A stretch of DNA of 57,171 nt from Planctomycetia bacterium. Lineage in GTDB: Bacteria; Planctomycetota; Planctomycetia; Pirellulales; PALSA-1355. The stretch is from assembly GCA_031400775.1 (NCBI GenBank), contig JANNQN010000437.1, positions 1 through 57,171 on the forward strand, written 5' to 3'. Positions within the stretch are counted from its first letter, which is position 1. Each line of letters opens with the position of its first letter. Positions 1-57,171 of this stretch are shown one piece after another. Both the position numbers and the translations under genes were made by a program. Below the pieces are notes generated by a model. That model had not been told where the DNA came from. It was given only the letters and a program-made list of their open reading frames with translations, and searched no databases.

Positions 1-641
1 AGCCGCTCCAGGGCCGCGATTTCCAGGCTGCTGCCGTCGCCATCGAGGTAGTCGAAAATTCTCGGCTCGCAGACCATGAAACCGCCGTTGATCCAGCCTT
101 CGCCGGCCTGCGGCTTTTCCGTAAAGTGGGCCACCAGATCGCCGTCAAACATCAAGCCGCCAAACCGCGCCGGCGGTCGCACGGCGGTCACCGTGGCGAC
201 TCGCCCCGAAGCCTTGTGAAACCGCAACAGATCTTGCACGTCGACGTCGCACACTCCATCGCCGTAGGTGACCATGAAGGTGCCCGCGTCCAGCCAGCGT
301 TGCAGTCGTTTGACGCGGCCGCCCGTATTGGTGTCGTGACCCGTCTCGACCAGGTGTACCAGCCAGTCGTCGCACTGCTTGCTGTGCGTGTCGACCTGGC
401 CGGTGGCCAGGTTCACCGTGATGTTGCTGTTGACGGCGTGGTAGTCGAGGAAGTGGCGCTTGATCGAGTCGCCCTTGTAGCCCAGCGCGACGATGAATTC
501 CTTGAAGCCGTAATGCGCGTAGTGCTTCATGACGTGCCACAAGATCGGGCGACCGCCGATTTCGACCATCGGTTTAGGCTTCACCGTGGTCTCTTCTTGT
601 AGCCGGGTGCCGAGGCCACCGGCCAGAATCGCAACGCGCAT
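1..641 (-). CDS. rfbF: glucose-1-phosphate cytidylyltransferase, N-terminal ~213 codons (gene runs off the left window edge)
   Basis: There is no stop inside the window, so it is absent from the ORF track. My reverse-strand translation from the ATG at 641-639 reads MRVAILAGGLGTRLQEETTVKPKPMVEIGGRPILWHVMKHYAHYGFKEFIVALGYKGDSIKRHF... This shows the GGxGTRL nucleotidyltransferase loop and the KPKPMVEIGG.PILWH block typical of RfbF/DdhA. Confidence 0.85.
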   Translation of the reverse strand, partial: MRVAILAGGLGTRLQEETTVKPKPMVEIGGRPILWHVMKHYAHYGFKEFIVALGYKGDSIKRHFLDYHAVNSNITVNLATGQVDTHSKQCDDWLVHLVETGHDTNTGGRVKRLQRWLDAGTFMVTYGDGVCDVDVQDLLRFHKASGRVATVTAVRPPARFGGLMFDGDLVAHFTEKPQAGEGWINGGFMVCEPRIFDYLDGDGSSLEIAALER

Positions 642-1002
642 CGGACATCCATGTCGTATGGCGTGAAGGAAGTTATGCGGCCACGTCGCCGGCCGATCGG
701 GCACAAAGAATCGTCCCAACTCTTGCGGCTCGCGCTCTATTCAAGAACAGCAAGCGGGGACGACGCACTTCGGGGGGGCTGATCGGCGAGCGTTTGGCGG
801 TGCGGATATTACTGAATGCAACTCAGAGGGTCAACTCGGATAGCCGAGCCACCCCGCGACCGGTTTTCTCCGGAAGACTGCGAGGTTTGGCGAAGCTCCC
901 GCACGGCCTTGGCGATGACTATAATGGCCAAATTGACCTGGGGATCGCAGCCGCTTGCGTCAGGTCGCCCAGTGCCAGCATTCAATTGAGGATTTGGACT
1001 TG

Positions 1003-4000
1003 ATGCGATCGGCCGCCGCTTGCTGTTGGATGCTGTTGTCTCTGGCCGCTGCTACGACGTCTCTGGCCGCCGCCACGAAGTGCCTCGCCGCTGATGCTAA
1101 TCGCCTGGTCTATCTCGACCAGAGCGATCCCTTCTACGTCTCGCGCAGCTTTCCCAAGCTCGTGACCCCGCAGTGGGTGGGCGAAGACGGCGTTGAGGCC
1201 GTGATCGTGCTCTCGATCGACGACCTGAAAGAAGACAAGCCGGGCGAGCACGAGAAGTGGGAGGTTTTCTTGCGGCCTGTGCTCGAGCGCCTGAAGAAAA
1301 TCGACGGCCGGGCGCCCCTCAGCATCATGACCAACCGCATGGACCCGCGCCATCCGCGGCTGCAAAGCTGGCTCAAGGAGGGTTTGAGCCTGGAAGTTCA
1401 CACCTACGACCATCCCTGTCCGCTCTTGCAAGGGGGCGACCTGGCCAAAGCCAAGGCGACGTACGACCGCTGCGTCGATCAGATTGCGGCGATTCCCGGC
1501 AACCGCGCCGTGGCGTTTCGCATGCCCTGTTGCGATTCGATCAATTCGCCCAGCCCAAGGTTTTACACCGAGATCTTCAACCGTCGCACGCCGGGGGGCA
1601 ATTTCCTTTCGATCGACAGCTCGGTGTGCAACATCATCACGGCCGACGATCCGCAACTGCCGCGCGAGCTGGTATTGGACAATAAGGCTCAGGAGATCTT
1701 CCGCAAGTATCTCCCGTTCAAGTCGTTCGTCACGACGATCGAGGACTATCCCTATCCTTACCAGATTGGCGGCTTGTGCTGGGAGTTTCCCTGCGTGGTG
1801 CCCAGCGACTGGAGCGCGCAGAAGCTGCAAAAGCCCGACAACCCACAGACCGTGGCCGACTTCAAACGGGCCATCGACGCGGCGGTCGTCAAGCAGGGGG
1901 TGTTCACGCTGATCTTTCACCCGCACAAGTGGATCACCAGCCAGCAGATCGTCGAGCTGGTCGATCACGCCGTGGCGAAGCATGGCAAGAAAATCAAGTT
2001 TCTCAACTTCCGCGAAGCCCAAGAGAGGCTGAACAAGAACCTGCTGGGCGGGCAATCCCTGCGCGCAGCCGATGGCTCGGACAATGGCGTGCGGCTGGTC
2101 GATCTCGACGCCGACGGATTTCAAGACGTCGTGATCGGCAATGCGCGCGTGCGTCAGACGCGGCTCTGGTTGCCGAAAGAGTCAAAGTGGACAGTCGGCC
2201 CGTTTCCAACCTCGCTCGTGGCGGATGGGGGCGCCCGTTTTGGCGTGCTCGATTCGAGCGGTTTTCCCACCGTCATGGTCCGAAACGAGCAAGTTGCCGC
2301 CGCCTGGCGATTCGACGGGCACGAGTGGCAATCGGACGCGACGGCAGCAGCGGGACTGGAACTGAATGGAAAGCCGGTTCTCGCTAGTCGCGCGGGCCGC
2401 GATCAGGGTCTCCGTTTGCGCGATATCGATGCCGACGGGATTTGCGAGTTGATCGTCGGCAATCCCAGCGAGCGGGCCGTGTTTCGCTATGAACCGAAGC
2501 AGGGCTGGAAAAGAACGGAGGCGGCGCTGCCCGAAGCGACGGCGATCGTTGACGGACAAGGTCGCGACGCTGGCCTGCGATTTGTCGAAATCGACCAGGA
2601 TGGCCATGATGACGTGGCTTTCTCGAATGAAGCCATTTATTCCGCGCATCTCTACGTGCCAGGCGAGAAAAACTGGTCGCGGCAACTTGTCGCTGGCAAG
2701 CAGGGCAGTGCCGGCGCGATTCCGCCGATCGTTCGCAACGGCACCAACAACGGCGCCTGGTTCCACGACCGCACGCTGTATGTGCAGAACGAGGATACCG
2801 ACAAGCTGGCCGACCTGGTCGATCGCATGCCGCTCGACAACTTGCTGAAGGGCGTGTTGTTCCCCGGTCCGAAATCGCCCCAACAGTCGTTGGCCGTGAC
2901 GCACGCCCGGCCCGGTTTTCAGGTCGAGCTGGCGGCGGCCGAGCCACTGGTGGAAGACCCGATCGCGATGGCCTTTGGACCCGACGGCAAACTTTGGGTG
3001 GCCGAGATGGGGGACTATCCGCGCGGCGTGGACGGCAAGGGCAGGCACGGCGGCATGATTCGCTCTCTGGAAGACGTCGACGGCGATGGCCGCTACGACA
3101 AGAGCACCGTGTTTCTCGACGATCTGGGTTTTCCCACCGGCGTCGCTCCGTGGCGCAACGGCATTCTGATCACTTGCGCGCCGGAACTTATTTACGCCGA
3201 AGACACCGACGGCGACGGTAAAGCCGACAAGCGCGAAGTCTGGTACAGCAATTTCGCCGAGGGCAATCCCCAGCATCGCATGAACGGACTGAAGTGGGGG
3301 CTCGACGGCTGGCTGTATTGCGCCCACGGCGACGGAGTGGGCGGACGCATTGAGTTGGTCAAGGCTGGTGGCTTCGCCAACGCCAACGGTCGCGATTTTC
3401 GCATTCGTCCCGACTCGGGCGAGCTCGATCCTCAGTCCGGTCCCACGCAATACGGACGCAACCGGGACGATTTCGACAACTGGTTCGGCTGCGCGAACAG
3501 CGATCCGATGTTCCAGTTCGTCCTGGCCGATCACTACCTGCGGCGCAACAAGTTCGTCTCCGCGGCCAATGGCAAGTTGGACGTGCCGGAACAGGCCGGC
3601 GCGGCCGAGGTGTTTCCGCGGAGCCGCACCATTGCCCGCTACAACGATCTGTACGCCGCCAATCGCTTCACGTCGGCCAACAGCACGATCGTATATCGCG
3701 ACGACCTGTTCGGTCCGGCGTTCGAGGGCAATGTGTTCATCAGCGAGCCGGTTCACAACCTGGTGCATCGCGAAGTCATGCGCCGCGACGGGTTGATTTT
3801 TTCCAGCCGCCGCGCCGACGACGAGAAGGACTCCGAGTTCCTGGCCTCGGCCGACAACTGGTTCCGCCCGGCCATGCTGGCCACGGGTCCCGACGGAGCG
3901 TTGTGGGTGGCCGACATGTATCGCCAGACGATCGAGCATCCGGAATGGATTCCGATCGAAATTCAAAAACAGATCGACCTCCGCGCCGGCTCCGCCATGG

Positions 4001-6126
4001 GGCGGATCTATCGCGTTTTTCCAGTGGGCAAACCACCCCGGAAAATGCCACGGCTGGACAAGATGTCGACCGCTGAGTTGGTCGCGGCCCTGGATAGCCC
4101 CAGCGGCTGGCAGCGCGACATGGTCCAGCAGCTTCTGGTGTGGAAGCCCGACGCCGCGGCGATCGAGCCTTTGCGAAAGCTGGCCGCCGATTCGACTCGC
4201 CAGGCCGCGCGGGTGCAGGCCCTTTGGACCTTGGAACTATTGGGCGGGCTGGAGTCGGCGCAAATCGCCCGCGCTCTGGCCGATCCGCAACCCGCGGTTC
4301 GTCAACATGCCATCCGGCTCAGCGAGTCGCACCTGGCCGAGGCGCCGCAGTTGGGCGAAGCCATCCTCAAGCTGGCCGACGATTCGGACCTGCCGCTGCA
4401 ATTGCAACGGGCCTATACCCTGGGACAGTGGAGCGATCCGCGGGCCGGCCAGGCGCTGGGCGAATTGGCGCTTCGCTTTCGAGACGACCGATTCATCACG
4501 GCCGCCGTGCTCAGTTCCGTGACGCCACAGAATCTGCCGCAGGTGCTGGCCACGGTGCTCGACACCAAATCGCAACAAGAGCCCCCTTCGGCGTTACTGG
4601 AGCAACTCGTCGGGCTGGCCAGCGCATTCGAGGATGATCGCACGCTGGGCGAGGCGCTCGCGCGCATCGGCCGCGCCGACGCTGGTACGTATGCCGATTG
4701 GCAGTTGGCGGCGCTGGCGGGTTTGCTCGACGCTTTGGCGCGTCGCAACACATCGTGGGAAAAGTACGATGCCTCGCGCGAACTGGCCAAGATTTTCGAC
4801 TTCGCCCGCCGGCAGGTGGCCGACGAACAGGCGCCCGAGGAGCGACGCTTGCTCTGTGCGCGGCTGCTGGGCCGGGGCGAGGGCCGCCGCGACGACGACA
4901 TTGCCTCTCTCGTGGCCCTGCTGGTGCCGCAATCCAGCGGGGCGCTGCAAACCGCCGTCGTCGAAGCACTGGCTCGTATCGACAGCGATCAGGTGCCTAA
5001 GGCGCTAATCGAAGGATGGAGAAGCCATGGACCGGCCCTGCGCTCGGAAATTCTCGACGCCTTGCTGGGCCGCGAGAGCTGGATCGATCAGCTTTTGGCG
5101 GCCATCGAGCAGAAGGAACTGCCGGCCGGCGACATCGACGCTTCGCGGCGGCAAAGACTGTTGCGGTTCAACGACGAAAAGATCAAGTCGCGCGCCGCGG
5201 CCCTGCTCTCGGGAGCGATCGAGTCGAACCGTCAGCAAGTCATGGACGGGCACGATGCCGTGTTGACGATGACCGGCGATGCCCAAGCCGGCGCCGCGGC
5301 GTTCGTCAAGCGCTGTGCCGTGTGTCACCGGCTGCGCGGCGTCGGGCACGATGTCGGCCCCAATCTGGCCGCCCTGACCGATTATTCGCCGCAGGCACTA
5401 CTGACCGCGATTCTGGATCCGAATCGCGCGGTGGAAGCCAAATTTTTGGATTACGTGGCCGCCACGACCGCGGGGCTAAGCTTCACAGGCATGTTGGCGA
5501 ACGAGACCGGCAACAGCGTTACGCTGATGGCTCAGGAGGGCAAGCAGCAGACGATCTTGCGAAACGAGTTGGAAGAGCTCAAGGCCACGGGCAAGTCCAT
5601 GATGCCCGAGGGACTGGAGAAAGACCTCAACCAGCAGGATCTGTGCAACGTGATCGCCTATTTGCGAAGCTCGGGCGCCCCGCGCAAAAAGTTCGGCGCC
5701 AACAATCCGCAACTGGTCAAGCCGACCACCGACGGCACGTTGCAGCTTTATCCCATTAACTGCGAGATCTATGGACCGTCGATCGTGATGGAGCAGCTTT
5801 ACAAGAATCTGGGCAAGTGGGAGAGCGAAAACGATCGGGCCGTGTGGAACGTCGAGCTTCCCAAGCCGGGTCGCTACTCCGTGCTGCTCAACTACGCCAG
5901 TCTGGAGAAGAGTGCGGGCAACACGTGGCTGCTCGAAGCCGGCGACAAGACCCTTTCTGGGAAGGTGGAATCGACCGGCAGCATCGATCGGTACGAGGAG
6001 ATTCGCTGCGGCGAGATCGAAGTGCCCGCCGGCGCGAGCCAGATCGTGCTCCGCTCATCCGGCCCGGTCAAAGGCAACCTGATGCAGTTCGGCGGCCTGC
6101 TGCTCAAGCCGGCGCCGGCGAAGTAA
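1003..6126 (+). CDS. giant secreted multidomain protein: NodB/CE4-like deacetylase + FG-GAP/VCBS repeats + membrane-bound-dehydrogenase-type propeller + HEAT repeats + c-type cytochrome + C-terminal carbohydrate-binding-like module
   Basis: The ORF is 955..6126. The likely start is the ATG at 1003, which gives a signal-peptide-like MRSAAACCWMLLSLAAATTSLAAA. Motifs seen: LSIDDL and HTYDHP (NodB motifs); DLDADGFQDVVIGN, DIDADGICELIVGN and EIDQDGHDDVAFSN (FG-GAP); GFQVELAAAEPLVEDPIAMAFGPDGKLWVAEMGDYP (PVC membrane-bound dehydrogenase domain); CAVCH haem c site at 5314-5328. Confidence 0.85.
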   Translation: MRSAAACCWMLLSLAAATTSLAAATKCLAADANRLVYLDQSDPFYVSRSFPKLVTPQWVGEDGVEAVIVLSIDDLKEDKPGEHEKWEVFLRPVLERLKKIDGRAPLSIMTNRMDPRHPRLQSWLKEGLSLEVHTYDHPCPLLQGGDLAKAKATYDRCVDQIAAIPGNRAVAFRMPCCDSINSPSPRFYTEIFNRRTPGGNFLSIDSSVCNIITADDPQLPRELVLDNKAQEIFRKYLPFKSFVTTIEDYPYPYQIGGLCWEFPCVVPSDWSAQKLQKPDNPQTVADFKRAIDAAVVKQGVFTLIFHPHKWITSQQIVELVDHAVAKHGKKIKFLNFREAQERLNKNLLGGQSLRAADGSDNGVRLVDLDADGFQDVVIGNARVRQTRLWLPKESKWTVGPFPTSLVADGGARFGVLDSSGFPTVMVRNEQVAAAWRFDGHEWQSDATAAAGLELNGKPVLASRAGRDQGLRLRDIDADGICELIVGNPSERAVFRYEPKQGWKRTEAALPEATAIVDGQGRDAGLRFVEIDQDGHDDVAFSNEAIYSAHLYVPGEKNWSRQLVAGKQGSAGAIPPIVRNGTNNGAWFHDRTLYVQNEDTDKLADLVDRMPLDNLLKGVLFPGPKSPQQSLAVTHARPGFQVELAAAEPLVEDPIAMAFGPDGKLWVAEMGDYPRGVDGKGRHGGMIRSLEDVDGDGRYDKSTVFLDDLGFPTGVAPWRNGILITCAPELIYAEDTDGDGKADKREVWYSNFAEGNPQHRMNGLKWGLDGWLYCAHGDGVGGRIELVKAGGFANANGRDFRIRPDSGELDPQSGPTQYGRNRDDFDNWFGCANSDPMFQFVLADHYLRRNKFVSAANGKLDVPEQAGAAEVFPRSRTIARYNDLYAANRFTSANSTIVYRDDLFGPAFEGNVFISEPVHNLVHREVMRRDGLIFSSRRADDEKDSEFLASADNWFRPAMLATGPDGALWVADMYRQTIEHPEWIPIEIQKQIDLRAGSAMGRIYRVFPVGKPPRKMPRLDKMSTAELVAALDSPSGWQRDMVQQLLVWKPDAAAIEPLRKLAADSTRQAARVQALWTLELLGGLESAQIARALADPQPAVRQHAIRLSESHLAEAPQLGEAILKLADDSDLPLQLQRAYTLGQWSDPRAGQALGELALRFRDDRFITAAVLSSVTPQNLPQVLATVLDTKSQQEPPSALLEQLVGLASAFEDDRTLGEALARIGRADAGTYADWQLAALAGLLDALARRNTSWEKYDASRELAKIFDFARRQVADEQAPEERRLLCARLLGRGEGRRDDDIASLVALLVPQSSGALQTAVVEALARIDSDQVPKALIEGWRSHGPALRSEILDALLGRESWIDQLLAAIEQKELPAGDIDASRRQRLLRFNDEKIKSRAAALLSGAIESNRQQVMDGHDAVLTMTGDAQAGAAAFVKRCAVCHRLRGVGHDVGPNLAALTDYSPQALLTAILDPNRAVEAKFLDYVAATTAGLSFTGMLANETGNSVTLMAQEGKQQTILRNELEELKATGKSMMPEGLEKDLNQQDLCNVIAYLRSSGAPRKKFGANNPQLVKPTTDGTLQLYPINCEIYGPSIVMEQLYKNLGKWESENDRAVWNVELPKPGRYSVLLNYASLEKSAGNTWLLEAGDKTLSGKVESTGSIDRYEEIRCGEIEVPAGASQIVLRSSGPVKGNLMQFGGLLLKPAPAK

Positions 6127-7162
6127 CGCCTTCCAGCACCTTGGTCCAGCGCTTGGCCGTGCGCTTCTTCCAGGCGCCCTTGTGATAGGCATAGCCGACG
6201 ATCAGCGGCACGGCCAAAGTGGCTTCGCTGAAGACCATCTGCTCGAAGACCGTGTCGACCTTGCCCCAGCTCGATGCCTCTTTCAAGGTCGAGCTCGACA
6301 GTGCGCCGTCGCGCACGTCGGCGACGGTCACCTGCACGGCATACTTGTGCATGGGGGGATCGTCGCCCAGGATCTCGGCCGCCACGACGATGTCTTGCGT
6401 GAAGTTCTTGGGCACACCGCCGCCCAGCATGAAAATGCCGGTCGTCGGATTGGCTATCTTGAGTTGCGTGAGCTCGTAAAAATCCTTCACGCTGTCGATC
6501 GACACCTTGGGCTGATCGCCGCGGGCGTGCTGATGGGCCACCAGGCCGAAGCCGGCCGAACAGTCCGAAAAAGCCGGACAGAAAATCGGCACGTCTTCCT
6601 CATAGGCGGCCAGCACGATCGAGTCGCGCGTCTTGCCGTGCTCGGCCAGGTAGGCGCCCATCTCGCGAATGAACTCGCGCGAAGAGTGCGGCCGCGGCGG
6701 CAAGCTGTCGGCGATCACTTTGGTCGTGTCGTCGCAAATCCGCAGCTCGTCCTCGTCGATCAGCGTGTCGTAGATCCGGTCGACGTGCAGTTCGCGCAGC
6801 TTGTCATCGTCCAGTCCGGCCTTGAGCCGCTCGGAGGCCATGTAGTGCCGAAAGCCCAGGCCCTCGAAGAAGTCCTGGTCGACGATGTTGGCCCCGGTGC
6901 TGACGATCGCGTCGACCATGCGATTGCGGACCATGTCGACAAACACCTGCTTCAAGCCGGCACTCACCAGCGAGCCGGCCAGGCAGAGGATCACGCCGCA
7001 CTCGTTCTCGCGGAGCATGCGGTCGTAAATGTCGGCCGCCCGCGCCAGATCGCGTGCCGAGTAGGCCATGTGCTGCATCGCTTCGACCAGGGGCACGGGA
7101 CTGTGCTTCTTGATGTCGATGTGCTCGATGGTCTGCGAGAGCAATTCTTTCTTGTCCGCCAT
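6104..7162 (-). CDS. deoxyhypusine synthase family protein
   Basis: 352-aa ORF. The blocks CLAGSLVSAGLKQVFVDMVRNRMVDAIVSTGANIVDQDFF and LGGGVPKNF match the deoxyhypusine synthase NAD/spermidine-binding core. The 3' end overlaps the convergent gene 1003..6126 by 23 nt. Confidence 0.8.
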   Translation of the reverse strand: MADKKELLSQTIEHIDIKKHSPVPLVEAMQHMAYSARDLARAADIYDRMLRENECGVILCLAGSLVSAGLKQVFVDMVRNRMVDAIVSTGANIVDQDFFEGLGFRHYMASERLKAGLDDDKLRELHVDRIYDTLIDEDELRICDDTTKVIADSLPPRPHSSREFIREMGAYLAEHGKTRDSIVLAAYEEDVPIFCPAFSDCSAGFGLVAHQHARGDQPKVSIDSVKDFYELTQLKIANPTTGIFMLGGGVPKNFTQDIVVAAEILGDDPPMHKYAVQVTVADVRDGALSSSTLKEASSWGKVDTVFEQMVFSEATLAVPLIVGYAYHKGAWKKRTAKRWTKVLEGVTSPAPA

Positions 7163-7178
7163 GGCCGTGGGTCCTCTT

Positions 7179-7206
7179 GAAATCTGACGCGGTGGAAACT
7201 GACGCG
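7179..7206 (-). repeat. tandem direct repeat GAAA(T)CTGACGCG x2 in the leader of the DHS gene (candidate regulatory site)
   Basis: gaaatctgacgcg at 7179-7191 and gaaactgacgcg at 7195-7206 lie 17-44 nt upstream of the start codon at 7162. Confidence 0.35.
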
Positions 7207-7303
7207 AATTCGAACGGGTCGAGTTATTCTAGGCAATCGGGCCAAAGCGAGAAAGACACCGAGCCCCGTGGTAGCGTCTTAAATGTGTGTTGCCGGCAAT
7301 CGG

Positions 7304-8344
7304 CTACTTGGCGTGCTGCCGCGCGTGCGCAATGAGACTCTTTGCGATGACCTCTCCCAAGCGGACTGGCACCGCGTTTCCGATCAACCTCCCCATCACA
7401 CTGAATCGTGGGCGGTCGCCATCTTGAAGAAAGCGGTAGTTCTCCGGAAACGTCTGGAGGATCGCGGCCTCGCGGAGCGTGATTGCGCGATCCTGTTCAG
7501 GATGGCCGAAGCGACCGTTTCCGTAGCCGAAGCATTGAGTGGTGATCGTAGGAGAAGGGGCGGTCCATTCCATTCGTCCATAGACGCTCGGGTACGTTTC
7601 CCCGGACGTTTTCCGATGGCAGTCGGCAATTAGCGATCTGTTCCAATCCCGCCATGTGCCGCCGGGTCTTGAGGCTCGGATCCGGCGCAGATTTAACTTG
7701 CTTAGCTTGCAAGCCGAATGCAGCAAGTCACTTGGGTCTGCCTCGCCTGCGGATAGTGGTGGAAGGTGGGAAATCGCCTCTCTGACTGTTGGGCGGTATT
7801 TCTCGTTGATGAGAGGCGCCAAAAGTGTGATTGGCCCAAGGCGCGAAGCCAGTAAAACGAGACGTTTTCGCGTCTGTGGAACTCCGTAGTTCGCACACTC
7901 CACCACGCTATGCCAAACCTTGTAGCCCTTTAGCGCCGCGGTCAGCTCTCCAAATACGGCATGATCAAGTAGCTGCGGCACGTTCTCCATGGTCACCAAG
8001 TCAGGCTTCGATTCTCCGATCAAGCGAGCAAAGTCGATGACTAGTTCCCATTTGCCGTCGGCTCTCGTCTTTCGCCCCTTGCGGCTATATGTCGAAAATG
8101 GTTGGCATGGCGCGCATCCGGCCAAGAGAGTTCGCTCGCCCTTCCGGGTTCGCCATAATTTTCGGAGTTCGGCCCCCGTCAGTAATCTGACGTCTTTTTC
8201 GATAAATCGACAGGGGTTGTTGGCTTCGTAGGGAAAGCGGCACTGAGGATCAGTGTCGACGCCAGCAAGAACACTCGCTCCACCTCTAATTAGGCCGTGG
8301 GTTAAGCCACCAAGGCCGCAGAAGATGTCGACGCCCGCGATCAT
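7304..8344 (-). CDS. dcm: DNA (cytosine-5)-methyltransferase
   Basis: 346-aa ORF with the ordered C5-MTase motifs: I DIFCGLGGLTHGL, IV GCAPCQPFS, VI TMENVPQL, VIII GVPQTRKRLVLL, X IGNAVPVRL. Its ATG overlaps the stop of the upstream gene as ATGA (8341-8344). Confidence 0.92.
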   Translation of the reverse strand: MIAGVDIFCGLGGLTHGLIRGGASVLAGVDTDPQCRFPYEANNPCRFIEKDVRLLTGAELRKLWRTRKGERTLLAGCAPCQPFSTYSRKGRKTRADGKWELVIDFARLIGESKPDLVTMENVPQLLDHAVFGELTAALKGYKVWHSVVECANYGVPQTRKRLVLLASRLGPITLLAPLINEKYRPTVREAISHLPPLSAGEADPSDLLHSACKLSKLNLRRIRASRPGGTWRDWNRSLIADCHRKTSGETYPSVYGRMEWTAPSPTITTQCFGYGNGRFGHPEQDRAITLREAAILQTFPENYRFLQDGDRPRFSVMGRLIGNAVPVRLGEVIAKSLIAHARQHAK

Positions 8345-9084
8345 TCCGATGCACCCTCGGGGGGGCGTTTTTCTGGAATCAGGAAATGATACTCGTCAAT
8401 GTAACTCCTAAAGGCGCCCACCACCTCTCTCAGATACATCTCTGTCAGCTCTTTGATTTCTCGAAGCTCAACTGCAGTCACTCCATCGCCGCATTCCGAG
8501 AACGACAGGCTCCCGTGCGCGAGCCTGTTGCGAAGATACTTGACCAACGCGAGCGGGCTTTTGTCATCGCGGATTTTCCGCTTTATTCTGCTATAGACCG
8601 TCGGACTGATTCTCAATTTACAGCCGATTCGCTTCGTTATTATCTCAATTTCATTGTCGTCCCAATTGCCGCCCCCTCCCTTTTCAACCTGCCAAGCATC
8701 GACCGGAAGGGCGTGAATCAGCCGCTCGCACAAGGCAGAAGCCGATCCCAATCTGTTGTCATAATTGAGGTCCGTGTGAGTGCGGGCCGTTGTCCGGACC
8801 CATTCCCGCCGCAACCCAGCGGAGAGATCACCAGGGCGCCAGCGTTCACCCTCGGCAGCCGCGGTCGCGACTGCATCGACACACCAAGTCGCAGTCGCCT
8901 CGACCAGATTATAGAGCTGCAAATATACAGAGGAATAGAGGATCTTTTGTTGCTGCGCGGTGATTGCAGCCCCGCCGATCTTCGGTGGTCCAACTTGAAC
9001 CTGCCGCTCTAAGGCATCGAGCAAATCCAAATATGCATCGATTTCTTGCAGTCGATCGTTGAACAACTGAGTTAGGACATCCAC
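8341..9084 (-). CDS. HEPN-like nuclease domain protein (RNxxAH motif), resembles the MAE_28990/MAE_18760-type HEPN family
   Basis: 247-aa ORF with a GTG start at 9084, preceded by GGAGCG 7 nt upstream and lying 2 nt after the DUF262 stop. The C-terminal YLRNRLAHGSLSF carries the R-x4-H HEPN catalytic signature in a helical context. The family assignment is from memory and was not searched. Confidence 0.6.
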   Translation of the reverse strand: MDVLTQLFNDRLQEIDAYLDLLDALERQVQVGPPKIGGAAITAQQQKILYSSVYLQLYNLVEATATWCVDAVATAAAEGERWRPGDLSAGLRREWVRTTARTHTDLNYDNRLGSASALCERLIHALPVDAWQVEKGGGGNWDDNEIEIITKRIGCKLRISPTVYSRIKRKIRDDKSPLALVKYLRNRLAHGSLSFSECGDGVTAVELREIKELTEMYLREVVGAFRSYIDEYHFLIPEKRPPEGASE

Positions 9085-9086
9085 AC

Positions 9087-10196
9087 CTACGCTCCAATCA
9101 GCTTGTCGCGCACAAAGTGAAGCCTCGCACGCAGCCGTGCGATGGGATTGGCGCTGTCCGAGCGAATCAGAGTTGTGAACTCCTGACTGTCAATCCATGG
9201 CGATACGTCAACCGGCATGCCGCTCAATTCCGGTCGCTGGGTTAGCGCCAAGTAACTTCCGATTGATATCGCCTCGAATCGAACGCGCGGGGTGGCAGTA
9301 GCGTTTGCGGAGCGACGGAAACCAAATGGGAAAACGCGCCTAACGAAGGCCATTGTTTCCATAAATCGTCGCCGGTACGCGGCCACATCAAGACTGGAGT
9401 TGGTGAAGAGTTGATTCATTTTCTTGGCGTACTCAAACAAAAATACGGCTGGCCGGTCCTTATACCCTTCAAGACCATCGCCGTACGCAAAAAATCGGGT
9501 CACTAATTCCTCGCGTTCGCGCATGTTGACGCTTCTTACCGGAACTGGCGCCAATTGAATAAAGCCTGGCTCTTCTGCAAGCTCAATTACCAAATCAAGG
9601 AAGGGGCCAGTCAGTGCTCCGCGACGAACCTCCGCTTTTTTAGCGACCAAACTGCCAGTATTAATTCGTTCAAAGATGTCGAAGCGAGCCTGTTCGTCAG
9701 CGTGCTCGTTGAGCACGATGCCGCGGATAGATCGGTTCTTAATTTTTCGCTGCCTTGACTCCGGCAGGTCGCGAAACTTCAGCCCCTCAAGCTCCGTCAA
9801 CTCCACTAGCGGGCCGATCTGGAAATCACCGAGAATAAACTGTTGAATCGTTCTTAACCGTTGCGATCCATCAACAATTTCTAGCTTGCCTGAGGCAGGT
9901 CGCTCCCAAAAAAAGAGGAAAGGAATCGACAGGCCCATAATTAAAGATTCCAAGAATCGAGACTTCCGCTCTGGTTCCCAGGTGTCCTCACGCTGATAGC
10001 CTGGAATCTCTAATTCACCGCTCTCCATTTTCGTGGCGAGCAGTTCAACTGAATACTCAGTCAAATAGAATTCGATCCGCTTCGATTGCTCGACAATCTG
10101 AGCTTCGGCGGCAGCAACATGCTCCGGCGTAATCGGGAGGAGTGGTCTGGTCATTCGCGAATCTACTCCGCCTTTGATGATTCCAGGGCGAACCAT
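9087..10196 (-). CDS. DUF262 (ParB/GmrS-like) domain protein lacking a DUF1524/His-Me nuclease domain
   Basis: 369-aa ORF; an alternative ATG at 10154 has a GGAG upstream. DUF262 motifs seen: EIPGYQREDTWEPERKSRFLESLIMGLSIP, EIVDGSQRLRTI (DGQQR-type) and FDIFERINTGS. I see no H..H/HNH-like block in the C-terminal half. Confidence 0.8.
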   Translation of the reverse strand: MVRPGIIKGGVDSRMTRPLLPITPEHVAAAEAQIVEQSKRIEFYLTEYSVELLATKMESGELEIPGYQREDTWEPERKSRFLESLIMGLSIPFLFFWERPASGKLEIVDGSQRLRTIQQFILGDFQIGPLVELTELEGLKFRDLPESRQRKIKNRSIRGIVLNEHADEQARFDIFERINTGSLVAKKAEVRRGALTGPFLDLVIELAEEPGFIQLAPVPVRSVNMREREELVTRFFAYGDGLEGYKDRPAVFLFEYAKKMNQLFTNSSLDVAAYRRRFMETMAFVRRVFPFGFRRSANATATPRVRFEAISIGSYLALTQRPELSGMPVDVSPWIDSQEFTTLIRSDSANPIARLRARLHFVRDKLIGA

Positions 10197-10275
10197 CTTT
10201 GGTATCGCCGTAACTTTACTGCGATTGGGCCCCCGTGATGGTTCTGTGAGCCGACAAGTCCGAGTAATCGGCCAT

Positions 10276-12474
10276 CTACCGAATGCTCATCTCGCAACTG
10301 GCGCCGCCCGCCGCCGGCAGGTACGCGGCCTTGGTGTAGTCCATCACCATGCGGTGGGCGCTAAAGCGCCAGGCCAGCGAGCTGATCGAGTTCATCATCC
10401 GCTGGATCCAGCCGCGCGGCAGACCGTCGACGTCCCGCTCGTAGAACAGGGGAATGACTTCGTTCTCCAGCGTCTCGTATAGCGCCTCGGTGTCGCGCAT
10501 GTCGCTGATCTGGTCCGAGACGTGGCTCGTGCCCTTGCCGATGGCAAATCCGTTGGTGCCGTCGTAGGCTTCCGCCCACCAGCCGTCGAGCACCGACAGG
10601 TTCAGTCCGCCGTTGAGCACCACTTTTTCTCCGCTGGTGCCCGAGGCCTCGAGCGGCCGCCGCGGATTGTTCATCCACACATCGACGCCCTGGATCATGT
10701 GGCGGCACACGTTGATGTCGTAGTCCTCGATGAAGACGATCCGGCTGCCGTAGCGCTGGTCGTGGCGGCTGTTGGCGATTTTCTTGATCAGTTGCTTGCC
10801 CGGCTCGTCGGCCGGATGCGCCTTGCCGGCAAAGATGATCTGGATCGGACGATTGACGTCGTTGAGCATGTGGTGCAGCCGATCGGCGTCGGACATGATC
10901 AGATCGGCGCGCTTGTACGTGGCAAACCGCCGCGCAAAACCGATCGTGAGGATGTTGGGATCCAGCAGGTTCCGCGCCGCTTCCACCACGGCGTCGCTCT
11001 CGCCCCGGCGGCGACATTGGCGGCTCACGCGGCGGCGGACAAATGCCAGCAGCAGGTTCTTGAGCGCGTAGTGAACTTCCCACAACTCGCCCGGATCCAC
11101 GTGGTGGATATTCTGCCAAGCATCGGGCTCGCCCATGCGGTGCAGCCAGCCCACTGGAAAGTTGCGATCGTAAAGCTGGTGCATTTGCCCGGCCAACCAA
11201 CTGGGCACGTGTACGCCGTTGGTGATGTGGCCGATCGGGATTTCTTCCTCCACGCGCCAGGGCCACAGGTGGGCCCACATCCGCCGCGAGATATGTCCGT
11301 GCAGGCAACTGACAGCGTTGGCCCGCCGAGAGAGCTTGAGCCCCAGCACGGTCATGCAAAAGCTCTCGCCCTCGTTGTGCGGCTCGACGCGTCCCAGCCC
11401 CATCAACTGCTCGTAGCTGATCCGCAACTGGTCGCGCAGCGGGCCCAAGTGCTCTTCGATCAATCCGCCGTCGAAACGGTCGTGGCCGGCAGGCACGGGC
11501 GTGTGGGTGGTGAAAACGGTGTGCTGCGCGACTTCGCGCAAGGCATTGTCGAAACTCTGCCCGTCGTTGTGCATCCGCTCGCGAATGGCCTCGAGCGTGG
11601 CGAACACGCTGTGCCCTTCGTTCAAGTGGTACACGCCGGGGGTAATGCCCAGGGCCGCCAGCGCCTTGACTCCGCCCACGCCCAACACCAGTTCCTGGCG
11701 CACGCGCGTGCGATGGTCGCCGCCGTACAGCCGGCTGGTCAATTCGCGATCCTCGGGGCTATTGCCCTCGACGTCGCAGTCCAACAGGTACAAGTTCACC
11801 CGGCCCACGCGCATCAGCCAGACCTTGGCCAGCAAGTGCCCGGTGCGGGTGTCGATCTTGACCGTGATCTGCCGTTTATCGGCGCCCAGGGCCGGCTCCA
11901 TCGGCACGTTTTCGACCTTCGTGTCGAGATACTCTTCGCGCTGGTAACCGTCGACGTCCAGGTGCTGCTTGAAATAGCCCTGATCGTAGAACAGGCCGAT
12001 CGCGACCAGCGGAATGCCCAGCCCGCTGGCGCTTTTGATGTGATCGCCCGAGAGCACTCCCAAACCGCCCGAGTAGATGGGGACCGACTCGTGGATGCCG
12101 AACTCGGCCGAAAAATAGGCTACCGGCTTGGATCCCAGCACGCCGGCGTGGGTGCGGCCCCACGTCTTGGTGCTATTCATATACTCTTTGAGCCGGCGGA
12201 AGGCGTAGTTGATGCGGCTGTAGAGGACCAGTTCCGAGGCCCGCATTTCCAACCGCTCGGGCGTGAACTCAGCCAAGAGCGCGATCGGATTATGGTCCAG
12301 TTGCCGCCAGCGAATCGGATCGAGATCGCGAAACAGGTTGATGACTTCGGGGTGCCAACTCCACCACAGATTTCGGGCCAACGCGACGCACTTGTCGTAG
12401 ATCGTCTGGGGGGAGAGCTCACTGAGCGGCAGTTTCTGCGTGCTCTCCGTCGGCACGATTTCGGTCTGGCTCAT
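10276..12474 (-). CDS. glgP: alpha-glucan (glycogen/maltodextrin) phosphorylase family protein
   Basis: 732-aa ORF. GGLGVLSGDHIKSASGLGIPLVAIGLFYDQGYFKQ and EASGTSGEKVVLNG (PLP-lysine block) are hallmarks of the GT35 alpha-glucan phosphorylase family. Confidence 0.9.
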   Translation of the reverse strand: MSQTEIVPTESTQKLPLSELSPQTIYDKCVALARNLWWSWHPEVINLFRDLDPIRWRQLDHNPIALLAEFTPERLEMRASELVLYSRINYAFRRLKEYMNSTKTWGRTHAGVLGSKPVAYFSAEFGIHESVPIYSGGLGVLSGDHIKSASGLGIPLVAIGLFYDQGYFKQHLDVDGYQREEYLDTKVENVPMEPALGADKRQITVKIDTRTGHLLAKVWLMRVGRVNLYLLDCDVEGNSPEDRELTSRLYGGDHRTRVRQELVLGVGGVKALAALGITPGVYHLNEGHSVFATLEAIRERMHNDGQSFDNALREVAQHTVFTTHTPVPAGHDRFDGGLIEEHLGPLRDQLRISYEQLMGLGRVEPHNEGESFCMTVLGLKLSRRANAVSCLHGHISRRMWAHLWPWRVEEEIPIGHITNGVHVPSWLAGQMHQLYDRNFPVGWLHRMGEPDAWQNIHHVDPGELWEVHYALKNLLLAFVRRRVSRQCRRRGESDAVVEAARNLLDPNILTIGFARRFATYKRADLIMSDADRLHHMLNDVNRPIQIIFAGKAHPADEPGKQLIKKIANSRHDQRYGSRIVFIEDYDINVCRHMIQGVDVWMNNPRRPLEASGTSGEKVVLNGGLNLSVLDGWWAEAYDGTNGFAIGKGTSHVSDQISDMRDTEALYETLENEVIPLFYERDVDGLPRGWIQRMMNSISSLAWRFSAHRMVMDYTKAAYLPAAGGASCEMSIR

Positions 12475-12699
12475 GCAGTCCCCCTCTTCAACGGCAGGAA
12501 AGCCAAGGATTATAACGGGGCGTCAAAAGTGGAGCGACCCCACAATTTAGCCGCCCTGGGCCGTCTACGCGGCGCGACAGCGCGAACGAATCCACCACTG
12601 TGCATTTAACTTGGGTGCGATCTTGCGTAAATTATACGGCGGCGAGTGGCTCGAAGTCGACCACCCGCCACCCCGCAAGTCCCCAGCGCTGCTCCTTAT

Positions 12700-13779
12700 A
12701 TGAACACAAACCGCCCGATCGCCTCCCCCTCCGATCCCGCACTCGACGCGCTTTGCGAGCAATTAATCCGTCTGTCTGGGGAGCTCGACCGCAGCGAGGC
12801 GTGGCCCGAGGAGCAACTGCGGCTGTGCGGCGAGGCCGGAGTGTTTGCCTGGTTTGCCGAGCGGCACTGGGGCGGGCTGGAATGGACTGACGCCGAGATC
12901 ACGCGAGGCTATCTCCGCCTGGGGGCGGCTTGCCTGAACACGGCCTTCATCATCACCCAGCGGACCGGCGCCTATCAGCGGATCGCCGGCAGCGACAACG
13001 ATCTGGTCAAGCAGCGATTGCTGCCCGATTTGATCTCCGGCGCCTCGTTCGCCACGGTCGGCATTTCGCACCTGACCACCAGCCGCCGCCATCTCGGCCG
13101 GCCCGTGCTGCGAGCACGGGAGGTCGACGACGGTTTCGTGCTGGATGGTTTTTCGCCCTGGGTCACGGGCGCCGATCATGCGTCGGTCATCGTCACCGGG
13201 GCGGAGTTGGACGACGGGCGGCAGATCCTGGTTGCCTTGCCGACCGACCTGCCGGGGGTCGCCGTTCCGCCGCCGCCACGCCTGGTCGGCTTGTCGGCCA
13301 GCCATACCGGCGAAGTACACTTAAGCGGAGTGCGGCTGTCGCGCGAGTGGCTGCTGGCTGGGCCGGTCGAGAATGTCATGAAAATCGGCGTCGGCGCCGG
13401 CACGGGGGGGCTGCAAACCTCGACCCTGGCGATCGGGCTGGCCTCGGCCGCACTCGACTTTCTCGAGGCCGAAGCAATCAGACGCCCCGACCTGGGCGGT
13501 CCCGCCGCCGAGTTGCGCCGCGAGCACGGCGAGCTGCAAGCGACGCTGCTGGCTTTGGCCGACGGCCAAACCGTCTGCACCAACGACGAGCTGCGGGCCC
13601 GGGCCAACAGCATTGTTTTGCGGGCGACTCAGGCGGCGTTGGCGGCGGCAAAGGGAACTGGCTATGTGGTCGGTCATCCGGCCGGCCGGTGGTGTCGCGA
13701 GGCCTTGTTCTTTCTGGTTTGGAGCTGTCCGCAGGGGGTCATGGCGGCCAACCTTTGCGAGCTGGCCGGGCTGGACTAA
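12700..13779 (+). CDS. acyl-CoA dehydrogenase family protein
   Basis: The ORF is 12646..13779, with a likely start at the ATG at 12700 (MNTNRPIASP). The layout matches the ACAD fold: N-terminal helical domain (LCGEAGVFAWFAERHWGG, LGAACLNTAFIITQRTG), middle beta domain (GFVLDGFSPWVTGA), and C-terminal helices. Confidence 0.7.
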   Translation: MNTNRPIASPSDPALDALCEQLIRLSGELDRSEAWPEEQLRLCGEAGVFAWFAERHWGGLEWTDAEITRGYLRLGAACLNTAFIITQRTGAYQRIAGSDNDLVKQRLLPDLISGASFATVGISHLTTSRRHLGRPVLRAREVDDGFVLDGFSPWVTGADHASVIVTGAELDDGRQILVALPTDLPGVAVPPPPRLVGLSASHTGEVHLSGVRLSREWLLAGPVENVMKIGVGAGTGGLQTSTLAIGLASAALDFLEAEAIRRPDLGGPAAELRREHGELQATLLALADGQTVCTNDELRARANSIVLRATQAALAAAKGTGYVVGHPAGRWCREALFFLVWSCPQGVMAANLCELAGLD

Positions 13780-13855
13780 CCGACTTCGTCCGGGCCACAT
13801 CATCGCGGCGCGTATCTGGGGGGCGGTTGAGCCACCCCTTTGCGCGGTCACCGGG

Positions 13856-13882
13856 CTGGGGTAAGATTCGCGTCTTACCCAG
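13856..13882 (+). terminator. stem-loop downstream of the acyl-CoA dehydrogenase gene (weak terminator candidate)
   Basis: gggtaaga (13859-13866) pairs perfectly with tcttaccc (13873-13880) around the loop ttcgcg. Only a short TTT follows. Confidence 0.3.
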
Positions 13883-14082
13883 AGGCGGTTTCACAATCGC
13901 CGAGGACTGGATCGTCGGACACCGGCCCATCGGTTCCGCGCAGTCCCCCAAGCCATGGAGAGTGAGTGCCTTGTGCGGCATTCCTCGTGCGATCCGGTCG
14001 TCGCCCATGCGGCGATTTCGAAACAGCCTCTCGAGATTATTGACACTTAAGCGTCTAGGAAAAAAGGAGCACGGGCGAACCC

Positions 14083-14736
14083 ATGACCAACGAAACCAAT
14101 GTGACCTGGCACGAACACAGCGTCTCTCGCGACGAACGCGAACAGCTCAACAAACACAAGGGCTGCGTGATTTGGTTCACGGGTCTGAGCGCTTGCGGAA
14201 AGAGCACGGTCGCGAACCTGGTCGACCACATGTTGCACAAGCGCAGCCAGCACAGCTTCGTGCTCGACGGCGACAACGTTCGCATGGGTTTGAATGCCGG
14301 CCCCGGCATGCTCAAGGAGCGGCACGGCGAGGAGTTTTCCAAGCGTTTTGGGCTTGGGTTTTCCGCTCAGGATCGCGAGGAGAACATTCGACGCATCGGC
14401 GCCGTTGCCAAGCTGTTCTGCGACGCCGGCCTGGTTACGTTGACGGCCTTCATCAGCCCCTATCGTCGCGATCGCGATGCAGTGCGGGCGACGATGAAGG
14501 ACGGCGACTTCATCGAGATCTTTGTCGATGCCCCGTTAGAGGTGTGCGAGAAGCGCGACCCCAAAGGTCTATATAAGAAGGCCCGGGCCGGCGAGTTGAA
14601 GGGCTTCACCGGAATCGACGACCCTTACGAAGCTCCCGCCAAGCCGGAACTGGTCCTGGATGCAGGCGCCAAGGATGCCGAGACGCTTGCCGATGAAGTC
14701 ATCGCTTTCCTGACGCGGTCCGGCAAGATCCGTTAG
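14083..14736 (+). CDS. cysC: adenylyl-sulfate (APS) kinase
   Basis: 217-aa ORF. NVTWHEHSVSRDEREQL, then the P-loop GCVIWFTGLSACGKSTVANLV, then the LDGDNVR and FISPYRRDR blocks typical of CysC. An AAGGAG lies upstream at 14063-14068. Confidence 0.92.
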   Translation: MTNETNVTWHEHSVSRDEREQLNKHKGCVIWFTGLSACGKSTVANLVDHMLHKRSQHSFVLDGDNVRMGLNAGPGMLKERHGEEFSKRFGLGFSAQDREENIRRIGAVAKLFCDAGLVTLTAFISPYRRDRDAVRATMKDGDFIEIFVDAPLEVCEKRDPKGLYKKARAGELKGFTGIDDPYEAPAKPELVLDAGAKDAETLADEVIAFLTRSGKIR

Positions 14737-14870
14737 GTCGGCATTGCAAGTCGGCGCGCGCTCATGTGGGGGGGTGAGACCTCGTTCCCTCCAGTTGCTA
14801 GCACTTTCCGCACAGGGCCGCGCCGCACCGGACGCCATCTCTCGCGCGGACGCGCCGCAAGGCCTTGCAG

Positions 14871-14898
14871 TTGACAACGTGCGCTTGCGCATTACATT
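14871..14898 (+). promoter_or_regulatory. sigma70-like promoter candidate for the BON-domain gene
   Basis: TTGACA (14871-14876), a 16-nt spacer, then TACATT (14893-14898), about 135 nt upstream of the ATG at 15032. This is consensus matching only. Confidence 0.3.
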
Positions 14899-15031
14899 GA
14901 ACGTGCGATCGCTCCACACGCTGCAACTTGGATGTTGCAGCGGGTCGGGCGCGGCGCTCAGCCGCCCGACAGAAGAGAGAGCGACGCGGTTTCTCAATCA
15001 GCGTTTTGTCCAAGGAGGGAGGCAACATCGT

Positions 15032-15250
15032 ATGCCACTTGTAACGGCAACAGATGTCCAATCACGCGCGCAGCTGGCCCTGTCGGCCAGCCCAATCTAC
15101 GCGCTGCGCGAGCTACAGGTCGAGCACGACGGCGAGATGCTCCTGCTGCGGGGCATCGTCTCGAGCTTCTACCACAAGCAGCTTGCCCAGGAAATCGTCC
15201 GGCATGCGGTCGAAGGCGTGGAAGTTCTCAATTCCATCCACGTGCGCTAG
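15032..15250 (+). CDS. small BON-domain protein
   Basis: The 3' part of ORF 14744..15250. The ATG at 15032 is preceded by AAGGAGGGA (15012-15020). LRELQVEHDGEMLLLRGIVSSFYHKQLAQEIVRHAVEGVEVLNSIHV fits the BON pattern. Confidence 0.7.
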   Translation: MPLVTATDVQSRAQLALSASPIYALRELQVEHDGEMLLLRGIVSSFYHKQLAQEIVRHAVEGVEVLNSIHVR

Positions 15251-15296
15251 GCGGTGGCGTTTACTTCGCTGGCGGCACGTCGTTCGGACAATCCAT

Positions 15297-15329
15297 TCCC
15301 GTCGGTTCATTCCTGACGGGACTTTTTTT
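15297..15329 (+). terminator. rho-independent terminator after the BON-domain gene
   Basis: tcccgtc (15297-15303) pairs with gacggga (15315-15321) and is followed by a T7 run at 15323-15329. It sits in the 116-nt gap between convergent genes. Confidence 0.65.
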
Positions 15330-15366
15330 GCGCCCATCGTTTTGCCGGCGGCGCTTGGCGTGCGAT

Positions 15367-16422
15367 TCACGCGGCCCGAATCGTCCGCTGCCGATTCAGT
15401 TGCTCGAGCACCGTCCCATACACGCGCTCGACGTCGAGCAATCGCATGCAGTCGTGATGCTTAAGCGGACAGGTGCGCTTGCCGCAGGGTCCGCACGGCA
15501 CGGCGTGGTGCAGACAGATTTCGCGGTCGTAATGGGTGCGCGTGGCGGCGATCGGCGTGGGACCGAACAGCGATATGACCGGCACGTCGAACGCAACGGC
15601 GAAGAAGCGCGGGCCGCTATCGGTCGTTACCAACAGCCGGCTGCGGCGGACGCAGGCTTTGCTCAAGCCCACCGACAGCTCTTCATCCGCCAGCCCCGTC
15701 ACACGCGGATGATCGGCCAGTGTGATGATCTCGCGGGCCATGGTCCGTTCCGCCGGACCGCACAGCACCAGCACGGACAGACCTTGCTCGGTGACGATGC
15801 GACGCGCCAACCGGGCAAAGTACTCGCTGGGCCAAAGTTTCGCCGCGCCGTAAGCGCCGCCCGAGTTGAGCACGACAACCTGGTCGCCACTGGGGAGTTT
15901 GTGCTTGTTCCAGACGGCGTCGGCGGCCGCTTCGTCAGCCGGCAGCGTGGCCAATTCCAGCCGCGGCGATTCCAGCTCGCAGCCCATCGCATAGGCAAGG
16001 CTCAGATACTCATCGATGGTTGACATGGGCAAGCGGCGAAATCCGCGGCGGGGATTATACAGCTTGTGCGTCAGTAGCGGTCCGCGACCGTTGCGCACAT
16101 ATCCCACCCGCTGTTTGGCGCCGCTCATCCAGGCCAGCAGCGCCGTGCGAAATGAATTCGTAAGATGGATCGTGGCGTCGAGCTTCTGCTCGCGCATGCG
16201 GCGGCGCACGGCGCCCGACCACATCGCCGGATCATCGGATCTGCGGTCGAAGTAAATCATGTCGTCGAGCCAGGACGTTCCAACCAGGCAATCCGCCACG
16301 TAAGGGCGCAGGATTCCGACCAGCTTGGCGCTTTGGCCAAAATTGCGCCGAAGCGCGCGCAGCGTGGGCGTGCACATCACCGCATCGCCGATCCAGTTCG
16401 GAATAAAGACGCCGATTTTCAA
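15367..16422 (-). CDS. glycosyltransferase family 9 (LPS heptosyltransferase-like)
   Basis: The ORF is 15367..16524. The likely start is the TTG at 16422, 11 nt after the gmhB stop and preceded by AAGGAAAA. KIGVFIPNWIGDAVMCTPTLRALRRNF and TTDSGPRFFAVAFDVPVISLFGP are GT9 signatures. Confidence 0.85.
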   Translation of the reverse strand: MKIGVFIPNWIGDAVMCTPTLRALRRNFGQSAKLVGILRPYVADCLVGTSWLDDMIYFDRRSDDPAMWSGAVRRRMREQKLDATIHLTNSFRTALLAWMSGAKQRVGYVRNGRGPLLTHKLYNPRRGFRRLPMSTIDEYLSLAYAMGCELESPRLELATLPADEAAADAVWNKHKLPSGDQVVVLNSGGAYGAAKLWPSEYFARLARRIVTEQGLSVLVLCGPAERTMAREIITLADHPRVTGLADEELSVGLSKACVRRSRLLVTTDSGPRFFAVAFDVPVISLFGPTPIAATRTHYDREICLHHAVPCGPCGKRTCPLKHHDCMRLLDVERVYGTVLEQLNRQRTIRAA

Positions 16423-16433
16423 GTTGCTTTTCC

Positions 16434-17090
16434 TTACCCGTTGGTCACAGACTTCTTTGCGCCTTGGCGCCTTTGCGTGAGATCTTCCTGCCCGTGGATG
16501 CGCAGTTGCATGCCGATATCGCACTCAATCCATTCGGCCGCCGCCTCCATGTCCGCCGCCAGGTGGTCGGCTTGGGCCGACAGTTCTTCCTCGCCGCGTC
16601 CGCCGGCCCCGGTTGCCAGCAAGACGGTGCGGCAGCCGGCCGCCTGTCCGGCCAGAATATCCGACTTCTTGTCGCCGATGACGTAGCTGGCCGGCAGGTC
16701 GAGATCGTGCTCGGCGGCGGCCTGCAGGATCATTCCCGGCCGTGGTTTTCGCAGCGGCGAGTCGCACCGATACTTACCGATGCCCTCGGTCGGATGCACC
16801 GTCGAGCAATAGACTGCCGCGATCGTGATTCCCTCGGCTCTCAACCGCCGGCACAACGCGTCGTTGAACGTGTGCATGTCGGCTTCGCTGAACAGCCCGC
16901 GGGCCACGCCCGATTGATTGGTCGCGATCACGAGGCGAAATCCCAGTGCCGCCAGGCGGTGCAGCCCGGGCACGACGCCATCCAACAGCCGCAGTTCCTT
17001 CACGCGATGCACGAACCCCGAGTCGACGACGAGCGTGCCATCGCGATCGAGAATCACGCCGCGCCGATGGTTCGTGTTCGAGCTCAACAT
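16434..17090 (-). CDS. gmhB: D-glycero-D-manno-heptose 1,7-bisphosphate phosphatase (HAD-IIIA)
   Basis: The ORF is 16434..17162, with a likely start at the ATG at 17090. GVILDRDGTL (HAD motif I), VIATNQSGVARG (motif II) and IGDKKSDILAG (motif IV) are present. It is flanked by heptose pathway genes. Confidence 0.8.
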   Translation of the reverse strand: MLSSNTNHRRGVILDRDGTLVVDSGFVHRVKELRLLDGVVPGLHRLAALGFRLVIATNQSGVARGLFSEADMHTFNDALCRRLRAEGITIAAVYCSTVHPTEGIGKYRCDSPLRKPRPGMILQAAAEHDLDLPASYVIGDKKSDILAGQAAGCRTVLLATGAGGRGEEELSAQADHLAADMEAAAEWIECDIGMQLRIHGQEDLTQRRQGAKKSVTNG

Positions 17091-17110
17091 GCTGGTCCGG
17101 ACGGAGAGGG

Positions 17111-18103
17111 TTACGCGGCTCGCGACTCGACCGCGCACATACGCGCCTGTGCTTCGTGCCACAAGCTGGAGATCGTAGAGCTCAGGTCGCCCGAGAAGAA
17201 GTAGCTTCGCCCGCCGTCGGCGACTGTTCGCACGAGAATCGTTTTCCAGGGGCGATAATAATATTGGGGATGATCCTTTGAAGGCGGTCCCTGGCGAAAG
17301 TTGGCAGGCAGCTCCACCAGGTCGAAGACGGCGGTCGTGAAATCGCGGATCGTCGTGCCTTGCTGGGCGGCGACGTTGCGGGCCATCGATAGCGCCTTCA
17401 GATACACCTCCGGACCGGTGACCGCCGAGCCGACGTTGAGGAACACTCCGCCTTCCAGACCGGCAATGCTGTGGGCGAAGATCAAAAAATCGGTATAGCT
17501 GGCCGCTCCCAGCGCCGCGCCGTCGCAGTTGGCGTGCGCGTGGATGATGTCGCTGCCGATGCCGACGTGGGACGTGACCGGCACTCCCATCCGCCAGCCG
17601 GCCGCCGCGATGCTCAAATGCCGAAACGCGAATTGCTGGGTTTCAATGACGCGGCCGACCGCTTCGCCCAATCCCTCGCCGCGGTTGGCGGCGGAGAAGA
17701 TAACGTCGTTCAAGCGGCTCGTCTCGCGCCACAACCCGAACTGGCCGCGCTGGATCCACTTCGAGACGTTCTCGCTGGTGCCGCCGCTCAGGGCCAGCTC
17801 GAAATCGTGAATGATGCCCGCGCCGTTGGTCGCCAGGTGCGTAATGATTCCGCGCTCGATCAGATCGATCAGGTATCGAGATAGTCCCAGCTTGATGGCA
17901 TGTCCTCCCATCATCAATACGACCGGCCGCTGCCGCCGGCGGGCGTCGACCATGTGTTGGACCAGGTCAAAAAACTCGGGATGCGCGTATTTTTTGAAGC
18001 CGGCCGAAAGCGGCTTGCAATCGGATGCTTTCAGGTCGTGTCCTCGCTCGCGCAGATCCGCAAGCGCGATCTGTCGGCGATCGAAAAGCGGATAGCGGCT
18101 CAT
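17111..18103 (-). CDS. uncharacterised protein with deoxyhypusine-synthase-like core
   Basis: 330-aa ORF. VVLMMGGHAIKLGLSRYLIDLIERGIITHLATNGAGIIHDFELALSG aligns by eye with VILCLAGSLVSAGLKQVFVDMVRNRMVDAIVSTGANIVDQDFFEGLG of the DHS homologue at 6104..7162. Confidence 0.55.
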   Translation of the reverse strand: MSRYPLFDRRQIALADLRERGHDLKASDCKPLSAGFKKYAHPEFFDLVQHMVDARRRQRPVVLMMGGHAIKLGLSRYLIDLIERGIITHLATNGAGIIHDFELALSGGTSENVSKWIQRGQFGLWRETSRLNDVIFSAANRGEGLGEAVGRVIETQQFAFRHLSIAAAGWRMGVPVTSHVGIGSDIIHAHANCDGAALGAASYTDFLIFAHSIAGLEGGVFLNVGSAVTGPEVYLKALSMARNVAAQQGTTIRDFTTAVFDLVELPANFRQGPPSKDHPQYYYRPWKTILVRTVADGGRSYFFSGDLSSTISSLWHEAQARMCAVESRAA

Positions 18104-18134
18104 CGACGGTTCGCTCCTTTAAGCGGCTTGTTCC

Positions 18135-19232
18135 CTAAGCTGCCTGTTCCGGTCGGTGCTTACTAAGACTGTCGGTGGCGGTCCGTCCGCTCGTGCCACC
18201 TTGGGCGTATTGCAGGTTGGCGGCGAGCACCTGCTCGATGCGAATTCTGGACATCACGGCCGTGCCGCGACGGGGCGGAACGCGCGGGTCCTCGCCCTTC
18301 AGGTAGGGGGCCACCAGGATCGTGTGATTCTCACCCAGCGGGCGCCACTTGGCCGGCACGTGTGCCGGATGCGGACTGAACAGCGCCACCACCGGAGTTC
18401 CCAACAAGCCGGCCATGTGCATCGGACCCGTGCTGGAAACAGTTAGCACCGTTTGCCGGGCCAGTGCTGCCGCCAATTCGAGTAGTTCGAAGTCGCTGTA
18501 AAACGCCACGCGATTGCGCACATGCTGCGGCAACTGGCCACGGATCCAATCCAACAGTGTGCGCTCCGACTGATTGCCGGTGACCATCACGCGACCATGT
18601 TGCGCCAGGCGGGCAACGAGCTGGGCGTAGTGCGAAGGGGGCCAGTTATAGGCGCTGTGGTTGTTGCCCGGATGCACTCCAAAAAGTGGTCCGCGGTTGC
18701 CCAGGTCGTGCTCGATGCGGGTTGCGACGCGCTCATGCGTGGCGGCGTCGACTTCGAGCTTCGGCAGAAGGCCGTTCATGTCCGTATTTCCGCCCAGGCG
18801 GCGGACAAAAGCCAGGGCGAAGTCCGATTCGTGAATCGGCGGATGGCTGCGGCGCACCGCCACGCGCCGGTTGCCCGTCAGGAAACCAATCGGCTTATAG
18901 GCCCAGCACACGCGCTGGGGAATGCGGGCCAGCCAAACCGCCAGGCAATTCCGCGTGTTGGTGCTGAACAGCAGGGCGGCGTCGAACCGCATGGCCTTCA
19001 GTCGGACGGCTAGCGCACGGGCCTTTTCCTTGCGATCGACCACCAGCAGCTCGTCCAGGCCGCGAGCGGCTGCAAGTAGCGGCGCGGCGTAGGGGCTGAC
19101 CAGCGCCGCCAGGTGCGCCTGCGGCCAGTGCCGCCGCGCAGCTTCGAAGGCCGGCATCGTCAGCACCAGGTCGCCAATGCGATCGTTGCGCACCAACAAG
19201 ATTCGCCGCAGGTCGTCGTTCTTGTTTGCCAA
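18135..19232 (-). CDS. glycosyltransferase family 9 (LPS heptosyltransferase-like)
   Basis: 365-aa ORF. RILLVRNDRIGDLVLTMPAFEAARRHWP and VSSTGPMHMAGLLGTPVVALFSP are GT9 signatures. Confidence 0.85.
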   Translation of the reverse strand: MANKNDDLRRILLVRNDRIGDLVLTMPAFEAARRHWPQAHLAALVSPYAAPLLAAARGLDELLVVDRKEKARALAVRLKAMRFDAALLFSTNTRNCLAVWLARIPQRVCWAYKPIGFLTGNRRVAVRRSHPPIHESDFALAFVRRLGGNTDMNGLLPKLEVDAATHERVATRIEHDLGNRGPLFGVHPGNNHSAYNWPPSHYAQLVARLAQHGRVMVTGNQSERTLLDWIRGQLPQHVRNRVAFYSDFELLELAAALARQTVLTVSSTGPMHMAGLLGTPVVALFSPHPAHVPAKWRPLGENHTILVAPYLKGEDPRVPPRRGTAVMSRIRIEQVLAANLQYAQGGTSGRTATDSLSKHRPEQAA

Positions 19233-19291
19233 AAAAACCTCTGTTCTTGCAAGCGTCGTGGGCGGCCAGTCGGCCGCGTTTTTCTCGCGCC

Positions 19292-20107
19292 TTATGCGGC
19301 CTTCCGCTCAGTCTGCCCGCGTTCGCGAATCTCGGGGTCGGGTTGGGGCCGAGCGTGCTCCAGCTCCCACAATCGTATTTCCTTGACGAACGACGACATT
19401 CCGGTCAGCGCGCTGATCTGCAGGCCAACCAGCCCGTCGAGAAAGCCGAGCCGCACGATGTAGCAGTGCAAGAACCGCAGCGGCGGGCTGAGCAGCATCC
19501 GCACAAAGCTCGCCCGCCGGCCGGCGGCGTGCTTGGCTTCCGCGCTCTGAACGGTGTAACGTTTCAATTTTTGAAAATACTGGTCGTAGGTCCAATAGGT
19601 GAAGTGCTCGAGCCGCGCCCGCAACCGTCCGGCGCTGCCCGGCGCGACGCAGATCTCGGCATGATCGCTTTCGCCCACGTAGCTGCCCGAATCGCGACGG
19701 AACAACCGCAGCACCTTATCCGAACCCCAGCCGCCGTGGCGAACGCGGTGCCCCAAAAAATAGTTGGTCCGATAAATGTGATAGCCATCGTGGCGGGGCA
19801 CCTCTTTCAAGAGGGATCCGATCTCCACCGCCAGCGGCACGGACACCCGTTCGTCGGCATCGACGATGAGCACCCAGGAATGCGCGGCCTGCGGGATGGC
19901 CCAATTCTTGAAGTTGCCGGAGTTGACGTACTCCCGCTCGATGATCCGACAGCCGCCGATCTCGCGCACGATATCCAGCGTGCCGTCGGTCGAGCCTGAA
20001 TCGGCAACGATTACCTCGTCGGCCACCAGTTTGACCGAGGCGATGCAAGGACGGATGTTCTTCCGCTCGTTCTTGCAGGGGATGATGACAGTGAGTTTTT
20101 GTTTCAC
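19292..20107 (-). CDS. glycosyltransferase family 2
   Basis: The ORF is 19292..20275. The likely start is the GTG at 20107 (VKQKLTVIIPCKNE), 44 nt after the hldE stop. IIPCKNE, VADSGSTDGT and IVDADE (DxD) are present. Confidence 0.85.
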   Translation of the reverse strand: MKQKLTVIIPCKNERKNIRPCIASVKLVADEVIVADSGSTDGTLDIVREIGGCRIIEREYVNSGNFKNWAIPQAAHSWVLIVDADERVSVPLAVEIGSLLKEVPRHDGYHIYRTNYFLGHRVRHGGWGSDKVLRLFRRDSGSYVGESDHAEICVAPGSAGRLRARLEHFTYWTYDQYFQKLKRYTVQSAEAKHAAGRRASFVRMLLSPPLRFLHCYIVRLGFLDGLVGLQISALTGMSSFVKEIRLWELEHARPQPDPEIRERGQTERKAA

Positions 20108-20151
20108 GGCGATCGAGCCTGGCTTGCCTGGGGGCCTTGTCGAGAAAGAAG

Positions 20152-21687
20152 TCAACTCGCTCGCCGGAATTGGGCCGCCTGGTCGGACCGTTGCACAACG
20201 CCCGTCGTTTCGCCGCGGGCGAGCGAGGCCAGAATGTTCGTCGTCGAGATTCCCTCGACCACCGAGGTCACGCACACGGTGCCGCCGTAGCTCTCGACGA
20301 TCTCGTGGCCTACGATCTCGCTGGGCGCGTAGGTTCCGCCTTTGACCAGCACGTCGGGGCGAATGGCGTGCAGCAGCGAGTGCGGGGTGTCTTCATCGAA
20401 AATGACGACATGTTGCACGCAAGCCAGAGCCGCCAGCATGGCCGCGCGATCGGCTTCGGTAATCGCGGGGCGGCCGGCTCCTTTGAGCTTTCGCACGCTG
20501 GCGTCGCTGTTGACGCCCACCACGAGCACGTCTCCCAGCCGGGCCGCTTCGCACAAGTAGGCCACGTGGCCCACGTGCAGCAGGTCGAAGCAGCCGTTTG
20601 TGAAAACCACCTTCTCGCCTCGCCGCCGATATTCGGCCGCCAGGGTGGCGGCGTGCTCGAGCGTGACTATTTTGCGCACCGGGGCGTTGCGATTCAGCAT
20701 CAGCTCGCTGCGGATTTCGTCGCGATAGATGGCCGCCACGCCGGTCCGTTCCACTTCCAGTCCCGCGGCGACGTTGGCCAGCCGCACTGCGTCCGACGGG
20801 CTTGCGCCGCCGGCCAGGCACAGGCCGATCATGGCGATCACCATGTCGCCAGCGCCGGTAATGTCGTACACGGCCCGCGCGTTGGTCGGAAAGGCTTCGC
20901 CGGTTCCGTCGCGAGCGACCAGGATCATGCCATCGCGGTCCAGCGTGATCAGGGCCATGCGGGCGTCGAGATCGCGGCACAGTTCGCTACCGGCGGCGAC
21001 CGCATCGGCCGGTTTGACGATCTTGCGGCGCGTGGCCAGTTCCGCTTCCACGCGATTGGGCTTGATCAACGTCGCGCCGCGATAGTGCTCAAGCGCGCCA
21101 GTGCGACTGGGATCAACCAGCACGGGCACGCCCGCCCGATTGGCCGCCTCGATCGAGGCCTTCAGCAATCGCGGCGTGCAGACGCCTTTGCCGTAGTCGG
21201 AGATGACCAGCGCGTCGTGTCGCGGAACCTGGGCCGCGAGACGTTCAGCCAATCGCGACTCGAGCGCCGGGCTCAGTGGTTCGCAACTTTCGCGATCGAC
21301 GCGCAGAATTTGATTCGGGTGGCGGCTGCCGGCCCGGCCGATGAATCGCTCCTTGAGCGACGTGGGCCGATCCGGGTCGTTTACGATTGCGTCGCAGTCC
21401 ACCTTGGCCGCCAGCAACAACTGCCGAAGCTCTTCGCCGGCGCCATCGTCGCCCACCACTCCGCAGCATGAGACCGTCGCTTCCAGCGCCGCTAACATGT
21501 TGGCGACGTTCGCGGCTCCGCCCGGTCGCGCTTCGCTGCGATCGGCCTGCAAGACGATCACCGGCGCTTCCTGGCTGATGCGCTCGGCGTTGCCCCAGGT
21601 GTAACGATCGAGAATCAGATCGCCCAGCACCAGCACCTTGGGCTGCCGAATGCGCTCCAGCACGGCGACGAGATCGTTCGAACTCAT
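20152..21687 (-). CDS. hldE: bifunctional D-beta-D-heptose 7-phosphate kinase / D-beta-D-heptose 1-phosphate adenylyltransferase
   Basis: The ORF is 20152..21786, with a likely start at the ATG at 21687 (MSSNDLVAVLE). The N-terminal half is ribokinase-like (VLVLGDLILDRY, ITGAGDMVIA). The C-terminal half is a cytidylyltransferase (VVFTNGCFDLLHVGHVAYL). Confidence 0.92.
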   Translation of the reverse strand: MSSNDLVAVLERIRQPKVLVLGDLILDRYTWGNAERISQEAPVIVLQADRSEARPGGAANVANMLAALEATVSCCGVVGDDGAGEELRQLLLAAKVDCDAIVNDPDRPTSLKERFIGRAGSRHPNQILRVDRESCEPLSPALESRLAERLAAQVPRHDALVISDYGKGVCTPRLLKASIEAANRAGVPVLVDPSRTGALEHYRGATLIKPNRVEAELATRRKIVKPADAVAAGSELCRDLDARMALITLDRDGMILVARDGTGEAFPTNARAVYDITGAGDMVIAMIGLCLAGGASPSDAVRLANVAAGLEVERTGVAAIYRDEIRSELMLNRNAPVRKIVTLEHAATLAAEYRRRGEKVVFTNGCFDLLHVGHVAYLCEAARLGDVLVVGVNSDASVRKLKGAGRPAITEADRAAMLAALACVQHVVIFDEDTPHSLLHAIRPDVLVKGGTYAPSEIVGHEIVESYGGTVCVTSVVEGISTTNILASLARGETTGVVQRSDQAAQFRRAS

Positions 21688-21842
21688 AAGACTTCCATGT
21701 CCGTTTGAGCGAGCAGGCGCGCCTTGAGAGCTCGGCGTGGTCCAACCAGCCGATTCCAGCACCGGCGCGGGGGCCGAGAGTCCCAAGCGGCGAGAATTAT
21801 CGACGAGCCAGCCGTGACCGGCAATAGGGATTCGGAGGGAGT

Positions 21843-21867
21843 GGGGGCTGGGGGCTGGGGGTTGGGG
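21843..21867 (+). repeat. G-quadruplex-type tract GGGGG-CT-GGGGG-CT-GGGGG-TT-GGGG, a (CTGGGG)n hexamer repeat
   Basis: Read directly: G runs at 21843-47, 21850-54, 21857-61 and 21864-67, separated by 2-nt loops. It lies in the 252-nt gap between the GT2 stop (21940) and the hldE start (21687). Confidence 0.7.
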
Positions 21868-21900
21868 ACAAGAAATCGCAGCCGAAGTTGTTGGTCTTCA

Positions 21901-21941
21901 CTCCTGCCTCCAGTCTCCAGCCTCCCACCTCCGGCCTCCTC
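21901..21941 (+). repeat. C-rich degenerate (CTCCAG)n tract, imperfect complement of the G tract 35 nt upstream
   Basis: The sequence is ctcctgcctccagtctccagcctcccacctccggcctcctc. Its reverse complement (..tgggaggctggagactggagg..) is a degenerate copy of the tgggggctgggggctggggg tract. Confidence 0.6.
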
Positions 21942-23127
21942 ACGCCACTGCCGCCAGGGCCTGATCGAAATCGTCCAGGGCAAAGAGCGCGCGGCGATCG
22001 AAGTTGGCGGCGGCTTGGGGGGCGATCATCAGGTGCGCGTGGCGCGCCAGCGGCGAGTGCGCCGCCTGGGGCTCGAGGGCCACCAGCACGTTGCAGTCGG
22101 CCTGGCCACTAAAGCGGCCCTTGCCCGGCAGAAACAGGATCTCCACTTCCGCCTTGGCGTTTTGGCTTGAACCGAACCGGCCTTGCGTGAACTGCGAAGC
22201 CAGCCGGGGTAGCGACGTGCTGCCCACGACGCGAATCGCAAGGTCCTGCAAATCGCGCTTGGCCAGCCCGTTGCGGCATCGCGTTAGTCGCCCCTTGCGC
22301 TGGTAGTATTCGACGTTCGCTCCTTGCTTCCACTGGGCCGGCGCCGTCACGTCGACCGGGTGCCAGAGGTGATAGGTGTGCGTCCAGCGCAGGATCGATT
22401 CGATGACGATGCCCGCGCGGCGCAAGCGGCGGCGCAGGTCGTCGTCTTCACAACCCCAGCCCTGAAAATTCTCGTCGTAGCCGTTCACCCGTTCGAAGTC
22501 CGACCGCCAGATCCCGACGTTGTTGCCGATCAACTTCGGCTTGGTCGGATGGCGGATGAAGCGATAGAACCGCGAAGCACGGTCGAGTTTTCGCAGCCGC
22601 GCTAGCTCGCTGGCCGGAGCCCAGGCGGCCAGTTCTCCGCTCCGCACGGCCTCGGGCGTTACGCGGCGCGACGTTTCCTCGTCCAGCCGGCAGAAATCGC
22701 CGGCCATCACGGTGCCCGGCTTGCGTCGCTCAAGGTGGATCCGCACGTGGTCGCGCGGCAGCACGCAGTCGCCGTCGAGAAACAGCATGTAGGGCGCGCG
22801 GCTGGCCCGAACGCCTTCGTTGCGACAGCGGGCCAGTTGAAACGTGGTATGTGGGTGGGTCGTGAAGCCGACTTCAAACGGCACACTAGCCGCGAACTGC
22901 CGCACGATCTGGGGTGTCTCGTCGGTCGAGCCGTCGTCGGTAATCACTAGCTGCATGCGACCGTCCACGCCTTCCTGCAGGGCAATCGACTCCAGCGCCC
23001 GGCGCAAGTGCGTGGGTCGCTGGTAGGTGGACATTAGCAAGGCAATCTCGGGCGGGCGCATGCGTCGCAAGATAGCTGCCGCCGCCCGGTTCGACCAATA
23101 CCATTCAACCGCCGCGTGCCTGATCAA
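21940..23127 (-). CDS. glycosyltransferase family 2
   Basis: 395-aa ORF. An alternative ATG at 23061 (MRPPEIALLMSTYQRP) would remove the 23-nt overlap with lpxK. LMSTYQRP, VITDDGSTDET, FLDGDC (DxD) and WGCEDDDL are present. Confidence 0.85.
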   Translation of the reverse strand: MIRHAAVEWYWSNRAAAAILRRMRPPEIALLMSTYQRPTHLRRALESIALQEGVDGRMQLVITDDGSTDETPQIVRQFAASVPFEVGFTTHPHTTFQLARCRNEGVRASRAPYMLFLDGDCVLPRDHVRIHLERRKPGTVMAGDFCRLDEETSRRVTPEAVRSGELAAWAPASELARLRKLDRASRFYRFIRHPTKPKLIGNNVGIWRSDFERVNGYDENFQGWGCEDDDLRRRLRRAGIVIESILRWTHTYHLWHPVDVTAPAQWKQGANVEYYQRKGRLTRCRNGLAKRDLQDLAIRVVGSTSLPRLASQFTQGRFGSSQNAKAEVEILFLPGKGRFSGQADCNVLVALEPQAAHSPLARHAHLMIAPQAAANFDRRALFALDDFDQALAAVA

Positions 23128-24169
23128 CCATGCGCTGCAAGCATGCCTCGAGTTCGCCTTGGCCGGCTACGATCTGCAAGCGGCTCTCCAGCGCGCGCAA
23201 GGGAGTGTTGCCCGGCCAGCGGGAGCCGATTTTCACCAGGTCTTTGGATGTGCAAATGGCACTGGAAACTTCGAGGGAATCAACCCACTTTGCCAGCGCC
23301 GCCACTTCGCCCGCCGGATAAGAGAAATGATCGGGCAACTCGCGCATTGCCACGACATGGTATCCGCACTGCACGAGCGAATGCCGAAAAGCGGCCGGAT
23401 TGCCAATCCCGCAAAAGGCGGCCACGCGCCGGCCGGTCAGTTCCGCAGTGTTTCGCTCTTGGCAATCGGCGCTGGCGAGCGCCCGTGGCGGATACGTGGC
23501 CTCGACCCAGGTGGCCGCCGGCGCGTAGCGCGCGAAATGGCTGCGAATTTCGGCCCGCTGGCTCGCGTCAACCAGATCGCTCCGCGTGAGGATCGCCACC
23601 TGGGCCCGTTGCCAACCGGCCAGCGGTTCGCGCAGCGTGCCGCGCGGAAAGACATGGCCGAAACCCAGTGGCTCCAGCGCGTCGATCAACACGATGTCCA
23701 GGTCGCGGTGAATGCGGCGATGCTGAAACGCATCGTCGAGCACGATCAACTGGCAATCGAACTCGGCGATGGCCCGCCGCGCGCCGCGCACCCGATCGGC
23801 ATCCAGCACGTGCGGCACGCCCGGCAGTTTCTGAGCCAGTTCAAGTGACTCGTCGTTCGCTTCGCCGGCCGCCGCACCGTATCCGCGACTGACCAGTGCT
23901 ACCCGCAGTCCGCGCTCGGCGAACCACCGGACCAGCCATTCGACCGCCGGCGTTTTGCCCGTTCCGCCCAGCGTGATATTGCCCACGCTGACAACCGGCA
24001 CGCCGACTTTGCTGATCGCCGCTCGGCCGGTGTCGTAGCGCCAATTGCGCACGCGGACCGCCGCCGTGTAGGGCCATTCGAGCAGTCGCAGGCACCCTCG
24101 CGCCAGCATTGCCATCGGCCCGCGGGCGCGGCCGCTTACCAGCTCGCGAAAATTAAACGGACCAGGCAA
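23105..24169 (-). CDS. lpxK: tetraacyldisaccharide 4'-kinase
   Basis: 354-aa ORF. VVSVGNITLGGTGKTPAVEWL (P-loop), SRGYG and ILDDAFQHRR blocks are typical of LpxK. Confidence 0.9.
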   Translation of the reverse strand: MPGPFNFRELVSGRARGPMAMLARGCLRLLEWPYTAAVRVRNWRYDTGRAAISKVGVPVVSVGNITLGGTGKTPAVEWLVRWFAERGLRVALVSRGYGAAAGEANDESLELAQKLPGVPHVLDADRVRGARRAIAEFDCQLIVLDDAFQHRRIHRDLDIVLIDALEPLGFGHVFPRGTLREPLAGWQRAQVAILTRSDLVDASQRAEIRSHFARYAPAATWVEATYPPRALASADCQERNTAELTGRRVAAFCGIGNPAAFRHSLVQCGYHVVAMRELPDHFSYPAGEVAALAKWVDSLEVSSAICTSKDLVKIGSRWPGNTPLRALESRLQIVAGQGELEACLQRMVDQARGG

Positions 24170-24211
24170 GATTCGACGACCATTTGGTAAAGGCGACGAT
24201 TTGCGTCCGCT

Positions 24212-25306
24212 TCACAGCTTTTTGCAGATGGCCTCGGCCATTTCGCGGGTTCCCACCGCGGTCGGGTCGTTGCGATCGGCCTTCAGATCGTAGGTCACGC
24301 TCTTGCCCTCGACGATGACCGCCGCCACGGCCGCTTCGAGTCGCTTGGCAGCATTTTCTTCGCCCAGGTACTTGAGCATCAGCATGCCCGAGAGAATCAA
24401 GGCCGTCGGATTGACCTTGTTCAGGCCCTTGTATTTCGGAGCGCTGCCGTGCGTGGCCTCGAACACCGCGCCGTCCGGGCCAATATTGGCGCCGGGGGCC
24501 ACGCCCAGCCCGCCGACCAGGCCGGCCGCCAGGTCGCTCAGAATGTCGCCGTATAAATTCGACAGAACGAGCACGTCGTACAACTCGGGCTTCTGCACCA
24601 ACTGCATGCACATATTATCGACGATGCGATCTTCGAACTCGATGTTCGGATAGCCTTTGGCCACCTCGCGCGCCACTTCCAGCCACAGGCCGTCGGTGTG
24701 CTTCATGATGTTGGCCTTGTGAACGCACGTGACTTTGCGGCGGCCATTGTCCACCGCGTAGTCAAACGCGCACTTCACGATCTGCCGCGTGCCGTGCACG
24801 CTGATCGGCTTGATCGAAATGCCGGTCTCGTTGGCGGCCGACTTGACGCGTCTGTCCGGAGAAAGTTTGTTGATGAACTCGATCAGTTCGAGGGTTTCTT
24901 TCTTGCCGCGCTCGAATTCGATTCCCGCGTACAGATCTTCGGTGTTCTCGCGCACGATCACCAGGTCGACCGGCACGGAGTTGAAGAACGTCCGCACGCC
25001 CGGATATTGCTTGCAGGGGCGGATGCAAGCGAACAGGCCCAGGGCCTGTCGCAGGTGGACGTTGATGCTGCGAAAGCCGGTCCCGATCGGCGTGGTGATG
25101 GGGGCCTTGAGCGCGCACTTAGTGCGGCGCACGCTCTCGATGACCGCATCGGGCAGCGGCGTGCCGGTCCGCTCCATGACGTCGACGCCGGCCTCTTGCT
25201 CGTCCCAATTGATCTTCACGCCCGTGGCATCGACGCAGCGCTTGGCAGCCTGAGCTAGTTCGGGGCCCGTGCCGTCGCCGGTAATCAACGTAACGTCATG
25301 TGCCAT
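24212..25306 (-). CDS. icd: isocitrate dehydrogenase (isocitrate/isopropylmalate dehydrogenase family, ~40 kDa type)
   Basis: 364-aa [39 protein letters not shown] (IDH-type S-x-N substrate loop), [13 protein letters not shown] and NLYGDILSD are present. Confidence 0.85.
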
Positions 25307-25470
25307 TCTGGTGCTCGAAAGGAATTCCGACAGGGTAGGTATTCAGGCGGGCTTTTCCGCGGTTTTTGCAAGAACGTCAGGCTATCACAAGGCCGTCGGA
25401 GCGTCAACGCGGTGCAAATCTCGGCAGTGGGGCCATTTGAAATTCCCCACCTAGTTAGCTAGTAAGAATG

Positions 25471-25782
25471 TCAGGTAGCTCCTAACTCGACCCGCGATTC
25501 TCTTGCTGTCGGGTCCTCGGCTGGACCGTATCGCTTGATAACGTATCCGCCTGCGGAGAGGAGTGAAGAACGCAGTGTGGCAGCGATTGCGTCGAATAAG
25601 CGATCAGCGTCCGGTCCATACATAAACAACACACATTTCCCACCCCCAAACTCATCGCCATCGAACTCACCGACGCCAGCACGGTCGATTGCTTCTGCAA
25701 TCTCGTCTTCCAGGGCCTGAAAGTCGCTCACGTTTGCGCTTTCGGAAAATGGGAGATAAACGATTACCGCCTGTTCGCTCAT
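25471..25782 (-). CDS. hypothetical small acidic protein
   Basis: 103-aa ORF in a pocket of lower G+C (about 55% on one hand-counted line). It has no recognisable motif, and no competing ORF of comparable quality exists. Confidence 0.55.
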   Translation of the reverse strand: MSEQAVIVYLPFSESANVSDFQALEDEIAEAIDRAGVGEFDGDEFGGGKCVLFMYGPDADRLFDAIAATLRSSLLSAGGYVIKRYGPAEDPTARESRVELGAT

Positions 25783-25873
25783 CCAATGTTCTCCGTGAAA
25801 CGAGGCGATTTTATGCGAAGTTCCTCGACTTACTGCTCGAGGCCAGTAAGGTAAATTGATCGAGCTTCGCCGC

Positions 25874-27427
25874 TCACAACGTCGGGCCGATATTCCACGG
25901 CACGAATTCTTCCTGACCGATGCCGTGGTTTTCGCTCTTGGTGTGCTTGCCGCTGGCCACGGCGATCACCTCTTCGAAAATATCGCGGCCTACGTCAGCG
26001 ACGCTGCGGCCGGAGAGCACTCCTCCCGCGTCCAGATCCATGTCGTCGATCATCCGCTCGTACATTGGCGTGTTCGTGGCCACCTTGATCGACGGCGTCG
26101 GCTTGCAGCCGAAGCAACTGCCGCGGCCGGTCGTGAAGACCATCATCTGCGCGCCGCCGGCCACGATGCCAGTCACGCTCACCGGGTCCAAGCCGGGCGT
26201 GTCCATCACGACAAAACCCTTGGCCGTGACTTGCTCGGCATATTGATAGACTTCGTTCATCGCCGTGCTGCCGGCCTTGGCGATGGCGCCTAATGATTTT
26301 TCGTAAATCGTCGTCAGGCCGCCCTCCTTATTGCCGGGCGAGGGATTGTTGTCCGGGGTGCAACCGAACAGACCCGTGTACCACTCCCACCAGTGGATGC
26401 GGTCGATCAGTTTTTGCGCGACCTCTGGCGTGCGGGCCCGCCGGGTCAGCAATTGTTCGGCGCCGTAGATCTCGGTGGTCTCGCCCAGGATGACGGTGCC
26501 GCCGGCGGCCACCAGCATGTCGCTGGCCGCGCCCAGCGCGGGATTGGCCGTGATGCCCGAGTTGCCGTCCGATCCGCCGCAGTTGGTGCCCAGGATCAAT
26601 TCCGACAGCGGCACGCTCTCGCGCTGCGTGTCGTTGGCTCGCGGCAACATCTCGGCCACCAACTGGCAGGCGGCTTCGATCGTCTTGGTCGTGCCACCGA
26701 CGTCTTGCATGCTCAACACGGGCGGACGCCGCGCGTCGCCGGCGCCACGGCCGCCGATCTGCACTAGCTTCTGATCGTCGAGCAGGTAGCCCAACGTGGC
26801 CGTTTCGCAGCCCAGACCGATCAACACATAGCCGCCGATATTCGGATGCCGGGCCATGCCGCCCATCACGCGATTGAGCGTGGCGTGCCCCTCGCCGCCG
26901 AACTGCATTCCGCAACCGCCGCCGTGCGTGAAGGCGACGACCCCGTCAATGTTGGGATAAGCCTTGAGCGCGTCGGCATTAAATCGGGCCGCCACATACT
27001 TGCTGACCGAGGCCGAGCAGTTCACGGTCGAGATCACGGCGATATAGTTGCGCGTGCCCGCTCTGCGGTCCGGTCGCTTGTAGCCCTCGAAGGTTCGACC
27101 GACCAGCGGCGCCGGCTCGGGTGGAATTTCCGTGGCCGCCGCATAGTCGCGGTCGAATTGGCCGGCCGTGAGATTGTGGGTATGAATCCACCCGCCGACG
27201 GCTATGTTCTCGGTGGCGAATCCGATCGTCTGTCCATACTTCACCACTCGCTGGCCCTTGGCCAGTGGCGCGAGCGCGACCTTGTGTCCCAGCTTGACCG
27301 TTGCGGGAAGCTCAACCGCAACTCCGCCGGCCGAGATACGCGCGCCGGCCGGCAGGTCGCGCGCGGCGACGCACACATTGTCGGCCGCGTGCAAATAAAT
27401 GACGTCGATCGGCGCGGGGTTAAACAT
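25874..27427 (-). CDS. UxaA family hydrolyase (altronate/galactarate dehydratase-like)
   Basis: 517-aa ORF. The N-terminal SAF-like domain (DNVCVAARDLPAGARI, KLGHKVALAPLAKGQRVVKYG, IAVGGWIHTHNL) is followed by the large UxaA/GarD C-terminal domain. Confidence 0.85.
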   Translation of the reverse strand: MFNPAPIDVIYLHAADNVCVAARDLPAGARISAGGVAVELPATVKLGHKVALAPLAKGQRVVKYGQTIGFATENIAVGGWIHTHNLTAGQFDRDYAAATEIPPEPAPLVGRTFEGYKRPDRRAGTRNYIAVISTVNCSASVSKYVAARFNADALKAYPNIDGVVAFTHGGGCGMQFGGEGHATLNRVMGGMARHPNIGGYVLIGLGCETATLGYLLDDQKLVQIGGRGAGDARRPPVLSMQDVGGTTKTIEAACQLVAEMLPRANDTQRESVPLSELILGTNCGGSDGNSGITANPALGAASDMLVAAGGTVILGETTEIYGAEQLLTRRARTPEVAQKLIDRIHWWEWYTGLFGCTPDNNPSPGNKEGGLTTIYEKSLGAIAKAGSTAMNEVYQYAEQVTAKGFVVMDTPGLDPVSVTGIVAGGAQMMVFTTGRGSCFGCKPTPSIKVATNTPMYERMIDDMDLDAGGVLSGRSVADVGRDIFEEVIAVASGKHTKSENHGIGQEEFVPWNIGPTL

Positions 27428-27431
27428 GAGA

Positions 27432-27501
27432 TAGTGGTCAGGGGTCAGACGGATAATCCCGACCCACGCATCCTAACTCCTCTACTGACCACTGACCACT
27501 A
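27432..27501 (-). promoter_or_regulatory. 17-nt inverted repeat (16/17 complementary) bracketing the uxaA-family translation start region
   Basis: tagtggtcaggggtcag (27432-27448) versus ctgaccactgaccacta (27485-27501). The left arm begins 5 nt upstream of the ATG at 27427. Confidence 0.4.
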
Positions 27502-27514
27502 GCCACTGACCACT
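27487..27514. repeat. heptanucleotide tandem repeat (GACCACT)x4, one copy AGCCACT
   Basis: Read directly: gaccact 27487-93, gaccact 27494-500, agccact 27501-07, gaccact 27508-14. It lies immediately downstream of the stop codon at 27520-22. Confidence 0.85.
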
Positions 27515-27519
27515 ACCAT

Positions 27520-28242
27520 TCACCCCGCCGAGGCGAAACTCGCCTCAAAGCCCAGGCTGCGCAGAAAATTGCGGGCCTCGAGATAGCTGCGGGTGTCGAT
27601 CTCGCGGATCCGATCCCTGAGCTTGGCCATCGCCGCATCGACGGTGCGGCGAATCGTGGCGTGACCTTCGACGCCGATGGCTCCATGTGACATCGCCCGC
27701 TGGGCAAACATCTGTTCGAGCACTCCGCGCTCGGGAGCAAACTCAGTGCCCTGTAACGCGCTAGGCCAAACGATTTGCCCGTTGACCGGATCGAGCAGGT
27801 TGTTGTCCAGCCGATTGGGCGCCGCGTTTTGTGCCAATCGAGCCCAAGTCTCGGGGGGGCGCGGTGGCCGCGCGGGATTGGTGTAGGCCTGGTTGATGCG
27901 CCGCATCTCGAAGTACGTGTTTGTCCACAACTTCCGGTTCTCGATTTCGCGCCTCCGTGCCTCCGCAAGATTGATCGCCGCGGCCGATGAATTCAAATTG
28001 AATTCGCCCTCGGCGCGAATCGCGTTGGCCATGCCCGTCAAGTAACTTCCGGCGGGAGTGGAGCCGGCGCCCCAGTTGTTGATGCCCCATCCGCCCCCGT
28101 CGAATCCGCCGTAGAAAGGCATGACGCCGACGCCGCCCCCAAAGCCGCCGGGAGACTGAACAACGACCTGGGCCATACCAATCGAGGCAACCAAGAGTCC
28201 AGCGCAGTACAGCCAGCCGAGTCTTGGCAGGGCGCGTGTCAT
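27520..28242 (-). CDS. hypothetical secreted protein, Gly-rich N-terminal region
   Basis: 240-aa ORF with a signal-peptide-like MTRALPRLGWLYCAGLLVASIGMAQ, then GGFGGGVGVMPFYGGFDGGGWG. The overlapping alternative ORFs are Arg-rich off-frame artefacts. Confidence 0.7.
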   Translation of the reverse strand: MTRALPRLGWLYCAGLLVASIGMAQVVVQSPGGFGGGVGVMPFYGGFDGGGWGINNWGAGSTPAGSYLTGMANAIRAEGEFNLNSSAAAINLAEARRREIENRKLWTNTYFEMRRINQAYTNPARPPRPPETWARLAQNAAPNRLDNNLLDPVNGQIVWPSALQGTEFAPERGVLEQMFAQRAMSHGAIGVEGHATIRRTVDAAMAKLRDRIREIDTRSYLEARNFLRSLGFEASFASAG

Positions 28243-28452
28243 GGCGATGTCTCCCGTTCCGCGGTGAACTCGTGATCGAATCGCAACGGCGCGGACGATC
28301 CGCTTGCTCGCCGGCGCTTCGCGCTAGTGCGGCGCACCCACTCAGATTGTATACATCCGTGAGAGAAAGGCTACAATACTTGCACAGAGAGGAAGCCGGC
28401 GATTTGGGCGTCGTTGTAGGGGGCGCCGTCACGAGACACCAGAGCACGTGCC

Positions 28453-30177
28453 ATGCGAGACAATCTGCAACAGCTTTGGCGGCGGGGGTGGACGAGTAAC
28501 TTCGGCCGCGCGACATTGTTCGTCTTGATGTTGTGCAGCCTGGGCGCTTCGCCGGCGGAAATCTCGAAGTGGACCAAGGCGCTTCGCGACGGCGACGAAA
28601 AATCGCGCATCCAGGCCATCGATGCTCTGGGACAGGCAGGCCCCGATGCCAAGGGAGCGGTCAATAGTCTCGCGCAACTTCTCGGCGATCGCTCGGCGAA
28701 GGTTCGCGCCCATGCGGCGCATGCCTTGCAACATATCGGTCCGCCCGCGGCAGAAGCGGCCAGCGCAATGGTAAAGGCCGCCGGCGATTCCGATCCGACC
28801 GTCCGCCGCGAGGCGGTGATGGCTCTCTACTACACGCGCGCCGATCGAAAGCTGGCGATTCCGGCGCTGAGCAAGGCGTTGGAAGACTCGGATCCGGCCG
28901 TGCGCGTGGCGGCCCTCGATGCGCTGACGTCGATCGGCGACGCGGCGGTGCCCACCTTGTCGAAGGCGCTCGAAAAACCGGCGCTACGCTATTGGGCGGC
29001 GCTAGCGCTCGGCGAACTAGGCGAGAAAGCGAAGCCGGCGGTCGCAGCGCTTACCGCCGCGCTCAAAGACGATCAACCCGCCACGCGCCGCGAGGTACTG
29101 GTGGCGATTGCGCGCATCGGGCCCGATGCGGCATCGGCCGTACCGGCGATCATTCCCTTGCTGGACGACAAAGACGAAGCGGTCGCGCATGCCGCTGCCT
29201 TTGCCTTGGGTCGTATGGGCCCGGCGGCCGCCGGCGCTGCCGCTGCCTTGCGTAAAGGCCAGGAGGGATCGGAAGAAGAACTGATGCGCACCGTCAGCAC
29301 CTGGGCCCTTGCGCACGTCGAGCCCGACAATAAGGAATTGCGGGCCGATGCCATCAAGCGGCTCACCTCGGCTTTGCAGGCGGAAAATCCGCGCGTGCAA
29401 TCGGCGGCTCTCAAGGCACTGATCGAATTGGAACCGGATCCCGCCAAGCTGGTGCCGGTTCTTTCCGGCGTGTTGTGCCAGGGCGAAAAGCAACTGGTGG
29501 ACGACGCGTTTGCGGCGGTGGCCGCGATGGGTGACGCCGCGACTCCAGCCCTGATCGAAGCGCTCAAGAGCCCCGAGGCGTGCTTGCGCGCGACGGCGCT
29601 ACTGGCCCAGTTGGGTCCCAAGGCCGGCGTCGCGGCGCCGGCGCTGGCTGCGGCGCTCGGCGATCCGAATCCCGAAGTCCGTCGCGAGGCCCTGTTTGCC
29701 TTGGCGTCGATGGGCCCCGAGGCGGTGCCCGCCCTAGCCGCGATCACGAAAGCTCTTGACGATCCCGAGATGCCGGTGCGTGCCATCGCTGCCTATGCCC
29801 TGGGCAGTATCGGCGAAGACGCGAAAGGCTCGATTCCAAAATTGCGAACGGAGCTCCGATCGTCCGATCCGGTGGTCCGCGTGGCGGCAGCCTGGGCGCT
29901 AGTGCATATCTCGTCCGATGTCAGCCAGGTGGCCTCCGAAGTGTTGCCCGTGCTGACCGAAGGGCTCAAGAACAACGTCGTCGCCGTACGCCGTGGTTCG
30001 GCCGAGGGCTTGGGCCATCTGGGCAAAGGGGCGCGCAGCGCCGAAGGCGCGTTGAAGGTCGCGGCTCGCGACAAAGACGAAACGGTCCGCCAAGCGGCGC
30101 TGGCCGCGCTCGAACAGTTGGGCGCGGTCCTGGATTCGCCGGTAAATCCGCGGCCCGTGCCGATTCAAAAGCGCTAG
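28453..30177 (+). CDS. HEAT-repeat (PBS-lyase-like) protein
   Basis: 574-aa ORF with a hydrophobic N-terminus and more than 12 recurring units of the form D..(P/A).VR..A..ALG.(I/M)G..A..A(V/I)P.L...L.D. Confidence 0.85.
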   Translation: MRDNLQQLWRRGWTSNFGRATLFVLMLCSLGASPAEISKWTKALRDGDEKSRIQAIDALGQAGPDAKGAVNSLAQLLGDRSAKVRAHAAHALQHIGPPAAEAASAMVKAAGDSDPTVRREAVMALYYTRADRKLAIPALSKALEDSDPAVRVAALDALTSIGDAAVPTLSKALEKPALRYWAALALGELGEKAKPAVAALTAALKDDQPATRREVLVAIARIGPDAASAVPAIIPLLDDKDEAVAHAAAFALGRMGPAAAGAAAALRKGQEGSEEELMRTVSTWALAHVEPDNKELRADAIKRLTSALQAENPRVQSAALKALIELEPDPAKLVPVLSGVLCQGEKQLVDDAFAAVAAMGDAATPALIEALKSPEACLRATALLAQLGPKAGVAAPALAAALGDPNPEVRREALFALASMGPEAVPALAAITKALDDPEMPVRAIAAYALGSIGEDAKGSIPKLRTELRSSDPVVRVAAAWALVHISSDVSQVASEVLPVLTEGLKNNVVAVRRGSAEGLGHLGKGARSAEGALKVAARDKDETVRQAALAALEQLGAVLDSPVNPRPVPIQKR

Positions 30178-30197
30178 GTCCTTGCCTTGTGGAGTTT

Positions 30198-30217
30198 CCC
30201 TGCTGGATCAGGGTTTT
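30198..30217 (+). terminator. weak terminator candidate after the HEAT-repeat gene
   Basis: ccctg (30198-30202) pairs with caggg (30209-30213) and is followed by TTTT (30214-17). The stem is only 5 bp. Confidence 0.3.
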
Positions 30218-30340
30218 CTCGTCCGCATGTGCCCGCGGGCGCAGCGAAATCGCCAATCTCTTGCCCGGCAGCTATACTTGATAGTGACGCGAGGCTGCCC
30301 CTAGTTAGGCGCTCGTGCGACAGGAACACAGAGCCGAGTC

Positions 30341-33300
30341 ATGGCGATCCCCAGCGACAGTGCGTCGATGATGCCGGCCCCGATGCCGCCGCCCGTTGCG
30401 GTTCCATCGGGCGGCAGGCTGGTCGAGTACGAAGCGTACATCGAGAGCCAGCTTCGCAAAACGCGCAGCCATGTGTGGAGCGTGGAGTTGGCCGGGGCGC
30501 TCATGCTCTTGGCCGCCGGAACGCTCGGTTATTTCTTCGTGGCGGGCCTTGTCGATCATTGGGTCGTGCCGGGCGGGTTGGGTTTCTGGGGCCGGCTGAC
30601 CGCGCTGTTCGTGTTTCTGGCCCTGGTCGCGGTGTTTCTGGCCCGGCAGGTACTGCCGCTGCTACTGCTGCGGATCAACCCGCTCTACGCGGCATACACG
30701 ATCGAGCGCAGCCGGCCCGCGCTCAAGAACGGGCTGCTCAACTTTCTGTTCTTTCGCGCCAACCCCGGCGGGATGAGCGAGGCCGTCTATCAGGCGATCG
30801 AAGAGCAGGCCGCCACCAACCTGGCCAAGGTAAACGTCGAGGCTGCGGTCGACCGCTCGAAGCTGATCCAGATCGGTTACGTGTTGGTCGGGATTATTCT
30901 GGCCTGCGCGGCCTATACGCTGTTCTCGCCAAAGGATCTGTTCAAGTCGGCCAGCCGGGTCGTCATGCCCTGGGCCGACTTGCAGGCGCCGACTCGCACC
31001 CTTATTGCCGAACTGGAACCCGGCGACTCGCAGGCCTTTCGCGGCCAGCAAGTCACGGTCAAGGCCCGCATCGAAGGCCTGCCGAGCGACGGCAAAGTCA
31101 CGCTGCTATACACCACGGCCGACGGACAAACGGTCGATCGGGCCATCGAGCTGACGCTGCCGGTCGACGGCTACAAATACGCCGCGGTGCTGCCGGCCGG
31201 CGACGCCACGCTGCAACAGCCGCTCTCGTATCGCATCGAGGCCGGAGACGCCGTCACCCGGCAGTATGCGCTCGACGTGGTCGCCGCTCCGACGATCGCG
31301 GTAAACAGCGTCGAGTACAAATATCCGGCCTATACGGGCTTGCTGGCACAGCGCGTCGAGCAGCAGGGAGACGTCAAGGCGATCGAGGGCACACAAGTCA
31401 CGATCCATGCCTTGGCTAACGAGCCGATCGAGTCGGCGTATATCGACTTCGATGGCGACGCGACGCTCGATCAGCGGATGCAAGTTGACGGCGTGAACGC
31501 GCAAGCGACGTTCACGGCGGCACTACAGCCCGACCGGACGCAAGCGGCACACCACAGTTATCAACTCGTCTTCAAGAACGAGGCCGGCCAGCAGAACCTT
31601 CAGCCGGTGCGGCACCAGATCGAGGTGACGCGCGACCTCGCGCCCGAGATCCAGTTCGTCCTGCCCAAGAAGGACGAGATCGATCTGCCGCTCAACGGCG
31701 CCGTGGATTTGGAAGTCGTGGCCAACGACCCCGACTTCGCCTTGCGGCGGATCAAGCTCTCGACGGCCAGCGGCAAGGGACCCCTCAAGGATGTCACGCT
31801 GTTGGACGAGGTTCGTCGCGGGCAGTTCGTTCGCAAGATTCGCTTCACGCCCGGCAAGCTGGGATTGAAAGCGGGCGACGTGGTCGTCTATTCGGCCGTG
31901 GCCGAGGACAACAAGGATCCGCTGCCTAATCGCACCGAGACTCCCCAGCGGCGCATCCGCTTGATTTCTCCGAGCGGCTCGCAAGCGCCGCGAGACCAGG
32001 TCGCCAAGGACGACGCGGCCGATGGACAAAAGGGCCAGCCGCAAGACAAGGGCCAAGGGGGCGGCGACGACGAGCACCCGCGCGCTGGCGAGGGCGAGCC
32101 CGAGAAAGGGCCCGGCAAACGCGACCCGGTGGCGGCCAACAAGCCGGACGCGGAACCAGGCGATCCCGCCGACGAACAGCAGCCGGGCGACGATACTGCG
32201 AAGGATGACGCTGCGGGCGAGAAGGGCGGCAAACAAGACGCCGCTCAACAAGGTGACAAACAGGGCGATACTGGCCAGGAGGGCGCCGCGGAGGGATCTG
32301 ACAAGCAATCGGCAGGCGCCGGAGAAAAGAACGGCGGCGAAAAGGGGGCCGGTGAAAAGGGCGCCGACGAAGGCGCCGAACCCAGTGCCGCTAACGACGG
32401 CTCGAACGACAGCGATGCGATCGAGCGGATCCTGAAGCATCGCGAGGAACAGAACAAAGGAGCGGGCGGCTCATCCGACGCGGACAAGGAGCCATCGCAG
32501 CAGCAGCCAGATTCAGGCAAGCAGAAGCAGTCCAAGCCCGGCCAGGACGCCGGCAAGAAATCAGCACGGCAGGACCCGGCCAACAAAACGCCGCCGCAGC
32601 CATCCGGCGATCGCGAGCAATCCGCCGGCCAACAGGACGAATCCGACCAGCCCGATCAACAGGGGAAGAAAGGTCAACAGAAGCCAGGCCAACAGAAACA
32701 ACAAGGTCCACAAGGGGCCGGCGAAAGCGGCGAAGGAGAATCAGGCGACGACGGGGCAGAAGCTCAGAAACAACAGGGTGACAAGTCGGGAAAATCTTCG
32801 GGCAAGGGAAACCGCCCCAGCGCCGATCCGCAAGATTCCGGCGAGCAGTCGGCCGATCCATCCGCCACTGAAGCCGGTAAACAGGGGCGCCCGAGCGACG
32901 CAAAGTCGGACAAGGACGACGCGAGCGATGCGCAGCCGGGCGATGACGCCGCTCAAGGCAAGTCGCGCGGCGATACCAAAACCGGCCCCAAGCCGCCGGG
33001 CGCAAAACCGGCCGCGGGAGAGCCGCAGGACACGCAGGGCGAGCAGGGTCAGCCGGCTGATACCTCCGACCAAAAAGGCGCTGGCAAGAAATCTTCCGGT
33101 GATCCCAAGAATAGCAACTCCAAGAGCGGCGCCGCGAAGGATCAACAAGACCAACCCACCTCCGGCAAAGACGCCGACCCCGGCAAGTCGGGGCAGGGCG
33201 ACAAGTCGCGGGGCGAGCCGGGCGCGAAACCGGACCAGCAGGCGCCCGGCGATGAGAAGAGTTCGGATGCCAACGGCGGCGACGGCGAAAAAGACAAGGG

Positions 33301-34273
33301 CAACTCGGGCGCTGGCCAGCGCAACGAAGGTGACAAAGGCTCGCCCAGTCCCCAGGGCGCGAATCAACCGCGCGACAAAGCGCCGCGGCAATCGTCCGAA
33401 GACCAGAAAGGACAGCCGAAAGACTCGCCCCAGTCGCCCAGCCAAAGTCATCGCGAGTCCGACTCCGAAGGCCAGGACGACGGCGATCGATCGGGCGGAG
33501 GCAAAAAAGGGGGCGGACAGAAAGCCAATAAATCGGGCACCGGTGGAGCCGGGCAGAACACACCGTCCGATGAAGGCGCGGGCCGCTCCGAAGATCCGGG
33601 CCAGGGCGAAACCTCCGATCAGGCGCCCGGCAAAGAGCCAAGCGCCGACAAGACCGGCCAGAGCGGATCGAAGCCCGGCGCGGGCACGACCAAGGCCCCC
33701 AGTGGCGGCAACGAACCGCAAGCTGCAGCCGACAAACCGCCCGGCGGCGGTGGCGAAGCGGGCCAGTCGCCGGCGCAAAATCCTCAGGGCCCGTCTGAAT
33801 CGGGCGCCTCGAACCAACCTGGCGGCGGCAAGCCCGGCGCGAACCAATCGCCGGATCGCCCCTGGACTCCAACGACCGACGCAGCCGAAAAAGCCAATCT
33901 CGACTATGCCCGCAAGGCGACGGATTTGGCGCTATCGCATCTCAAGGACGAGTTGGCCAAGGATCGGCCCGATCCCGAGTTGTTGAATCGTTTAGGATGG
34001 ACCCGCGGCGACCTGGAAAAATTCGTCAAGCGCTGGGAGCAACTGCGCGGCCCGGCCCGGACCAATGGCGAGAGCGGCGCACCGGCCCAGCACGAGCTGG
34101 ACGAGGCCTTACGGAGCCTGGGCTTGCGGCCCCGCGCCACGAGCATGCAAGGAAACGCCGGGCGGGACGACAAATCGCAAGGCTATAAAGAATCGCGCCG
34201 CACCAGCCCGCCGCCGGAATATGCCGAGCAGTACAAGGCCTACACGCAAGGGACCGCAAAAGGCGGAAAATAG
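30341..34273 (+). CDS. large membrane-anchored protein with beta-rich ectodomain and very long low-complexity region (DUF4175-like organisation, tentative)
   Basis: 1310-aa ORF. Two N-terminal hydrophobic helices (LAGALMLLAAGTLGYFFVAGLV; LTALFVFLALVAVFLARQVL), a roughly 450-aa ordered region, a K/D/Q/G/P/S/A-rich tract, then a conserved-looking C-terminus (LDYARKATDLALSHLKDEL...PPPEYAEQYKAYT). Confidence 0.85.
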   Translation: MAIPSDSASMMPAPMPPPVAVPSGGRLVEYEAYIESQLRKTRSHVWSVELAGALMLLAAGTLGYFFVAGLVDHWVVPGGLGFWGRLTALFVFLALVAVFLARQVLPLLLLRINPLYAAYTIERSRPALKNGLLNFLFFRANPGGMSEAVYQAIEEQAATNLAKVNVEAAVDRSKLIQIGYVLVGIILACAAYTLFSPKDLFKSASRVVMPWADLQAPTRTLIAELEPGDSQAFRGQQVTVKARIEGLPSDGKVTLLYTTADGQTVDRAIELTLPVDGYKYAAVLPAGDATLQQPLSYRIEAGDAVTRQYALDVVAAPTIAVNSVEYKYPAYTGLLAQRVEQQGDVKAIEGTQVTIHALANEPIESAYIDFDGDATLDQRMQVDGVNAQATFTAALQPDRTQAAHHSYQLVFKNEAGQQNLQPVRHQIEVTRDLAPEIQFVLPKKDEIDLPLNGAVDLEVVANDPDFALRRIKLSTASGKGPLKDVTLLDEVRRGQFVRKIRFTPGKLGLKAGDVVVYSAVAEDNKDPLPNRTETPQRRIRLISPSGSQAPRDQVAKDDAADGQKGQPQDKGQGGGDDEHPRAGEGEPEKGPGKRDPVAANKPDAEPGDPADEQQPGDDTAKDDAAGEKGGKQDAAQQGDKQGDTGQEGAAEGSDKQSAGAGEKNGGEKGAGEKGADEGAEPSAANDGSNDSDAIERILKHREEQNKGAGGSSDADKEPSQQQPDSGKQKQSKPGQDAGKKSARQDPANKTPPQPSGDREQSAGQQDESDQPDQQGKKGQQKPGQQKQQGPQGAGESGEGESGDDGAEAQKQQGDKSGKSSGKGNRPSADPQDSGEQSADPSATEAGKQGRPSDAKSDKDDASDAQPGDDAAQGKSRGDTKTGPKPPGAKPAAGEPQDTQGEQGQPADTSDQKGAGKKSSGDPKNSNSKSGAAKDQQDQPTSGKDADPGKSGQGDKSRGEPGAKPDQQAPGDEKSSDANGGDGEKDKGNSGAGQRNEGDKGSPSPQGANQPRDKAPRQSSEDQKGQPKDSPQSPSQSHRESDSEGQDDGDRSGGGKKGGGQKANKSGTGGAGQNTPSDEGAGRSEDPGQGETSDQAPGKEPSADKTGQSGSKPGAGTTKAPSGGNEPQAAADKPPGGGGEAGQSPAQNPQGPSESGASNQPGGGKPGANQSPDRPWTPTTDAAEKANLDYARKATDLALSHLKDELAKDRPDPELLNRLGWTRGDLEKFVKRWEQLRGPARTNGESGAPAQHELDEALRSLGLRPRATSMQGNAGRDDKSQGYKESRRTSPPPEYAEQYKAYTQGTAKGGK
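31970..33850 (+). other. low-complexity coding tract (about 630 codons) inside the 1310-aa gene
   Basis: The translation is dominated by G, K, D, Q, P, S, A and E (for example GEKNGGEKGAGEKGADEG and KKGQQKPGQQKQQGPQG). Long spurious ORFs appear in other frames on both strands. Confidence 0.85.
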
Positions 34274-34376
34274 TCCCTCGCAGCAGCGTGCGACGCGGTA
34301 GCAGGCTACCATGGAACGTTCGGCGCGGCGGATTGCCGCGCGAAAGTGGTTCCTTCCTTCTTTCAGCCACCCGCGC

Positions 34377-35984
34377 ATGCTCGATCGCATCCCGCGTTAT
34401 CTTGTGCCGTTTCATCCCAAGCGCGTGCCGCATCGCTTCGCCGACGTGCTGGTCATCGGCGGAGGGCTGGCCGGGTTGCGCGCGGCGCTGGCCGTGCCCA
34501 GCGATCAGTCGGTGCTGGTGATCACCAAGAGCAGCTTGCGGCAATCGAACAGCAGCTATGCCCAAGGGGGCATTGCCGGCGTGATCGATCCCGAGGACCG
34601 GTTCGAAGATCACATCGCCGATACCTTGTCGGCCGGCGGCGGGTTGTGCGACACGGCCGTGGTCGAGATGGTGGTCCGCGAAGCCCCGGCCCGGATCCAC
34701 GAGCTGATTGATTGGGGGACCAATTTCGATCAGGAGTCCGGCGGCCTGGCCCTGGGACGCGAAGGCGGACACAGCCACCATCGAATTGTGCATGCCCTGG
34801 GCGATGCCACCGGCAAGGAAGTGATGCGGGCCGTGATCGATCGCACCTGCGCGCTCGAGAACGTCGAGACCTGGGAAAATGCCTTTACGCTCGACCTGCT
34901 GACCCACGAAAACCGCTGCCGCGGAGCGCTCGTTTGGAGTGCCGAGCACGGCATGGCCCTGGTCTGGGCCAAGCAGACGATTCTATGCACCGGCGGCACG
35001 GGCCAGATTTACCGCGAGACCACGAATCCCGAAGTCGCCACCGGCGACGGGCTGGCGATCGCGTTTCGCGCCGGCGCGGAACTGCGCGACATGGAGTTCA
35101 TGCAATTCCATCCCACGGTGTTGTACATCGCGGGCAGCAGCCGCAGCCTGATCACCGAAGCCATGCGCGGCGAGGGCGCGAAACTTGTCGATCGCAACGG
35201 CGAGCGCTTCATGGACGAGTACGATCCGCGCGGCGAGCTTGCGCCGCGCGACGTGGTGAGCCGGGCAATCGTCACGCAGATGGAGCGCACGCGGCATCCA
35301 AACGTGTATCTGGATCTGTCGCACTTGGACGCCGCCACCGTGCGGGCCAGGTTTCCCGGCATCGCCAGCACGTGTGCCGAATTTGGTTTGGATATCGCCC
35401 GCGACTGGATCCCGGTGCGGCCCGGGGCACACTACATGATCGGCGGCGTGACGGTCGATATCGAAGGGCGCACCACGCTCGACGGCCTGTGGGCGGCGGG
35501 CGAGTGCACCTCGAGCGGCTTGCACGGCGCCAATCGGCTGGCTTCCAACAGCCTGCTGGAAGGTTTGGTCTTCGGCGCGCACGCCGGGGCTGCCGCCGCT
35601 CGCGTGGCCGCCACGATCGAAGATGACTTTCGCGCCGTGCCACTCGTGAATCCGCCATTGGAAGAAGGAGTCGAATCGTTGGATCTGGGCGACATTCGCA
35701 ACTCGCTCAAAAGCGCGATGTGGCGCAGCGCCGGCGTGCGCCGCGACCGCGAGCACCTGTTGGAGGCGGCCGAGAGCATCGATCGCTGGTGCGGCTACGT
35801 GCTGGCGCGGCAGTTTTCCGACGCCGACGGCTGGGAATTGCAGAACATGCTGACCGTGGCCCGGCTGGTGATCGAAGCGGCGCTGGCGCGCGAGGAAACC
35901 CGGGGCGTACACCTGCGCACTGACTTTCCGACGGCGGACGACGCGCGGTGGAAACGCCGCATTTCTTTTCGCCGCGATGCCTGA
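34377..35984 (+). CDS. nadB: L-aspartate oxidase
   Basis: The ORF is 34311..35984, with a likely start at the ATG at 34377. DVLVIGGGLAGLRAAL (FAD GxGxxG), SNSSYAQGGIAGV, FMQFHPT, EAMRGEGA and the capping helices are present. Confidence 0.92.
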   Translation: MLDRIPRYLVPFHPKRVPHRFADVLVIGGGLAGLRAALAVPSDQSVLVITKSSLRQSNSSYAQGGIAGVIDPEDRFEDHIADTLSAGGGLCDTAVVEMVVREAPARIHELIDWGTNFDQESGGLALGREGGHSHHRIVHALGDATGKEVMRAVIDRTCALENVETWENAFTLDLLTHENRCRGALVWSAEHGMALVWAKQTILCTGGTGQIYRETTNPEVATGDGLAIAFRAGAELRDMEFMQFHPTVLYIAGSSRSLITEAMRGEGAKLVDRNGERFMDEYDPRGELAPRDVVSRAIVTQMERTRHPNVYLDLSHLDAATVRARFPGIASTCAEFGLDIARDWIPVRPGAHYMIGGVTVDIEGRTTLDGLWAAGECTSSGLHGANRLASNSLLEGLVFGAHAGAAAARVAATIEDDFRAVPLVNPPLEEGVESLDLGDIRNSLKSAMWRSAGVRRDREHLLEAAESIDRWCGYVLARQFSDADGWELQNMLTVARLVIEAALAREETRGVHLRTDFPTADDARWKRRISFRRDA

Positions 35985-36339
35985 ACGGCTCCCGACCGAG
36001 CTACCGCCGGGGGGCATCTTGCGATCGCGCTTGGGCGACCTCAAATACGGGCAATTCCCTGCGATAACTCTCAGCCGGACAGGGACCTGTGCATTTATTT
36101 GGCACGGGGCGATCCATCTGGCGTGACCTTGCGTAAGTCTGGACAGGGACGCTATGTTCGTAGTAACTTCTAGGTCGCTTGATAGGGCGATTTGCCCCCC
36201 GTGGCGGACCAACGGCGGCTCGCACAGCCGCGCTTCGGCCGCGAAGCATTTTTGATTGACCGCACATGGGCATTCCCCCTGGAGTTTTTACCAGGGCGGT
36301 CGTTGCCATGGCGTCACTTCATTCAGGAGTCCTTTACCG

Positions 36340-37077
36340 ATGAGCGAACAGCCGGGTCCTGCCATGATCGAGGCCGTGGGGCTGTCCAAATACTACGGCG
36401 ATTTTGCCGCCGTCGAGGACGTCTCCTTCAGCATTCCGCAGGGACAGATCGTGGCTTTCCTCGGTCCCAACGGGGCCGGCAAGAGCACGACCATGAAGCT
36501 GCTGACCGGCTACCTGGCCCCGTCGCGGGGCATCGCCCGCATCGCCGGCCACGACATGGCCGCCGATCGCCTGGCCGGTTCCGCCCGACTGGGCTACTTG
36601 CCGGAAAACGGCCCGCTCTATCCGGACATGACGCCGCGGATGCTACTCAATTTCTTTGCCGACGCGCGGGGCCTGTCGGCGGCGCGCAAGCGGCAGCGGA
36701 TCGAGGACGTGGTCGAGTTGTGCGCGCTCAAGAGCGTGATCGGCAAAGCCATCGGCAAGCTGTCCAAGGGTTTTCGGCAGCGCGTCGGCATGGCGCAAGT
36801 GCTGCTGCACGAGCCCGACGTGCTGATTCTCGACGAGCCGACAGCCGGCCTGGATCCCAACCAGATTCGCGACGTGCGGGGCACGATCCGCAACCTGGGC
36901 AAGAACAAAACCATTTTGCTGTCGACGCACATTTTGCAGGAAGTCGAGGCGATAGCCGATCGCGTGCTGTTCATCAACGAAGGCCGCCTGGTCTACGACG
37001 GCACCGTGAAGGGATTCGCTTCCGGCGGGCACGATCTGGATACCCGCTTCCACGAGTTGACGACCGAGGGCGCCTAG
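36340..37077 (+). CDS. ABC transporter ATP-binding protein (GldA-like)
   Basis: The ORF is 36256..37077. The likely start is the ATG at 36340, after CAGGAG at 36324-29. Walker A GPNGAGKST, signature LSKGFRQRVGMA and Walker B LILDEPTAGLD are present. Confidence 0.9.
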   Translation: MSEQPGPAMIEAVGLSKYYGDFAAVEDVSFSIPQGQIVAFLGPNGAGKSTTMKLLTGYLAPSRGIARIAGHDMAADRLAGSARLGYLPENGPLYPDMTPRMLLNFFADARGLSAARKRQRIEDVVELCALKSVIGKAIGKLSKGFRQRVGMAQVLLHEPDVLILDEPTAGLDPNQIRDVRGTIRNLGKNKTILLSTHILQEVEAIADRVLFINEGRLVYDGTVKGFASGGHDLDTRFHELTTEGA

Positions 37078-37165
37078 AGACGACACGCGAACCCTCCTCC
37101 GATCCGCCAGCCAAACGACATACCAAGAGTTTACGAATTAATCGAACGCAACACAGGTTGAAGCC

Positions 37166-39973
37166 ATGAACGTCCACGTTATTCGTGCGATCTTCAAACG
37201 CAACTTCGTCAGTTATTTCAGCAACCCAACCGGTTACGTATTCATCTGCGTATTCGTGTTGCTCAGCTCCTTCGCGGCTTTCTGGCCCAACGACTTCTTC
37301 AACTCGAACCTGGCCAACTTGGATCAGTTGAACAAGTATCTCCCGTACATCCTGCTGGTGTTTATCCCGGCGATCACGATGAGCATTTGGGCCGACGAGC
37401 GGCGGCAAGGGACCGACGAGTTGTTGTTGACGATTCCGGCGGCCGATTTTGACGTCGTCTTCGGAAAATACCTGGCTGCCGTAGCGATTTACACGGTCTC
37501 GCTGTTGTTCTCGCTGGTCTCGAACTACATCGTGCTGTTGAACCTGGGCGATCCCGACCTGGGGCTGCTGCTGGGAACGTACTTCGGCTACTGGGTCGTG
37601 GGCCTGGCCATGATCGGCATCGGCATGGTCGCCTCGTTCCTGACCGGCAACTTGACCGTCGGGTTCATCCTGGGCGCGCTGTTCAATGCGCCCTTGGCAT
37701 TTGCCGGCGCCGTCTCCGACAAGCTCTCGTTTCTAAAAGGGCTGAGCATCACCGAACAGTTCCACGATTTCTCCCGCGGCGTGATCACCTTTTCCAGCGT
37801 GGGCTACTTTCTGGCCATCACGGCGCTCACGCTGTACTTGAGCGTGGTGCTCATCGGGCGGCGTCATTGGCGCGGCGGCGTCAACGGCAGCTCGATGGCC
37901 GGCCACTACGCCCTGCGCATTCTGGCGCTGATTGCCGTGGTGGTTTCGTTGAACTTCTTCTTGACGCGGCACGACCGTCTGCGGGCGGACGTAACCAGCG
38001 AGAACTTGAACTCGCTCGCGCCGCAATCGCGCGAGTTGATCGAGAATCTCGACACCAAGCGGCCGGTCGTGATCGAGTATTTCGTCAGCCCCAACGTGCC
38101 CGAAAGCTACGTGCAGACCCGGTTGAATCTGCTCAACACGCTTCGCGAGTTCCAGGCCATCGGTGGCGACAAAATCAAGCTCATCCGCCACGACGTGGAG
38201 CCGTTCAGCGAGGAAGCCCAGCGGGCGGAGCAGCAATTCGGGATCCGCCCCGTGCCCGTCGAGTGGCGAACCCGCGGAGCGCGGACGCGCGACGAGATCT
38301 TCATGGGTCTGGCCTTCACCTGCGGACTCGATAAGGTCGTGCTGCCGTTTGTCGATCGCGGCATTCCGGTGGAGTACGAGCTGGTGCGCTCGATCGCCAC
38401 GGTCAGTCAGCAGAAGCGTAAGAAGGTCGGCGTGCTGACGACCGACGCCAAGCTGTACGCGACGTTTGACATGCAGACCATGTCGCCCGGCCGCAACGAG
38501 CAGATTATCGAGGAGCTGCAAAAGCAGTACGACGTCGTGCAGGTCGATCCCACGAATCCGATCACGGAAAAATACGACGTGCTATTGGCCGTGCAGCCTT
38601 CGTCGCTGGCTCCGGAGCAGATGCAGCATTTCATCGACGCGGTGAAGAGCGGCCAGCCGACCGCGATTTTCGAAGATCCCTTTTCCATGATCAGCCCCGA
38701 CGTGCCGGGCACGATGGCGCCCAAGATGCCTCCCGGCGGCGGCAATCCGTTCATGCAACGACAGCCGCCGCAGCCCAAGGGCGATATCAGCCCGCTCTGG
38801 AAAATGCTGGGCGTGGACTTCAGCGGCGACAACGTGGTCTGGCAGGCGCACAACCCCTATCCCAAGCTGGGCGCGATCCCGCACGAATGGGTCTTCGTCG
38901 ACCACGACAGCGGCGCCCGCGAGCCGTTCAACGTCGACAATCCCGTCACCTCCAAGCTGCAACAAGTCTTGTTCCTGTTTCCCGGATCGATCTCTGGGCT
39001 GAACTCCTCGTCGCTGACCTTCACGCCGCTGGTCGTCACGGGAAACCGCACCGGGACGATTCGCTACGATCAGTTGATGCAGCGCAATTTCATGGGCCAG
39101 CCGCAGATGAACCCCGAGATTCCGCTGTTGGAAAAGCCGACCGGCGAACCTTACATCGTGGCGGCCCAAATTCGCGGCAAGCTCAGGTCCGAGAACCAGC
39201 CCATGTCCGACGAAGCGGCCGATGCGGCTGTGGCTCCGGCCGAGAAGAAAACGGCCGACGAGCCGGCCGACGCTTCTGCCGACGCGCAGAAAGCCGGAGA
39301 AGCAAAAGACGAAGCGAAAAAACCGGAAGCCGAGGCCGTCAAGACTGATCCGGAAATCAACGTCATCCTCGTCAGCGATATCGACTGCTTGTATGGAGCG
39401 TTCTTTGCCCTGCGAGCTCGTGGCGAAGACCCCGACGAAGAATTCAGCTTTCACTTCGACAACGTGCCCTTCGTGCTCAATGTGCTCGACGTGCTGGCCG
39501 ACGACAAGCGGTTCGTCGACATCCGCACGCGGCGTCCTTCGCACCGCACATTGACCAAGATCAACGAAGTCACCGAGAGCGCCCGCAAGGAAGCCGACCG
39601 CGCTCGCGAGAAGTACCTGAAGGATTTTGACACGGCGCGCTCGAAGGCCCAGAAGGATTTCGACGACCAGATGGCCGAGTTGGCCAAGCGGACGGGAGTC
39701 AACCGGCAGCAGGCTGCCATCGACAAGCTACAAGCGCAGATGCAAGGGCAGCAAAAGCTCGACGTGGCCCTGCAAGGCCTGAAGGACAAGCGCGACAAGT
39801 CGATGAAGGCGTCGCAGACCAACCTGGAACTTGCCGTCCGCAAGGTGCAGGATGATTACAAGCTGTGGGCCGTGCTGTTGCCGCCGATTCCGCCGCTGAT
39901 CGTGGCCTTTATCGTGTTCTTCAATCGCCGCGCCAGCGAACGAGAGGGAGTCAACAAGTCCCGGCTTCGTTAA
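37166..39973 (+). CDS. fused ABC-2 permease (GldF-like) / GldG-like auxiliary domain protein
   Basis: 935-aa ORF. The N-terminal ~240 aa carry about 6 hydrophobic helices. A large periplasmic GldG-type region follows, then an acidic/Lys-rich tract, a coiled-coil segment and a final TM helix (LWAVLLPPIPPLIVAFIVFF). Confidence 0.8.
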   Translation: MNVHVIRAIFKRNFVSYFSNPTGYVFICVFVLLSSFAAFWPNDFFNSNLANLDQLNKYLPYILLVFIPAITMSIWADERRQGTDELLLTIPAADFDVVFGKYLAAVAIYTVSLLFSLVSNYIVLLNLGDPDLGLLLGTYFGYWVVGLAMIGIGMVASFLTGNLTVGFILGALFNAPLAFAGAVSDKLSFLKGLSITEQFHDFSRGVITFSSVGYFLAITALTLYLSVVLIGRRHWRGGVNGSSMAGHYALRILALIAVVVSLNFFLTRHDRLRADVTSENLNSLAPQSRELIENLDTKRPVVIEYFVSPNVPESYVQTRLNLLNTLREFQAIGGDKIKLIRHDVEPFSEEAQRAEQQFGIRPVPVEWRTRGARTRDEIFMGLAFTCGLDKVVLPFVDRGIPVEYELVRSIATVSQQKRKKVGVLTTDAKLYATFDMQTMSPGRNEQIIEELQKQYDVVQVDPTNPITEKYDVLLAVQPSSLAPEQMQHFIDAVKSGQPTAIFEDPFSMISPDVPGTMAPKMPPGGGNPFMQRQPPQPKGDISPLWKMLGVDFSGDNVVWQAHNPYPKLGAIPHEWVFVDHDSGAREPFNVDNPVTSKLQQVLFLFPGSISGLNSSSLTFTPLVVTGNRTGTIRYDQLMQRNFMGQPQMNPEIPLLEKPTGEPYIVAAQIRGKLRSENQPMSDEAADAAVAPAEKKTADEPADASADAQKAGEAKDEAKKPEAEAVKTDPEINVILVSDIDCLYGAFFALRARGEDPDEEFSFHFDNVPFVLNVLDVLADDKRFVDIRTRRPSHRTLTKINEVTESARKEADRAREKYLKDFDTARSKAQKDFDDQMAELAKRTGVNRQQAAIDKLQAQMQGQQKLDVALQGLKDKRDKSMKASQTNLELAVRKVQDDYKLWAVLLPPIPPLIVAFIVFFNRRASEREGVNKSRLR

Positions 39974-40068
39974 TCCATAAATACTTAATCCGCCAGCGTG
40001 TCGAACGGCGTTTGGAATAAACACAAGCGCCCCGACGACCGACCCGTCCAGCTAGTGAGGAAGCTCGC

Positions 40069-41757
40069 ATGCAAGAGAATCACAAGACGCTCACGTTTGT
40101 CCTGGTGGCCGCGATGGCCGCTCTGGTGGCTTGGGAACCCTGGCGACCGGCGGTCTCGACCGACGCGCCGCCGGAGGAAGTGGGCACCAAACTCTTCCCC
40201 GATTTCAAAGATCCGCTGGCCGCCAAGAGCCTGGAAGTCGTGACTTTTAACGAAGTGGACGCGACGCTCCGCGATTTCAAGGTTGCGCAGGTCAACGGCG
40301 TGTGGGCGATTCCCTCGCACAGCGACTACCCGGCCGACGCCGCCGAGCACATGGCCCAGGCCGCCACGGCGCTACTGGATTTGGAAATCCTGGGCGTGGC
40401 CAGCAACAATGCGGGCGACCAGGAACTGTACGGCGTGATCACGCCCGACCTGGCCAAGCTGCGCCCCGGCATGGTGGGCGTCGGCACCCGCGTGATCGTC
40501 AAGGGAGACAAGGACAAGGGCCTGGCCGATCTGATCATCGGCAAGGAAGTGAAGGACGCCGGCCCGGCGGGTCTGCGCTATGTCCGTCGCGCCGAGCGCG
40601 ATCAGATCTATACGGTCAAAGTCAAAACCGACAAGTTCTCGACCAAGTTCGAAGACTGGATCGAGAAAGACCTGCTCAAGCTGAATGCCTTCGACATTCG
40701 CCAGGTCGAGCTCAACGACTATTCGACCGCCGACAACCTGACCGTGGACGGCGTGTCGCTGATGGTCAAGAAGCGCAGCCGCATCGACCTGGGATTCGAC
40801 GACGCGAAATCGAGCTGGAACTTGATCGAGATGACCGAATTCGACGACAAGGGAGAGCCGATCCCGGTCAAGCTTGGCGAAGACGAAGAGCTCAACAACG
40901 AGAAGCTCAACACGCTCAAGACTGCGCTGGATGACTTGAAGATCGTCGACGTGCAGCGCAAGCCCAAGGGGCTCAGCCAGGAATTGAAGGCCAGCGACGA
41001 GCTAGTCAAAGACAACGAAGCGGCCCTGTCGCTGGTGCAGCGGGGTTTCTTCCCGGTCGGCGAGAACCGCGAAATCTATTCCAGCGAAGGCGAAGCCACT
41101 TGCACGACCAAAGAGGGCGTGCGGTACATCCTGCGTTTCGGCCGTCTCGCTGGGGGCGAGGAACCCAAAGACGACAAGGAATCGCCGGATAAGGCCAAGA
41201 GCAACCCGGCCTTGAACCGCTACTTGTTCGTGATGGCCCAGTTCGATCCCAGCCAGATCGCCAAGCCGATCCTGGAACCGGTTCCTGGCGAAGCAGACGC
41301 CGCCGACAAGAAGCCGGCCGACGATGTTGCTAAGCCGGCCGAAACAAAGGCAAACGACGGGAAGAAGCCGGCTGACGGCGCGGTGCCCGAGGAAAAGACC
41401 GGCGCCCAGGACGAAGACGCCAAGGCCGCTCCCGCCGCCGATGCCAAGCCCGCCGAAAAGAAGGACGACAAGGCTGTCACGCCCGATGAGGAAAAGAAGA
41501 TTGCCATCCAGCGCGAGAACAAGCGCAAGCAAGATGAGTACGATGCCGCGGTGAAGAAGGGCCAGGATCGGGTCGCGGAGCTCAACGAGCGCTTCGCCGA
41601 TTGGTACTTCATCATCTCCGACGACGTCTACAAGAAGATCCACCTCGGCCGCGCCGACATCATCAAGAAGAAAGACGCCAAGGACGAAGCCGGCGCCGAC
41701 AAGAGCGGCGGTCTCGGCGAACTGAACGACCTGCCGCCGGGTCTCGAAGTCAAATAA
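40069..41757 (+). CDS. DUF4340-like protein (usual partner of GldG-type ABC systems)
   Basis: 562-aa ORF with a GAGGAAG upstream. It has an N-terminal anchor (LTFVLVAAMAALVAW) and its position immediately after the GldG-like gene is typical for this family. The C-terminal A/K/D/P-rich tract is low complexity. Confidence 0.65.
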   Translation: MQENHKTLTFVLVAAMAALVAWEPWRPAVSTDAPPEEVGTKLFPDFKDPLAAKSLEVVTFNEVDATLRDFKVAQVNGVWAIPSHSDYPADAAEHMAQAATALLDLEILGVASNNAGDQELYGVITPDLAKLRPGMVGVGTRVIVKGDKDKGLADLIIGKEVKDAGPAGLRYVRRAERDQIYTVKVKTDKFSTKFEDWIEKDLLKLNAFDIRQVELNDYSTADNLTVDGVSLMVKKRSRIDLGFDDAKSSWNLIEMTEFDDKGEPIPVKLGEDEELNNEKLNTLKTALDDLKIVDVQRKPKGLSQELKASDELVKDNEAALSLVQRGFFPVGENREIYSSEGEATCTTKEGVRYILRFGRLAGGEEPKDDKESPDKAKSNPALNRYLFVMAQFDPSQIAKPILEPVPGEADAADKKPADDVAKPAETKANDGKKPADGAVPEEKTGAQDEDAKAAPAADAKPAEKKDDKAVTPDEEKKIAIQRENKRKQDEYDAAVKKGQDRVAELNERFADWYFIISDDVYKKIHLGRADIIKKKDAKDEAGADKSGGLGELNDLPPGLEVK

Positions 41758-41837
41758 TTCAGTGCGCGTCTGCCCGTGTCATACGAAGGCAGCTAATCAC
41801 TTTGTGGTTCCCATATACGACTGCGAAATCCTACGCA

Positions 41838-42161
41838 TCACGCCGGAACTTCGACACCCAGCTCGCGCAGGAATTCGAGCGTGAAGATGCCCGTGTCGTG
41901 GCCGTCGGAAAACGAGATCGAATAGGCATAGTTGCCGACCGGCTTCATGCCCAGGATCGCCAGCGGTCGGGCTTCGGCCAGCGAGAGCACCGGCAGACCG
42001 GTCGACGGGGCTGGTGGCGCGGCCCGTTTCTCGCGACACGTCGCGCAAGGACAAGCCTTTCGCAGCGCCGATACGGTAATCTCGCGATTCTGGCCGTCGC
42101 TCCACTCGATGGTCAGCCGATTCTGGCCGCGCAGCTCGAGTTTCAGGGGTCGCAATTCCAT
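41838..42161 (-). CDS. DUF971 domain protein
   Basis: The ORF is 41838..42176 (GTG). The ATG at 42161 is preceded by AGGAG 5 nt upstream. MELRPLKLELRGQNRLTIEWSDGQNREITVSALRKACPCATC fits the DUF971 pattern, including the CPCA.C motif. Confidence 0.75.
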   Translation of the reverse strand: MELRPLKLELRGQNRLTIEWSDGQNREITVSALRKACPCATCREKRAAPPAPSTGLPVLSLAEARPLAILGMKPVGNYAYSISFSDGHDTGIFTLEFLRELGVEVPA

Positions 42162-42176
42162 CGCTTCTCCTGCCAC

Positions 42177-43436
42177 CTATTCCAGTTCGTTGAGCGCCGC
42201 CAACAACCGGTCCACTTCGTCGCTCGTGTTATAGTGCAGCAGACCCAGCCGCACGAGGCCCGCCGGCTCCAGTCCCAGCGACTCGCTCAGCTCGAGCGCA
42301 TAAAAGTTGCCGTGCCAGGCGAAGATGCCGCGCTCGGCGAGATGATCGGCCAGCTCCAGCGGCGCTAGCTTGCGATGCGTGATAGAAACGGTCGGCACGC
42401 GTTCGTCGAACCGCTCGCGATCGGTGATTCCCCACACGCGCACCCCGGCCAACCGCGCGAGCCCATCGATCAGCCGCCCGCATAGCTGCCGCTCATAGGC
42501 GGCAATCTCGGCAAACGCCGCCACGAGCGCCGCGCGCCGGTCGGGCGCTTGGGGCGCAAAGCGGCGGCCCAAGTCGGCCAGATACTCGATGGCTTCCAGC
42601 ACGCCGGCGATTCCTTCGTGGTTTTGTGTGCCGGTCATCCATTTGTCGGGCAGCGAGTCGCCCGCGGGTCGCACCTTGTAGGCGGCCAGCGACTCCATCA
42701 GCTCCGGCCGGCCCCACAGAATTCCCACGTGCGGGCCGAAAAACTTGTAAGCCGAGCAGGCCACGTAATCGCAATCCCAGTCGGCCGCGGAAACTAGCGC
42801 ATGCGGCGCGTAGTGTACCGCGTCAAGATAAACCTGCCCGCCCGCGTCGTGAACCCAACGGCAAATCTCGCGGACCGGGTTCACCGAGCCGACCGCGTTC
42901 GACGCGCAGCCGATGGCCGCCAGCCGCGTGCGGGGTGAAATCACCGCGCGCAACTCGCCGAGCTTGAGCGTGCAATCGCGGGGATCGAAATCGACATAGC
43001 GCACCGTGGCGCCTGCGTCGCGGGCAGCCAACACCCAAGGGGTGACATTGGCGTCGTGATCCAGCCGGGTGACGATCACCTCGTCGCCAGGGCGCCACGT
43101 GCGGGCCAGCGCCCGGCTGAAGGCCAGCGTGAGCGTGGTCATGTTGGCGCCGAAGACCGTGGCTTGCGGCGATGCGACACCCAGCAGATCGGCCGCGGCG
43201 ACGTGGGCCCGATCGAGCATAGCGTCACTCTCGCGGCTGGTGACAAACCGCCCGCCATGATTGGCGTTCGACTCGCTCAAGTACCGACTTATCGCCTGGA
43301 TCACGCGCTCGGGCGTCTGGCTGCCGGCCGGACCGTCGAGGTACACGGCAGGCTTGCCACCGACTTCTCGCGCCAGGGCCGGAAACTGTTGGCGACACCA
43401 CTCGACGGGAAATGTTTTCGCACTGGCGACTGCCAC
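42177..43436 (-). CDS. class V aminotransferase / cysteine desulfurase-like protein
   Basis: 419-aa ORF. It shows the fold-type I PLP layout with SAYKFFGPHVGILWG (PLP-lysine block) and LDHDAN, similar to the cysteine desulfurase-like family. Confidence 0.8.
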   Translation of the reverse strand: MAVASAKTFPVEWCRQQFPALAREVGGKPAVYLDGPAGSQTPERVIQAISRYLSESNANHGGRFVTSRESDAMLDRAHVAAADLLGVASPQATVFGANMTTLTLAFSRALARTWRPGDEVIVTRLDHDANVTPWVLAARDAGATVRYVDFDPRDCTLKLGELRAVISPRTRLAAIGCASNAVGSVNPVREICRWVHDAGGQVYLDAVHYAPHALVSAADWDCDYVACSAYKFFGPHVGILWGRPELMESLAAYKVRPAGDSLPDKWMTGTQNHEGIAGVLEAIEYLADLGRRFAPQAPDRRAALVAAFAEIAAYERQLCGRLIDGLARLAGVRVWGITDRERFDERVPTVSITHRKLAPLELADHLAERGIFAWHGNFYALELSESLGLEPAGLVRLGLLHYNTSDEVDRLLAALNELE

Positions 43437-43463
43437 CGATCGTCCTCCGCTGGGATTCGTTTG

Positions 43464-44294
43464 TTATTCGATCGTTTTCGCAATCTGTCGGTCCGTGTCG
43501 CGCCAATCGGTGACAAACATCGCGCCGGGGCTGTGTGTGATCGCCAGCTCGCAGCCCGCCTGGCAAAGTGCCACTTGCGGCGTCACTCCGCAAGCCCAAA
43601 ACATCGGCACTTCGCCCTGGCCAATCGTCACCGCCTCGCCGAAGTCTGGTCGCGACAAGTCATCGATCCCCAGGACTCGTGGATCGCCAATGTGCATGGG
43701 CGCACCGTGCATGGTCGGGTAGCGACCCGTGATTTCCGTAACGCGCTCGATGGCAGCCGGCGGATAAGGCCGCATGCTGACCACCAGGTTGCCGCGAAAG
43801 CGCCCCGCGGGCTGGCACTCGACGCTGGTGCGGTACATCGGCACGTTGCGGCCTTCCGTGATATGCCGCACCGCAAAGCCTTCGTCGATCAGTGCGTTTT
43901 CGAACGTGAATGAACAGCCCAAAAGAAAACTCACCAAATCATCGCGCCACAGGTGGCGAATGTCGGTCGGCTCGTCGGCGTCGGGCACGCCGTGCCGAAA
44001 GACGCGATACTTTGGCACGTCGCTGCGCAGGTCCGCGCCGGCCGCGCAGCCGCGCGGCTCCGGATCGCCCGGAGCGGTCTGTTCCAAGAGCGGACATGGT
44101 CGAGGATTGAGCCGGCAGAACTCGGAGAATTCGGCCGCGTCGGCCGCCAACAGAATCACCAGATTCGCCTGCACGAAGCCCCGGGCCAGTCCGGCCGTCG
44201 GTCCGGTCAGTTCGCCCGCGCGGATCGCGGCGCGCAGCTCGGCCCCTGTGGCACGAGACCACGTTTTGGCGGCTAGTGATTGGTCGGTTTGCAT
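43464..44294 (-). CDS. DUF1445 / UPF0317 putative hydro-lyase (D-glutamate cyclase-like)
   Basis: The ORF is 43464..44630, but only the part from the ATG at 44294 looks protein-like. RAAIRAGELTGPTAGLARGFVQANLVILLAADAAEFSEFCRLNPRPCPLL matches the UPF0317 signature region. Confidence 0.8.
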   Translation of the reverse strand: MQTDQSLAAKTWSRATGAELRAAIRAGELTGPTAGLARGFVQANLVILLAADAAEFSEFCRLNPRPCPLLEQTAPGDPEPRGCAAGADLRSDVPKYRVFRHGVPDADEPTDIRHLWRDDLVSFLLGCSFTFENALIDEGFAVRHITEGRNVPMYRTSVECQPAGRFRGNLVVSMRPYPPAAIERVTEITGRYPTMHGAPMHIGDPRVLGIDDLSRPDFGEAVTIGQGEVPMFWACGVTPQVALCQAGCELAITHSPGAMFVTDWRDTDRQIAKTIE

Positions 44295-45589
44295 CGTTCG
44301 TCGATAAACCGTTTGCCTTTGCCTTCCACGCGGGGCAAGCTCCCCAGCGGCGTGGTGAGGACTTCCACCTTCAGACCCAGCCGCAGTTGCAACTCCTGGG
44401 CTACCCTGTTGGGATCGTTCAGACGGTCCTCGATCTCGACCACGAGTTGATCCATCGCGCCGTTGGTGCGGGCCGTCATCCGATATTCGATCACTTCGGG
44501 AAAGCCGCGCAAGATCTGCTCGATCGAACTGGGAAACACATTTACGCCGCGGATGACCATCATGTCGTCGGCCCGGCTGAGCACGCCGCCCGGCAGGAAC
44601 ACGAAACGATTCGGCCCCACGCGCCGCCAACTCGGTCGCACCAGGTCGCCCGTGCGGTAGCGAATCACAGGGCTGCCGACGCGTCCCAAGTTCGTCAGCA
44701 CCAGCTCGGCCAGCTCGCCTTCGCCGGCCGCGGCGCCGGTTTCGAGCGACAAGAATTCGGCGATGAAATCGTTCTCGTTGATGTACAAGCCTTCGCCATT
44801 CGGATCGCCGTAGCCCCAGGGTCCGACCTCGGTGGCGCCGCTGTGGTCAATCACGCGGGCCTGCCAGGCATTCTCGATGCGGCTGCGAATCTCCGGCACC
44901 GACCCGCCGGCCTCGCCCGCTAGGATCAACTTCGTGACTTCCAGATCGCCGATCGTGATCTGGTTTTCGACAGCCACTTCGACCAGATGCAGGGCGTAGC
45001 TGGGCGTACAAAACACGGCGGTCGCCCGACTGCGGCGCAACAGCTCCAGCCGAGCCAACGTACTCAAGCCGCCGCCGGGCACGACCAGGCAGCCCCGCGC
45101 GCAGGCCGCGTCGAAAGCGCTCCAGAAGCCGACGAACGGTCCGAACGAAAACGCCATGAACACGCACTGGCCCGACGACACTTCAGCCGCGTCGAGCACG
45201 AATTGCCAGCAATCCATCCACCAGGCCCAATCGTCGGCCGTGTCGAGCACGACCAGCGGCCGGCCGCGCGTGCCCGAAGTCTGATGAAACCGCGTGTAGC
45301 GGTCCTGGGGAAACGTCAGATTGGCGGCCAGATCGCCCGGGTGCAGGGGGTTGAGCAACTCGTCCTTGAAGGTAAACGGCAGTTGCTTGAGCTCGTCGAG
45401 GGCCTGTAAGGGGCCGTCTGCCGAGCGCAGCGCGGCGGCGGGAATCTGCGAGAGCTTGTCGGCGTAAAAACGATTCTGGGGCAGGATCGCCTTGAGCAAC
45501 GTGTTCAGTCTGCCCAATTGATGCGCCGCCAATTGGGCGCTATCCAATGCCTCCAGCCGGCGTCGCTCGTCGAAAGTCGTGGTGATCAT
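44273..45589 (-). CDS. phenylacetate-CoA ligase family (PaaK / F390 synthetase-like) adenylate-forming enzyme
   Basis: 438-aa ORF. FHQTSGTRGRPLVV (AMP-binding P-loop), the ACT-like C-terminus (VVEIEDRL...LGLKVEV) and the overall length are typical of PaaK-like ligases. Confidence 0.8.
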   Translation of the reverse strand: MITTTFDERRRLEALDSAQLAAHQLGRLNTLLKAILPQNRFYADKLSQIPAAALRSADGPLQALDELKQLPFTFKDELLNPLHPGDLAANLTFPQDRYTRFHQTSGTRGRPLVVLDTADDWAWWMDCWQFVLDAAEVSSGQCVFMAFSFGPFVGFWSAFDAACARGCLVVPGGGLSTLARLELLRRSRATAVFCTPSYALHLVEVAVENQITIGDLEVTKLILAGEAGGSVPEIRSRIENAWQARVIDHSGATEVGPWGYGDPNGEGLYINENDFIAEFLSLETGAAAGEGELAELVLTNLGRVGSPVIRYRTGDLVRPSWRRVGPNRFVFLPGGVLSRADDMMVIRGVNVFPSSIEQILRGFPEVIEYRMTARTNGAMDQLVVEIEDRLNDPNRVAQELQLRLGLKVEVLTTPLGSLPRVEGKGKRFIDERCKPTNH

Positions 45590-45602
45590 GCATCAAATCA
45601 TA

Positions 45603-45631
45603 GCAGCCTGTTGATCTACTCAACAGGCTGC
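45603..45631. repeat. perfect 12-5-12 inverted repeat (stem-loop or operator candidate)
   Basis: gcagcctgttga (45603-14), spacer tctac, tcaacaggctgc (45620-31). It lies 14 nt upstream of the PaaK-like start codon. Confidence 0.7.
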
Positions 45632-45716
45632 CACATCGCATGGATGCGATGACAAAACAGCGACGCAAGTCGTTGCTTTGCAAGCCGTGCGGAGCTTAGC
45701 TTCGCACTTGGCGAGG

Positions 45717-45745
45717 TTGAAAAATGCCACGATGGCATTTTTCAA
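45717..45745. repeat. perfect AT-rich 12-5-12 inverted repeat (operator candidate)
   Basis: ttgaaaaatgcc (45717-28), spacer acgat, ggcatttttcaa (45734-45). It lies in the divergent intergenic region between the PaaK-like operon and the MFS gene. Confidence 0.7.
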
Positions 45746-45907
45746 CGGGTTGATAGAGTCCGCCGCACAAGCTGGCCAGCATGCACTCGGCAGCAGTTAT
45801 TCAACTGGCCCGGCGATCCCGTGGGTTGCTAGAATGCTGCGGACGCCGGGCCGTGCGCTTTCGCACTCGGCGTCTTCGACTCAATACGATGGGAAAAACA
45901 CCGCCCG

Positions 45908-47224
45908 ATGACCGACTCGCCTCGCAAAGCCTCGCTGCTGGTCATTTTCTTGACGGTGTTTATCGACCTGCTCGGTTTCGGCATGGTGTTGCCGCTGTTG
46001 CCGATCTACGCCAAGGACTTTGCCCTGCAATTGAATTTGAGCGAAGGGCACACGCAAGTCGGTCTGCTGATCGGCTTGCTCATGTCCAGCTTCTCGCTCA
46101 TGCAGTTCATCTTCGCCCCCTTGTGGGGTCGTATTTCTGATCGCGTCGGGCGCAGGCCGATTTTGATGGTGGGCCTGGCCGGTTCCACGGTGTTTTATTT
46201 CCTCTTCGGCATCGCCACGGTCTACCGCAGCTTGCCGCTCTTGTTCGTTTCGCGCATCGGAGCGGGCATTGCTGGCGCCACGATCTCCACGGCCCAGGCC
46301 TATATCGCCGATGCCACGAGTCTGCAAAACCGCGCCAAGGGCATGGCGCTGATCGGCGCGGCGTTCGGGCTGGGGTTCACGTTCGGACCGTTGTTCGGCT
46401 CGCTGGCGCTGGCCAACGAAGGTGGCAATCCGGGTCCGGGGCCCGGCTATGCCGCCGCCGCCCTCTCGGCCGCGGCGCTGCTCTTGGCTTATTTCAAGCT
46501 GCCGGAAAGTCTCAAGCCGGGCAACGAGGCCGCGGCCCGGCATTGGCTGGATTGGTCCGCGCTGGCCGCGGCCCTTTCCCGACCGGCCGTCGGCGTGCTG
46601 ATTCTGGCCACCTTCGTGTGCATCCTGTCGTTCGCGAATTTTGAGTCGACCTTGTCGCTGATGCTCAATAGCGAAGAAGTCGGCTATCGGTTTGAGCCGT
46701 GGCAAGTATCCCTGGTGTTTGCCTACATCGGACTGGTGCTGACCATCGTGCAAGGCGGAATCGTCCGCCGGATCTCGGGCCGAGTTTCGGAAAGCATCAT
46801 GGCGACCTCCGGCGCACTGGTCGAGATCGGCGGTTTTCTGCTGCTCGCCGCGGCCGTGACGCACAACTCACTGACGCTGCTGCTGGTCGCACTGGCAGTT
46901 GTGGTCAGCGGCTTTGCCTTCATCACGCCGTCGCTCAATTCGTTGCTATCTCGGTGGAGCGATCCTACGAAGCAGGGCGGAATTCTGGGAATCGGCCAGA
47001 GCATCTCGTCGCTCGCCCGGATTGTCGGCCCCATGATCGGAGTGCCGCTGAGTCAGAACGATTCTTTGGCTGCGCGAGTGGGCGCTACGGCCGCCGAGTT
47101 GCCGCTCTATCTGGCGGCGGGTCTGATGGGCGTTGGGCTGGTGCTGATCGTGGTCGCCAGCCGCCGAGGCCGCGACTATCCGGCGTCCGAACCCTCGGCC
47201 GTTGTGCCCGATCCGCTTTTGTGA
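45908..47224 (+). CDS. MFS transporter (drug:H+ antiporter/Tet-like)
   Basis: 438-aa ORF with about 12 hydrophobic segments. MFS motif A GRISDRVGRRPILMVG lies between TM2 and TM3. Confidence 0.88.
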   Translation: MTDSPRKASLLVIFLTVFIDLLGFGMVLPLLPIYAKDFALQLNLSEGHTQVGLLIGLLMSSFSLMQFIFAPLWGRISDRVGRRPILMVGLAGSTVFYFLFGIATVYRSLPLLFVSRIGAGIAGATISTAQAYIADATSLQNRAKGMALIGAAFGLGFTFGPLFGSLALANEGGNPGPGPGYAAAALSAAALLLAYFKLPESLKPGNEAAARHWLDWSALAAALSRPAVGVLILATFVCILSFANFESTLSLMLNSEEVGYRFEPWQVSLVFAYIGLVLTIVQGGIVRRISGRVSESIMATSGALVEIGGFLLLAAAVTHNSLTLLLVALAVVVSGFAFITPSLNSLLSRWSDPTKQGGILGIGQSISSLARIVGPMIGVPLSQNDSLAARVGATAAELPLYLAAGLMGVGLVLIVVASRRGRDYPASEPSAVVPDPLL

Positions 47225-50200
47225 GCCCGATCTGCGTTCGCCGCGCCGTATCCGCCACCGCCGGGCGTTTCGATCGTCAGGACATCGCCGGGCTGGACGC
47301 TGAACTGGGCCTTGCCGCCGAGTTGCTCAACCGGGCCGTCAACTCTCTCGAGCGAATTGCGCCCCAGCGCGCCGGGTTGGCCCCCCGCGAGTCCGTAGGG
47401 CGCTGCCGGCCCTCGGCGCTCGGTGAGCAGCGAAACCTCGAGCGGTTGGAGAAACTTCAGTCGACGCACCACGCCGTCGCCACCCCGCTGTTTGCCGTCG
47501 CCCCCCGAACCGCGGCGTATCGAAAACGATTGCACGCGGACCGGGTAGCGGCGCTCCATCACTTCGGGATCGGTGAGCCGGGTATTGGTCATATGCGTGT
47601 GGACGGCATCGGCCCCGTCGGCCTGCGGTGTGGCGCCGGCTCCGCCGCAAATCGTCTCGTAGTAGCCGAACGCGGCGTCGCCAAACAGCAGATTGTTCAT
47701 CGTTCCCTGGCTGGCGGCGGCCAGACCTAACGCTCCCAGCAAAACGTCGACGATGCGCTGCGAAGTTTCGACGTTGCCGCCCACCACGGCCGGCGACTCC
47801 TCGGCCCGAGGGCTGGCCGGCGGATTTAACAGTCCAGGAGGGATGATGATCTCGACCGGCGCGAGCACGCCCTGGTTGAGCGGAATGTCCTCGGCCAACA
47901 GGGCCCGCAAGACGTACATCACGGCGGCTGTGACGATCGCCGGGTTGGCGTTCAAGTTTCCGGCGCTCACGGGGCCGCTGCCGGTAAAATCGACCGTGGC
48001 CGAATCCCCCTGGATCGTAATCGTCACAACGATCGGCGTGCCGTCGTCCATTCGATCGGCGAACGGGTAGCTGCCGTCCGCGAGCTTGGCGAGCGCTCGG
48101 CGAACTTTGCGCTCGGCGGCGGACTGAATGTGTCGCATGAACGATTCGACCACTTCCAATGAATACCGCTCGACCAGCCGCAGCAAGTCGAGAGCGCCAC
48201 GCCGATTGGCGGCCACCTGCGCCGCAATGTCGGCCAGATTGGCTTCGACGTCGCGCGTTGGATAGGGCGGGGCGAGCAGCAGCGAGCGCAACTCGTCCCA
48301 GCGGGCCGTGCCGGCGTCGACCAGCTTGAAATTGCGAATCAGCACGCCCTCCTCGGCCAGGTTTCTCGAGAACGGTGGCATCGAGCCCGGGCGGATCCCG
48401 CCCAACTCCGCATGATGCGCCCGGCTGGCGGTGAAGAACAAAATCCTTCCGTTTTCACGGTGTACCGGAGTGACCACGGTCACGTCCGGCAAGTGCGAGC
48501 CGCCGCGGTAAGGGTCGTTCGTCGCAAACACGTCGCCCGGGCAAATCGCGGGATTGTCGCGGATGATGCGCCGCACGGTCTCGGCCATCGCGCCCAGATG
48601 GACGGGAATATGAGGTGCGTTGACCACCAGATCTCCCAGGGGAGTAAACAGCGCGCAACTGAAATCGAGCCGCTCCTTCACGTTCACGCTGCTCGAGGTG
48701 TTCCGCAGCGTGATGCCCATCTGCTCGGCGATGGCCGCGAATTGACTGTTGAAAATCTCCAATAGCACAGGGTCATCTTCGCTCGACACCTCGCTCGACA
48801 TGGCGCTCGCGCGTTGGGCGGCAGCCTCTGTCACCAGCAGCTCGCCGCCGCTCAAGACTTCCGCCTCCCAATCGGGATCGATCACGGCAGTCGATGCCTT
48901 CTCGCAGACGATCGCCGGGCCCGAGAAGCGATCGCCCGGCTGCAACTGGCCGCGCTCAAAGACGTTCGTCTCAAGCAATCGGCCACCGAAGTAGGTCGAG
49001 GTCTGCCGCGAAGCGGTTGGCGTCCGTGATGCAACTCGCTGCGAGGCGGCCAGCGGCGACGAACCCCCGCGGGCTTCGATCCGCGCGGCAACGATCTCCA
49101 ACTCGCGACCCTCGTGTATGTAGCCGTAACACTTGCGGTGCTCGTCGGCAAACACGTCGGCACACATGGCGGCCGTTTGTCCAACGGGGCAGGAAACCGT
49201 GAGTGACGCCTCGACGCCACGATAGCGAAGCTCCAGCCAGCGCGTGATCGCGATCTTTTCGCGGGCGATTCCTTCGGCCAGCACGCCTGCGAGCGCTTCG
49301 TCGGCCAGTCGCGCGAACAACGGTTCGAGCTCGGCAATGGTCGCCGACGACAATGGAAGGTAGACACCCGCCATGCGGTGACGCTCGACATCGGCCAGTC
49401 CGATGCCATAAGCGCTTAGCAAGCCGGCGTCCGGATGGTGAAGGATCTGCCGAATGCCCAGTTCGCGGGCCACGGCGCAGGCGTGCTGCCCGGCGGCGCC
49501 GCCAAACGGCACCAGCACGTATTCGCGCGGATCGCATCCCTTGGCCACCGAGATCGAGCCGATCGCCTTGGCCATGTTGGCATTCGCGATGCGTGCGAAT
49601 CCCTCGCTCAATTCCAGTGGCTCGTAGCGAGGGCCGCCGCCAGCGGCGATTTCTTCGATCACTTCGGCCAGCCGTGCCTCGGAGGCCGCGCGATCGAGCG
49701 GAAACGGAAAACGCTCGGGCTCGATTTTTCCCAAGAGCAAGTTGACGTCGGTGATCGCCAGGGGTCCGCCCCGACCGTAACAGGCCGGGCCCGGATTGGC
49801 GCCTGCGCTATCGGGGCCGACGACCAGCTTGACGCCGTCGAAGCGACAAATCGATCCGCCGCCGGCGGCGACCGTTTCGATGGCCAGCATCGGCGCGACG
49901 ACCCGCACGCCGGCCTTCTCGGTCTCGAATTCCAATTCGTAGCGGCCGTCGAACCGTGAAACGTCGGTGCTGGTTCCTCCCATGTCGAAGCCGATCGAAC
50001 GGGCGAATCCGGCCGCCGTGGCCACGCGCGAGAAACCGACCACGCCGCCGGCCGGACCCGAGAGAATGCTGTCCTTGCCCACGAACTGATCGGCCGCGAC
50101 CAGCCCTCCGGCCGAGGTGAGCAACCGCAGCGAACTGCCGGGCAACTCGTCGCCGAGCGTGCGCACGTAGCGGCGCAGGATCGGATTGAGATAGGCGTCC

Positions 50201-51045
50201 ATCACGGTCGTGTCGCCGCGCGAGACGATCTTGATCAATGGCGCAAGCCGGCTCGAAACGCTGATCTCCTCGAAGCCCAACTCGCGGGCGATCTGTTCGA
50301 CGACTTGCTCGTGATCGGGGCGGACGAAGGCATGCAGCAGGCAAATCGCCAGCGACTCGATTCCCTGCTCGCCGAGTTCGGTCAGTTGCCGGCGAACCTG
50401 GTCCGCGTCGGGCGCAAGCAGCACCTGACCGTCGGCGGCCACGCGTTCGTCGATTTCGACCACGGCGGCGAACAGCGGCGGGGGCTTGCGGATATCCAAG
50501 TCGAAGAGACGGGGGCGATTCTGATAGCCGATGCGTAACACTTCGGCGAAACCGCGAGTCGTAATGAAGGCCGTCTTGGCCCCGCGACGTGTAATCAAGG
50601 CGTTGGTGCCGCGGGTGGTTCCCAGGCGCACGCTCACGCGCGGAATCGGCGACGAAAGGGGCAGGCCCAAAAAATAGCGGATCGCCACGATCGGCGCCTC
50701 GATTCCCGCGGAGAGCTCGTAGCGGCTGCCGAGCGGGGGCTCTGCCGGCAAGGGCCGCGCCAGAGCGAGCGTCGAGGTGGACCGATCGAACGTCCGCACG
50801 GTGGATTCGTGAACGGCGACACCCCGATCGTTCAAGAGAACGAAGCGGTAGCCCGCCCAGATGTCGTCGGGATCGGCTGAGCGGGCCGTATCGACGACGC
50901 GGCCGGCGGACGATCCCGGGCCGACGGCGCCTTTGACGATGCCCGAGCTGAGCACCTTATAGTGCAGCAGGTGGCCATCCGGACGGCGAGCAAAGCTGTC
51001 GGTAAACGTTCCGCCGACGTCGATCCAGAATTCCCAGGAGGCCAT
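47176..51045 (-). CDS. fused hydantoinase/oxoprolinase (HyuA-HyuB; ATP-dependent 5-oxoprolinase-like)
   Basis: The ORF is 47176..51612. The protein-like part starts at the ATG at 51045 ([16 protein letters not shown], the HyuA N-terminal motif). The HyuB half begins near [20 protein letters not shown]. The product is 1289 aa. Its 3' end overlaps the convergent MFS gene by 49 nt. Confidence 0.88.
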
Positions 51046-51053
51046 GCGAGGAC

Positions 51054-51887
51054 CTAACCGAGCGGCCGTTGGGGTGGCCCTAGCTGCATGAAGGCCGGCT
51101 GCGGTTGATCGACCTTGACCTGCTCGAAGTTGTTCATGTTCTGCGGAACGCTCTTGTGGACGCAGATCATGTTGATCGAGACGGTATTCGGAAAAACGTT
51201 GTTCGCGTTGCCGAAAAAGTTGTTCGGACTGAAATAGTAGGGCAGGTGCCAGTACATGTTGTAGCCAATCGAATCGATGTGACGCACCAGTTCCTCGGCC
51301 TTTTCGCGTTTGTCGTTTTCGACGTATAAGACCGGCTTGAATCGCTCGATCGTGCGGGCCGCTCCGCGCAAGACGTCGGTCTCCATGCCCTCGACGTCGA
51401 CCTTGATGAAGCTGCAGCGCTGCAGGTTGAAGCTGTCGATGGTCACCACCGGCACATCCTCGCCGACGTCGAAGCTGCCCAGGGCTAGTCCGCCGAAATT
51501 GTTCTCGCGGCGATAGTCGAGCGCCGGCACTTTGATCGATCCGCTCTCGGCGCCGGCGGCCTGGTGCAGCGCGAAGACATTGGGAAGATTGTTCAGCGCC
51601 AGATTGGCGCAAAGCGTCTGATAGACGATTCGTTGCGGCTCAAGCGCCAGCACAATGCCGGCGTTTCCCACCTGTTGCGCCAAAAAGACAGTGTGCGCTC
51701 CAAAGTTGGCTCCGACTTCGACGACCACATTGCCCGGCTGCACTACCTGCCGAAACAGCTCGACTTCGCCTTCGGAGTACTCGCCGTACAGATCGAGCGA
51801 ACGGCCGATATACATGTCGTGGATGTTGTACAACATCTGCCCGTGACGGCACGCTTTCAGCCGATTGTAGTTTTCGAAAATGGCCAA
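51054..51887 (-). CDS. FkbM family methyltransferase
   Basis: 277-aa ORF. VVVEVGANFGAHTVFLA (SAM-binding Gly-rich loop) and FIKVDVEGMETDVLRGA are FkbM hallmarks. Its stop lies 8 nt before the oxoprolinase start. Confidence 0.85.
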   Translation of the reverse strand: MAIFENYNRLKACRHGQMLYNIHDMYIGRSLDLYGEYSEGEVELFRQVVQPGNVVVEVGANFGAHTVFLAQQVGNAGIVLALEPQRIVYQTLCANLALNNLPNVFALHQAAGAESGSIKVPALDYRRENNFGGLALGSFDVGEDVPVVTIDSFNLQRCSFIKVDVEGMETDVLRGAARTIERFKPVLYVENDKREKAEELVRHIDSIGYNMYWHLPYYFSPNNFFGNANNVFPNTVSINMICVHKSVPQNMNNFEQVKVDQPQPAFMQLGPPQRPLG

Positions 51888-51914
51888 GCTGATTCTCCGA
51901 GTGAAGTTTGCGAA

Positions 51915-54104
51915 CTAACGGGTTGGTGAGCGCTTCGAGACAAGTTGACGCAGCACGGTTTTCATCTCGGCAAACACATCGGACCAGTCGCCGGCCGTCG
52001 ATTGCCGGAACAACCGCATCGACGGATACCAGGGGCTGTCGCCGCGGTTTTGCATCCAGCGCCACTCGGGCGCCGCCGCCAGGCCGAGCCACACCGGCAC
52101 TCCCAGGCCGCCGGCCAGATGCGCCGCGGCCGTATCCGACGTGACGATCAGGTCGAGGTTGCACATCACCGCGGCGGTGTCCATGAAGGCGCCCGCGTCT
52201 GTATCCAAGGTACTGCCCAGGTCGACGGCGGTAAACCGGCCCCCGAGCGCGGAAAGTTGCTCGACCCCCGCGGCCTTTTGCAGGCTGATCAGTTGCACGC
52301 CTTCCACCTCGGCCAGCGGAGCGAACGCCGCGAGCGGAATGGAGCGAAAGTGATCGAACGAATAGGCGGCGTTTCCCTGCCAGACCAGCCCGACCTTGAA
52401 GCCCGGATAAGTGCGCAAGTGGTTGCGCCAGTTCTTGAGCAGTCGAGGATCGGCCGCCAGGTAGGGAACCGGGGCCGGAATCGTTTCGAGCGTGGTGCCT
52501 AGCACACCCGGCAAGCTCAGCATCGAGACGTGTACGTCGAACCGGGGCAGCGGCGAACCGCCCGGCAGGACACTGGTAAAGCCCGAGGCTCGCAGCAGCG
52601 GGACCAGCGCCGGCTGGACCTCCACGAAAATGTTGCCGCTGCGCTCGTCGAGCATTCTCAGGTAGCGGATAAAGTGCAAGGTGTCGCCCAGCCCCTGCTC
52701 GGCGTGTACCAGCAGCTTGCGGCCCGCCAGCGGCGAACCATCCCAGCGCGGCACGTCGAAGCGGCGGCCCTTGTAGTCTTTGCACTGGAACCGCCATTCA
52801 TAGTCCTTCCAGCCGGCCGCAAAATCGCCCCGGCTCAAGCGCACGAACGAGCGATTGTAATAGGCCTCTGGATATTGGGGCTTCAGCCGGATCGCTTCGC
52901 CATAGCTCAGCTCGGCCTCGTCGTCCAGATACTGCGAGTGCAGTGCCGCGGCCAGGCTATAGTGCGCCCGAGAGTGGTCCGAGTCGATCGCGATCGCGCG
53001 GCGATGGTATTCGACCGCTTCGGCCGGCTTGCCCAGCATGTGCAACGCGCCGCCGATATTGGCTAATGTATCGGCCGAGTTGGGATCGAGTTCTTCCGCC
53101 CGGAAAAATTGCGCGAGTGCCTCGTCGTAGCGCTTCTGATCCTGTCGCACGGAGCCCAGATTATTGTGCGCCTGGACAAATTCGCCGCTGCGCTCGATGG
53201 CGAGTTGAAAGCACTCGGCGGCCGCGTCGAACTCTTTGCGGTCGTGCAGCACCGAGCCCAGATTGTTGAGCGCTTCGGCCGATTCGGGCCGCTCCAGCAG
53301 CGCCAACCGAAAGCACTGCTCGGCCGCGTCCAGTTGATCCAGGGCGCGAAAAACGCAGCCCAGGTTGTTCTGGGCTTCAAACGCCCGCGGGTTGTGAAAC
53401 ACGGCGGCCTGCAACTCCGTCAGGGCCTCGGTCAGCCGCCCCTGCGATTGCAGCAGCGAGCCCAGCCAGTAATGGGCTTCGGCATGCGCCGGATCGATTT
53501 CGAGGGCCTGGCGAAACGAAGCCTCGGCGGCCGACTGGTTGTCTCGCTTCAATTGCACGTTGGCCAGGCTCATGATGGCCTTGAAATAGCCGGGACGGGC
53601 TGCCAGCGCGGCGGCGTAACACGGTTCCGCCTCGGCCAGTTGCTCGGTGTCGCGATAGGCATTGCCCAGGTTGAAATGGGCTTCGGCAAACTCGGGCGAC
53701 AATTGCACGGCCCGGCGATAGCTGGCGATGGCCTCGGTCGGCTTGCCGACCTGGTTCTAGAGAGCGGCCAGATTGTAGTGCGTTTGCGCGCTGTTGGGGT
53801 CGAGCGCAAGCGCGCGGCGCAAAGCGGTCTCGGCCTTCTCCGGCGCGCCCGAGGAGGCGTAGGCGGCGCCCAGGTGATTGTAGTAGGTCGGATTCGAGCC
53901 ATTGATGGCGACTGCCCGCGCGATGGATTCGGCGGCCTCGGCGGGGCGTCCGGTCTGTTGCGCCGCGACTCCCAATAAGTGCCAAGCGTCGGCATGCTCC
54001 GGCTCGGCCTCGACGATCCGGCGATAAATCTTTTCAGCCTCAGCCAAATCGCCGCGCTGATGGTAGTCGAAGGCTATCGCCATTGCTTCGGCAATCGTGG
54101 CCAC
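51915..54104 (-). pseudogene. TPR-repeat / GT9-like glycosyltransferase gene interrupted by one in-frame TAG (53757-53759)
   Basis: ORFs 53757..54281 and 51915..53708 are in the same frame. Reading across gives ...THYNLAAL*NQVGKPTEAIASYRRAVQLSPEFAEAHFNLGNAY..., an unbroken TPR register. The likely start is the GTG at 54104 (VATIAEAMAIAFDYHQRGDL aligns with MSTIDDALARGLAHHRAGDL of the paralogue), after AAGGAAG. Confidence 0.6.
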
Positions 54105-54115
54105 GCAACTTCCTT

Positions 54116-55579
54116 TCAAGCTTTTCCAACCAACTGTGAAAGCGCCGCCGCCATTCTTCGAAAGACGCCGGGCCAGTCCCCCGCCGATGTCTGGCGAAAC
54201 AGCCGCATCGTTGGATACCACGGGCTGTCGTCGCGGTCCGCCAGCCAGCGCCAATCGGGCGACGAGCGCAAAGCACACCATATCGGCACGCCCAGCCCGC
54301 CGGCCAGATGCGCGCTGGCCGTGTCCGTGGTCACGATCAGGTCCAGGTTCTTCACGATCGCCGCGGTGTCCATGAACGGGCCCGAGCGCTCATCGGCGGC
54401 GCTACCTAAATCTACGACGTGGAACTGCCCCTGGACCGACGAAATCTGCTCGCTGCCGGGCCCTTTTTGCAGGCTGAAAAGCCGCACTCCGCTCACCTGG
54501 GCAAGCGGGGCGAACTGGCTTAAGGCAACTGAACGGTAACGGTCTTCGCGGTAACTGGTGCGGCCCTGCCAGAAGATGCCCACGCGATAGCCGGCGAACT
54601 TCGACAGCTCGCCGCGCCAATGCTCGCAGAGCGCCTCGTTGGCGAACAGATACGGCACACTACTGGGGATGGATTCCAACGTGGGGCTGAAGATACTGGC
54701 CAGGCTCATCAAGGGGGACTGCACATCGAACGGCGGCCGGGGAGCGCCCGGCGAAACGAGATTCTTCACGCCCGAGGTGGTGAGCAGCGGCACGAGCGCC
54801 GCGGGCGCCTCGACCGTGACATGGCGGCAGCGCTCCTGAACCAGGGGCAGGTAGCGAATGAACTGAAACGTGTCGCCCAGGCCTTGCTCGGCATGAACCA
54901 GCAGCCGCCGCTCGCCGAGCGGCTCGCCGTTCCACTGGGGTTCGGCAAATCTTCGCCCCTTGACGTCCGGACACTGTAAACGCCATTCGTATTCGGCCCA
55001 GCCTTCGGCCAGCCGCCCTTGGCTGAGCCAGACCAGCGAGCGGTTGTAATGGGCCTTGGCATATTGCGGCGCGAGCGCCACAGCCTGGTTCAAGTGGTCG
55101 AGCGCCTCGTCCAGCGAGCCCAACTCGCGCAGCAGGTCGCCCAGATTGTTGTGGGCAAAAGGATATGCCGGCCGCAACTCGAGGCTGCGGCGATAACTGG
55201 CCGCGGCTTCGTCAAGCTGCCCCAACGCATAGAGCGCCAGGCCAAGATTGTAATGCCCATCGGCCATCGCCGGGTCGAGACGGATCGCTTCGTCGCATTG
55301 ATGGCGGGCTTCGTCGTTGCGGCCCACGGTCAAATAGGCCGAGCCGAGATTGTTGTGATATTCTGCGACGTTCGGATCGATGGCGATGGCCTGTTCGAGC
55401 AGGCGCACCGCCTCGGCGGCATGGGTCGTTTGCAGTGCCAGCGCTCCCAAGCGATGCAGAGCCTCGGCATTGGCCGGATGCGCCGCCAGCACCTGACGAT
55501 AAATTTGCTCGGCCGCGCGCAGGTCGCCGGCACGGTGATGGGCGAGGCCCCGCGCCAGGGCATCGTCGATGGTTGACAT
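54116..55579 (-). CDS. TPR-repeat protein with C-terminal GT9-like glycosyltransferase domain
   Basis: 487-aa ORF with about 6 TPR units. It then shows LLVHAEQGLGDTFQFIRYLPLV and TTDTASAHLAGGLGVPIWCAL, which correspond to the GT9 LGD and DSGP.HLA..LG.P blocks. Confidence 0.8.
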   Translation of the reverse strand: MSTIDDALARGLAHHRAGDLRAAEQIYRQVLAAHPANAEALHRLGALALQTTHAAEAVRLLEQAIAIDPNVAEYHNNLGSAYLTVGRNDEARHQCDEAIRLDPAMADGHYNLGLALYALGQLDEAAASYRRSLELRPAYPFAHNNLGDLLRELGSLDEALDHLNQAVALAPQYAKAHYNRSLVWLSQGRLAEGWAEYEWRLQCPDVKGRRFAEPQWNGEPLGERRLLVHAEQGLGDTFQFIRYLPLVQERCRHVTVEAPAALVPLLTTSGVKNLVSPGAPRPPFDVQSPLMSLASIFSPTLESIPSSVPYLFANEALCEHWRGELSKFAGYRVGIFWQGRTSYREDRYRSVALSQFAPLAQVSGVRLFSLQKGPGSEQISSVQGQFHVVDLGSAADERSGPFMDTAAIVKNLDLIVTTDTASAHLAGGLGVPIWCALRSSPDWRWLADRDDSPWYPTMRLFRQTSAGDWPGVFRRMAAALSQLVGKA

Positions 55580-55588
55580 GGTGTGTAT

Positions 55589-56851
55589 CTATTGCTTGCC
55601 AACAGCCACTGGGTTCTTACCCACGGCAACTATGTGCGATTCGGTCCGCAAGAACATCCGTCCGCCCGCGACCGCCGGAGTGGCGCGGGTCGATTCGCCC
55701 AGCGAACTGCGTCCCAACACCTTAAATGTATCGGTCGCGGCCAGGGTCACGACTTCGCCGTCGGCGCTGACGCCGTAGATGCGGTCGGCCACCCGCACCG
55801 GTGAGCTGGAAAAGGTGCCGCCCACCCGCTCGTGCCAATGCTGCTTGCCCGAGCGAGCGTCGATGCAGGTGACCACGCCACGATCGCCCCACAGAAACAC
55901 GAGCGTCCGGTGAGCGATCATCGTGGGTACATAAGGGGCGCTGGTGCGATCGATCTTGTAGAGTACCTCGGCTTCGCGTCCGCCTGCGCTACCCGGTCGC
56001 ACCGCCACAACGCTATTGTTGCCGCTCCCTTCGCCGCAGTTGGCCAGGATCAACCCGTCGACAAGGATCGGCGAGCCCACCGGGCGGCGCTCCAACACTT
56101 CGGCCTCCCAATTCGTTTTGCCCGACTTCGGGTCGATGCTCGTGAGCCCATGAGCCCAACTGGCGACGATCAGCTCGGCCGGGCCGGCGGGCGGCTGATA
56201 GATGCAGGGCGCGGCGTAGGAAGTACTTTGCTTGTCGAGCACCTTGCGCGGAATCTTCCAGCGCGTCTGCCCGGACGATTTATCGAGCGCGATCAAAAAG
56301 CTGTCGGCATCCTGGTCGTTGGTAATGATGAGCAGGTCACCATGCACGATGGGCGACGTGCCGAAGCCGTGCTGGCTGACAAATTTACCGAGATTCGCCC
56401 GCCACACCGGCTTGCCGTCGTGCGCCAGCGCCACGACCGAAAACTCCTCGGGCGTGGCCCAGGCGCAATACACGTGCTGCTCATCGACGGCGGGCGTGCT
56501 CGAAGCCAGGCTGTTCTGCGTGTGGATCTGATGGGTCTTGGAGGTAAATTCCTCGGCCCATTGCTTGGCGCCATCCGTTGCCGAAAGGCACAGCACGAAC
56601 TGAGTACCATTGTTCGGGTCGGCACTCGCCAGAAAAATTCGCTCGCCCCACAACACGGGCGACGAGTGACCGTTGCCCGGCAACTCGACCTTCCACAGAT
56701 GCTCGTTCTCGCCCCAACTGACGGGAATCGTCGTCGCGTCGCTCTGGCCCGAGCCGTTCGGTCCGCGGAAGCGCGTCCACTCTTGCGCCGCGGCCATGCC
56801 ACTGATTAACAACGCCAGGCACAATCCGGTTACTTGTGATCGGCAATACAT
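55589..56851 (-). CDS. PQQ-like beta-propeller repeat protein (BamB-like fold), secreted
   Basis: 420-aa ORF with signal peptide MYCRSQVTGLCLALLISGMAAAQ. WTRFRGPNGSG, SSPVLWGERIFL and recurring W/G beta-propeller blades are present. Confidence 0.8.
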   Translation of the reverse strand: MYCRSQVTGLCLALLISGMAAAQEWTRFRGPNGSGQSDATTIPVSWGENEHLWKVELPGNGHSSPVLWGERIFLASADPNNGTQFVLCLSATDGAKQWAEEFTSKTHQIHTQNSLASSTPAVDEQHVYCAWATPEEFSVVALAHDGKPVWRANLGKFVSQHGFGTSPIVHGDLLIITNDQDADSFLIALDKSSGQTRWKIPRKVLDKQSTSYAAPCIYQPPAGPAELIVASWAHGLTSIDPKSGKTNWEAEVLERRPVGSPILVDGLILANCGEGSGNNSVVAVRPGSAGGREAEVLYKIDRTSAPYVPTMIAHRTLVFLWGDRGVVTCIDARSGKQHWHERVGGTFSSSPVRVADRIYGVSADGEVVTLAATDTFKVLGRSSLGESTRATPAVAGGRMFLRTESHIVAVGKNPVAVGKQ

Positions 56852-57121
56852 CGGCGCGCGGATCCTGAAAGAGTTCGAGCTGATTGCTGATTTGCCAAGT
56901 CTGGATCGCTTGGCGTTCCCATCATTCTAAACGTACTGGGATGCCGATCAACTCCGCTGACGCGTCGCATTGTGTGCCGGTCTTGAAGAGGGATTTGGAA
57001 CCACGACGGCACGGAGAGCCGAGACGAGTCCCGATTAAGTCAGCACTTCTCCGTGTCGTCGTGTGGTCGTGGGTTACCCACGAGTATAAAAAAATTGTAA
57101 AAACACCACACCGAGAGCACC

Positions 57122-57131
57122 GGGGGGGGGG
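57122..57131. repeat. G10 homopolymer preceded by an AT-rich patch
   Basis: Read directly: c + ggggggggg + g at 57121-57131. gagtataaaaaaattgtaaaaac at 57082-57104 is the most AT-rich stretch I noticed among the intergenic regions. Confidence 0.85.
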
Positions 57132-57171
57132 TGGGAATAACAGAATTTGTAGGGCCACCCGGCACCGCGGG

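Follow-up and report, generated by a model that had tools for sequence, protein, structure and literature searches.

Gene arrangement at the locus

The window considered here is the whole stretch of DNA analysed, 57,171 nt from a single contig of a bacterium of the order Pirellulales (Planctomycetota). A coordinate and open reading frame (ORF) check established that it carries a string of four minus-strand genes (positions 45589-41838) in the order ligase, DUF1445, PLP enzyme and DUF971. The first gene of the string (45589..44273) encodes a PaaK-like ligase of 438 amino acids and ends with a TAG stop codon at 44275-44273. It is followed on the same strand by the DUF1445 gene (44294..43464, 276 amino acids), which extends from an ATG at 44294 to a TAA at 43466-43464, and by the gene for the PLP enzyme (43436..42177, 419 amino acids), which has a GTG start codon at 43436 and a TAG at 42179-42177. 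The last gene, DUF971 (42161..41838, 107 amino acids), begins with an ATG at 42161 and has its stop codon at 41840-41838.

The spacings at successive junctions of the string are -22, 27 and 15 nt, with Shine-Dalgarno-like sites. Because the DUF1445 ATG lies at 44294 and the ligase stop codon at 44275-44273, these two ORFs overlap by 22 nt. The 27 nt gap between the DUF1445 and PLP genes contains GGAGGA, and the 15 nt gap between the PLP and DUF971 genes (GTGGCAGGAGAAGCG) contains AGGAG. An earlier note on this DNA had described four packed co-directional genes with this overlap and these gaps, and all of its coordinates were confirmed. In genus-level relatives, the DUF1445 alignment begins at residue 1 and the overlap with the ligase gene is identical, which supports the overlapping start.

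A consensus scan revealed no promoter-like or terminator-like sites within the string. Among the contigs of one metatranscriptome, the only one with related sequence, no transcript bridges any junction of the string; these contigs are short and mostly derive from relatives (90-95% alike). From the spacing of the genes and the lack of predicted internal signals, we infer that the four genes are probably co-transcribed as one unit, and because neighbouring genes overlap or are separated by very short gaps, their translation may be coupled.

Divergent from the ligase gene is a gene for a Tet(A)/DHA1 efflux-type MFS transporter (45908..47224, plus strand, 438 amino acids; MFS_1, 168 bits), which among NCBIfam models scores highest against the Tet(A)/(B)/(C) efflux family (177 bits, under the cut-off of 475). 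The same divergent arrangement is present in family f1 and in the relatives G032, G039, G040, G017 and L048-L050. The divergent control region carries a palindrome-rich dispersed repeat of ~155 bp (45601..45757) located 12 nt upstream of the ligase ATG. When positions 45595-45760 were used as a query, 10 near-full copies (90-94% identity) plus partial ones were found on other contigs of the genome, and the summed contig depth of the repeat in metagenome run X3 was 1119, compared with ~15 nearby.

The annotated flanks (34983-51612) comprise the MFS gene, a gene for a HyuA/HyuB lactamase, a DUF4340 gene, an ABC-2/GldG fusion and two ORFs that have no Pfam match; this set includes no paa catabolic genes and no genes for SufE, SufU or SufBCD. 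The ABC/DUF4340 block is convergent with the string and presumably unrelated to it, and stays beside DUF971 in many string-bearing genomes. Because this block is likewise retained, conserved order in the Pirellulales is no proof of shared function.

The ligase, PLP enzyme and DUF971 protein

Pfam and NCBIfam scores agree with all four family calls of the earlier note (PaaK-like, DUF1445, class V PLP desulfurase-like and DUF971). The ligase is composed of AMP-binding and AMP-binding_C_2 domains (Pfam), and resembles PaaK and PaaK-like ANL enzymes (4r1l, 2y27) in its two-domain fold family. Its ANL motifs, namely the P-loop TSGTRGRP (104), the hinge YRTGD (311) and the C-terminal catalytic Lys motif EGKGKR (422), align with those of the two PaaK structures. 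With every adenylation motif intact, the protein would be expected to activate a carboxylate. Its identity as a true PaaK was rejected, because the scores against the PaaK equivalog models TIGR02155 (182.8 bits, cut-off 646.3) and NF041878 (198.4 bits, cut-off 700) fall far below the cut-offs. Unlike PaaK, the ligase belongs to a separate orthologue group that is universal among the Pirellulales sampled (41 of 41 relatives), with 51-80% identity among orthologues. The nearest paralogues (41-48% identity) reside in a different cluster together with a MacB-type ABC system, a GT4, a halogenase-like flavoprotein and a radical SAM enzyme.

The PLP enzyme matches TIGR01976 ('cysteine desulfurase-like', VC1184 family) over its full length with 482.7 bits (cut-off 352.35), and Aminotran_5 (Pfam) over residues 31-411. 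Its best match in the PDB is Fgm3 (9x4u), which has been described as a PLP retro-aldolase, at 179 bits, a score far below that for TIGR01976; UstD (7mkv) is also matched. Homology to SufS/CsdA extends over the whole length (~167 bits), and K231 (SAYKFFGPH) aligns with the lysine of SufS SSHKMCGP, which we take to be the PLP lysine, and with that of Fgm3. In contrast, where SufS/CsdA carry the catalytic, persulfide-bearing loop Cys (GHHCA in SufS), the present enzyme has Tyr379 (HGNFY379A), and neither K231 nor Y379 varies among 15 orthologues. Given this invariant Tyr and the fact that the closest solved relative is Fgm3, we rejected the enzyme as a self-sufficient desulfurase, which weakens the earlier suggestion that the PLP step might be sulfur-mobilising. 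A separate homologue with ~32% identity is encoded on another contig of the genome.

Like Fgm3 and UstD, the PLP enzyme has a class V fold that lacks the catalytic Cys. However, those two proteins are fungal natural-product enzymes, whereas the present protein falls in the uncharacterised TIGR01976 (VC1184) family. By analogy with the retro-aldol reaction of Fgm3 and the decarboxylative aldol reaction of UstD, the enzyme would most likely act by way of an alanine-enamine intermediate to break or make a bond at the C-beta of an alpha-amino acid.

The DUF971 protein matches PF06155 (DUF971/GBBH-like_N) with 79.6 bits (cut-off 22.8). As in stand-alone bacterial DUF971 proteins and the N-terminal domain of gamma-butyrobetaine hydroxylase, it carries a CxCxxC...H pattern (C37-P-C39-A-T-C42 ... 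H88), and a comparison of 15 orthologues, from genes both linked and unlinked to the ligase gene, showed no variation at these three Cys and the His. The CPCATC motif that had been singled out previously is therefore present, but it is the conserved Cys3-His signature of the family rather than anything special to this copy. The three Cys and the His match the structural zinc site of the gamma-butyrobetaine hydroxylase family. DUF971 is single-copy in six of six genomes checked (the present genome and five relatives), and transposon-fitness data tie the family to general Fe-S maintenance.

The Cys-less PLP enzyme could form no persulfide of its own, and one may ask whether the Cys residues of DUF971 serve as an in-trans persulfide acceptor for it, such that the activated carboxylate is converted to a thiocarboxylate and the product exported by the MFS transporter. 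The three invariant Cys residues of DUF971, the efflux type of the transporter, the closeness of the PLP enzyme in sequence to SufS-type desulfurases (Fgm3 apart) and the retained adjacency of the PLP and DUF971 genes (family f1, G028, G039 and G025) fit such a sulfur transfer. Nevertheless, we consider it very improbable. The Cys3-His set matches the zinc site noted above, so that no free thiol would be left, and Fgm3 and UstD, the Cys-less relatives that have been characterised, carry out carbon-carbon rather than sulfur chemistry. Moreover, PLP orthologues elsewhere in the Planctomycetota have no DUF971 or ligase neighbour, and in seven genomes the ligase-DUF971 pair occurs without the PLP gene.

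DUF1445 and its association with lactam enzymes

The DUF1445 protein is a member of UPF0317 ('putative hydro-lyase', D-glutamate-cyclase family), and exceeds the curated cut-offs of PF07286 (218 bits, cut-off 25) and, over residues 11-269, of NF003969 (379.8 bits, cut-off 324). Its relatives in the PDB are 3db9 and 2pif, neither of which has an assigned function, and no bacterial DUF1445 protein with an enzyme assay was found in the literature searched. The family is common to mammalian DGLUCY and to B. subtilis YcsI, the latter presumably encoded in the pxp operon. The ycsFGI-kipIAR (pxpABC) operon of B. subtilis has been described (PMC10448178).

The earlier note regarded DUF1445 as the catalytic domain of mammalian D-glutamate cyclase. 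The domain is present in the mouse enzyme, but the statement is overstated, as DUF4392 is there as well and the paper that identified the enzyme assigns no catalysis to DUF1445 (PMC5339696). Whereas the mammalian enzyme carries DUF4392, this domain (PF14336) is neither fused nor adjacent to the present DUF1445. The PF14336 gene of this genome is located on another contig (C389), amid cytochrome b, ABC-2, GGDEF and pyrB/pyrC-like genes.

We also considered the neighbours of DUF1445 at 80 loci across phyla. These include PF14336 (33 loci), PxpABC (16), a HyuA/HyuB lactamase within 5 kb (8) and class IV (D-amino-acid) aminotransferases with Aminotran_4 (6). Linkage to an oxoprolinase was found at 24 of the 80 loci, and seven loci of other lineages have a member of the fused HyuA/HyuB lactamase family no more than 5 kb from DUF1445. 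The present locus echoes this linkage, in that a gene for a fused HyuA/HyuB ATP-dependent lactamase of the oxoprolinase/hydantoinase family (47176..51045, minus strand, ~1289 amino acids; Hydant_A_N, Hydantoinase_A, Hydant_A_C and Hydantoinase_B) resides 3 kb from DUF1445 and keeps its synteny in family f1 and L050. Among solved structures, the nearest relative is the fused N-methylhydantoinase 7hk5 (455 bits) rather than a proven 5-oxoprolinase. The lactamase is likely to be a functional neighbour of DUF1445. In G017, a genome where DUF1445 was not found, the lactamase gene is kept beside MFS-ligase-DUF971, and its proximity at the present locus may be inherited synteny.

By analogy with D-glutamate-cyclase-type hydro-lyases, the DUF1445 protein would most likely interconvert D-glutamate, or a close analogue, and a five-membered lactam, and the lactamase encoded nearby would use the same lactam pool.

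Distribution and gene order in the Pirellulales

Among 41 Pirellulales relatives, orthologues of the PLP enzyme and DUF1445 are found in ~31 and 28, respectively, and every one of the 13 relatives for which DUF1445 was not found has the ligase, as do those that have no PLP orthologue. The order ligase-DUF1445-PLP is maintained in 21 of the 28 DUF1445-bearing relatives. Other relatives have ligase-DUF971 (seven genomes), ligase-PLP-DUF971 (G028), ligase-DUF1445-DUF971 (L049, G016), DUF1445-PLP-DUF971 (G039), PLP-DUF971 (G025), a DUF1445-PLP pair or fully scattered genes, and every partial arrangement has the same gene order. A quick tree places the 15 Pirellulales copies of DUF1445 in a single clade (SH-aLRT 99), in which linked and unlinked copies are intermixed.

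This linkage is confined to the Pirellulales, and the gene set is not co-localised in any of the independent lineages examined. At 76 DUF1445 loci outside this order, the gene is never flanked by a ligase gene and a PLP gene as it is here, and none of the three partners (ligase, PLP enzyme and DUF971) is encoded within 8 kb. No string partners were found near the PLP orthologues of eight other Planctomycetota or near the 13 closest ligase homologues in other Planctomycetota, and no ligase homologue lies beside DUF971 in those non-Pirellulales Planctomycetota where both genes were located. What sets the Pirellulales copies apart from other DUF971 genes is their position behind the PaaK-like ligase, either directly or after inserted genes, which was seen only in this order. 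A check for co-conservation of the quartet in other genomes, as the earlier note had proposed, accordingly turned up no case at the 76 loci or in the other Planctomycetota examined.

These patterns bear on the single compact pathway proposed previously, in which carboxylate activation is followed by the closing or opening of a glutamate-like lactam and then by a PLP step on the same intermediate. Tight packing, the overlap between the ligase and DUF1445 genes conserved in genus-level relatives, the maintained gene order and the fact that collinearity is never broken are all consistent with such a hand-over among the proteins. So is G032, which keeps the ligase-DUF1445-PLP trio and the divergent MFS gene despite otherwise different flanks. 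However, the ligase, DUF1445 and PLP genes differ in their distributions, the ligase persists where either of the others is missing, and DUF1445 and the PLP gene occur alone or paired elsewhere (G025, G037, G033 and G039). Since this linkage did not turn up beyond the Pirellulales, and the partners of DUF1445 across phyla are different and consistent, we judge a dedicated linear pathway to be unlikely.

At the other extreme, unrelated genes might have been juxtaposed in a Pirellulales ancestor and be co-transcribed for convenience only. The restriction of all linkage to this order, the independent loss and relocation of genes, the similar degree of conservation of the unrelated ABC/DUF4340 block, and the sole DUF971 copy, whose family fitness data point to a general role, would be expected if the order were simply inherited. 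This explanation is also improbable, since adjacency at the divergence seen among the ligase orthologues usually needs selection, at least six other families of Pirellulales retain the ligase-DUF971 pair, and translational coupling is suggested by the junctions.

A probable modular gene string

Because the grouping is found only in the Pirellulales and its genes have been lost or moved independently, the string looks like a modular operon and not one fixed pathway. We favour, with a probability of roughly one-half, a Pirellulales-specific, probably co-transcribed, modular gene string rather than an obligate four-step pathway, and the operon is best read as ancestral. Its scaffold would consist of the efflux-type MFS gene divergent from the ligase gene, followed in many genomes by the sole DUF971 gene. 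Between the ligase and DUF971, the DUF1445 and PLP genes would represent two dispensable cassettes that encode amino-acid or lactam enzymes.

Organization of the four genes

All four open reading frames, on the minus strand between 45589 and 41838, lie where the earlier note placed them, which confirms both the feature and its description there. The PaaK-like ligase gene (45589..44273) ends with a TAG at 44275-44273, and the DUF1445 gene (ATG at 44294, stop at 43466-43464) overlaps this end by 22 nt. The PLP enzyme gene starts with a GTG at 43436, separated from the DUF1445 stop by 27 nt containing GGAGGA, and terminates at 42179-42177; a further 15 nt with AGGAG precede the DUF971 ATG at 42161. 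The overlapping DUF1445 start is credible because the proteins of genus-level relatives align from residue 1, with the identical overlap of the ligase gene. A consensus scan detected no promoter-like or terminator-like sites inside the string, and Rfam gave no match across 41500-47300 at E <= 0.1. The four genes are probably transcribed as a single unit. In the metatranscriptome X20, 8% of sampled words were present, and its contigs (78-407 nt, mostly 90-95% alike and stemming largely from relatives) bridged none of the gene junctions.

The string is flanked on one side by a divergent gene for a Tet(A)/DHA1-like MFS transporter (45908-47224, plus strand) and on the other by a convergent DUF4340/ABC-GldG block. 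The 3′ end of the MFS gene overlaps that of a converging minus-strand gene for a fused HyuA/HyuB lactamase by 49 nt (47176-47224). Just upstream of the ligase ATG, positions 45601-45757 are occupied by a palindrome-rich dispersed repeat of ~155 bp, which has 10 near-full copies (90-94% identity) as well as partial copies on other contigs of the genome, and a summed contig depth of ~1119 versus ~15 nearby in a metagenome run. These features resemble a MITE/REP-type element, and a reading of the palindromes as an operator array was rejected in view of the dispersed copies.

Distribution and gene order

According to the source annotations of the best DUF1445 matches, the window belongs to Pirellulales. 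Among 41 Pirellulales relatives from the same genus, family or order, a ligase orthologue is present in every genome (51-92% identity), a PLP enzyme orthologue in about 31 (at least 58% identity where intact) and DUF1445 in 28. The genes for ligase, DUF1445 and PLP enzyme follow one another in this order in 21 of the 28 DUF1445-bearing genomes, and contig ends cut the string in two more. The others comprise G016, with ligase-DUF1445-DUF971; G033 and G039, where DUF1445 is paired with the PLP enzyme and the ligase lies elsewhere; and two genomes where DUF1445 stands alone, namely G025, with a PLP-DUF971 pair and the ligase on another contig, and G037, with all four genes apart. Where DUF1445 was not found, the ligase is directly followed by DUF971 (G013, G017, G027, G031, G034, G038 and G040) or by the PLP enzyme and DUF971 (G028), or is apart from DUF971 (G026 and G035, the PLP gene also being apart in G026). 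No permutation of the order ligase, DUF1445, PLP enzyme, DUF971 was seen. In a quick maximum-likelihood tree, 15 Pirellulales DUF1445 proteins form one clade (SH-aLRT 99), with linked copies scattered among unlinked ones. The most parsimonious history starts from an ancestral string of all four genes, followed by internal deletions and relocations.

Two further observations concern individual relatives. DUF971 is missing behind ligase-DUF1445-PLP in G032 (locus L038:2265-7840), and the string continues co-directionally with genes for a TPP-dependent enzyme, an SBF-family transporter, an NAD-dependent epimerase/dehydratase and a short-chain dehydrogenase. In G003, G001, G016, G006, G012 and G024 (loci L042-L046 and L034), whose assemblies have very few contigs, the genes appear as several shifted tblastn pieces or carry in-frame stops, for which assembly errors are more likely than gene decay.

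Beyond the order, we scanned species-representative genomes of many phyla with DUF1445 as the anchor and flanks of up to 8 kb, which yielded 80 loci (L047-L126). The ligase occurs in just three of these, all from Pirellulales, and in the 76 loci from other lineages neither the ligase nor the PLP enzyme nor DUF971 is present. Ligase-DUF971 adjacency was never seen in non-Pirellulales genomes in which both were located, and PLP enzyme orthologues of eight other Planctomycetota (40-58% identity) have neither string partners nor a common neighbour. The earlier note, which regarded the four genes as one compact pathway, had named lack of co-conservation in other genomes as grounds for refutation. 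Co-conservation of the quartet beyond Pirellulales was not found, and by that yardstick the single-pathway inference is weakened; we now consider a strict single pathway unlikely, even with the fixed order of the genes in Pirellulales.

That order is not by itself proof of shared function, because many of these genomes also keep the convergent ABC/DUF4340 block next to DUF971. Neutral synteny among genes that share no function would account for such retention, and the string would then be an ordinary lineage-specific operon of co-transcribed neighbours. We regard this explanation too as doubtful, and favour a modular operon over one fixed pathway, with a probability of about 0.5.

The PaaK-like ligase

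Both AMP-binding domains are present in the ligase, and its P-loop (TSGTRGRP), YRTGD and C-terminal EGKGKR motifs align with the PaaK structures 4r1l and 2y27. From these sequence features it looks competent for adenylation, yet it is no true PaaK: that identity was ruled out by PaaK equivalog scores of 183-198 bits, far short of the 646-700 required, and by the lack of paa context nearby. The enzyme would activate some carboxylate. As it is universal in the order, its role should be independent of DUF1445 and the PLP enzyme.

In other Planctomycetota, no string partner lies within ~8 kb of the 13 closest ligase homologues examined (39-46% identity by tblastn). A different conserved cluster surrounds at least six of these homologues (L137:2044-15971, with matching parts in L138, L140, L145, L147 and L149); it encodes a MacB-type ABC permease and ATPase, a GT4 protein, a Trp-halogenase-like flavoprotein, a HemN-like radical SAM enzyme, PQQ-type beta-propellers and a 4HBT thioesterase. 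Two representative ligase relatives (identity 42-44%) are fusion proteins, P0146 with an ABC-transporter ATPase domain and P0147 with an L-2-amino-thiazoline-4-carboxylate hydrolase (ATC-hydrolase) domain.

The PLP enzyme and DUF971

The PLP enzyme belongs to TIGR01976 over its full length, scoring 483 bits where the cut-off is 352. In a HMMER alignment to SufS, K231 is conserved and the GHHCA loop is replaced by HGNFY379A; both residues, K231 and Y379, are unchanged across 15 orthologues with identities as low as 40%. A self-sufficient cysteine desulfurase is thereby ruled out, as the catalytic Cys is missing. The best PDB match is Fgm3 (9x4u), to which a preprint ascribes a PLP-dependent retro-aldol reaction on the compound it numbers 1 (bioRxiv 10.1101/2023.03.21.533663), and UstD, a Cys-less 'desulfurase-like' enzyme, is also among the PDB matches. 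An equivalence between Fgm3 Tyr225, the proposed general base, and Tyr230 of the PLP enzyme was dropped because the PDB and UniProt numberings could not be reconciled. The PLP enzyme would most likely perform lyase or aldol chemistry at C-beta with alanine as product, not the sulphur mobilization that the earlier note had thought possible. With a Tyr invariably at the position of the desulfurase Cys, TIGR01976 members are better candidates for screens of C-beta lyase or aldolase activity than of sulphur mobilization.

DUF971 matches PF06155 and is present once in this genome and once in each of the five relatives checked. The CPCATC motif noted earlier is indeed present; it is not special to this copy, since C37-P-C39-A-T-C42, together with H88, is invariant in 15 orthologues, and is the signature of the DUF971 family. 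Transposon-fitness data tie this family to Fe-S maintenance (bioRxiv 10.1101/072470). Its repeated position behind the ligase may reflect partnership or mere inheritance.

The Cys-less PLP enzyme and the invariant cysteines of DUF971 could be combined in a split desulfurase and thiocarboxylate synthase. Sulphur from cysteine would pass in trans from the PLP enzyme to a DUF971 thiol, the carboxylate activated by the ligase would become a thioacid, and the MFS transporter would export the product; DUF971 would be a dedicated partner of the ligase and, where present, of the SufS-like enzyme. If true, this would be the first biochemical role for DUF971. We consider it very improbable. A two-component enzyme formed by ligase and DUF971 is likelier, although itself still unlikely. 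Because the only DUF971 gene repeatedly stands behind a universal ligase in Pirellulales, the pairing could give DUF971 a biochemical handle.

DUF1445, the lactamase and a probable role in D-glutamate handling

The DUF1445 protein scores above the cut-offs of PF07286 and NF003969 ('putative hydro-lyase'). Structures exist for two relatives, Atu3911 and PSPTO_5379, neither with an assigned function, and the literature searched yielded nothing on the function of bacterial DUF1445/UPF0317. The link to the mammalian D-glutamate cyclase family drawn earlier stands; the claim that DUF1445 is its catalytic domain is too strong, as the mouse D-glutamate cyclase paper does not establish which domain carries out catalysis (PMC5339696).

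We clustered the neighbours in the 80 DUF1445 loci and named the clusters by Pfam. DUF4392 (PF14336), the other domain of the mammalian cyclase, is encoded within 5 kb of DUF1445 in 33 loci; the two domains are fused in the mammalian protein and are neighbouring genes in these bacterial loci. PxpB, PxpC and PxpA of the prokaryotic 5-oxoprolinase are among the neighbours of DUF1445 in 16, 16 and 15 loci, and a HyuA/HyuB lactamase lies within 5 kb in eight, so that an oxoprolinase of either kind is near DUF1445 in 24 of the 80. LIV-type ABC transporter parts (11-15 loci) and a class IV, D-amino-acid-type aminotransferase (6 loci) also recur. The recurrence of 5-oxoprolinases, DUF4392 and D-amino-acid aminotransferases beside DUF1445 in different phyla points to D-glutamate/pyroglutamate handling. 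The DUF4392 gene of this genome lies on another contig among unrelated genes.

Given the cross-phylum oxoprolinase neighbours, the lactamase 3 kb away (47176-51045, minus strand) is the likeliest candidate for a functional partner of DUF1445 in this genome, although it stays in place in G017, where DUF1445 was not found. This fused HyuA/HyuB protein is of the ATP-dependent type. Its closest solved structure is a fused N-methylhydantoinase (7hk5, 455 bits), so 'oxoprolinase' is a family-level label; NCBIfam gives no more than weak matches, to caprolactamase and acetophenone carboxylase. We infer that DUF1445 most likely converts D-glutamate, or a closely similar compound, to its lactam and back, and that the lactamase would draw on this lactam pool as well.

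The string joins known families in a combination not described before; it is restricted to one order, is modular in composition, and does not define a new pathway. It brings together four large families without an assigned bacterial reaction: UPF0317/DUF1445, TIGR01976, DUF971 and an orphan PaaK-like clade. It is no ready-made pathway map, but it offers testable leads on three orphan families.
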